A DNA stretch of 64,000 nt, from positions 1,798,001 to 1,862,000 of the forward strand of contig CM102283.1 in the NCBI GenBank assembly GCA_046563655.1, written 5' to 3'. Below are positions 1-64,000 of the stretch, piece by piece; the stretch's first letter is position 1, and each line of letters begins with the position of its first letter. A program made the translations under genes and the position numbers. Origin of the DNA: Yuukianura sp. NJ FZ-2021 (lineage: Eukaryota). A model generated the notes under the pieces. It was not told where the DNA came from. It did no database searches and saw nothing but the letters and a program-made list of their open reading frames with translations.

Positions 1-165
1 TTTTTTCGTAACTACTAGCAACATCTGCCTCTGTTTTGTTCAAACTTCATAGTTTTAACAAAACCGAAATTGTAGGTTTCCAAATTTCCATATTTTGGTT
101 GTCTAAATTTTGATTTAAAACACGAATCTGCATGGGCGTCCATCATTTTTAAAACGCGAGTCCTC

Positions 166-1212
166 ATGGGCTGTCTCAAGGCTCTCTTTGGGAAGGTAAA
201 GAATTTCTCTTACGTACTATTTTTTTTAAATGAAAACAAACTTTAGTAAATTTTGAAATTGTTTTTAGAAAACGTTTTTTTGTTGTAAGAAAACGCAGCA
301 AAACCCAGCGGCCCGTCCTGGAGCCAACTACTTGTATGCTCTGGACTTTGACCAGACGATTCTCCAAGAAGATTCAGAAGCTGTCATTTCTGCTGCTCTC
401 GATTCGGAAATCCCGCCAAGCGTCCTTAGTCTCTACGACGGAGACAATTGGGCCGAATTCTGTGGAATTCTAATTGACTATGTTGTGCAAAACGGTGGCT
501 CACTGGAGAAAATAGAACAATGTATCGGGCAACTAGAGCCACTTTCAGGTAAAACTCAAACAACTCCAAACATTTTATGAAAAAAAAAATTGTTGAAAAG
601 TTACTTCCGACAACCATGATTTTTAAAATTTTTGTTCCAGGAATGAAAGCGCTGCTGCTCAAAATCAGCGATGCAGTTACTACCAACACTAAATCCAGAT
701 TCATTGTTGTATCCGGCTCAAATGACTTCTTCATTCGAACGTTTCTGGAAAGTGTCCATCCACCGCTAGCTGCTCAAGTACATATCATCTCCAATCATGC
801 TGAACCGACTGACACTGAGCCGAGAACACTCAAGTTTACGCCCCACGAACACCAAAGAGAATGTCCACTCTGTCCCAAGTTCCTCTGCAAAGGAACGGCG
901 CTCGAAGAGTACATTGCTACAAACGGACCGTTTACACAAGTCTACTACGTCGGAGATGGTTGTAACGATGTCGTAAGAAAACTAAACTTTTAGTCTTAAA
1001 AAAAACTTTTTGTAATAACTTTTGAAAAGTTCCATTTTTGGAAGTGTCCCGCCCAGAAGTTGACGAGCGGCGACATTCTGTTTGTTCGTGCCAATTACGA
1101 CTTGGAACGTTGTTTACGATTTGGGTTCTACGCTGGGCGGCCGGTCCATGTCAAGGCTCGTGTAATTTACTTTCGTAATGCCAAACAGATACAAAAATAC
1201 ATGAAATTTTGA
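166..1212 (+). CDS. PHOSPHO1/PHOSPHO2-like HAD phosphatase (multi-exon)
   Basis: Exon 1 (166-195, MGCLKALFGK|gt) splices in phase to 290. HAD motif I DFDQT, VVSGSN, CPLCPKFLCKG and YVGDGCND-CP are present. The last exon ends ...IQKYMKF* at 1212. Confidence 0.85.
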
Positions 1213-1502
1213 CAGTAAATTTGACACATTATTATTCCAAGACATCCAGGAGTAGTGTAATCAATTACAACCAGATTACAGATTATTAATCTGTAATCTA
1301 TTTAAGAAACAGAAAATTTACATGACTGCGCCGATCCGATAAATAAACCGATAACCGATAAATAAATTTCATTAAATAAATTTCAATTCTAATCCAAACA
1401 CTATGATTAAGTAATTGAGATGCTCTGTTACCATGCAGAGAAAAAGCATCCACTTCTACCTGTCCTGGCAGGCCCATATCTCTTCTGTGGTTACCATGTA
1501 GA

Positions 1503-2158
1503 CTATTTCTTGTGATTCATTTTGACGAATAGACGCTGAGCTCTGTATATCTCGTCTTCTCCAAGTGCCGAATTCAGTGCGTCAAGTAGACGTTGTTCTT
1601 CGGGTGAAAGGTCAGCCCGTGGTGATGGCTGTGGCGGCGGAGGATGGACGGGCGATGGCGGAGGACGGACGAGTGATGGTGGAGGATGGATGAGTGATGG
1701 CGGAGGACGGTTGGCTTTGACCTCGGAGTGTGGCAGTGCTGGTGGTGGAGCGTCGACCGGTGGATTAGCTAAAACACTAAGATCCGCTGTTCGTTTGTTT
1801 TTGCTCGGTGCGCCCGGCTCTAAATTCGCAGTCACACGGGGTGGACAGGTAGAAGAGACAACTACCTGTAAAGTAGAAAAGCAGATTATGAACGCCCACA
1901 TGCCAAACTCAACTAACAAATATTGGTGTTCCTTTGACGGTGTCACTTACCTCAGCAGGCCTACCGTAACCACGATAACGTCGGACGCAGCCGCCTAATG
2001 ACAAAATGACATTGCAGATTACAACATTGTACAATTCGTCATTGCCCATTGACATTCAAGAAACCTAGGAACGTTTTGTTGAAGTTAAAATTGAATGCTT
2101 GAATCTTACCAGGCGGATCTCCTCCTACTCCGAACGGAATGACCTTCTTGTTCTCCAT
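1503..2158 (-). CDS. Small proline-rich protein of unknown function (3 exons)
   Basis: Phase-consistent GT-AG exons read MENKKVIPFGVGGDPP|GGCVRRYRGYGRPAE|VVVSSTCPP...PPPS repeats...VKMNHKK*. No family recognised and the start is uncertain. Confidence 0.5.
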
Positions 2159-3017
2159 TGGATTTACAAGTTCAGATTCAGAGTGACCAAATGGTCGATG
2201 ATGTCAAACGGATACGCAACAAGAACGACCAGGCAGAGATTTAGGAGAAAACAAAACTGACAGGACAGGAGTTAGTTACTTAAATAACAAATGATGAATG
2301 ACGTGGACGATAGACAAGATTTCGTTTAACTTTGAGTTTGACTTTGACAGCACAGAAGAACTGAGGATGGACTAGGCGCATGCGCGATAAACTCATTTGT
2401 TTAGAAAGATGGGCTGATGGGCATCATTGTTTAGTTTTTAGTAAAAAGAACTTTCAATAATAAAAACATAAATAAATATTTCTATAAGTTTAACTATATA
2501 ATTATATTACTTAACTCTGCTAAACACTTTCTGTTTAATTTTGGCTATTAACTATTAATTTGGATGAAAAATCGTGTTACGACATCTTATGAATATGAAG
2601 AAAAATAACATTGCGTCGTTGTGTGAACTCATAGTCATGTTTTGGTTGAAGTAAAAGTGGAGCACCGTCTGTATCCACAGGTTCAAGTTTTCGCACTGCT
2701 ATCGTTGTACCCACTGATTGCATCCATACAAACCGTAAACCCACTGCAACTCAAAACAACACCTCCACCTAGCGGGAATAAAAGTAATCCGCTTGTTCAA
2801 TTTGAGCCTTTATTATGGTGGGTTTAATCGTAGCAGCAAGGACATGTGAACGAATGGGTACAGATGGGGAGTCCAAGGTTACTCCAACTCCAAGCAATGG
2901 AAATCGAATGAATGGCTCATTGGCTCAGTAATTATCGTTGACGTAAAGGTCAACAATCGTAATTGTAGCATCACTGAATAGTCACTCGGCCCATCTCGTG
3001 TAGCTACAATATATGAC

Positions 3018-3397
3018 GGTTATAGTAAACATAAGGGGTCCAATTTACTTAGAAATTTTTTGAGAGTGACATGACCTATGACAACCCGAAAATTGACCTC
3101 TACAAAAGTTGTTGGGCTTGACGAGTAGATCATTTTTTGTCATGTGACATATGACCCTGTGACCTTCCGTTGAGGTCATAGGGCAATTTGAAGGTGTAAC
3201 CTAACCTAACCTAACTAAATTTCAAATTGATCTATGACCTCAACGGAAGGTCACAGGGTCATATGTCACATGACAAAAAATGATCTACTCGTCAAGCCCA
3301 ACAACTTTTGTAGAGGTCAATTTTCGGGTTGTCATAGGTCATGTCACTCAAAGAATTTCTAATTGGACCCATTGGACCCCATATGTTTACTATAACC
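3018..3397. mobile_element. Foldback MITE, possibly Merlin-type
   Basis: Near-perfect inverted arms of ~175 bp starting GGTTATAGTAAACAT. 8-bp TSD TATATGAC at 3010-3017 and 3398-3405. Central spacer is a short (TAACC)n run. Confidence 0.85.
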
Positions 3398-3732
3398 TAT
3401 ATGACTACAAATAGTGGCGAATTTTGTATCCACTCATACCTAAAAAACGCTGAACCGAAAACGGCAACATAAGTAGCCATAGCAGCGGTAATCCGCTGAA
3501 TCCGCCTAATCCGCGATCCGCCTTTTAGGGAGACCCAGCATAGCCACCCATTGTAGCTGCAAGCAAAGCCGCAACACTGCGCGGCTACAATTGTGCCGTT
3601 AAACCTTATCTCATTCACATTTCCAAATTAAACGGGAGGTGTTTACGCCGTGACTCAGTACAGTACTCAACCAAATCATCTTGCAATCTGAAATTTGGTT
3701 TTAAAGAATTTATTTTAATCTACTGGTTAATT

Positions 3733-5378
<1,646 letters not shown>

Positions 5379-5801
5379 AGATGAAGAGTCATCTTGAGAT
5401 TCACTTCAGTTCGAACGGATTCGAACTTTTCAGATTCAAGATCCAATATCCAATTTTAAATTCAACTTTAATTCTAGAGACACTCAATTTCCCTGCATGC
5501 TGCAGTGTAGAAATTACATTTAGCTGACGTTTTGCCCAGACACTCGACCACTGAAGATTTTAACTCTTTGTAAACACTTCTTTTTTGTCAAAAACGTTTG
5601 TCGCGTTTTTGAGATTAATCAAGCTAATTGTAGCCTATCGAAAGCCGCCTTCTCCCAAACACGAAATGCATCTTTCCTGTCGCTACACTTTCCTCTGCTA
5701 TCGTTTTGTAGTAAAATCCCAATAAAAAATAAAATTAAGTTCGGTTGACCTTTGACACTGACATGGTCCACATCATGTATACACAATTCTAGTAATCCAG
5801 G

Positions 5802-13190
<7,389 letters not shown>

Positions 13191-13624
13191 GACCTACTTT
13201 AAGGCAGCTTCGTATCTTGATAATTTTGAACTTTTCAATGAATTATTCAAAATTTTGAACTTTTTTTTTCAAAATTTTGACCTTTTCCCGAAATCACAGG
13301 ACACAAGTGTCAGTCAGTTGTTGGAAGCTGGAGAGGAAAAGTATGAATGATTTGAAGAAAATGAAAAGAGATAGGAATCAATTGACATTTGGATGATGTC
13401 CATGTCATGGAAGGATCTTAAAAGTTAAGTTCATTTTGTTATACACTGACACGAGTTAGAATTCATCAGTTAGTGTCGAGCTTAAAACAAAATAAAGCGC
13501 GTGTGCCTTTTTGTTTAGTTGGTTTGATACTACTGGAATCAATAAACCGACTCAAAACTTCTTTTGCCTCCTTGGCATCATTTCAAATTTTTGGATACCG
13601 TTATGAATTGGATTACGGTGGGGC

Positions 13625-14727
13625 CTATTTCTTGTAATTCATTCGGACGAATAGACGCTGAGCTCTGGAAATCTTGTCTTCTCCAATTGCTAAATTCAGT
13701 GTTTCAAGTAGAAGTTGTTCTTCGGGTGAAAGGTCACACCGTGGTGATGGCTCTGGCTGGCTGTGTACTATGGACGGGTAATAGTGGAGGACGGTTGACT
13801 TTGACTTCGGAGTATAAAACTGTGATGGCGCTGCAGCACGGGCGGGTGGTGGTTGAAGAGTGTTGGCTTAGAATATCAGTACTGGCGGTGGGGTGGCGAC
13901 CGGTGGATTAGCTAAAGCAATAAGATCTGGCTTTCGGCTGTTTTTGCTCGGCGCACCCGGGTCTAAATTTGTGTAACTGAAAGTGTCAAGTATGTTCGGA
14001 AACCCATTGACTATTTGGTATTGGATGAAGTCGGATTTGGAGCCGCACGAAACAACCCGGTATCCACACGTAAGTTGACCGTTACTACAAAACGTGAAAC
14101 CAATAAAAAACTCAATGTTAAAAGAAACTGAACTTTTAGGAAACAGCATCAAGAACAACATTCCAATTGGTATGGTCAGACTTGCACCCAGTTCTCAACC
14201 ACCTACACTTCTCCAATGGGTACGAAATTGGGAACACTTCGCTCAAATACATCAATTATATATGAAATAAATCAATCAAATACAATTTATCTAACTCCGC
14301 CAGTCGTTGTTCCGCCGCAAGTTCCGTCTCATTATGCTCTAAACTATCCAATGGGACATCCAGGCAGGATTTCTCAAACATCTATGCCTAGCGAACAATC
14401 TATGCATAGCAAATTACGAACACAGCCAATAATTGGCTGCCAATTATAGTAATTGGCAATTCAAACCGAACTGCGTTGAGCCTTGCGATTCATTTCACTT
14501 CGAACGTATTTGAACTTTTCAGATTCAAAATCCAATATCCAATTTTAAATTCTACTTTAATTCTAGAGATACTCAATTTTTTGCATGCTGCAATGTAAAA
14601 ATTATGTTTAGCTGACGTTTTGCCCAGACACTCGACCACTGAAGATTTTAACTCTTTGTAAACACTTCTTTTTTGTTGAAAACGCGATCGCGTTTTTGAG
14701 ATTAATTAAGCTAATTGTAGCCTATCG
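13625..14727 (+). pseudogene. Eroded segmental-duplication remnant (Pro-rich gene exon + Abi fragments + Abi 3' UTR)
   Basis: Collinear matches to ~1503-1830, 4291-4665 (intron retained), ~4920-4960 and ~5400-5640. Continues after the Transib at 20834-20931, matching ~5636-5735. Confidence 0.9.
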
Positions 14728-14965
14728 CACTATGGTCGGATTTCAGAAAAAAAGTTCGGTCTTTTTTTGAAACAAATTTTAATCACAACGTTGCCCTTAA
14801 CAACCGGCTCGGTTGAAAGAAGGAAACAGTGTCCAATGTTCCATATGGTTTCTTTTAACATTTACCAGTTTATTAACTGAATATGAAGCAAAAAAATAAT
14901 AAACTAAATTTTCTTTTCTTTGGTTGCAGAGTCCAGAATTTCTAATTTTTTCTTAAAACTTTTCT

Positions 14966-16070
14966 TCATTTTCCTTCTCTCTTTTTTGATTGACCTTTGC
15001 CCATCAGTGCTGCCTTCCTACCATCCTTCCGCTCCTTTCTAACTTCCTTCTTCAAGTCGATCTCCAACTTTTTCCTTGCCGCTTCATTTCCACTCTAAAA
15101 AACAAATGAAAATACGATAAAAACACAAGCAATCACGTATTTATACACATTTAGTATTACATTTCTGACACGACATGCATCATCCTCTAGTTTTTCCTGG
15201 ACCATCTTATCCTTGATTTCAGGAAGGCGGATCGGCTTCTTTGGTATTTTAAACTAAAATTTCGAAGAAGTTTAAATGCACGTTTGAACTCAAGCAATCT
15301 ATTGGCAAGTTGAAGCATCGAGCACCTTACCTTTTTCAAAGTTGAGTTGGATGGTCCTTCCTGCAAAAGTTTAATACTTGATTAATAGTTTTTTGAAATA
15401 AATTTACTACAAAGCAACATCAAAATGCATAAGTCAAATTTCATAGCGTAAAATTGCGTGTTTTGATCTAAGTTGCGAACTTAATGAACGAAAACTCATA
15501 AATAAATAAATAAATTGCAAACCCAAATTAAACCGAAATTAATTTTTTTCCCCCAAACTTTACATCTTAACAATACAGCATAAGGAATACCAGCTAAAAC
15601 TACTAATGAAGAACTTATACACAACAAATAAGGAATAATAAGAAACAATTAGAAATAATTACAAAAGCTAATGGAAAGGTTGACTAGAATTCATTGTCGG
15701 ACGAATCAGTGTCACATACTTCTGCTGCAACATCATCTTCGTCATCCTCTGGCATATTCGCAAAGATCTCTCGAATCTCTTGATTGGATTCCTCGTTTTC
15801 AATTTCCCAGATAATATTATCAATTGCTGTAGACACGATGTGTTCCAGATCCAGTACCAATTCCATAGTGCTATCTTCGCTGATCTCCTCCAACATCTCT
15901 TCCTCAACCACATTGTCAACCGCTAAATCTTCATTCACCTCTACAGCAATTGCTGCCTCCATTTCTTCTGCCATCTCCAGAACCTCATCCTCCTCAGCAA
16001 ATTCCGGTAAGGTCTTATAAACCGACTGAATTTTTCGTTTCGTTGTCCTTGCATTTCCTTTAATACAGCC
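14966..16070 (-). CDS. Second, spliced gene inside the Transib: acidic exon plus small Lys/Arg-rich exons
   Basis: An acceptor at 16071-16072 opens a 128-codon E/D-rich ORF. Downstream in-phase GT-AG exons read EGPSNSTLKK|FKIPKKPIRLPEIKDK...RN|SGNEAARKKLEIDLKKEVRKERK...*. Joining of the two parts is not established. Confidence 0.5.
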
Positions 16071-16570
16071 CTGCGAATGCAAGCAACGTGAAATGCAATT
16101 AACAAAATTATGGTGATAAATCTATGCAAATCGTGTAAAACATGTTCAATGCTTAATTTTTTGTGGATTACCCGGTTACGATTAGAACATTCCCTAACCA
16201 CCGGCACTTTCGCCCACACGGGTTACTCCTGGCTTACGGTGCAACCCCACCACAACAAATTTTGGTATCATTTGCAGGTTGATGTTATTGTTTTTGAGAC
16301 GGCATTTTCCGTTTTGAACGTGTAAGCTGTGAAAACTCATTTTTTTCTACTACTTTCTAACTACGAATTTATTTATTCATAAAACTATACTCAACTTGAA
16401 ATTTCGATTAGTTAGGATGCAATAGCTGACAGCAAAGAATTTACTAGCAAAACACACCGGACAAACATATACATACATTGAAAATGAAAATTGAAACAAA
16501 CTGAAGATATCTGAAAACGAATTATAGTTAACTATGAAACCATTTACCAACGCCTAATTCTTTCAAGACT

Positions 16571-18865
16571 CTAGGAATATATTTCTATTTCTTCGGCGAC
16601 AGGAATGTCGTAGTCGAAATACTCCTTCCACTTATCCTCATCGTCCAAATCCGGTTCGTTCCAGGCACATTCGTCTTGATTGAGAGGGGGATGTGGCGCT
16701 AGCAGAAGATCCTCAATAATCGCCAATGACTTTCGCTTTGGATGACTTCTGGTGCTCAATCGCGACATAGAAAGACTGGGATCCGATGACTCCAAAGACC
16801 TGCACAGTACATCCCAGTTGGCGTCAGTTCTGCTCTTTTTACGACTATGGTGGAGTCGGTATTGTCGAAACAACTTATGTCGACCTTCTTGGCCATCTTC
16901 TCCCATCAATCCCAACGGCAGTGGACTATGTCAAAAAATCAAGAGCGTTAAGACAATCTTAATTGTTGGTTACCGTGATAAAAAATTGAAACATCTCCAA
17001 CCTTTTCTCCATCAAATCCTGTCCATGAATCAATATCTTATGCAATGTGGCAGGCATGTAGAACCAACTACCATACAAATCATGGAATAGTGAGACGGTG
17101 TCAGCACAGAGTGTTCCAAACTTGTTCGGCTCCACTGCGAGTTGGCACGTTAAGCAGCATAAAATCTTCTTGAAGTTTAACAACAAATTTCGATCGAGTC
17201 CAATGATTTTAGCAAATAAATCTACATCATCAAAAGCTCGTCTAGCGGTGTTTCCGTTATTTGAGTTGCCACCATTTTGGTTGGGGAAGTCAACACGTAA
17301 TCCAAAGTATTCCCACATATTCCGCTGAATTCGCATCTTCCGCTCCTTTACTTGTGGTTGCAGGTCTTGAGTGACTCGCCTGTATTCCAATAATGTATGA
17401 ATATGAATTCCAAGTTAAGACTTAACGACTTTACTCACCAAACTTGAAATGGGAGACGATAACTTATGTGCAAACAACACTCAAAGATCCTAATCCAGGC
17501 GTGTAAGGGTGATATTCCATGCTGAAGACTCATCTGCTTTGGAGCGAACTTCTGGGTTCCTATATTTTCTCTAGTGAAGTCAGTCGGATTGGAGTGGCAA
17601 ATTGGGCATGTTTGTGAAGAGTTTGTGTCGGTCAAATAACACAAAATTTTCCCGTCAATCATGGTGAGATGCAACTCGAACGCTACTGTCAATCTAAGTA
17701 TCAAAGTATCCACATTACAATTCTCAAAATCCTAAAGTATATCTAACGTCATAGCTTACACTAGGTTTTCAGCGATGGCTATATCAATAGGCTGTAGTTT
17801 ACTGATCTCCTCTTCTATTCGTCTTCTTTCTGATAGTACAAAGTCTTTAGTCTCTTTCTTGAATGCCATCTTTATTGGTCGGCAAAACAATGGAGACTGA
17901 GGCTTTGGATTACGCCAATACAAGGAATCCGTACTGTCAAGTTGGAGAGGAACCAATGATAGTATGAAGAGGTGAGACTCTTCAACGAATTCTCTTCCTG
18001 CTCCCTTCTGATTGTACTGGGACTGGTTACCAGAACCGTCCATTCCCCAGGCAAATGTCATCTTGGCAAACTTTTGTTGTACGTTGGACGCTTGCATTTG
18101 TTGGATAATAACTTCCTTTTGAAACTTTACAATTCTGGTACAGGTATGTTCGAGCAATGCAGATAGTTCAACTTCAGCCCCTGTTTCACTTGCTTGAATA
18201 GACGCGGCTGGCGGTCGACAAATTTCTTTGGCTTTCATAAGTTTATCATACGCAGGAAAAAGATTCTGATGCCCAGCAGCGTTCGTCACTTTCCGCAGTG
18301 TGCAGTATTGCTCTTTTGAGAGGGATAACTCAAGAACTAGCTTAAGAGCTTCTTCGTCGGTCAGATTCCGTTGGAATTGTGATTTGGACTTCCTAGAGTT
18401 GATGACATCAATTGCAGCGGACTTTTTTTTCGCCAGTTGTCGTAAAACGGCGGAACGAGCCTTGCTACACGGAGTTCCCAACTTCTTCAACGTTTTCGCT
18501 GTGCCTAGAAGTAGTACGTCTTGACTTTCTACTTGAGAATCCGAAACATGACCCACGCGACGCTTCTTCGAACTTAATGATTCACCAGTTGCACCAGTGT
18601 TTTCTCTGGCAAGATGCGGTGGAATCGTAACCTCGCGAAGCAACCAAGCTTCTTCGTTTTCTAGAAAACGCTCCATATACTTGCAGCTATTCTTCCACTT
18701 ACGTATAAATGAAGTACGCCACCGAACAACTAATTTTCGCAGCTCCATTTCGTTATTTTTGGAAACATTTTTCCGGATGTAGGGGCGTAGTACCCGTAGT
18801 GCTTCGGCTATCGCTTTTTCAGAAGGTGACCTAAGCATGATGAGATCTCGCCACTTCAAAGCAAC
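16571..18865 (-). CDS. Transib transposase (RAG1 core homologue), at least 4 exons
   Basis: WGMDGSG (D1), LTMIDGK (D2), CPIC, LHAWIR, NNGNTARRAF, LHKILIHG and GEDGQEGRHK (E). Three introns splice in phase with no internal stop. The 5' end is uncertain; a possible upstream exon lies at 19071-19146. Confidence 0.93.
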
Positions 18866-19352
18866 CTAATTTTAGCCAGAAAATAAAAATATAAACAAAA
18901 ATTTATGAACAAATTTTTCAGAGTATGTAAAACAGAAGTAGGTAATCTCTAGTTAAACTGGGTATGACAAACAGTTCGTCAATAAAACGTAAAAAGCCGT
19001 GAATTGCGCACGAGTTTTTCATTTCCCTAACCACCTGCACTTTCACCCGTACGGGCTACTCCTGGCTCACGGTATATCCCACCCTCAAAATTCTGATGTT
19101 TGGTTTTGATGTTTTGGCGGGAAAGTATCCCGCAGCGTGGCGCAGCCTTTAAAAAATTTAAGAATTTAAAAAACCCTAAAAAAGTAAACGAAAAAACCGA
19201 TTTCCAACGTTATTCGAATTTCTTTTGGCACTAGTAACATAAAATAATATATTGAAATTGAGAAATTGCATTTCAGTTTTTTCAGAAACTAAAATCTTTT
19301 TTAACCTTTTAATATATTATATGCATTGTATATATTTCTATTTAAAAATTCT

Positions 19353-19778
19353 CAGTGACATAATTGGTAACTTTGTAAGATGGATAAAGTGACATTGGAA
19401 CTCATAAAGTAGTTTTCGTAACTTTGTTAGAGGGACAAACTGACATGGAAACTCATAAGGTAGCTTTTGTAAGTGTGACAGATGGACAGAGTGACATAGG
19501 AACTCATGAAGTAGCTTTTGTAATTGTGACAGATGGACAGATTGACATAGGAACTCATGAAGTAGCTTTTGTAATTGTGACAGATGGACAGATTGACATA
19601 GGAACTCATGAAGTAGCTTTTGTAATTGTGACAGATGGACAGAGTGACATAGGAACGCATGAAGTAGCTTTGGTAAGTGTGACTGACCGACAGAGGGACA
19701 TAGGAACGCAAGAAGTAGCTTTTGTAAGTGTGACAGATGGACAGAGTGACATAGGAACTCATGAAGTAAGTGTGACTG
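19353..19778. repeat. 51-bp minisatellite (about 7-8 copies) inside the Transib
   Basis: Unit GTGACAGATGGACAGAGTGACATAGGAACTCATGAAGTAGCTTTTGTAA(G/T)T. It gives a 17-aa period in the ORF track. Confidence 0.9.
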
Positions 19779-21238
19779 AATTTTAAAGTTTTAAATTTGA
19801 ATTGTTTTGAATTTCGCGCTAATTTTTTGGTTTCTTCCATCCACTAATAGTTTCGTCCATTAGGAGCACCTTTCGTCCAATGGATATCCAGTGGAAGTAA
19901 CAATTAAGCCACTGGACATTTAAGCGTCCATCAACACTGATCACTTTCCTAAAACTGACGTCATTTTGCCAACCCTAACTTAAGCGGAAACGAAAGCAAG
20001 CGCAAAGTGAAATATGAAATAGACACATTACCATGTTTGACGAGTTTTGGCTGTTCACCTGGAGCGACTTGACTTTGACTGCTGACCTGCTGACCTTTGA
20101 CTGCTGACCCTTGAATGCTGACCTTTGACTGCTGACAGTTGACTGCTGACCTTTGACTGCTGACTCTTGACTTACCGATGGCTTTGACAGACCGATGAAA
20201 AGACTTAATTGACGACTAACGGGACAGACACAAAAGACAAAGAACAAGAATCTATGCTCTCCAACTTACGGAATTGTACAAAATACAAAATAATGGCAAT
20301 TGAGAAATGCAAAACTTGAACCATTAGCTTCACGGTGAATTGACAAAATAAAACATGAAATGGGAAATGGGGCATTTTACAATGACAATTGGATCTCCGC
20401 CTCATGTGACTTTCCGACCCCGGTCTATTACAATTGCAATTGCTTTGTAGTTTAAATTTTGAAAGTATGGATTTGGCGCGTTTAAAGTTTGTGACGCCAA
20501 ATCTCAGTATAACATCAACTTATGACTGCGAAATCACAAATTCGCAAATAATGATTATTGCAACCAACAAAATAAACAAGAATTTAGAGATACTTTGGAT
20601 AAGTTTTAGGCAGTAACTAAGCATTATGAGCCGATTTGCACCTCAAAATATCAAAGACCAAGTCTTCCAGAACGCTAATCACCCTTTGGTTTGTCATTAG
20701 AGGGTTAGGCTTTTTGAGGCCAAAAATCAATCGGTACGTCAATTTTTTGGTCAAAATGCGCTGATAAGTTATTTTGTTTACAAAATTTATTTGATTCCCT
20801 GAGAACCAAAAAATAAAATAAACAACCATAGTGTATCGGAAGCCGCATTCTCCCAAACACGAAATGCATCTTTCCTTTCGCAATACTTTCTTCTGCTTCC
20901 GTTTCGCAAAAACCCAATAAAAAGTAAAATTGCCAAAATGGAAATCCAAAAAATGGCAAACATTTTGAACTTTGGAGAGTTGAAACCGCTTTGAAAACGT
21001 GACAGTCTAAAAGTCGTTTGAATTCCACCGCTGATTTTTACAACTTCTTCGTTGTCTTTAGAAAGCAAAGGACAAGAAATGCTTTGCGAAAAACTTTGAA
21101 AACTTTCCATTTATATTTTTATTGTCTGTCTAAAGTTGACAGTGACTCAAGTAAGCCAAAAATTTTGGAATTCTAAAATCCGAATTACTTTTTCCAAAGT
21201 AATTTAAACGCAGTAAAATTGCAAAATTTTGAAAAATA

Positions 21239-23212
21239 TTAGATTTTGGTTAATCGGAGATACATTCCGCCGTCGGGTTTGAGTGAACTTGCTTTAGAGT
21301 ATTTCATTGGAATCAAAGTTTTGGCGGAAGGTTCAATTTTGAAATTATGAACCAAATACGAAATGACAACTTTAGCTTCTGTTAGAGCGAACCGCATACC
21401 TGTAATTACAAAAGTAATTAAGTAATTACTTTGAAGTAATTAGCAGTTCGTAATTACAAGTCTGTTCAGAGTGTGTAGCCATTACCAATGCAATTGCGTG
21501 GTCCTTGTCCAAATGGTAGAAAAGCGTACGGGTTGATTTTGCTTTTGTTCTCGGGCGAAAATCTTTCGGGGTTAAATTTTTCCGGTTCTGGATAAAAATC
21601 TGAATCCATATGAAAACCAATGAAGGGAAACAAAACTCCCTCATTTTTCATTATCACATGATCAACGCCCGGAATTTTGTAGTCAATTGAACAACTACGA
21701 TCAGATACAGCTGCTGGTGGGTACAGCCGCAACGTTTCTATTGAAAAATTGGATTAAAAATATTACATTTTAAAAATTTTGAAAAATTAATTTAAAAAAA
21801 AAAGGCCTGTCTAAAACACGTACCGTTGATAACCATGTCTAAGTAAGTCATTTTGCTCATTCCGTCGTAACTGAATTTCCCTCCGTTTTCTTCCAAAATG
21901 GAATCCACTTCTGCACGTAGTTTGTCCTGAATTTCTGGATTCAGCGCCAGTGCGTATGCGCAGAACAGAAGAAGCGACTGCGTCGTGTCGAATCCCGCCA
22001 GCATGAAAAGAACGCAATTGGCAACAATTGTGTCGTCGTCTAACAAATCGGTGGCAATTGTGGATTTTTTGTCGTCTTTGAGCATGGCATCTTTTTCGAA
22101 AGTGTCCAATTCGGTTTCCTCCGTCTTTAAAGTTCCCGCTCTCGCCTCCAGCATCAACTGCACAAAATCGTCTCGTTTCTCCCCAGTCGATTCGCGCTGT
22201 TTTATCACGCCTTTGATCGCTCCGGAGAAAAAGTCTGAAACCTATAGAAAAAACACATTTGCTATTTCTATTGTGATGTGACTTTCAGGCGTTACATGGC
22301 TTGAGAGACAAAGAAAGAGAGTGTAGAAAAAATAATGAACCCAGTGGGATTCGAACTCACATCTCTCTTAGCCGGGAAGCACTTTAACCCTTGAGCTATC
22401 ATGCCCCCATTAAACGCCAATCTATTTCGACTTTTTTGACCTTTCAAATTTTTTGCAATTCTTACGTCTTTGTTAAAGAACGTGAGTCCAAGAAGCTGTA
22501 CAATTCTTGAAGGCAGCAGCAACATTCCAAACATTTTCAAAATCTGCGTCCCGGTAAACTGGAATTGCAATCCTTGTCCCATTTTTTCGAAAAGCGACGG
22601 TTCTTTTTGGTTGAACGCTTGGCTGTCGATTCCACAGGCAGCAGAAGCAATAATGTCCATCGTAAATTTGGAATATCCCTCCGTCAACTCAATCTCTTCG
22701 TTCCCTGTTCGCTCAATTTCGGAATTCAAAAATTTGATGAATTTGGATCCACTTTGGTCAAAAAGTGAAAACATTCTTTTGATTTTGCCAGTCGTGAAAG
22801 TTGGACTCATTTTGGCTCGTAGTTGTCTCCATTTGTCGCCAGTCATAGCAATCAGCATGTGGGAAAACATGTCGCCTTGTTTCCCACTTGCAAGTTGTCT
22901 TCGATTGACAAAGTGATCAAAATCCTTGACCAGAATTGACTTGGCCAAATCCACATCCGTGACGATGATCGTCTTGAATCCAAAGAGGTTGTGTATGCCC
23001 AACTTCTTGCCGGAATTCTTGATCGTTTTGTACTGAACTAAAAATCTATCTTGAAAATTTTCTCCTCTGATCATATTTTTAATAAGATGAAAAACTGCAT
23101 TTCCAAAGTAATAAAATCCCTTGGCTTCGTAAATGGTCCTTTGTTTAGAATCGTACAAAATGAGACCTAAAACGCCAAAAATCAAAACCGAAGTTAAAAG
23201 GAACAGCCACAT
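21239..23212 (-). CDS. Cytochrome P450, CYP3 clan (CYP9/CYP6-like)
   Basis: N-terminal TM, WRQLR...SPTFT, AGFDTT I-helix, ETLRLYP, FNPERF and PFGQGPRNCIG|MRFA heme motif; 4 exons. Confidence 0.93.
22336..22408 (-). pseudogene. tRNA-derived element or tRNA pseudogene in CYP intron 1
   Basis: Minus strand has an A-box TAGCTCAAGGG, a B-box GTTCGAATCC and a downstream T run. Acceptor and anticodon stems are imperfect. Confidence 0.55.
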
Positions 23213-23957
23213 TTTGATGACAAACGAGAAAAACACAACACCAAAATTGAAAAGTTCAAAATTTCTTGAAAAGTTCGACTCTTATAACTGTTTGTTCTGT
23301 CACACTGAGAATTCGGTTTGTTCCATTTTATGTTTAAATCACTATGATGATGAATTGTGATTTTCCGATACTGACTTTTAGTTGAAGTGTTTTTATCAAA
23401 GTGAAATTGCTTTCAATTGCCAATCTTTTGTTTAGTAGATGTGGCTCACATTCACGTGACCTTCAAGGTCACTATAGTAAAAGTCAAAAAAAAAGTTGCC
23501 GAATTTTACACGCATACCATTCCAGTGTTTAGTTTGCGCCCAATTGCAAAACAAAAATCCTTATGAGCTTTTTTTTTAGCAACAACAAAATCTAAAGAGT
23601 TTTTTTTATTTTCACTTTAGTTTGATTTCGGTGTTAACTTAACTAACCCGCACTTGTCCGTTCAAAAGTTTAAGCTTTTGAATTTTTTTTTGAAAATTTG
23701 AAAAAAATCATTTTAGATTTTGCTTAAGATTTTATTGCTCCCAAATGCATTCTCGGGCGAAACGCCTTCCTGAATTTGGAAAATTTCTGAATCGGATTGA
23801 AATGCGACAAACTTAGCATATCTGTAATCGGACAAACTCTTGAATAAAGGTAGGTCATAATTTGGATGATCGATTAACGATAAAACAGGTTCCTTAAGTG
23901 TTTTTCTTTGATGGACTTGATTCTGTTTGTGTTGTTGAACGTTTCCAATCATCGTTT

Positions 23958-24045
23958 GGGCGTGTAGCTCAGTTGGTAGAGCGTTCGCTTAGCATTTAAT
24001 TGGCTAGCATGTGAAAGGCCGTGGTTTCGACTGCCACCTCGTCCA
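23958..24045 (+). tRNA. tRNA-Ala(AGC) with a 15-nt insertion at the canonical intron position
   Basis: Identical to the minus-strand copy apart from 15 extra nt (23995-24009). G3:U70 pair and a poly-T terminator are present. Confidence 0.75.
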
Positions 24046-24109
24046 AAGTTTTTTTTTTCGTATTTTAAAAGTTAAAACAACATTATTTTGTGGAATTAAA
24101 AAAAAAGTT

Positions 24110-24182
24110 TGGACGAGGTGGCAGTCGAAACCACGGCCTTTCACATGCTAAGCGAACGCTCTACCAACTGAGCTACACGCCC
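24110..24182 (-). tRNA. tRNA-Ala(AGC)
   Basis: 73-nt cloverleaf GGGCGTG...CTCGTCCA, anticodon arm TTCGC-TTAGCAT-GTGAA, G3:U70 and a poly-T terminator. Confidence 0.9.
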
Positions 24183-24463
24183 AAGAGTTGTGAGTGGTGT
24201 TGCAAATTGTAGTCTTTGATGTTGGGGAGAAATTTTTTGGCGTTACCGACACACTTTTTGTTGTATAAGTTTACCCACGGGGTGTAGGAATTACGAAATT
24301 GAGCGGGAATTCAAAAATTTTGTTTTGGTTTTCAAAAATTTGTCAATTCAATCGTTTTTTCATTTCAAAAATCAAAGTTTATGTTTAAAGTTTAACATTA
24401 TTATTCCTAGTAAAACAACAAACCATAAAGTATTTTTAATCGATTGATCACATCCTTTCAACC

Positions 24464-27400
24464 ATGGAGGCAGACATAAGTTTTGTAGATCTCGTAAGTA
24501 GTAGTTCTCAATTGCAATTAATTTTTCCTGTAAATTATAAGCATGCGGCTAACGCCTGCTACGGACTTACTGTGCTGCTGCTGTGCTGTTGCCGTGCCAT
24601 CCCCGTGCTTTGCATTGTTAGCATCCTAACTTCCCAATTTTTAGCGGAAGCACAACATGCTCTCTGCTTACCGTGCTCATACTCTGTTCAAATTTCATCC
24701 GGTAAGTTAGGATCGAATCGGTAAGTTTTCTTGCATTTTTGCAAGCAAAGCACTGGTTTCCCACTCAAAAGTCATTTTTAAATCACTATTTAATAAAAAA
24801 TGTCAGATTTGTGTTCTCCATACACGAATTAGTCTAAAAACTGATTTTCATCAAAATCAAGCAAAAAACAAAGTTTCAAAAAAAAAATTTTTTTTTTAAA
24901 AGTTTTTGAGAGCGGGACAAAAAAATAGTTTTTCGTGTTCAGGGGTCCATAAGGTATTTTAGAAAAAAAATTTAAAAAATCCGAGTCACATGCTGAAAGT
25001 AATATTTTTCCCAACTATCTCCACCAACAGTTTCATGGGCTCTTCATGACGAAAATAAGGTCGTCGTCCACTGGCACCGCGATAGGTCAAGGGCCAAAGG
25101 TCAAAGGCCGTCATGCTTTACGTCAATCGACTCCACTTGGTCTCCCCTTTCGATTGAAATACTATATGCCTATGCTTCCTTTGATTTCCCATGAGGTCAC
25201 TGCGCCGGTGTCAAAGGTCAAAGGTCAGGTCAACATGTGACACAGCCTACGCTTTTCGCAGTGATCTGGCGAAGAAAAGGACACCTCATTTGTCCAAATC
25301 GGTCCAGTAGTTTCGGAAGAGTATTCAGAAAATGAACAAAAAATAATTGTAAAAGAAAATTTGCTCTCGTCGTGCTTCCTCAAAAGTTGCTTCCGTCCCT
25401 ACTTTCAAAAGAGCACGGTAAGAGCAGGAGCACGGTAAGGTAAACGGTAAGTTAGGATGCTTGCCCTTGCTCTGGCGTTGCCTTGGAAAAATGAGGCAGC
25501 ACAGCACGGGGAAGGCACAAGTAAGTTAGGATCGGTAATTTTTAACAAAAACAGCGCAGCAAAGCATCGTCAAGGCAGCAGCACGGTAAGTCCGTACCGA
25601 GCGTAATTGGTATTAAATGGTCCATGAATAGGATACCTAGGATTTCGAAGGTCATTCACTTGGTATGAATTGAGTTTTATGATTTTTTCAGTTATCGGAG
25701 GAGGAGATGGCACACGAGGAAGAGATCCTAAGGAATCCGTTTTCAGTGAAGCACTGGATGCGTTACATTGAATTTCTACGCAGTGACAGAAAGGCCACGC
25801 GAAAACGTCCACAACGTGTCAACATGGTATATGAACGGGCTCTCAAACAGCTCCCAGGATCGTATAAGTTGTGGCATGCTTACCTTACTTTTCGTAAGGG
25901 ACAAACGATTAACAAAGGGCCCCGTGACCCTGTAATGCAAGTAAGGCAAAGAAATTTCTAAATCAATTCACAGTTAATTTGAAGTGATTCTAACAAAGAC
26001 GTGTTGTAGGAACTATTCGCAACGTTTGAGCGAGCTTTGGTATTTATGAACAAGATGCCTCGAGTGTGGATTGAATACTGTGATTTTGCTGTAAAAACGG
26101 GACAAGTCACTCGTACCAGACGAGTATTCGATAGAGCTTTGAGGTCCCTACCAGTTACACAACATCATCGTATTTGGCCTGCCTACTTGGATTTTGTAAC
26201 AAACAAGCACCATATTCCAGAAACAGCGATGCGAGTTTACAAAAGATATCTCAAGGTAAGCAGTAACACGCCTTAGGAGATTCAAAACATTTTTAACGCA
26301 GCCCAAGATATCATACACCATTTTGTCCTTTCCATTTTTAGCTGTGTCCAGAAAATGCAGAAGATTACATCGAGTATCTGCTAACAGTGAACCAGTTGGA
26401 TGAAGCCGCCCTTCGACTTGCCGAGCTTGTCAATAATGAAAAATTTACTTCACGGAAGGTACTAAATACTAAACTACTGCTATTTATTTAACGAAATTAC
26501 TTCACTTCTGCTAATTTATGCTTAAGATTGAGTGTTATTTTGACTATCTTTTGGTTTTGTATTTCCAGGGCAAGTCCAATTACATGCTCTGGTCGGAGCT
26601 TTGTAACATCATATGCCGCAATCCCAAGGAAATTACTTCACTCGACGTCGATGCCATTATGCGCAGTGCTCTCAATCGCTATACTGATCAGATTGGGTCA
26701 CTCTGGACAGGCCTGGCTGACTATTATGTTCGGTCCGGCTTATTTGAACGGGTGAGTTTGCTCAGTTACTGGCAAAAGTTTTATGATAACTTAGAAGTTT
26801 TTGTTTTCAAAACTAATTTACTCTGCTTTGTTAGGCTCGAGATATTTACGAAGAGGGAATCCGAAGTGTTCAAACAGTACGCGACTTTTCTCAAATCTTT
26901 GACGCTTATGCCCAATTTGAAGAAGTTGCACTTTCCAAGTTGATGGAATCAGAGGATGTGGATGACGACGTTATAGAACTCCGATTAGCTCGAATGGAAC
27001 ACATGATCGAACGACGCCCATTGCTGCTCAACTCGGTCCTTCTGCGTCAAAATCCACACAATGTCAACGAATGGCTGAAACGCGTTGAACTTTTGAAAGA
27101 CAAACCACGAGAGGTAAGTAAAGATTCCAACATTTTTGGACAGCATCAGCATCTGAACCTTTTTTCGTGATTGTTTAGGTAATCGTGGCTTTTACCGACG
27201 GAGTTCAAACTGTAAATCCAAGAGAAGCTGTTGGTAAACTCAATCAACTGTGGATTGAATTTGCCAAATTCTACGAACAAGCAAAACAACTGGAAGATGC
27301 TCGACTAATTTTCGAGAAAGGGACTCAAGTCCCGTATATGAAAGTGGATGACTTGGCTCATGTGTGGTGTGAGTGGGCCGAAATGGAGTTACGCCACAAG

Positions 27401-30400
27401 TAAGTTAATCAAAAACACAAAGTAATCGATGACTAATCGTAATCAACATTGTAATCGATTGTTTTCGATTTTTTTTTCAAAAGCAACCACAAGGAAGCTC
27501 TTCGTCTCCTTTACACAGCAACGACTCCTCTGCCTGGTCCGAAAGCTGCATACAGCGATGAATCTTCAACAGTTCAAGCTCGGCTCTACAAAAATTTAAA
27601 ACTTTGGTCCTTTTATGCCGATTTGGAAGAGTCTTTCGGAACTTTCAAAACTTGCAAATCCGTGTACGACAGAATCATTGACCTAAGAATAGCCAGTCCT
27701 CAGATTATTATGAACTACGGTCTGTTCCTGGAAGAAAACAATTACTTTGAAGAGGCATTCAAGGCTTATGAAAAAGGAATTTCACTGTTCAAGTGGCCGC
27801 ATGTCTATGACTTATGGAACACATACTTGTCTAAGTTTCTGGATCGATATGGTGGTGAAAAGCTGGAGAGAGCGAGAGACTTGTTTGAACAGTGTTTGGA
27901 TACTGTTCCACCGGAATTTGCCAAAAACTTTTACTTGCTCTATGCAAAACTGGAAGAGAAGCATGGTGGAGCCAGGAGGTCGATGAACATTTACGAAAAA
28001 GCCACAACAGCAGTTGATAAAAAGGATCAGTACCAAGTACGTACACAAATATTTAAAAAAATTTAAGTCTAACTTGTTAACTTTTTCAAAATTTTTCAAC
28101 TTTTTAAAATTATGTTTTAACTTGTTTAACTTTTTTCAGATGTTCAACATCTACATTCAAAAGGCAGCGACGTTGTACGGTGTGACCAAAACCCGCCCAA
28201 TATTTGAATCTGCAATGGAAACGTTGAGTGACGCCGACGCACGACAAATGGGCATCAGATTTGCTGAGTTGGAAACGAAACTTGGAGAAATTGACCGAGC
28301 ACGAGCGATTTTTGCCCATACTTCTCAAATCTGCGATCCTAGGGTAAGAAATATCTTTAATTTTTTAATTACTAATCATACATGGACGAATGGATGGGAG
28401 TTAGTGCTTACTTTTTGGCGGAAGAGTTTAAAATCGTCTGAATTGTTTTTTAAACTTTTCGAAATGGAAGTCATCCGTGGCTTTGTCTCCCTTCTCCTTC
28501 TTTTGTGTGGTTTCAAGCTCCTCTGGTTCAGCCCCAACCACGACCACTTTTTTCTTTGCTTTTTCTGGTTCTGGTGCTTTCCGTTTCGGTGCATTCTTGG
28601 AAGAATTTGGTTCTTCTATGTTAACTAAATCCCAAAATACAATCTTTTTAGCTGGAGTGCATTGAATTTTTGAATGATTGAATGAATTTGTGTAAGACTT
28701 ACACCGGTTGTGCTGTACAAAATTAACGGCCATGTTGGTAGGTACGAATTGCGAAGGAAGCTCTTTCTTGCTCAAGCGATCTTTCAGTATCTTCTGTTTG
28801 GCTTCTTCTGTCGCTTCGATGTTGCGAATTTTTACTCTAAGAAAAATGTTAAGTTAGATCATTTGATAATGATTGATTAGCATAACCTAACTTAAGTTAA
28901 TTTGGTTAAGCTAGTGATTATGCTGGCGTTTATGTTGTAGTTCAGATTTGCAACTTACTCTATTCCAAGATCGATTTCTGGAATTCCACTAAGCATTTGG
29001 TTGGACAGCATTTCTTCGTTTTTGTGAACTCCGGACTTTCGTAAATACTCGGGTAGGGACATGAGAGCTGCTTCTTCTGGTGATAGGAACTTTGGTGACT
29101 CTTCGGTTTCCTCTGTCGTTTGTTGTGTAGCTTTCTTCCGCTCGTGTAATTTGGCTTCAATGTACTTTAACCTAAGTAGTTAGGAGTAATCAATTATTAG
29201 ATTTTCTACTAATATCAAGTAAGTTTTTAAGCAGGATTTGAAGTTTTACATTTCAGCGTCTTCGTCTCTTGTATGTGTTTCAGCTGAGAACTGTGTTCCA
29301 ATCCCAGTGTCGTAGGCATCGTCATCTTGTTTAAAGTTTCCGCTTTTGAGGGCGTCCATGTCGATCATTCCGCCAGTTAGGGTCTTGAATGGATCTGTCT
29401 GAAAGTTTGGGACACTTTAGTTGATAATCAAAGTAATCAATTATAGTCGGGCTACTCTCAAGATCCTAAGTTTTCTGTGGTTGGGAAAAAATACAACTCT
29501 CACTTCATGGGTTGCACTCAATTCCACTTTGGGCACCTCAATGAGTATTCTCATTGATCTGCCCATACCAGCCAGCGCGGGAAGGGTGGAATCCGTGAAG
29601 TGAGAGTTGTATTTTTTCCCAACCACAGAAAACTTAGGATCTTGAGAGTAGCCCGAGTATAACTACTAATCATAAGTAATCTAGTACTTGGGGATGAAGG
29701 TGCTTACTAAAAGAATTTCTTCTTCCTTGGCTACTTTTTTGCCGAGTGCCAACGAAGCTGCACTAACTCCATATGGTCTGTCCCGGAGGCGCTTCAATTC
29801 CTTTGCCATTTCGATCTTTTGACTAAAATGAAAGAAATAGTTGCAAAGTTCTAATTTTTAGTTGGTACCAAGATGTAAAAATTATGATGTGACTTGAATT
29901 CCGTCGTAAGCTATGGTTATGCTTACGCTAAATCAGCGTCTGACTCTTCTGTCGTTGACGGCTGAACGTCGCCAGGGTGTGGTTCATTCGAAGGACTTGC
30001 TTCCCTTTGACGTAGGTTTCGTCTCGCCTTCTTTTTGAATACGATTGGGTCGTCCATTTTTAAAACTAAAAAAAACGATAAGAAAACATTGAATTTAAAT
30101 TGCACTGTAAAGTTTTTTTTCCAGTTGGATGCGATAGCACTTACTTGATTATCTTCCGGTGCTCTGCTTTCGTCGGTTTCCTTTCTATTAAATTAGGATT
30201 AATTAACGTTTCGTTAATTCTGTTTGTAGATTTTCGAAAATTGCGTGCAATTTGAACCTTGAACGTTTACGAAAAAAAAAAAGTTTCGGCAATTTTCATT
30301 TTCAAAAAGTAAAACATAAAATCGCAGCTGAGAAAACATTCAATTTAATTTTGGCGCGCTTTCAATTTTGAATACGCGATGACACAAAGATGTAATCAAA

Positions 30401-31061
30401 CGAAGAATGGGACAATAGAAATGTTTTATTGCATTAAAAATGTTTAATTAGTGTACTTTAAATAATTAACTACATTTCTTTTTGATTGTTACAGGTTGCT
30501 GGAGAGTTCTGGGCAGCATGGAAGGACTTTGAAGTTCGACATGGAAATGAAGACACGATACGCGAAATGCTGCGAATCAAACGTTCTATCCAAGCACTCT
30601 ACAATACCCAATTCACAGCCAACTTGATTTCACAGCAAACAGCACAGAGCCTTGGCGATGCCATTAATGCTGCAGCAGAGGCTAAAGGCGCTGAAGGTCA
30701 ACGGGTTGACCCGATGGCCAACTTGGTTCAGCAGCAACTTCAAGGACCACCGAAACGAGCTGGGGACGTGTCGTTTGTCAGGGGAGAAACACTGCTTCAA
30801 CCGTCCTCGGTTTCGGATAAAACTGAAAACCCAGATGAAATTCAGTTGGATGAGGATGATGACGAGGATGAGGATCAAGAGAGGTCAAAGGGTAAGAAAA
30901 ATTGACATTTAACACTATGAAAAAAGTAGTAAGAAAAAAGTAGTTTATTGAATTTGTGTTTTTGTTAAGGTGAAATGGAAGTTGAAGTGGAAAATGTTCA
31001 CATTCCGTCTGAAGTTTTTGGCTCCTTGAAGCCGAAAGGAGCGGAAGACGATGAAGATTAA
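24464..31061 (+). CDS. XAB2: Pre-mRNA-splicing factor SYF1 (HAT repeats)
   Basis: EEEILRNPFSVKHW, LPGSYKLW, KMPRVW, LLRQNPHNV, ERARDLFEQ and FEVRHGNEDTIREMLRIKRS. Exon 1 MEADISFVDL|gt splices in phase. Confidence 0.95.
24560..25596. repeat. Composite repeat bounded by inverted repeats in XAB2 intron 1
   Basis: TACGGACTTACTGTGCTGCTGC pairs with GCAGCAGCACGGTAAGTCCGTA, with internal GTAAGTTAGGAT subrepeats. No clear TSD. Confidence 0.5.
28428..30057 (-). CDS. C9orf78: C9orf78/Tls1-like splicing factor, nested antisense in an XAB2 intron
   Basis: FSAETHTRDEDAEM, MLSGIPEIDLG, FVPTNMAVNFVQHNR and C-terminal KATDDFHFEKFKKQFRRF*. Confidence 0.9.
29444..29659. mobile_element. MITE with probable TA TSD (Tc1/mariner-like)
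   Basis: Inverted arms of ~65-70 bp (TCGGGCTACTCTCAAGATCCTAAGTTTTCTGTGG...) flanked by TA, inside a C9orf78 intron. Confidence 0.75.
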
Positions 31062-34000
31062 ACGAAAGTAGAAGATTATAAGAAAGAAGGCGGTTTTGTT
31101 GAACAGCTTGAAAAAATTGGCAGTATAACTCGACTTCTTGACCCTCCTTCTTGTTGCTCTCAGAATCAAGATGAGTGAAAAAAAGTGACAGATTAATGGT
31201 TGACCGATTAGAGCGACAGGCTTATTACGATGTCACCATCACTGTCACGGTCAAACCAGTGATGGTGACGACGGAAGAGAGCAAGTTTTTGCATCAATTT
31301 TTTTTTCAAAATGTAAACAAATCCTGCCCACCCTGACTTTGCAAGTCGAGGTCAATTTCAGAATAAAATGTCGACTTCCAAAATGATTCTTTCGAAGTCC
31401 ACTTTTTAGTCCGACTGAAACCTACAACTGGTCCATGTCTCTCCTCCAGAAAATGGACACACCCAAAGATGCATGCAACTCATACACACATCATTCTTCC
31501 TACAATCCTTGCATCTTCCTGACTACTTTCCATCCAATACCAATACCTTTTTACTACGGTAACTTTTATTTGTAGTACTACTATGTTGGATAAGTTAGGT
31601 TTAGCGCATGTTTTAATGCATTTTCCCCTTAACGTAGTACAGTGAACTACTGCAGTGCTATCGCTATGTACTACCATGGTAAAGCTTTGGTTTAGGAATG
31701 GAGTCGAGTGGTGGGACAGTGGGAGGGAGAGGAATAGGAATGGAACCAACCAGAAACAATACTTTGCTAAATCTACGGAAAAATCACACAAGGGTTAATG
31801 TTTTGAGCATGGAGCCAGGCTCTGGATCGGAGTCAGAGCTGACAAGTGACCTGAGCTGGGTCAATGACCTCTGTTGACCTCTCACTTTAAGCTAAATGAC
31901 TATGATAGAACAGAGATATGCTGTGATATATGCTTATGATGAGCATATACATATAGCTTTACTTCCCCTCTCAACCTAAATCTCACCCACCTCACTCCCC
32001 CTTTCCTCTCTTTTGACTCTTTCGACCAAAGTGGAAGGAAGACGAACCTAATAGAAAGTGCCTCCAAGTTAAATCCGTTACCAAAGGTCACCAGTGGACA
32101 AACTGGGGTCAACTCTACACCGGACTCTGTTGGCCCAACGTACTCCATCACCCTATTCTGGTAATTGAGGTAATTTGATTAACTTTGAGCCCACTACTTA
32201 CCACTACACCTAACAGACACCCAATTCAGCACAGGGTTAGTCAGATACCCGGGTTCTAGTGACCTGATAAGGCCCTACAGTGACCAACTAAGGTCACAGT
32301 GACCCTTATTGACCCTTACGAGGCTCCGTTTTGAGCCATTCTGGTTCTGACAGAAGACTAGAGTCTGAAAGCATTGAATTTAGTAGATTTGGCATGATGG
32401 CTGAGGGAAAATAGGAATTTTGGTAAAGAAAGCGCAGCAGAACCAGCATAGGATAGAGGCTCTCTCCTATTTGGTTAGGTTGGTTAGGCTATGTACGTTA
32501 GGCTATAAGCTGGGACTTGTCGTGTGATGTGTATGTTGGCCGAAACTCCACCTTCCCAAGGCAGGATCTTCCTTGTGCGATCCAACGTTGTACTTTATAC
32601 ACCAAACCAACCAAAGTCAGCAGCTTCGCAAGCCCCAAAAAGTCCCCCCATGTTGCTATCCAAGACACTGAGGAGTCGGCTGTGCTAACGTTAACGTTAT
32701 GGAGACTCTTTCTCTCGTTGGAATCGTCCAGACGATACTTGAAAGTGTGGGATGGATGCTGTAGAGCTGAAAGTCTGAGCGTGTCAGGTAGAACGTGGCC
32801 CACCCACTTTCTGAATCCAAGCTGCCTCTGTGTCATTGGGCAATCCACTTGGACACGAGGAGTGACTTTTGTGGGCCTAGGTTAGGCATTAGGCTACGCT
32901 GGATAGTCGCAGTCGCTTTGTCGATGCTGCTGCAACTGCAGTTGGAGCCGAGCTCTTGCTTGGATTAACTGCAGCAAAAGCGCGAAGAAATCACTACGAC
33001 AACAACGAACTCGGAGGAGATAGAGCCACCGACCGGAAGTAGGGATGTCGCACTCCGGATTTCTGAAGTGGATGTTTATTGTCGTAAAGTAGCGCAAGAT
33101 GAATCGGATGTCAAGTTAGCATGCGGATGTGAAGCGACATGGCGGTGTGACATGGAGTAACGCATAACATGCAGAATGTCGCTGATGGTGTGAATGTGAC
33201 ATGGCACGGATGTCACTGAATTCTGAATTCTCTCGCAATTTTGAAATTTTGATTTTGATTCCACATTTCATTTCCGCTCAACTTTTTTTTAAGTTCCTCG
33301 TGAGATTCAGATTACATGATGTAAACATAAGTCATTTTCAGAAAGGCACAGGGGCAGGGGATGAAGAAGCAAGGGCACATCGTCACCTAATCTTACCATA
33401 CCACCAAGGGCACATTTTCTACCATACGAGTTCTATTCTTGAAGTCCAAAGTCCGTTTCCAATGGAAACTTTTCACTTTCCTTCTGAATTGAATCTAAAT
33501 CCGATGATAATACCCGGCCTCGGCCAGAATCCCTTGTACAAACTCTTCTGCTTTACTGTTTCTTATAGAATGAATTCGATTTCCAATTTTATTCACACCC
33601 ACCCTCTGCCCGCATCATTTTGGTACACTTTGGGATTCTGCTGGATCTGTTCTATATTTTCATTTGGATAGGCACAAAGTAATCCAAAATGCAATGAATC
33701 CGACTTTAGTCTGTGGTGTCAGTCTGTCAGTGGGTTGAAATGACCAGAGAACAACAAAACCACATAGGCGTCGGAACGACTGTTACGTACATATGAATCT
33801 CCCATCTTAAGCCCACTTATCAACCCTAACCACTTTTGACTTTTGCAATTTGATGAATTTTGGACTAAATTCATGAATGGGGAATGAGCTGCCTCGATTG
33901 TGATTTGTGAGTGAATGATTCAGGCAAATATCGAGTATTTTAGTAAAAAAAAAAAGCTAGTATGAAGCTTATGAAAAAAAACATTCCAAAATCATTATGG

Positions 34001-34366
34001 AAAAACGAACTGAAAATCACGACGATGGGACGTTTTTATTTTGATTTTGAAAACGTTTTTACTACGTTTCTACTACACGCCGACCCGGCAGTTAGTTAAT
34101 CGTAAAAGCGTACTTTTTAGCCCGTCTTTAGAGAGATGGTGAATTTTGTTGCGAGGAAGTGAAAGTTCGCTTTCACTTTGGAGTGTTCCATGCTGAGAAG
34201 TTCGCCTTTAAATGCCATTTTTCATCCCCTATTCAATTTTTTTTTCTTGAATAACCGCGGCAAATGCTCATTTTTTGCTTAGAATTTTCATCTCTAATAA
34301 GGTTTTGTAACCGTAATTGTGTTTTTTTTTGTCTGTGAACAGGATGCGCAGAGGGGGTTACGTAGT

Positions 34367-37300
34367 ATGGCTGATGACAGCGGCCAACGACTTCTAGACG
34401 TAATCGGGTAAGAAAATACTCAATTACTGTAACTCTCCAGTTAACTTACTAATTGCTGCATTATGTAAACGTGAAACTTCCAATGGCTATTTTGTTTCTT
34501 TTCAGAGACCCATCTGCACTAGACGAATTTTTGGGAGCATTGACTTCTGACACAGTACCAGACAATGTAGTAGAATCTTTGGCTCGTTCCTTGGCCGCAG
34601 AGTTTGATAATGTGGACTCCCCAAACGAAGCACTCTTCGACTCCTCCTCTGCCAACCTAACAGACATCTCCCAGTCAACTGTTCCCTTTGACTTTGGATC
34701 CACCACTTCATCATCCAACGACCTTGAGCCCCACAACTCCTACCATCACTCTAGTAGGAGTAGTGATCTCATCTCCATCGACTACAAGTACAGTCATGCG
34801 CAATATAACACCGAAGTCTCCTTTACCAATTCCAATTCCACTGGACAGGCAGTCCAGCATCTCCACCACCACAATGGTCCGAATACTGCCGGAGAATCTA
34901 CCAACTCCACAGCATTTAAATCTTCCTCCAGTGCAACTTCCAGTTCCGAAGTCCTGTATAACCAAACGAACTGCAAGAGCGAACCTGTCACTACTCCGCA
35001 TGTACAGAATGAAGTTCATCCTAGTCTTTCTACCCCCGTGTCCGACAAGGTCACTCCATCGATCTCAGCTACCGTCGCCTCAACAGTTCAAGCGACATCA
35101 GCGACAGTGTCGCAGCAGAGGCCACACTTAGCCGAACCGACGCTAACTGCGGCCCAAACCAATGCTACGACGAATGGACCCACCCATGTCTATGTTACGA
35201 CCAGCACGGAGCAGACGCAGTATGCCAGTTTAGGACATTTGGTCCAAGCTCAACAAAATGCGGCAGTTTTGGCTGGAATGAATCAACAGCTTGCACTTAA
35301 TACTCAACAAGGAGCTAGTTTCATTATTGATCCAACTACTGGCCAGCCCATGATGGTCGCCGCGGGAGGAAACACTTTTGGAACAACGAATTTGCTTGTG
35401 GCCGGAGTTCAGCCGACGTATGCAATGCTTCCAGCACAAACATCTTTGTTTTCAAATGCAATCACGATGCAACCGCAGATTCAAGCGATCAAAACGGCAC
35501 ATGGAACGGCAGCGGGATTCATTCAGGCTACAACTACTGGAGTACAAAATGCTGGAAATTCTACTCAGACTCCAACAACTTCCAAACCGAAAGCTCCGCC
35601 TCAATTGTTACCGAAACCTAACGGGGGTGGAACGACTCCAACTTCAACGTCTTCTGATCATGTAGATCCGAATGCTGTTACGAACAGCGCTGGAACGACG
35701 AGCACTGGAAGCAATGTGGTGGTGACCAGTACAGGGTCGATCACTATGACAACGGAATCGCTGAGTCAGATTCTGCAGCAGCAGCAGGGGACGGTGACGA
35801 ATGCCGGCGGAGTGTCACTGGCTCAACCTTCGTTTGCAATAGGAGCTGGCGGTCAAGTGGTCCAAGTCTCTGGAATGCAGACTCTAAACAGCATTTCCGG
35901 TTCTCAAATTTTTATGAACCAAGTAAGTAAATCAATTGATTTTATATAAAATATAATATACATTAATGAATATTATACTTATTAAAATTATTTTTCTAGT
36001 TTGGCCAACAAATGATCGTTCCAACTGCAATGGGCCAAGGTGTCCAGTTTATTGTCCGTCAACAACCGCAGCCTCAAATGCTGACAATTCAAGCTCCAGC
36101 AGCATCAGCGCAACAAGCGACGACTGCTAACGGAAAAGTAGTTCGGTTTGTACAAGCAGCTGCCCCGGTGCCTCAAGTTACCCAGGTTTGAGCAATTTGA
36201 GTATTTTATCATATTTTAAAATTTTTGAAATCATTTTTTGAAAAATATCATTTTCTTTTAGAATTCAATTCAGTTACAACAAATCCAGACAGCACAAGGA
36301 ACTACGTGGGTAGCAGTACGTTCAGCTCCAGTTCAGCCTCAGCCAGTTGTGTCCATCCAGCCACCGTCCCCAGTTGTCGTCGCTGCTGCCAAAACCCCTA
36401 CTCCACCCCCACCCCCTCCAACTCCCCCTCAACCCCCACCCGTCGTTCAAGTTACAACAGACACAATCAGCGCCACTATTCAAAGTGTCATTGAGCGTCT
36501 CAAAAGTCCGTCTCCACCTCTCACCACAACAGTTCAGACGTCCACTCCAATTTTAAGCGTATCGGCAGAGAGTACTCCAGCCAGTGGCAGTACTACTGCT
36601 GACCATCAACCTCCGCCTAAAAAGAAGCCAAAGTACTCTAAAAAGAAGAAAGTAACGCTGGACTTGGAGCAGCTACTGAAACAATCGGGTATCATGGACG
36701 AAGACCTACAAGATGATACTGGGTTTAGTTTTGGAGATTTCTTCTCATCTCCGGCGGGAACAGCCGAGGAGAGTGGTGGTAGCCAATCAGAAGAGTCCAG
36801 TCAGCATAATGGAATCCACAATAATAATAACAATACAACAACACAAAAGGATTTCTATAAACCTAATGGAGCCACCGCTACTGCCGCTGTTCCATTTGTT
36901 CCTACTGTCCCACCGCACAGCCACATTCTCAAACCGTCAACAAAGTCCAAACAAAGAAAAAATGCTGTCAAGGTGGAGCCACCGCCGTCACCGTCACCTC
37001 CTGCCCCACTTCCTACAACACCGAAACAGCCGCCTAAGAAATCAAAAAAGAAAAGTCCAGCTACGCCTCTAACGAACATAAAACTTGAGCGTTCGAGTCC
37101 CCCTCCCGTGGATACTCCGCCAGCATCGCAGGTACCCCTAACTGTGAAGACTCCAGCGAAAAGTAAGAAAAAGAAGAAAAACGCTGCTGAAAGTCCGAGT
37201 GCTGGAGGAATCCTGAGTCCCAGCGTAACGTCCAATGTAACTGCCACTGTTACGCCGACAGTCACACCAAAAAAGTCGAAACCCAAGAAGAAAAAAGTTG

Positions 37301-40037
37301 AGGTCAAAGTTGAACCGGAGGAATGCGTTGAGTCGATGCAAAGTCCGGCAGCGGGACCGTTGGCAAGTATGACAGTATCTCCGGCTCCAGTTCCAGCTCA
37401 ACCGCGAAGAATAGTTCAAACGATTCAACTTACTCCGCAGAATCAAAATTTACTGAGAAACATTCAAGCACAAATTCAAAAACTGCTGTCGCTGACGACA
37501 AGGAACGAAGTAGAGGAGATGGCGCTACAGAAATTCATTTGTCTTCAAGCAGAAGTTATCAAAACGGGAACTCCGGTGCCGAATCCGCCGCATTTACAAA
37601 CGGTAAGTTTTTTGTTTAACGTGTTTAAAGTTTAAAGATTTTTGAAAATTTTGTCAAAGAAGAGTGTCACGATTCAACTGTGAAGCACAAAGTTAGACGA
37701 TTTGCGTTTAAGATGATTTTGCATTTCTCGATTTATATTTCAATTTCAAACTTTCCAATTTTCAAAATTTCTCCGATTTATTATTATTTTTGGTTGCATG
37801 TTTTTTTTTCAAAAATGTTTTCAATTTTCAATCTGTTATTAATTTATCTCAAATTTTCGTGAATTTTCATCAGTTTCATTGTTTCCTGATTTTTTATCCT
37901 TCCTCAAAATTTCCTTCCACTTTGTTCTTGTTTGATTTTTTTTTGTCTTTTTTGTTTCTGGTGCACTCACACGCTTACGCTTGCTCTCAATTTTTATGAT
38001 TTACTAATTTACAATAGTTATTTAATTAGTTTTTAGTATTTCTGCACTACTTTTGAGTAAAATGGTTGGGTAGAGGGAAAACTTTGGAATTTGGATTGGG
38101 ATTATCTGTAAATCGTAATTTGGGAATTTTTAAGAATTTTTTGCTTGACTAAAACCCGTTTGCAGCTCAACGCTACTTCTGCCGCTCCTGCATCTGCGTC
38201 CACTTCCGTCGGTCCGACTGTCCAAGTGAAGCTGAATGGGAGTTTAACCACGGTGACCGAAAACGGAGGAATGTCGAATGGCGTTAGCACGAAATGCCCC
38301 GTGTCAAGTAGCCTAAACAATAACCAACCTCCTCCACTGATTAACAAATCTTGTGGCAATGGCAAAGTACTCATGACTACCACCAACTCTAACTCGTCGC
38401 TGGGTGACATCGGAGATGGTGCTGGCAGTACAACTGAATCCCAGAAAGTATTTGTGGTGAGCCAGGCAGCAGCAACTGTGGCAGCATCAGTTGACCAAGA
38501 TCTACTACTCCCTTCCGGTGACGACGAGGTAAGGTTAACGCTGAAAGCAAAAATAAGTAAGCTTTGGGCTAAAAATTCTTTGCACCTTGACCTTGGAATT
38601 TATCCTGAATTTGTTTTTCCCCGCCTTTGTCGCTGTTGGTGTCCGTTGTCCGAACCTTAAAATTCTGTCTCCAACTTTCCGAAAAACTGAAACTGATGAT
38701 TTTTGATTTTACACTGCAGGGAAACCATTTTTCAGTTGAGATTTTGAAAGTTTAGTGTGAAATTTCATTTTTTCAAGAAACTCGGTTTGGTTTATTTCAA
38801 ATGGACTTTTTTAAGTAATATTTTTTTTTGATATGCAGATGACGAGTAGTGCGGGAAACATAATTCCGACGACGACGATATCCATGTCTGTTCCAGGACG
38901 AGGGATGAACAACGGACTGAGTAATGGAGTTTACTACAATTCGCTGGACAGTGATGTAGGATTTATAGACGAAAAGAGGCTGGAAGAGCAGATGATGGCT
39001 CGACTGGAAATAGAAGAAGAAGCAAGGATTCAGTGGCGGAAAGAGGAGTAAGTTTGGCATTAAAAACTGAAAAACTTGAAAAAGGCGGGATTTGTGATGA
39101 ATTTTGTTGTACTTTTCAGATTTGAGAAGCGACTAGCTCAGGACCACCAATTTTTCCTGAATCCAGAGCACATGAGACCATTTTCGTCACTGGGCGACGT
39201 AGCGGAGAGATTTTTGCATTATCACGTAGCACGTGACACGGCGGAAATTACTTTTGAAGAGTTCGATGAGGATTTTGCAGAAACTTCCTGCCAGTTACTG
39301 AACAAATTTACTGGAATGCTGTCCAAGTACCGTGCCTTACTCCTCAAAGAATCCATGGTTCGTATTGCGTAACATTTGTGAATAAGATCACAACATTTGA
39401 AATAATTTTCGAAAAAGAAATGTCGCTAGGAATAGTAATTTTGAATTCCTTTTTAGAATGATGTGGAGTGCGCTGAAAGTGTGATGCTTGAGCGGATGTT
39501 TGTGGCAGAAGAGAGACTGAAGTTGGAACACGACCGGGGTTTAGTACAACAAGGAGAAAGTAAGCTGAAAATTTGAAATTTCACAAAATGCGAATTGTGT
39601 TTTTGTAGCTGTTTTGATATTTTCAACTAACTTTCTTTCTGGCTTAGTTTTAGAGTTACCGCCGCCACCACCGAGTTGGGTACCAAGAATCCGTCAAATG
39701 GTTGAGGCCGAGATGAAGGAAATGGAGCGGGACTCCTTGGCGAACCAGCAAGTTCAGTCAGCAATAGACTCCATAATGTCCTTCGAACCTAACGGAACCA
39801 ACCTCCCTGTGACTGACGACAAAGAAAAGGTAATTGAAGATTTGCAAATTGGCGCCATTTTTGGCCAAATACAATGATTGAAACCTGGATTTGCCTGGAT
39901 TTGAATTGAATTTTGAAAACTGACTGAATCAGATCGAGTACGATGCCTTTGGTGTTCCAATTTCAACTTCAAACTACAACAATCTCAATTCCTCTTCTGC
40001 CGATATTGATGAAGCCGTTCGTTCCATTCTTCTGTAA
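34367..40037 (+). CDS. BICRA/GLTSCR1-like ncBAF subunit
   Basis: N-terminus MADDSGQRLLDVIG|DPSALDEFL and a long low-complexity middle. GLTSCR1 domain PFSSLGDVAERFLHYHV...MLSKYRALLLKESM...VMLERMFVAEE, then QSAIDSI and DEAVRSILL*. Confidence 0.85.
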
Positions 40038-41095
40038 CATCTCGACCAATCAGAGAAGAGGTCCAGCAGGACTGACCAATCATAGATCCTGTCAGACACT
40101 CCAGACCAATCAAACACGGTTTCAAAACGCATTTCTGGCTGACCAATCAGAGATCGGATCAGACAGGATTGGCCAATCCGAATGTTGGAAACGTCTTTTC
40201 ACATGCGCAATGAAGAAAAAAGACAAAGACTGTCAACCTTTTACTACAAACAAATGGAATCGGCTTCCTCCAACCAAAATCCAACCAGACTAAATCTACT
40301 TCTTTAACTTAAGGTTATAAAATTTAATTAGTTCTAGAGAAAAATTTTAAAATAAGAAATGGAATCGTGTGATAATTTTAAACCTGTATTTTTACATTTG
40401 AAAAAAATGAAAAAGTGAACTTAATTATGTTTCGTAAAAATTTAAAAACTGTCGGGAAAAGTGTGCTCTTCTGAAATAGAATTTGAATCTAGAGCTTAAG
40501 TTCTAGGTCAAAGTGGTCAATTTTTGTAGTATTATTATTGTTTAGTTAAATCAACAATAAGTTGTTAGTATTATTATAAATATTTACTGTTAGTTTGGTT
40601 ATTACACGTGAGCCAGGGCTTTCCTATATTCATCATATACAATTTTATTTACCATAATTATTATTTTAAAGTTTAATTATGTTAATAGTTTTTGGTTTAT
40701 CTTAATATTTAGTTTGATCATTGTTAAATTTTGTAATGTGGTTTATTTACAGTTAATTTGTTTCAACTTTTAAAGAAATTGTCACAAAAGGCTAAAAACT
40801 AAAAAGCAAAACATTGTGAAGCTAAGTTAAGCATTTTTTCCTGTTTTTGTTAGACGATTTTTCGTATTTGTGTTTTAAAAACAAAAAACAGCCGTCAACT
40901 ATCATCATCTAGTGCACTTTAGTGACTCAAAATTAAAAACGAAGATCACTTTTTAATTAATCTGCGAGTTTTCGACAAGGTCAACCATGTACTCATTTTT
41001 CGGACTCCATTCTGTGCGGCCAAATCGGAACAGAATTTTACACCGTCGCGAGTAGAGTTGAGTCAGTGCTCTTAAATCCATTTATAGTGTATAAC

Positions 41096-41682
41096 CAGTG
41101 TTGGTGGATATCCACTTTTTAGCATTTCATCCAGGATATATCCACTGGATAAATGGATAAATCCGGATGAAATCCAGTTTCCGATGGACGAAATTCAATT
41201 TCGTCCGGAAGAAACCAAAAAAATCCGGATATATCCACCACTTTCGACGGGAGTGGAAGAAATATTTTATCCATCTACCAATACTGTGTGTATAACCTTC
41301 AGTGTTCCTGGATGCTTAAACGTCCAGTGGGTTAATTGCCACTTCCACTGGATGAAATATACCCCAAATGGACGAAACTATTATTGGATGGATGAAATCA
41401 CAAATCTAGCGCAGAATTTAAAAACTCAAATTTATAATGAGAAAATAATATCAAACCCCGTTTCTATCACCGTTAAAATTAATTGTTTAAAAGCCTTATT
41501 CAAAAACGATATTTTATCCTTTTTTCTACTGTATTTTCATTTTTTTAACGCTATTGTATTTAATTAATTCAAACCCTGCGGGCAGAGCTCCGGCCCTTTG
41601 GATTCATCCGTTTCGTCCATTTCTTCCACTGGATATCCAGCCGTGGATGAAATGTCGAAAAATTGAATATCCAGCAACAGTG
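41096..41682. mobile_element. Two adjacent CAGTG-ended MITE-like repeats rich in TGGATATCCA
   Basis: IR pairs at about 41096-41286 and 41300-41682. A related fragment lies inverted at ~19790-19939 inside the Transib. TSD not clean. Confidence 0.6.
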
Positions 41683-41946
41683 ATAAGCCTGATAACACTG
41701 ATAACTGTGATAACATTTTAGAGACTACTTACTTGACGTATATTTTTTTTCGACAAAAGCAAACAGTTACAACAGATTACCATTGGGATTTATCATTTTT
41801 CATTCCCTTCCGATTTTCGTTTTAACCAAACCTGTGTTTTCTTTTGTCAGTTACAGCATTCTAATTTAGAATTTCTAAACCAATGTTTGTCAACCTAAAT
41901 CTGTTTGGATCTTGGTGATTTTGAAAAAGAAATTTTAGTAGCGGAA

Positions 41947-44900
41947 ATGGCTACTCCACGTTCAAACGCTAAGGTAAGAAAAAATCTTGGCTAGATGTTA
42001 ATTTAAAAGATTCATCTAAAACTCATTTTAAAATTGAGTTTTTTGTTTTCCCTTTTTGAAATTTTGATAATTTAGAACTCTTTTGAGGACATGAAAGCAG
42101 CACTGAAATTTTTATTTGAAGAGGAATACTACTCGAAACAATTCGGACTACAGAAATGTATTCCCAATGAAGAGGACTTTGGACTTTATGTTCCATTGAA
42201 AACTACGCAGAAGAAAGATGGCGGTTCTGAGGCCATTGACTTGCAGCAGAAAATTTTGGAAAATATTTCTAGCCCTGTTGGTCCTCTGTCAACCCTTGTC
42301 TTAGGAGACTCTGGAACTGGAAAGTCATGGTTAGCTCTAAAATTGACAAAGCATTTGTACGACTCCTCTCAAGAACAATTTCAAAACAAAATTCCTCTCT
42401 ACATTCCGTTGGGCAAAATTGAAAGTATGAGGAAGGAACTACCAAGTAGTTCCAAAAATGACATTTTGTGGAGCTACATAAAATTTTATAGTGATTCCTT
42501 AGGCTTAGATTCTGACTTGTTTGAAAAATTTTATACAAAATTGTGCAAAGCTGAGCTGATTCTAATCTTGGATGGATTTGACGAACTTGAAGTCAAGGTC
42601 AATCTCTGGGAAACAAACGAGTGGACAAGCGATAAGTTTAGCGATAGGCTTTGTACAATTGTATTTTGCCGCCCAAGTGCACTTTTGGATATTGACTTTT
42701 CAGAAATGTTTGGATTCTATAAGAATAGAGATAAACATATCCCTGATCGATATAATATTTCACTTCTAGATAAAAATGTTGTTGAAAACTATGTTAGACA
42801 GGTACCACAGTTTTTAAGTAAAATTAGGTATGATGAGAATTATGAAAGCCAAAATATGAGAGACCCAACTTGGATGATGACAAAGTCCGTTACTTCAAAA
42901 CATTGCAAGTGGGAATCAAATGGAGAGGATTCAGAGTACGAAGATTGGTTCTTTGTTAAATTGCCTGAACTACAAAGATTGGCCAGAAACATTTATATTC
43001 TAAAAATAATATGTCAACTGCTGCCAAAATTAGTCGAGGACGAGAGAATACGTACGGGGCAAAATAAGACAAATGACGAATTTATGGACAAATTGGAAGA
43101 AATTTGTAGAACGGAGGTTCTTCTCTATGACAAATTTACAGAGGCTTGGTTTACATATCAAGTAGATAAATTCAAACTAAAACCGTATGCAATTCAAAAC
43201 GTACAAGAAACATGTGCTAATTCTGTTTCTGATATTAAAAGTGTTCTTGTTCATTACATGGTTGGTTACGCTCAAAATCTAGCCATGCGAACTGCTCGTC
43301 TCAAAGCTGGAAAAATTTCAAACGGTGAAATTCTAGCATCGGAAACTTTGTATTGGAATCTTTGGACTCCTTGGAATCCAAACTCTGAAACTTTTTCTAG
43401 AGATAGGAAATTAGAAGACGAACTATTTCCAAACAATGAGAATGATACAGATGAGCATCGAGCTGCAAATCTCCAATATTTGAGAGATTCTTGTCTCTTG
43501 CGATGTAGTTCAGACAATCGAAGTTTCAGTTTTATACATTTGTCTCTCTTTGAATATTTTTTGAGTAGAGAAGTTTTTGAAAAATTTCGTGGTGCACTAA
43601 ATTATTATTCAAATTGGGAACGGAGACTGGCAAATGATTTGTATTTTCCAATCAATCAAAGAAATATTAATGATTCAGAATTTATTGGTATTTTGTCCAA
43701 TCTTGTTGGCAGAGCTAAAGTAGACAAAAATTTTCAAACACTTTTATTAGAAACTGTTAAAAAGTCTGCTACACTTCCAGGAATAGAGCAAATGGCTTCC
43801 AATGCTTTGACAATACTTAATTTAAGTGGGTACAGTTTTTCTGGAAAAATGACAGAGGATGACAATTTTCAAAATATTCAAGTGCCTGGAACCAATTTTC
43901 AAAATTCTATATGTGGTAATAGTGATTTCAGTGGAGCAAATTTGAAAGGTTCAAAATTTAGTCAAGGGTGGTTCCAAGGCTGTAAATTCCAAGGTGTGAA
44001 CTTTTCCAAGTGTTCATTTGGACAAATTGCTCCGATTAGTCTAGCTTCGAAAACTTGTCGTGTACTGGACATTCTATGTTACGCCGCAGATGAATTTTAT
44101 TATGTAGTCGTGTGTTACTATGAACTGTGCAGAACTGAAAAAGAGATTGATTTGTACATAAGAAACTACAAGCTTACCATAGATTTTGAAGAACAAGATT
44201 GCGAACTGATTTGTCTACAACAACAAATGGAGTATAAATACTTTTTCCAGTATTTCTTGACCAAAGGATCTGGAAGTGGAACTGTATTTCTGTTCATTTT
44301 CAGTGATACTAAAATACAGTTGGGCGAGGCCCATATTAACACAAAAGTTCCTAAATATTGGTACGAATTCAATTTCAACTCCAAATTGGCTTCTAATGAA
44401 ACAAACCTGCCCGCTTTCGACCGGGATTCTTTCTTGTCTTTTATGAACTCATCAAAATATGCACAAAAGTTTATCCTGTTCTGTTCAACAAATAGAAACC
44501 CAGAATTTTGTGACAAGGAAAGATTCAACCGTGAAGCAGCACGTAGGGAATTTCCTGAGAAGACAAAGCTGTACTGCAACAAATATTTTTGGATGCCTTT
44601 TGGAAACATCAAACTTCTCGTTTTCGTTGGCTATGAAGGGTTAACACATTTTACAGATGCCAACATTTTGGATAATATCAAAAACGTGACTTTGTTACAT
44701 ACTGGAAAACCTATTGTTGTACTACAAGAAAGAAGTTGTTTTGAAATTTTCTGGCAAACAGTTCAATCAGGTACACTATATTTGGAAGAAATTCTGGAAT
44801 ATAATTATGGAAGTTGTTACAACGGAAACTCGCTTCTATGTTTTTCAGTTAACGGTGGAAATAATTATTTCTTTGACTTATTAAACGACACGTTTATCGA

Positions 44901-47043
44901 TGTATTTGAGACGCCAGGATACTCTTCGAAATATCAACTTTTACGGAAATCACCTACTCAACAAATTATTTATTCTGACATTCAAGTCGTCAGCTTCAAG
45001 GAGCATAAATTCCAATGGAAATTGGATTCTGTCGTACGTCCTGTTGTTTATAGAATTTCTGAGAACCTGGATTTTGTTGTAAAATTAAGGGATGCGCTTA
45101 TTGAAGTATTTAATGTTGAGACTGGAATGTTATGCCAAAATGTAGTCAAAGATGCGAACACTCCTGCTACTTTCCTGAGTACAAAACACGGTACTGCTAT
45201 AACCTCTTATTTACTATATTTTTATCAAAGATCTTTACATTTTGAAAAACTGGAGCCAATATGGGATTCTACAAAGGAAATTGTAGTTCCCAAGGCATAT
45301 CCAACGAGGAAGTACTTCTCAGACGATGGACTTCTGTGTGTTCATGTTAAAGAAGAACGCAGTTCCTTTTCATTGGAGTTTTATTTTTCTAAAGATAATG
45401 ATAAATTTTGCAAAAATTTTGTACGTTGCTTTGAGATTGATATCAATTTTTTCCCTATTGATCATGCCGTCCTAATAACGAAAAACAAGCTAGTCATCTT
45501 TTATCACTATATCCAATCTCTAGATACAAAGAAAGAAGGGTTTAAGAAGTCCTCAGGATTTGATGAGCATTTCCTGATTGCCTATGATGCACAGAGTAGA
45601 CTCCAAGTTCAAATAGATGGTATCCCGTACGAAAAAATGTCATCCAGAAAATATGTAACCCATATTTCGCCAATCCAGACTTGTCAAAAACTGATTGTAG
45701 ATTATGATCACGAGTTGAGCATTTATGCTGTTGAAGAATTTCCTCTCGTAGGTAAAATGAGTTTGCAGCTGCTATACAGTTTTCCATTTAGAGGCGTTAT
45801 TGGTCGCCCATTGGTTGTACTTGATCCAAATTTTGAAAATTTAGTTTACATTTTCTCTAAGAGTAAAAGGATACATAATAAAAATTTTCAATTTTTGGAT
45901 CTGAACAAAAATACAGGCGAAGAACTAACCATCAACTGTAGCGAAAGATCTGACAACACAGCTACGAAAACAAAAAATTTATCGACAGTTCTATTTCCAG
46001 ATAAAATCGTTGTTGGTTACCGTGATTCAGGTACTTTCTACACAGTTCGTGCCATGCCATACAAAGAATTCGGTGTAGAAAATCCCGTACACGTCGTACC
46101 ATCCACAAAATTAGGTTGGATTGTATCTCAGTTTCCGAATGGGGATTTACATATTATAGAATCAATCAAACTAAAAACATTACTTGTTTTGCACGGATTC
46201 CATCCTGGCTGTAAATTGCACATAGTTGACCAAAATTCTAAACAAGTTCGCATTATATTGTTCGATTTGAGTCCACATTTAGCTTTTATTACTATCAATG
46301 CTGATTCTCTAAGAGAATATTTCGAAAAAGGTGGTTTGGAGAAATTCAAAGATTGGAAAGTTGATAGAAGTGTTGCTAGCTCGATACTCTCGTTGAAGGA
46401 AGTCGATATTTCGTATTCAAGATATTTGAACAAAAGTGATAAGTCACTGTTTGAATTTCATAGTCCGGTTGGGTCTCCAGCTGAGAACGAATACTATCGC
46501 CCATTTTGTAATTTGTTTCTACCTGTGACAAACTATGCACATTCTATTTTGAAAGTAGACAATGCACAGCCATGTGATTTGACTCAATTCTGGACAGTGA
46601 CTATCATTGCTAAAAAGCAAAAAATTAAACTATTTAAGAAAACAATGTATACTGCTACAAAACGACATTCAGCATTGGTAGTTGAAGGGATTATGCACGG
46701 AGGGCATTTCATCATTAGAGCTGAATTGACGCGACCTACTAAAGACATTGTACAAATTGAATGCCAGTCGTACCGAGGTAAAGTAAACTATGAGGAAATT
46801 ATACACAAATATTATGGAAAGCAAATTCAAGTGGATCCAGCAAAAGGTTTGAAGCTGTTGAAAAATATTTGGGTAGATACATACAATCCACAGTGGAAAT
46901 ATGATTTGCGATTTCACAACTGCAATACTTGGATTAAGAAGAAACTTGAAATATTGGGTTTCGGAAATGAATTTGACTCTAAAGCGTATAGATTCTTTCT
47001 TAGTCTTCCACAAGATTTTAAATTAGAAAAGTTTAAAATATAA
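41947..47043 (+). CDS. NLR-like protein copy 1: NACHT - pentapeptide repeats - putative beta-propeller - putative permuted papain-like domain
   Basis: A 27-nt exon 1 plus one ~5-kb exon starting at 42076. Walker A GDSGTGKS, Walker B LILDGFDE, FIHLSLFEYF, ASNALTIL plus pentapeptides, and C-terminal HSALVVEG...YDLRFHNCNTW. Confidence 0.88.
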
Positions 47044-47805
47044 GATGGTCGAAAAGAAGAAATTAATTAATAGACTTACAATATTTCTGTAAACTATAGT
47101 TTTTAGTAAGCTTTGCGGTAAAAATAGTCATTCTTTTTAATCATATTACAATTTCTTTGTTTACGTACCTTGATTTTAGTGCCTCAAAATTAAATACGAA
47201 GATCATTTTTTAACTACCTAGTTTTTTGAAAACTCTTTCCGAATAAAAATCTGCTAAGATTTTTTTTTTCTCTTAGACGTTGAACGATGTCATCGCTCAT
47301 GCTACGCGCGTGAACATCTCTGAAACCACTGGACCGATTTTCAATGTCTTCACAGATAAAGCGCACAGGATTGGGGGTGACAAATCCAGTTTCGGTTTGA
47401 CCGGAAGTGAGCAATATTATTTCCACTCATCATTCTGCGCGGCCAAATCCGAACAGAATCACACCCCCACCAGATGAGTCAGTTCTAACTTCATTTATTG
47501 TGTATAGCCGTGTTCCAAAACACTTCAGTTTACCTTTTAGAAGCCACTTTTAGTTTTTGTGATAATGTCAGCAGAACGTATGATCATTGGGATTTATCAA
47601 TGATAAATGATAAAAGAATGGGAGGTGAATGATAAATTAACATTCACCTCCCTATTTTCTTTTTAGCCAAACCTTCGTTTGCTTTTGTAAACTGAAACTC
47701 CGTAAAACTTTTGTAAGCTGTAAGATCAAAATTTTACAAAAAGTGTTAAATCTGTTTGTACCTTGTTGATTTTCAAGAGGGTACGTACGTAGTTTAGAAG
47801 CTGAA

Positions 47806-50800
47806 ATGGCTTTTCCACGTTCAATCGCTAAGGTACATCAAAATTTTGATGTTGATTTGAAATAACATTCATCTAAAACTCATTTTAAAATTGAGTTTTT
47901 TGTTTTCCCTTTTTGAAATTTTGATAATTTAGAAAACTTTTGAGGACATGAAAGCAGCACTGAAATTTTTATTTGAAGAGGAATACTACTCGAAACAATT
48001 CGGAGTCCAGAAATGTCTACCCAATGAAGAGGACTTTGGACTTTATGTTCCATTGAAAACTGCGCGGAAGGTAGATGGCGGTTATGAGGACATTGACTTG
48101 CAGCAGAAAATTTTGGAAGATATTTCTAACCCTGTTGGTCCTCTATCAACCCTTGTCCTAGGAGACTCTGGAACTGGAAAGTCATGGTTAGCTCTAAAAT
48201 TGACAAAGCATTTGTACGACTCCTCTCAAGAACAATTTCAAAACAAAATCCCTCTCTACATTCCGTTGGGCAAAATTGAAAGTATGAGTAAGGAATTACC
48301 AAGTGGTTCCAAAAGTGACATTTTGTCTAGCTACATAAAATTCCATAGTGATTCCTTAGATTTAGATTCTGATTTGAAATTTGAAAATTTTTATAAAAAA
48401 TTGTGCAAAGCTGAGCTGATTCTAATCTTGGATGGATTTGACGAACTTGAAGTCAAGGTCAATCTCTGGGAATCAAACGAGTGGACAAGCGATAAGTTTA
48501 GCAATAGACTTTGTACAATTGTATTTTGCCGCCCAAGTGCACTTTTGGATATTGACTTTTCAGAAATGTTTGCATTCTATAAGAATAGAGATAAACATAT
48601 CCCTGATCGATATAATATTTCACTTCTAGATAAAAATGTTGTTGAAAACTATATTCGACAGGTACCACAGTTTTTAAGTAAAATTAGGTATGATGGAGAT
48701 TATGATAGCCAAAATATTAGAGACCCCACTTGGATGATGACAAAGTCCGTTACTTCAAAACCTGGCAACTGTAAGTGGGAATCAAATGGAAAGGATTCAG
48801 AGTACAAAGATTGGTTCTTTGTTAAATTGCCTGAACTACAAAGATTGGCCAGAAACATTTATATTCTAAAAATAATATGTCAACTGCTGCCAAAATTAGT
48901 CGAGGATGAGAGAATACGTACGAGGCAAAATAAGACAAATGACGAATTTATGGACAAATTGGAAGAAATTTGTAGAACGGAGGTTCTTCTCTATGACAAA
49001 TTTACAGAGGCTTGGTTTACATATCAAGTAGATAAATTCAAACTAAAACCGTGCGTAATACAAAACGTTGAAGAGAAATGCGCTAAATCTGTTTCTGATA
49101 TTAAAAGTGTTCTTGTTCATTACATGGTTGGTTACGCTCAAAATCTAGCCATGCGACATGCTCGTCTCAAAGCTGGAAAAATTTCAAACGGTGAAATTCT
49201 AGCATCGGAAACTTTGTATTGGAATCTTTGGACTCCTTGGAATCCAAACTCTGAAACATTTTCTAGAGATAGAAAATTAGAAAACGAACTATTTCCAAAC
49301 AACGAGGAAGACACGGACGAGCATCGAGTTGCAAATCTCCAATTTTTGAGAGATTCTTGTCTCTTGCGATGTAGTTCAGACAATCGAAGTTTCAGTTTTA
49401 TGCATTTGTCTCTCTTTGAATATTTTTTGAGCAGAGAAGTTTTTGAAAAATTTCGAGGTGCACTAAATTACTATTCAAATTGGGAAAGAAGAAAGGCGGA
49501 AGATTTGTATTTTCCAATCAATCAAAAAAATATTAATGATTCAGAATTTAGTGGTATTTTGTCCAATCTTGTTGGCAGGGCTAAAGTAAACGAAACTTTT
49601 CAAGCACTTTTATTAGAAACTGTTAAAAAGTCTGCTACACTTCCAGGAATAGAGCAAATGGCTTCCAATGCTTTGACAATACTTAATTTAAGTGGGTTCA
49701 GTTTTTCTGGAAAAACGACAGCGGATGACAATTTTCAAAATATTCAAGTGCCTGGATCCAATTTTGAAAATTCTATATGTGGCAATAGTGATTTCAGTGG
49801 AGCAAATTTCGAACATGCAAAATTTGGTCAAGGGTGGTTCCAAGGCTGTAAATTCCAAGGTGTGAACTTTTCGAAATGTTCATTTGGACAAATTGCGCCA
49901 ATTAGTTTAGCTTCCAAAACATGCCAGGTAGTGGATATTTTGTGTTACGCCGAAGATGAATTTTATTATGTAGCCGTGTGTTACCATGAACCATGCAGAA
50001 GTGAAAAAGTTGTTGATTTGTACATAAAAAATTACAAGCTGACGACAGATTTTGAACAACAGGAATGCAAACTAATTTGTCTAGATCAACAACTGGAGTA
50101 TAATGAATACTATTTCCGGTATTTCTTGACAAAAGGGTGTGGTAATGTATTTCTCTTCATTTTCAGCGATACAAAAATACAATTGGCACACCGTAATATT
50201 TACACAAATGTTCCTAAATATTGGTACGAATTCAATTTCAATTCCAAATTGGCTTCTAATGAAAAAGACGTGCCCGTCTTCCAATGGGATTCTTTCTTGC
50301 ATTTCATGAACTCATCAAAATATGCACAAAAGTTTATCTTATTCTATTCGATAAATAGAAACCCAGAATTTTGTGACAAGGAAAGATTCAATCGTGAAGC
50401 AGAAAGTAGACAATTTCCTGAGAAGACAAAGCTGTACTGCAACAAATATTTTTGGATGCCTTTTGGAAACATCAAACTTCTTGTTTCCGTTGGGTTTGAA
50501 GGCGTAAAACATTTTGCAGATGCTTTTCGATAATATCAAAAACGTAACTTTGTTACATAATGAAAAACCTACTGTTTTAATACAAGAAAACAGTTGTTTT
50601 GAAATTTTCTGGCAAACAGTTCAATCGTCTGATATAGTACAACAAGACATAAGTTTGCAAGAAGTTGTGGTATATAATGATGGAAATTGTGACAACGAAA
50701 ACTCGCTTCTCTGGTTATCATTTGATGGCGTATATAATTATTTTTTTAACTTATTAAGTGACACGTTTCTGGATGTATTTGAAATTCCAGATGGATACTC

Positions 50801-52928
50801 TTCAAACTATCAACTTTTTGCGAAATCCCCTACTCACCAAATTATTTATTCTCACAATCAAGTTTTCAGCTTCAAGGAGCATAAATTGCAATGGAAATTA
50901 GATCATGTCGTACCTCCTGATGTTTATAGAATTTCTGAGAATTTGGATTTTGTTGCAAAATTAAGGGATGCGCTTATTGAAGTATTTAATGTCGAGACTG
51001 GAATGTTATGCCAAAATGTAATCAAAGATACGAAGACTCCTGCTACTTTCCTAAGTACAAAACACTGCACTGCAATAAAGTCTTATTTACTATACTTTTA
51101 TCAAAGATCTTTACATTTTGAAAAACTGGAGCCAATTGGGTATTCTACAAAGGAAATTATAGGTGCCGAGGCATATCCGGCGAAGAAGTACTTCTCAGAC
51201 GATGGAATTCTGTGTGTTCATGTTGGAGAAGTGCGCAGTTCCTTTTTATTGGAGTTTTATTTTTCCACAAATAATGGTAAATTCCGTAAACACTTTGTTC
51301 GTCGTTTTGAGTTTCAGAGGAATTTTGCCGTCACTCTTAGTCATTATGCCGTCCTAATAACGAAAAACAAGCTAGTCATCTTTTATTATCGTCTCCGAGA
51401 TCTGGGCTCAGAGAAAGATAAGCCCTCGGGATGTGATGAACATTGCCTGATTGCCTATGATGCTAGGAGTAGACTTGAGATTCACATAGATGGTATTCCG
51501 CACGAAACAATTGGTCCTACGAAATATTCAACAGGGATTTTTCCAATCCAGAGTTGTCAAAAACTTATTGTACATTGCGATCACAATTTGACCATTTATA
51601 CTGTTGAAGAATTTCCTCTCCTAGGTAAGATGCGTTTGCAGCTGGTATACAATTTTTCATTTAGAGCCAATACTGTCCTCCCAGTGTTTGTGCTTGATAC
51701 GAATTTTGAAAATTTAGTTTACATTTTCTCTAACGAGCTCCATGATAACAATTTTCAATTTTTGGATCTGAGCAAAAATATAGGCGAAGAACTAACCATC
51801 AACTGTACCGAAAGCTCTGACAACGTAGCTACGAAAGGGAAAAATTTATCGACAGTTCTATTTCCAAATAAAATTATTGTTGGTTACCGTGATTCAGGTA
51901 CTTTCTACACAGTTCGTGTCATGCCATACAAAGAATCAGGTGTAGAGAATCCCGTACACGTTGTACCATCCACAAAATTAGGATGGATTGTAGCTCAGTT
52001 TCCGAATGGAGATTTACATATTATAGAATCAATCAAACTAAAAACATTACTTGTTTTGCACGGATTCCATCCTGGCTGTAAATTGCACATAGTTGACCAA
52101 AATTCTAAACAGGTTCGCATTATATTGTTTGATGATACCAATCCCGATTTAGCTTTTATTACTATCAATGCAGATTCTCTGAGGCAATATTTCGACAACG
52201 ACGGTTTGGAGAAATTCAAAGATTGGAAAGTTGATAGAGGTCAAATTTCTAGCTCGATACTCTCATTGACGGAAGCCGATATTTCGTACTCGAAATATCT
52301 GAACAAAAGTGATAAGTCACTGTTTGAATTTCATAGTTCTGTTGGGTCTCCATCTGAGAACGAATACTATCGCCCATTTTGTAATTTGTTTCTACCTGTG
52401 ACAAACTATACACATTCTCTTTTGAAAGTAGACAATGCACAGCCATGCGATTTGACTAAAAAATGGACAGTGACTATCATTGCAAAAAAGAAAAAAATTA
52501 AACTCTTTAAGAAAACAATGTATGCTACTACAAAAGGACATTCAGCATTGGTAGTTGAAGGGATTATGCACGGAGGGCATTTCATCATTAGAGCTGAATT
52601 GACGCGACCTAGTAAAGACATTGTAGAAATTGAATGCCGGTCGTACCGAGGTAAAGCAATGTATGAGGAAATTATTCACAAATATTACGGAAAACAAATT
52701 CAAGTGGTTCCAGCAATAGGTTTGAAGCTATTGAAAAATATTTGGGTAGATACATACAATCCACAGTGGAAATATGATTTGGGATTTCACAACTGCAATA
52801 CTTGGATTAAGAAGAAACTTGAAATATTGGAGGATATCGGAAATGAATTTGATTCTAAACCGTATAGATTCTTCCTTAATCTTCCACAAGATTTTAAGTT
52901 AAAAAAGTTTAAAATAAAGGAACGTTGA
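47806..52928 (+). pseudogene. NLR-like copy 2, split by a 5-bp deletion
   Basis: Same exon structure as copy 1. It reads GATGC-----TTTTCGATAAT at ~50523 where the paralogues read GATGCCAACATTTTGGATAAT. The 861-aa and 804-aa halves are otherwise open. Confidence 0.8.
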
Positions 52929-53671
52929 GAAGAAGAAGTAAATTAGACTTATAATGTCGGTAAACTACAGCTTTTAATAAGCCTTACTGTACAAATAGTC
53001 ATTCCTTTTACTTCGATTATTGAGTAGTGCTAATTAGTAAATTTTTAAGTAACTAGCTGTATTTTAAGATAATAGAATTAAAACTGTTTACACATGATTT
53101 GATTTTTTTTAAGTTGGTAAATACTACTACAACTTTGGTTTAATATTAATTATACTTAGGTTTTATAGAAGAAACATTTTATTTCTGTAAAAAGTCACTT
53201 GTAAAAAGTCGCTTGAAATTGTTTAGTCAAATAAATACGTGTGAAATAAAGCAAAATACAAAAAATTCAGAGCTCAATTTTCACTGAATGGTAAAAACTC
53301 CAAGGTTTGGTTTAAAGTATTCTCGAAATATTTTATAATTGGGCTACGAAAATCCCTTTTTAGCTAATCTGAAAAATTGTTTTTTCGAAAACGTTTTTCT
53401 AGGTGAAAATCTGCAAAGATTTTTTTTCTCTTCGAAGGATTTTTTTTTCATGGCGACCGATTGTGGTTTGGACTTTTCTAAAACAAAAACAAATATTTTT
53501 TTTTAGAGATTGACACTTTAGAATTCATGTTTTCAGGCTCCGGCTGTCAAGCTCGTCGTCAGCTGGTGATTTTGACTTTTGACCTCTAGCAGTCATATCT
53601 ACTGTCGTCTATAATACTTAGCTTTCAACAAAGTTCTTAAAATTTTTAGCTTTCTCAGACATTTTTAGAAA

Positions 53672-55311
53672 ATGGCTACTCCAGTGTCCAGCTCCACCAC
53701 TGTCCCATGTACTTGTCCTTCCAGTGCCACTGGGGGTGACGGCCTTGATCGCTTCGAACTTTGTCCAACTCGCACAATCGAGAATTTAGGTGAAGTGACT
53801 GAACGAGGCTGGCACTCCATGGTGCTTACCCTGGAACGGCCCAACTCCCCGATCATTTTGGTTCCACGCGGTACTTCATTAATATGTTGCATATAATTAA
53901 ACTTTAGTTATAAATTAATTAAAAAGTTAATTACCAATTATTTTTTTTACTTTAGTTGGACATGCCCTCGTGACAGTTCCAGATCGGCGACAAATCTACA
54001 TGATTGGAGGAGGGAACCACGAGGGCCCGTTGACGGAGATTTGGCGAATCGAGTACTCGGGAACAGAATCTTGGGAAATTGGAGTAGACGTTTCAGTTTC
54101 AGTGGATTTTGTAAGAATAAAACTATATAATTAAGATAAATATAAAAAGATTTTAATTAACTTTACATATATTTTTAGCCGCCGAGGTACGAGTTTTTGT
54201 GTGGACTGGACAAGGCTCGGAAAAAAATTTGGGTGTTCGGTGGAGCTGATGCTGTCAATACAAACAACGATGTGCTGCACATCGACATATACAATGAAGT
54301 GGTGCGAGAGGTCATGCCACCACCAATGGTCTTTGACCTCTATGGACGACCGGTCATTGACGAAAACCCGGAGGTCAACCCAGACCTACCTTCGTCACGA
54401 ACTCAAGGAAACAACTCTTGCATTGTTGGTATGTTCTAAAACTAATTACTTAATATAACTTATTTAAATATTAGCAAAAGTTAAATTTTAATAATTTAAC
54501 TTATTTAATTTAATTTCAGAGATTAATGGACAAGAGAATCTGATTGTGTTCGGAGGTGGAGTGGGCCAGGAGAAGTCGGTGGCCGATGGACACCTCTACA
54601 TGTTCAACACTGCAACAACAGCTTGGAAAAAAGTTGAAGTGACCGGAAGTGTCCCTGTGCCGGTTCAAGGTCATGGAATGGTCGCTGTGGGGTCAAAGGT
54701 CACGCTTATGTTTAACTTCAAACTTCATCGGTCTTAAGTTGGCCACTACACTTCTGATTGTCGAACTAACTCAGGTTTACATGTTCGGAGGTATGGAGGA
54801 CATGCGACTTTTCAACGACTTTTTTATGATTGATGTCGCAGCGGCAGTACCGAAGTGGATCAAGATCCGGACCACCGATGGACCGAAACCGGCACCGAGA
54901 GCTGCGCATGGCTCAACTGCCGTGGGAAAGGACATTTACGTTTTCGGTGGTGTCGGGGAGCATGGATCTCTTGCTGATTTGTGGAAATATGACACCGGTA
55001 AAAAAATTCATTTTGAAATTTCAAAATTTAAAAACAATGAAATTCTAAACAAAATTTTAACTCATAACTTTTGTGACTCCACAGAAGCTAGAGAGTGGAG
55101 CCTCGTTGACGATGGAACGCGAACAGTCAATGACGAAAAAAAATTTCAAATTCAGCCGCGTCTGGACATGGCCATGACGAGCGTCAAGGTGACACTGGAA
55201 CAAAATGGCACCTATGTCAGAGGCGATGTTCTTGTCGTCAACGGCGGAATGAACACAATGGGCCACTTGTTCGACGACACTTGGATCTACCCGCTTTTCA
55301 TTCAACAGTAA
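53672..55311 (+). CDS. RABEPK: Rab9 effector with kelch motifs (p40)-like
   Basis: Kelch blades PR|VGHA, IYMIGGG, PRYEF, IWVFGGA, VFGGG, QGHGMVAVGS, AAHGSTAVGKDIYVFGG, RLDMAM and GGMNTMG. Confidence 0.8.
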
Positions 55312-55423
55312 AAAGTTAACAACAATCTTCAACTTAAAAATTTTTAAAAAACAGCATTCCAAAAAAGTGTAATTTTATAAACTTTTTCAAAAATTTGAAA
55401 AAATATTTTGTACTTTCCTTGCT

Positions 55424-55800
55424 ATTGATTATGTTCAGGTTCGATAGAAATTTTGAGCGTGTGACTTTTTAGTTCTTGAAATTGGTCTAAAACTTCGGTG
55501 GCAAATTCAGCTGATGAATATTTGAAATAAGCGGTTGGAATTTACATTTAGAATTGTAGGTGGCACTGGCGCGAGTTTTTGAATTTGCTGTACTCGATTT
55601 CATATTGGACATGGTTTTGGTTGACTCGGCGGAATCCACTCTTGCCGAGTATTTCCGAACTTTCATTCGAAATCCACCAACTTTCTTTCTGACGGGCGTG
55701 TGTCCAATATCCTTTTTATGTAGGGTTTCAACAAAATTTTTACAAATAAATGTTCAAGTAGATAGTATGAGGATAATGTCCTGTGTTGGACTTTTGGACT
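55424..55800 (-). pseudogene. Degenerate remnant of the 3' part of the RRM gene
   Basis: Patchy match to 61800-62400, e.g. ATTGATTATGTTC...CGATAGAAATTTTGAGCGTGTGAC and GTTGACTCGGCGGAA. Confidence 0.8.
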
Positions 55801-56175
55801 AGCGATGTTGTGTAATTCCGATGAATTGAAACCCTATTTTTAGCTTGATTTTAAAACATTCTTTCCGCTATGAAGTAAAATAACAGAACCACACCATCGC
55901 AAGTTGTAAGTTGAGTCAACGTAAATCCAGTTATAGTGTATAGCCGTCTTATAAAACACTTCACTTTGCACACTTTACTCTTTAGAAACCACTTAGTTTT
56001 TGCGACAAAAACAGTCAGACCGGATGATCATTGGGATTTATCATTCTCCTTCTGGTTTTCTTTTTAACCAAACCTTCGTTTTCTTTTGCGAACTTACAGT
56101 ATTCTAAATCAAAATTTCTCAAAAAGTTCTAAATCTGTTTGGATCTTGTCGATTTTCAAAAAGTTAGAAGCGAAA

Positions 56176-59100
56176 ATGGATACTCCACGTTCAAACGCCA
56201 AGGTAAATAAAATTTTGTACGATGTTGACTGAAAGCATTCATATAAAACTCATTTTAAAAGGGAGTTTTATAAAGACGGAGTTTATTGAAATTTTGATAT
56301 TTTTTAGAACACTGTCCAGGACATGAAGGCAGCAATGAAATCTTTATTTGAAGAGAAATACTACTCAAAGCAATTCCGAGAGGACTTTGAACTTTATGTG
56401 CCATTGAAAACTGCACAGACGGGAGATGGCGGCGGTTCTAAGGACATTGACTTACAGCAGAAAATTTTGGAAAATATTTCGAAACCTGTTGGTCCTCTAT
56501 CAACCCTTGTCCTAGGAGACTCTGGAACTGGAAAGTCATGGTTAGCTCTAAAATTGACAAAGCATTTGTACGACTCCTCTGAAAAACAATTTCAAAACAA
56601 AATCCCAATCTACATTCCGTTGGGCAAAGTTGAAAATATGAGTAAGGAACTACCAAGTGGTTCCAAAAGTGACATTTTGTGGAGCTACATAAAATTCCAT
56701 AGTGATTCCTTAACAGATTTAGATTCTGACTTGAAATTTGAAAATTTTTATAAAAAATTGTGCAAGGCTGAACTGATTCTAATCTTGGATGGGTTTGACG
56801 AACTTGAAGTCAAGGTCAATCTCTGGGAAACAAACGAGTGGACAAGCGATAGGTTTAGCGATAGGCTTTGTACAATTGTATTTTGCCGCCCAAGTGCACT
56901 TTTGGATATTGACTTTGCAAAAATGTTTGAATTCTATAAGAATAGAATGCAACATGTCCCTGATCGATATAATATTTCACTTCTAGATAAAAATGTTGTT
57001 GAAAACTATATTAGTCAGGTACCACAGTTTTTAAGTAAAATTAAGTATGATGCAGATTATGATAGCCAAAATATTAGAGACCCAACTTGGATGATGACAA
57101 AGTCCGTTACTTCAAAACCTGGCAACTGTAAGTGGGAATCAAATGGGGAGGATTCAGAGTACAAAGATTGGTTCTTTGTTAAATTGCCTGAACTACAAAG
57201 ATTGGCCAGAAACATTTATATTCTAAAAATAATATGTCAACTGCTGCCAAAATTAGTCGAAGATGAGAGAATGCGTACGGGACAAAATAAGACAAATGAC
57301 GAATTTATGGACAAATTGGAAGAAATTTGTAGAACGGAGGTTCTTCTCTATGACAAATTTACAGAGGCTTGGTTTACATATCAAGTAGATAGATTCAAAC
57401 TAAAACCGTGCGAAAAACAAAGCATTGAAGAAAGATGCGCTAAATCTATTTCTTATATTAAAAGTGTGCTTGTTCATTACATGGTTGGTTACGCTCAAAA
57501 TCTAGCCATGCGATATGCTCGTCTCAAAGCTGGAAAAATTTCAAACGGTGAAATTCCAGCATCAGAAACTTTGTATTGGAATCTTTGGACTCCTTGGAAT
57601 CCAAACTCTGAAACATTTTCTAGAGATAGAAAATTAGAAAACGAACTATTTCCAAACAATGAGAAAGACACAGATGAGCATCGAGTTGCAAATCTGAAGT
57701 TTTTGAGGGATTCTTGTCTCTTGCGATGTAGTTCAGACGATAAAAGTTTCACTTTTATGCATTTGTCTCTCTTTGAATATTTTTTGAGCAGAGAAGTTTT
57801 TGAAAAATTTCGAGGTGCACTAAATTACTATTCAAATTGGGAAAGAAGAAAGGCGGAAGATTTGTATTTTCCAATCAATCAAAAAAATATTAATGATTCA
57901 GAATTTAGTGGTATTTTGTCCAATCTTGTTGGCAGGGCTAAAGTAGACGAAAATTTTCAAGCACTTTTATTAGAAACTGTTAAAAAGTCTGCTACACTTC
58001 CAGGAATAGAGCAAATGGCTTCCAATGCTTTGACAATACTTAATTTAAGTGGGTACAGTTTTTCTGGAAAAATGACAGAGGATGACAATTTTCAAAATAT
58101 TCAAGTGCCTGGAACAAATTTTAAAAATTCTATATGTGGTAATAGTGATTTCAGTGGAGCAAATTTTAAAGATGCAAAATTTAGTCAAGGGTGGTTCCAA
58201 GGCTGTAAATTCCAAGGTGTGAACTTTTCGAAATGTTCATTTGGACAAATTGCTCCGATTAGTCTAGATTCGAAAACATGCCATGTACTGGACATTTTAT
58301 GTTACGCCGAAGATGAATTTTATTATGTAGTCGTGTGTTACTATGAACCATGCAGAAGTGAAAAAGAGGTTGATTTGTACATAAAAAATTACAAGCTGAC
58401 GATAGATTTTGAACAACAGGAATGCGAACTGATTTGTCTAGAACAACAAATGGAGTATGATAAACACTATTTCCGGTATTTCTTGACAAAAGGGTCCGGT
58501 AATGTATTTCTCTTCATTTTCAGCAATACTGAAATACAGTTGCCAAAACGGACTATTTACTACACAAAGGTTCCTAAATATTGGTACGAATTCAATTTCC
58601 ATTCAAAATTGACTTCTAATGACATAGAAGTGCCCGCTTTCGAGCGGGATTCTTTCTTGGAGTTTATAAACTCTTCAAAATATACACAAAAGTTTATCTT
58701 ATTCTATTCGATAAATAGAAACCCAGAATTTTGTGACAAGGAAAGATTCAACCGTGAAGCAGAAAGTAGACAATTTCCCGAAAAGACAAGGCTGTACTGC
58801 AACAAGTATTTTTGGATGCCTTTTGGAGACATTAAACTTCTCGTTTCCGTTGGCTATGCAGGCGTCAAACATTTCGCAGATGCCAACATTTTGGATAATA
58901 TCATGACCGTAACCTTGTTGCATAGAGAAAACCCTACTGTTTTAGTACAAGAAAGCAGTTGTTTTGAAGTTTTCTGGCAAACTGTTCAATCATCTAAAGA
59001 CAAATATTTCCGAGAAGTTCTGATATCTAATTCTGGAAGTTGTTACAACGGAAACTCTCTTCTTTGTTTGTCAGTTGACCGCGGAAATAAATATATTTTT

Positions 59101-61314
59101 GACTTATTAAGCGACAAGTTGCTCGATGTTTTTGATAAGCGTGGTGGCTACAGTTCAAACTATCAACTTTTCCGGAAATCCCCTACTCACCGCATTATTT
59201 ATTCTTCCAATCAAGTTTACAGCTACAAGGAGCATAAATTACAATGGAAATTAGATCATGTATCATCATCTGCTGCTTATATAATTTCTGATAATTTGGA
59301 TTTTGTTGCAAAATTAAGGGATACACTTATTGAAGTATTTAATGTCTCGACTGGCTTGTTATGCCACAATGTAATCAAAGATACGATGACTCCTGCTACT
59401 TTCCTAAGTACAAAACATTGTACTGCTATAAACTCTTATTTACTATACTTTTATCAAAGTGCCTTACATTTTGAAAAACTGGAGCCAATTGGGCATTCTA
59501 CAAAGAAAATAATAGTTGGCAAGGCATATCCAGCGAAGAAGTACTTCTCAGACGATGGAACTCTGTGTGTCCATGTTGAGCAAGACCACAACTCTTTTTC
59601 ATTGGTGTTTTATTCCTCCAATGATAATGATAAATTCCGCAAACACTTTGTTCGTCGTTTCGAGTTTAAGCGCTATTATTTTTCTGCAAGTGGTCATGCT
59701 GTCCTAATAACACAAAACAAGCTAGTTTTCTTTTATTATCGTCTCCGAAATTTTGGTTCATCTTCAGCGGAAGAACGGTTGAATATAGATAGAAGAAAAT
59801 TTAGAGAGTCCTCAGGATATGATGAGCATTGTCTGATTGGCTATGATGCTAAGAGTAGACTCCAAATTCAAATAGACGGTATCCCATCACTTTCATCTAG
59901 AGAATTTGCAGTCGATATTTTGGCAATCCAGAGTTGTCAGAGACTTATTGTAAAAAGTGATGGCAACTTGAGCATTTATACTATTGAAGAATCTATTCCC
60001 GCAGGTGAAATTCGTTTGCAGGTGCTATACAATTTTTCATTTAGAGCCAGTATTGGCAGCCCAAGGGCTGTACTTGATCCAAATTACGAAAATGTAGTTT
60101 ACATTTTCTGTGAGGGGGTTAACGATAAAAAATTATATGTTCTGGATCTGGGCGAAAATACAGAACTAACCGTCAACTGTAGCGAAAGATGTGACAACGT
60201 AGCTACAAAAAATGAAAACTTATCGACAGTTCTATTTCCAGATAAAATCATTGTTGGTTACCGTGATTCAGGTACTTTCTACACAGTTCGTGCCATGCCA
60301 TACAAAGAATCAAGTGTAGAGTATCCCGTACACGTTGTATCATCCACAAGATTAGGATGGATTGTAGCTCAGTTTCCGAATGGAGATTTACATATTATAG
60401 AATCAATCAAACTAAAAACATTACTTGTTTTGCACGGATTCCATCCTGGCTGTAAATTTCACATAGTTGACCAAAATTCTAAACAGGTTCGCATTATATT
60501 GTTTGATTCCAATCCAGATTTAGCTTTTATTACTATCAATGCAGATTCTCTAAGAGAATATTTCGAAAAAGGTTGTTTGGAGAAATTCAAAGATTGGAAA
60601 GTTGATAGAGGTCAAATTTCTAGCTCAATACTCTCATTGACGGAAGCCGATATTTCGTACTCGAAATATCTGAACAAAAGTGATAAGTCACTGTTTGAAT
60701 TTCATAGTTCTGTTGGGTCTCCATCTGAAAACGAGGACTATCGCCCATTTTGCAATTTGTTTCTACCTGTGACAAACTATACACATTCTATTTTGAAAGT
60801 AGACAATGCACAGCCATGCGATTTGACTAAAGCATGGACAGTGACTATAATTGCAAAAAAGTACGAAATTAAACTCTTTAAGAAAACAATGTATACTACT
60901 ACAAAAGGACATTCAGCATTGGTAGTTGAAGGGATTATGCACGGAGGGCATTTCATCATTAGAGCTGAATTGACACGACCTAGTAAAAACATTATAAAAA
61001 TTGAATGTCAGTCGTTTCGAGGTAAAATAAACTATGAGGAAATTATAAACAAATATTACGGAAAACAAATTCAAGTGGTTCCAGCAATAGGTTTGAAGCT
61101 ATTGAAAAATATTTGGGTAGATACATACAATCCACAGTGGAAATATGATTTGGGATTTCACAACTGCAATACTTGGATTAAGAAGAAACTTGAAATATTG
61201 GGTTTCGAAAATGAATTTGATTCTAAACCGTATAGATTCTTCCTTAGTCTTCCACAAGATTTTAACTTAGAAAAGTTTAAAATAAAAGAACATCAAAAAG
61301 AAGAAAATAGTTAG
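56176..61314 (+). CDS. NLR-like protein copy 3 (intact)
   Basis: Exon 1 at 56176-56202, exon 2 from 56308. Same NACHT, pentapeptide and HSALVVEG...YDLGFHNCNTW motifs; 1663-aa ORF. Confidence 0.88.
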
Positions 61315-61607
61315 ACTGATAATGCCTGTGCAGCTTTTAATGAGCTTTACGGTAAAAATAGTCATTCCTTTTACTTGTTGGTCAGTAATGCTGATTAGGA
61401 AATTTTTAAGTAACCATGTTTATGTTAGTATAGTAGAATTATAACTGATTTGGTAAGTAAGTAAATTATTACAACAACTTGGTTTAATATAAATTGTGCT
61501 TAGTTAGTATTTATAGATGAAAATTATAGTTACTCTGTAAAAAGTTAGGTTGAATATTTTTTGTCAATATGTGTATAATAAAAGCAGAATACTGAAAATT
61601 CAGAACG

Positions 61608-61790
61608 TTGTCGTCAACGGCGGAATGAACACAATGAGCCACTTGTTTGACGATACTTGGATGTACGCCCGCTCTTAGTTCGTTAAAAGAACAAAAATAT
61701 TCAATACTTTTCACAAATCAGCATTCCAAAACAGTGTAATTTTTATAAACTTCAAAAATTTAAAAAAAAATGCATATTTTTAAACGTACT
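61608..61790 (+). pseudogene. Remnant of the RABEPK-like 3' end
   Basis: TTGTCGTCAACGGCGGAATGAACACAATGAGCCACTTGTTTGACGATACTTGGAT matches 55232-55290 and the following UTR. Confidence 0.85.
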
Positions 61791-61800
61791 TTCTCTGTTG

Positions 61801-63186
61801 TCATTGATTATGTTCCGACTCGATAGAAATTTTGAGCGTGTGACCTCGGATTTTGAGTCCTTGAAATTGTTCTAAAACTTCGGTGGCTAATTCAGCTGAT
61901 GAAAATCTGACATAAGCGGTTGGATTTTCCGCTGCTTGGCCGATTGACATTTGAGATGCGTCGGGGTCAAACTGTTTCATTGGAAAAGTCACAGAAGTTG
62001 ATTTTGGAAACAAACTTTTGAGGTCATTCAAGGTCAAGCTCAGCGGCAAATTCGTAATTTTGAGCCTGAAACGAAACAATTTAAAACGTTTTATAAAAAA
62101 AAAACTTGACTTTCGTTGAAGAAAAGTTTTTTTTTACACTGCGTGCTCCCAGGAATCGGATTTCTTCGGTTCAGACAAAAAAGATGCTGCTCCGAGACTA
62201 GCTTTAGAATTGTTGGTGGCAGCAGTGGCGCGAGATTTTGAATTTGCAGTACTCGATTTCCCATTAGGCGGTATTTTTGGTTGACTCGGCGGAAGCCACT
62301 CTTCCCGAGCATTTCCAAACTTTACCGAACGAACTTCAGCAGCACCTCGCGTAACCGACTTTGTTGTAGGAACGAAACTCTCTTCTGAATTTGCGTTGTC
62401 CAGATCTTCAAAATCTTGATCCTTCTTCTTCTTGGACAATTTTTTGGAAGATTCACGCAGCGATTTTGACATTGCTTTGGCAATTCTTTGTCGCATGGCT
62501 TGGTCCATCAGGAATTGCTCAATCAAGGAAGAAGTTCGTGACGGTTCGTTGGATTCTACACGACCATGATGACTACTCTGACGGCGACTTTCTATTGGTG
62601 GATACTCCGGAAGTTGTGCTTGGGTAGGTCGTCGTCGATCTTCGCGTTGAGCGGAGTACATGGCACGCAGAACGGCTTCGGTCTCTTGTTTCTGCTGAAG
62701 ACATTTCGCGCCTTCACGGCGCCATTTTTCAATTCGGGCTCGTTTGGCTTCCGGACTCGTCGCGGTTTCACTGGGAATGAACGGCGGTTTCGGTGGATCG
62801 TCTTCGACGTTTTCTTCGTCGTCGCGTGGCTTTGTGTTGGCTTTGGATTTGACATGGTCACTGTTCCGTCTGCTTGACTTTTCTTCCTTGGCTGCATCTT
62901 TTTGCACCGCGGCGGTGTTCCCATGTGACTTTGACTTGACATGGTCACTGTGCCTTCTATTAGATTTGTCTTCGTCGGTAGTGTCACGGTGCCGGTGGGC
63001 ATGTGACGAAGACTGTTTCGTGTGTCGGGATGGCGAAGAGTCGTCGTGATTCGGACTGTGTCGCTTCGATGTCGATGCCCGTGCACCGCCACTGCTTTTG
63101 TGACTGTGATGTTTACTTTTTGAAGATTTCCGCTCATTTTCGTTCCATCCGTGATGATGGGGCTGTCGACGTTCCTTGTCGTCCAT
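61801..63186 (-). CDS. S/R/H-rich protein with a C-terminal RRM
   Basis: A low-complexity exon splices in phase to VLKITNLP (RNP2)...AYVRF (RNP1)...FQGLKIRGHTLKI. Confidence 0.7.
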
Positions 63187-63830
63187 TCCACCTATCACGG
63201 ATTACTAAAAAAAAATCAAAATTCAATTTTTTTTTTAAATTACGCCATGTTTCTGAAATTTAATTTCACTTCCGAAATTCAAAAGTCGAAACTTTCAAAC
63301 AAAACGGATGTTTGTGCTTGAATTATTTGCTTCTGCAGCAACAGGATGCAAACTATATTTTGAAAGGTTAAAAATTTTATTCTTGTTCCATAATTGAAAT
63401 GTGTTAATTTTTTTCTTAATTGCAAAGGTCATTCTCTTTTTTTAAACTTTTTTTTTTGAAAACAAAACTCTTTTTAAAAAGATTTGAAAATGTTACACTA
63501 AAATAATTTGAGATTAGGGATATTTTGATCCTGACTCGTTGTTCCTTTTGGTTCCATTTCCATTTTTTAAAAACATGATTTTCAAAATTGTTAAATTCTT
63601 AAAACTCTTAAACTAAAAAATCCTACCTTTAAACTGTTTTGTTCGGGCCTTAAAATAATATTTTCTTGAAAATAACAATAACAACTCTGAAAGTTTGAGA
63701 ACATTATAAAAATGGAGTGTAAATAAAACGTTCAAACTCACAAACACTCATAAATCATAAATTATTTTTAAGTAAGAAGGCAACAGAAGAGGAAAGGAAA
63801 ACAGGCGGTTGGGGTAAGGACAAATTGCAT

Positions 63831-64000
63831 CGGTTGTAACCACACAGTGTCACCCCCAACGCCATCTTTGTTGCCATCAGGTGGTTACACTAGGTGGTGA
63901 CATATAGGTATCACCACCCCTAGTTTTCGGAAATAAAACCCTGTCGCCACCGTTTGGTTACCAAAATGATGTGGTTGGTTATGCTATGTGGTTACAACCG
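63831..64000. repeat. MITE-like element at the window edge
   Basis: CGGTTGTAACCACA (63831) is inverted as TGTGGTTACAACCG (63987-64000). A TSD cannot be seen. Confidence 0.5.

Follow-up and report, generated by a model that had tools for sequence, protein, structure and literature searches.

Transib is the transposon family from which the antibody-shuffling enzyme arose, and a member with two unlike ends raises the question of whether it can serve as a model for the asymmetric end recognition of RAG. Such an element lies on the 64,000-nucleotide stretch of Yuukianura sp. NJ FZ-2021 DNA analysed here (hereafter the window), and the original prediction read it as a complete, possibly active Transib with RSS-like ends and a useful comparator. 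We find that it is not a RAG-like 12/23 system, and that, besides its transposase, it carries two additional coding units, both under purifying selection (dN/dS 0.05–0.25).

Results

The element is a 6,106-bp Transib bordered by exact copies of the TSD TATCG (14723–14727 and 20834–20838, plus strand), and its perfect inverted repeat, CACTATGGT, measures 9 bp, both as predicted. The expected intact spliced DDE frame is also found: a 688-aa transposase on the minus strand, open throughout, with the catalytic triad D267, D373 and E584. Its main exon (17760–18865; acceptor at 18866, first ATG at 18838) encodes an N-terminal helical domain, an NBD-equivalent region without GRP, and D267; exon 2 (17439–17693) contains D373 and C389-x2-C392, exon 3 (17002–17379) H558 and H563, and exon 4 (16571–16925) E584, an acidic tail and the stop. 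Twelve splice combinations stayed open, and the chosen one places the introns as in three relatives. The second D and the E are 211 aa apart, within the 206–214 aa of Transib (PMC1131882), and the 5-bp TSD and the CAC termini with an RSS-like heptamer are likewise Transib traits. The ~38-bp TIR with a nonamer-like block at 23 bp that most Transib families have is missing here, which is not disqualifying because this trait is described as variable (PMC9435367, bioRxiv 10.64898/2026.08.26.747230).

The top-ranking PDB match is HzTransib, whether by sequence (E 3e-37 and 2e-18), by profile (5e-102) or by fold search (E 5e-16, 38% identity), and exon 3 aligns to it with one gap. Among longer proteins, a word-based search started from transposase exon 1 gave no matches, where HMMER returned 2,172. 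The window element, L071, L087 and L088 form one clade with support 100 and have three intron positions in common; the tree, made with FastTree, comprises 51 sequences, 8 of them from loci and the other 43 being those of the 150 proteins listed that have at least 640 aa, and leaves aside the partial L074 and L089 as well as HzTransib, RAG1L and ProtoRAG. The transposase has evolved at a dN/dS of 0.06–0.10, and the CCGHC tail pattern is absent from the window protein and from the three other clade members. We regard the element as probably a Transib of the HzTransib type, autonomous and with introns, that belongs to a distinct clade with extra genes, a judgement that covers both its anatomy and its family.

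What distinguishes the two ends? Because the transposase is on the minus strand, the window-left end, previously called 12-RSS-like, is the 3' end of the element (14728–14790, plus strand). It reads CACTATG + 12 bp + AAAAAAAGT, with the heptamer at 14728–14734, an A-block at 14747–14755 and the subterminal sequence TTTTGAAACAAA at 14765–14776, and the predicted conservation of this layout in the relative at 11993 is confirmed. The 5' end (20771–20833, minus strand) has a heptamer, a T-rich block and the subterminal sequence TTTTGTAAACAAA at 20785–20773, and its conservation extends ~370 bp inward. Heptamers are CACTATG or CACAGTG, with a block conservation of 0.92–0.95. Behind its 12-bp spacer the A-block matches the RSS nonamer at 5–7 of 9 positions in 25 of 25 copies; the window-right end has no nonamer in any of the 25, with 0–2 of 9 matches at spacer 12 and 1–3 of 9 at spacer 23 (1.3–1.5 of 9 for the latter). 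The asymmetry and the nonamer-free right end are thus borne out, and the position conservation of the A-block, set beforehand as a test, held in all 25 copies and in a sister family. As a match in one copy the A-block is weak (6/9, equalled by 6/9 at spacer 10), and ~2% of the 9-mers across the whole window reach 6/9 against the nonamer; it stands out from chance solely because it is conserved across copies. That conservation, 0.87 vs 0.85 for the spacer, is no better than that of its neighbours. Against the AAAAAAATC consensus of PMC1131882 the A-block scores a mean of 6.3 of 9.

Could the 3' end be the equivalent of a 12-RSS, its nonamer read by the NBD as in RAG1, with transposition requiring unlike ends? 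The constant A-block at 12 bp fits such a scheme, as does ACAAACAAC, which lies exactly 12 bp from the heptamer on the corresponding end of the sister family (mean 6.5/9, 15 copies). HzTransib favours the 12RSS and is sensitive to nonamer position, according to PMC4840297; Foldseek alignments are ~80 columns longer to NBD-bearing RAG1 chains than to chains without the NBD; and every paired copy retains one end of each kind. An internal deletion would likewise yield one end of each kind, however, and the sister family has A-blocks at both ends (11 and 12 bp). Moreover, the opposite end is without a nonamer at either spacing, nonamer C2 occurs in 4/25 copies and C8-C9 in 0/25, and the GRP motif (G[RK]P N-terminal to the first catalytic D) is missing from 4/4 clade members, although 34 of the 43 long relatives among the matches listed have it. 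We consider this scheme quite improbable. Three Transib neighbours in the genome with 22–24-bp blocks do carry GRP. With no 23-type partner, with the C positions missing and with GRP missing, the use of the element as a model of RAG-type asymmetric recognition is not supported. Its standing as a fresh comparator is not supported either, as cleaner RSS12/RSS23 Transib ends are already published (PMC1131882, PMC9435367); Transib ends that are asymmetric and RSS-like were first published in 2005, so that asymmetry of this kind is known and ordinary.

A functional asymmetry could also reside in a common subterminal site, TTTTG(T)AAACAAACT, predicted to be bound by the N-terminal helical domain. 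This site lies 30 bp from the heptamer at the 3' end and 41 bp at the 5' end, one helical turn apart, compare 12/23. In 7/7 copies tested, the best local alignment of one end with the other falls on this site, its position is constant within 1–2 bp in nearly all copies (conservation 0.87–0.93), and the transposase has a confidently predicted extra helical domain at residues 1–75 of the main exon. The site is AT-rich, however, and the consensus pair is not significant (p 0.07; 0.007–0.31 per copy), so that we hold this reading to be rather unlikely. The site resembles a forkhead site, and could for that reason be a host-factor site. A further helical region is predicted at transposase residues 97–161; rigid structural alignment spans residues 163–369 only, and comparison of residues 1–164 with known folds gave no standout (best Z 4.8).

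How mobile is the family? A non-autonomous copy of 832 bp with TSD CAGTT (11993–12824, plus strand) has inserted into an ABC-transporter gene of the host, where it interrupts a coding exon that is otherwise open. About 30 short copies in the genome have both ends of the window element, and 21/23 paired ones have exact TSDs; the 23 TSDs are 38% GC, with no preference for GC-rich targets seen. L022 and L025 are identical over 564/564 bp with different TSDs and unrelated flanks, which shows that the short-copy family moved recently, whereas L013 and L014 are a single insertion duplicated together with its flanks. The full-length element is present once in the genome, and the relative closest to it shares 93.6% identity over 425 terminal bases; the recent movement is thus supported for the short copies and not for the full element. 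Completeness holds in part: both ends, the TSD and an open transposase are there, but nested repeats occupy ~19364–19941 and gene 3 is frameshifted. These repeats are a 51-bp tandem array (19364–19768) from a different repeat family, which occurs in inverted-repeat elements elsewhere as well, and a 150-bp high-copy interspersed repeat (19790–19941; 233 genome candidates, 40 scored); a 14-bp tandem repeat follows at 20073–20184 in the 5' region, and related arrays occur in short copies. The other close transposase copy in the genome, L070, is deleted and frameshifted. Besides the window element, the genome has seven Transib transposase loci; for L072 and L074 no ends with an exact TSD were found.

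The two extra genes and a repeated 59-nt motif had been overlooked by the original prediction. Gene 2 has a main exon of 128 codons (15684–16070, minus strand) with a conserved basic start followed by ~32% Asp/Glu; its dN/dS is 0.25 over 115 codons and 0.06 over the first 27, and its sole other match in the genome is L070. Gene 3, on the same strand, comprises a 10-codon exon between AG and GTAAG (15331–15360), a middle exon of 31 codons, phase 0 on both sides (15161–15253; homologue at G000 C2; dN/dS 0.05 against L070), and a lysine-rich last exon (14904–15094) homologous to an exon of L116 (44% over 36 aa, E 9e-9). In this assembly its A-run at 14982–14987 lacks one base relative to L070, and the reading frame is shifted over the last third as a result. 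Among host genes there is a host-like homologue of gene 3 with matching introns. Homologue searches with gene 2 and with an exon of the gene 3 homologue found none, and Pfam gave no match for the cargo exons, all of these being weak searches with short, low-complexity queries; no scanned cargo exon matched kelch or PHD. Homology between the acidic ORFs of the window element, L088/L089 and L071 is not demonstrable (p 0.4–0.8; p 0.04 for L088–L071). The cargo is on the transposase strand in the window element and convergent only in L071.

An alternative account of the locus would have the window element immobile now, the short copies moved by another Transib, and the extra ORFs functionless host fragments. 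The single full-length copy, the repeats nested in the 5' region, the gene 3 frameshift, the seven other transposase loci and the host-like homologue of gene 3 speak for it. However, the ends of other complete elements differ, L071 has its own short-copy family, the cargo has been subject to purifying selection while part of the element, and L088 and L089 repeat its gene order, which makes this account improbable in our view. The window element is most likely the transposase source for its short copies.

The 59-nt motif precedes both the transposase and gene 2. Copy 1 (19023–19081, minus strand) has a donor-like GTGAGC at 19070, 205 nt before the transposase acceptor, and copy 2 (16190–16248, minus strand; 59/63 identical to L070) a donor-like GTAAGC at 16237, with the acceptor of gene 2 following after 167 nt; no motif copy lies before gene 3. 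In this genome the motif occurs nowhere beyond the window element and its L070 counterpart. It precedes each gene in two metagenomic relatives (L088 and L089; one transposase 57% identical), and L071 and L087 of the clade are without it. The window-specific pattern gave 0 matches in metagenome contigs and the motif pattern 0 in viral contigs; 2 matches in prokaryote genomes (~0.5 expected) have no hairpin and were taken as chance. A protein-coding reading was rejected, as six frames, set against L070 and inspected by eye over the copies, gave stops or no consistent third-position pattern.

Seven copies from two lineages, from which the structure itself was derived, have 26/39 core columns invariant; the predicted hairpin has 94% of cells paired vs 29–61% in slid controls, and 2/10 pairs changed on both sides. 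Covariation is weak (18/500 shuffles reach the score and 80/500 the pairing), and single copies fold no better than shuffles (z −0.5 to +0.7, sense strand). Except for the last L089 copy, at a contig end, the motif always lies 145–219 nt upstream of an AG at which a long frame begins. An in-frame, ATG-bearing mini-exon is found in L088 (three units, one cut off) and in 1/2 units of L089, joining at a GT(A/T)AG donor 7 nt before the motif core; in the window element, copy 1 lacks an in-frame mini-exon with an ATG, and for copy 2 such an exon exists at weak donors only. Our best guess is that the motif is a conserved predicted hairpin at an apparent first-intron donor and would be a common splicing-control element, with a function in splicing being possible at somewhat less than an even chance.

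The motif could instead be a DNA element, part of a duplicated promoter or enhancer with an incidental hairpin: its copies are placed upstream of each gene, the stretches between units contain candidate polyadenylation signals, and the folding energy is unremarkable. In contrast, its start at GT donor-like sites, downstream of ATG mini-exons in four units, and changes that preserve pairing, including G-C to A-U and wobble, argue against a DNA element, which we judge unlikely. Processing of a polycistronic transcript by a self-cleaving or translation-initiating RNA would explain the repetition before each cistron, the 30 invariant positions, many of them unpaired, and the several ORFs without an early ATG after the acceptor. 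The invariant positions include AGUA opposite GAA, which we take to be a loop-E-like arrangement. However, in Rfam 15, a collection of curated families only, no match overlaps a copy of the motif at E up to 5 or 10; inspection by eye against consensus structures revealed none of the hammerhead, twister, pistol and HDV cores; and acceptor-like sites stand before each ORF. Such an RNA seems very unlikely.

Discussion

How might the element work? By analogy with known relatives, its transposase would cut at the CAC heptamer by nick and hairpin, as described for HzTransib cleavage and transposition (PMC4840297), and would insert with a 5-bp stagger. Each end may be read through its heptamer and end-specific subterminal DNA, the A-block at 12 bp being one such end contact and not a RAG-type nonamer. 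In the weakest step, to which we give a little less than an even chance, the motif RNA would fold at the 5' end of the first intron, overlap or abut the donor and gate splicing. Such a gate would switch transposase and cargo together, much as regulated splicing limits P-element transposase.

With splicing control as the preferred reading, the multi-gene clade may, quite tentatively, represent a transposon-encoded splicing or RNA-processing regulon, in which transposase and accessory gene(s) each stand behind a putative structured RNA at the first donor and partners, one of them host-like, were recruited repeatedly. If so, it would be a living parallel to the acquisition of RAG2 by a Transib, and a control device of this kind, with a conserved RNA-like element in front of every gene of a DNA transposon, would be new. 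To account for the origin of RAG, models require a single-gene Transib to have gained a partner gene and kept it; the clade shows such gain and retention under selection, with cargo that differs between members. Neither PMC1131882 nor PMC7204232, both describing single-gene elements, reports a Transib with a partner gene. As an asymmetric Transib, the element is one more entry on a list already in the literature, and Transib5 is the better 12/23 model. The genome as a whole, with Transibs with and without GRP and with varied end layouts, offers a panel for co-change of end recognition and NBD.

Finally, how does the element compare with known systems? It resembles HzTransib (Helicoverpa zea, PDB 6PQN) in its DDE core, zinc ligands, 5-bp TSD and CAC heptamer, and differs in its 6.1 kb, three conserved introns, 9-bp perfect TIR, two extra genes and repeated motif, and in an N-terminal helical region beyond the solved chain. 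Subgroup I Transibs have a CTT1 tail with the CCGHC motif, whereas Subgroup II groups with HzTransib and is without the alpha11-alpha12 region (PMC9435367); the window transposase shares with the latter the absence of a CCGHC tail. Asymmetric ends with an A-rich, nonamer-like block at 12 bp are shared with Transib5, Transib2_AG and TransibN1-N3_AG, described as 3–4 kb with one gene (PMC1131882); in the Transib5 group the RSS12-like end is the 5' one and the RSS23-like end the 3' one, whereas here the block is on the 3' end with none opposite. From the general description of Transibs as 3–4 kb and single-gene (PMC1131882, PMC7204232) the element departs in its length and its two selected extra units. 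Like RAGL transposons (ProtoRAG, RAGL-A; PMC7204232, PMC10462144), it combines a RAG1-type transposase with a second gene and asymmetric ends, and an acidic stretch in its cargo recalls the RAGL partner gene. Unlike them, its cargo has no kelch or PHD match and lies on the transposase strand, and its transposase lacks CCGHC, RING and GRPR/K, the motif that contacts the nonamer in the RAG1 NBD (PMC10462144). As in P-element IVS3, a cis-element at a 5' splice site would determine how much transposase is made; there control is demonstrated (PMC4647562) and acts through an exonic silencer in one gene, whereas the window motif, of putative function, is intronic or junction-spanning and stands before several genes.

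Anatomy of the element and recent movement

The element at 14728-20833 is a genuine Transib, and what sets it apart lies in its interior, where it carries two additional genes and a conserved motif that recurs before genes. As originally predicted, it is flanked by an exact TSD (TATCG on both sides), has a perfect inverted repeat of 9 bp and encodes an intact spliced DDE transposase, read from four exons on the minus strand as 688 aa without a stop. Twelve splice combinations are open; the one chosen uses the intron places common to L071 (the sister element in this genome) and the relatives L087 and L088. The catalytic residues are D267, D373 and E584, and the D-to-E spacing of 211 falls inside the Transib range of 206-214 given in the available text of PMC1131882. 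HzTransib is the top solved match by sequence and by fold, followed by RAG1; the fold comparison used a confident predicted model of the main transposase exon (pLDDT 92). A splice acceptor 27 nt upstream of the first ATG is common to the relatives, implying a further 5' exon. Look-alikes of the N-terminal region in the Atlas are mostly arthropod and offer no more than a lead. The element's neighbours are a cytochrome P450 gene on one side and an ABC-transporter gene on the other.

Searches of the 98.7-Mb genome with the two element ends gave at least 31 and at least 32 matches. Both ends were recognised in 23 of the 30 loci examined, with exact 5-bp TSDs in 21 of these; the other seven are the element and its close relative L070 (both longer than the stretch fetched), two loci whose terminus is damaged and three in which the second end is missing. 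The short copies are mostly 562-576 bp. Because two of them, L022 and L025, sit at unrelated sites yet do not differ over 564 bp, and the copy at 11993-12824 splits an otherwise open ABC-transporter coding exon (gene on the minus strand, start near 13190), a transposase has acted recently on these ends; the interrupted allele is probably null. The only other close transposase, that of L070 (3,971 bp), has suffered deletion and frameshifting. Two points count against activity of the full element: it is present as a single copy, and its nearest relative is 93.6% identical to it at the ends.

Elsewhere in the window, a unit of several kilobases is present three times in tandem at 42000-61400 (spacing ~5.9 and 8.4 kb, 80-97% identical), a palindrome at 23956-24184 has tRNA-like sequence in both arms, and a 145-nt direct repeat (1491-1635 and 13613-13757) is 86% identical. 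Long inverted repeats at 3018-3397, 10858-11001 and 29441-29662 are probably MITEs of other families.

Asymmetric ends and comparison with the RSS

The ends were compared in 25 non-independent copies (23 paired copies, the element and L070). At the 3' (left) end the RSS nonamer is matched at 5-7 of 9 positions with a spacer of 12; at the 5' (right) end the matches are 0-2 of 9 at spacer 12 and 1-3 of 9 at spacer 23. The two ends therefore differ as originally predicted, with the A-rich block position-conserved at spacer 12 in other copies and no nonamer at 12 or 23 bp on the right. The 3'-end matches consist of A only, C2 occurring in 4 of the 25 copies and C8-C9 in none, and the block is conserved at 0.87 versus 0.85 for the adjoining spacer.

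L071 (2574-7650, on contig G000 C2) is a second intact intron-containing Transib of 5,077 bp (TSD AGCCG), whose open 697-aa transposase is 46% identical to that of the window. It has its own family of ~432-bp short copies, two of which (L123 and L128) are identical, and a window-family copy lies 45 bp from it. Exact TSDs flank L071 and all 15 of the short copies retrieved for it. On the 3' end of these elements a ACAAACAAC-like block stands at 12 bp, and the 5' end has an A-rich block at 11 bp. The block is thus an old, real feature, but not half of a 12/23 pair.

According to the available text of PMC10462144, the GRPR/K motif of RAG1 contacts the nonamer. This motif is absent in all four clade members (the window element, L071, L087 and L088), which group with support 100; 34 of 43 long relatives have it. 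GRP is present in L073, L075 and L076, which have near-symmetric ends with blocks at 22-24 bp. These three loci (3.1-3.5 kb) are among five more Transib transposase loci in this genome, L072-L076; a LINE-like reverse transcriptase ORF adjoins L072, and L076 sits inside a large polyketide/fatty-acid synthase-like gene (family judged by eye) with long ORFs on both sides. In favour of the original prediction, HzTransib, which likewise lacks most of the NBD, is still sensitive to where the nonamer lies and favours the 12RSS, as described in the available text of PMC4840297. A second candidate asymmetry is a shared subterminal site that lies 30 bp from the heptamer on the 3' end and 41 bp on the 5' end; its position is constant, but its similarity between the ends is not significant (p 0.07). 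The proposed use of the element as a comparator for RAG-type asymmetric recognition is only partly supported: it offers asymmetry and a conserved block, but neither a 12/23 partner nor GRPR/K. The idea is also largely anticipated in print, asymmetric Transib ends having been reported in PMC9435367 and in the available text of PMC1131882 and PMC8355894.

Two cargo genes

Gene 2, an acidic exon (16070-15684), and gene 3, three small exons for a basic protein (15360-14904), lie downstream of the transposase, also on the minus strand. Against L070, a single pair of short sequences, the gene 2 exon has a dN/dS of 0.25, falling to 0.06 in its first 27 codons; two gene 3 exons have values of 0.05 and 0.25, and the transposase 0.06-0.10. 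A one-base frameshift within an A-run of gene 3 may be genuine or stem from the assembly.

Database searches found no protein family or homologue for either product. On G000 C2 in this genome, between host genes, lies a homologue of the last two gene 3 exons whose introns fall at matching positions. This small four-exon gene (L116 1100-1841, near 212-213 kb) encodes a basic protein of ~190 aa without a family match and stands head to head with an uncharacterised ORF; no transposase is matched within 10 kb, nor are TSD-flanked ends present. The simplest reading is that gene 3 would be a capture from the host. Gene 3-related DNA occurs at two further places in the genome. Near 15.40 Mb of contig G000 C4 (L117/L134), a weak match to the middle exon, with its donor at the same position, adjoins a copy of the 150-bp repeat that is nested in the element; a further copy of this repeat lies at 41299-41437 of the window.

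L071 has an acidic ORF convergent with its transposase, and the metagenomic relatives L088 and L089 have an acidic ORF on the same strand as well as the beginning of a third unit; these ORFs are only candidate counterparts of gene 2. Transibs are stated to have a single gene in the available text of PMC7204232. Our literature search for Transibs with an additional ORF, a captured gene or an RNA motif, with Repbase, most subscription papers and all supplements outside its scope, found none describing such an arrangement.

A motif repeated before the genes

The 59-nt motif occurs on the minus strand at 19023-19081 and at 16190-16248, the two copies sharing 88% identity over 51 nt. It is present once in L070, identical at 59 of 63 positions, where the difference at synonymous sites is 41-63%. 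Scanning metagenomes yielded 70 candidates, of which 11 became loci. Two of these, L088, whose transposase is 57% identical to that of the window, and L089, from the same assembly, each carry the motif twice: before the transposase in L088, and before each downstream unit. A relaxed pattern found only the three known places in this genome (control 2), and in 21 sources the only sequences picked up by a covariance model were the 7 copies it had been trained on, with nothing in L071 or L087. Upstream of the L087 transposase, an array of ~240-bp units with internal inverted repeats (580-1300) replaces the motif.

What might the motif do? Its core is invariant at 26 of 39 columns, and RNAalifold predicts an interrupted hairpin containing AGUA/GAA as an internal loop, which we take to resemble loop E. 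In this hairpin 94% of cells stay paired and 2 pairs are compensatory, but the control by shuffling is weak and no single copy folds with unusual stability. Each copy lies 145-219 nt upstream of the acceptor opening that gene's frame. Four of the units in L088 and L089 have a short exon with an ATG that can be spliced in frame from a donor 7 nt upstream of the core, and in L070 the donor for such an exon lies within the core; the window picture is less clean. The first helix would form on the donor or immediately 3' of it. From this acceptor spacing, the donor-adjacent ATG exons and the position of the helix, our best guess, still a tentative one, is that the motif would act as a splicing switch common to the element's genes. 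It ranks ahead of a DNA promoter element, which we think unlikely, and of a ribozyme or initiation element, which we consider improbable. The splicing control of the P element is reportedly an analogue of such a switch.
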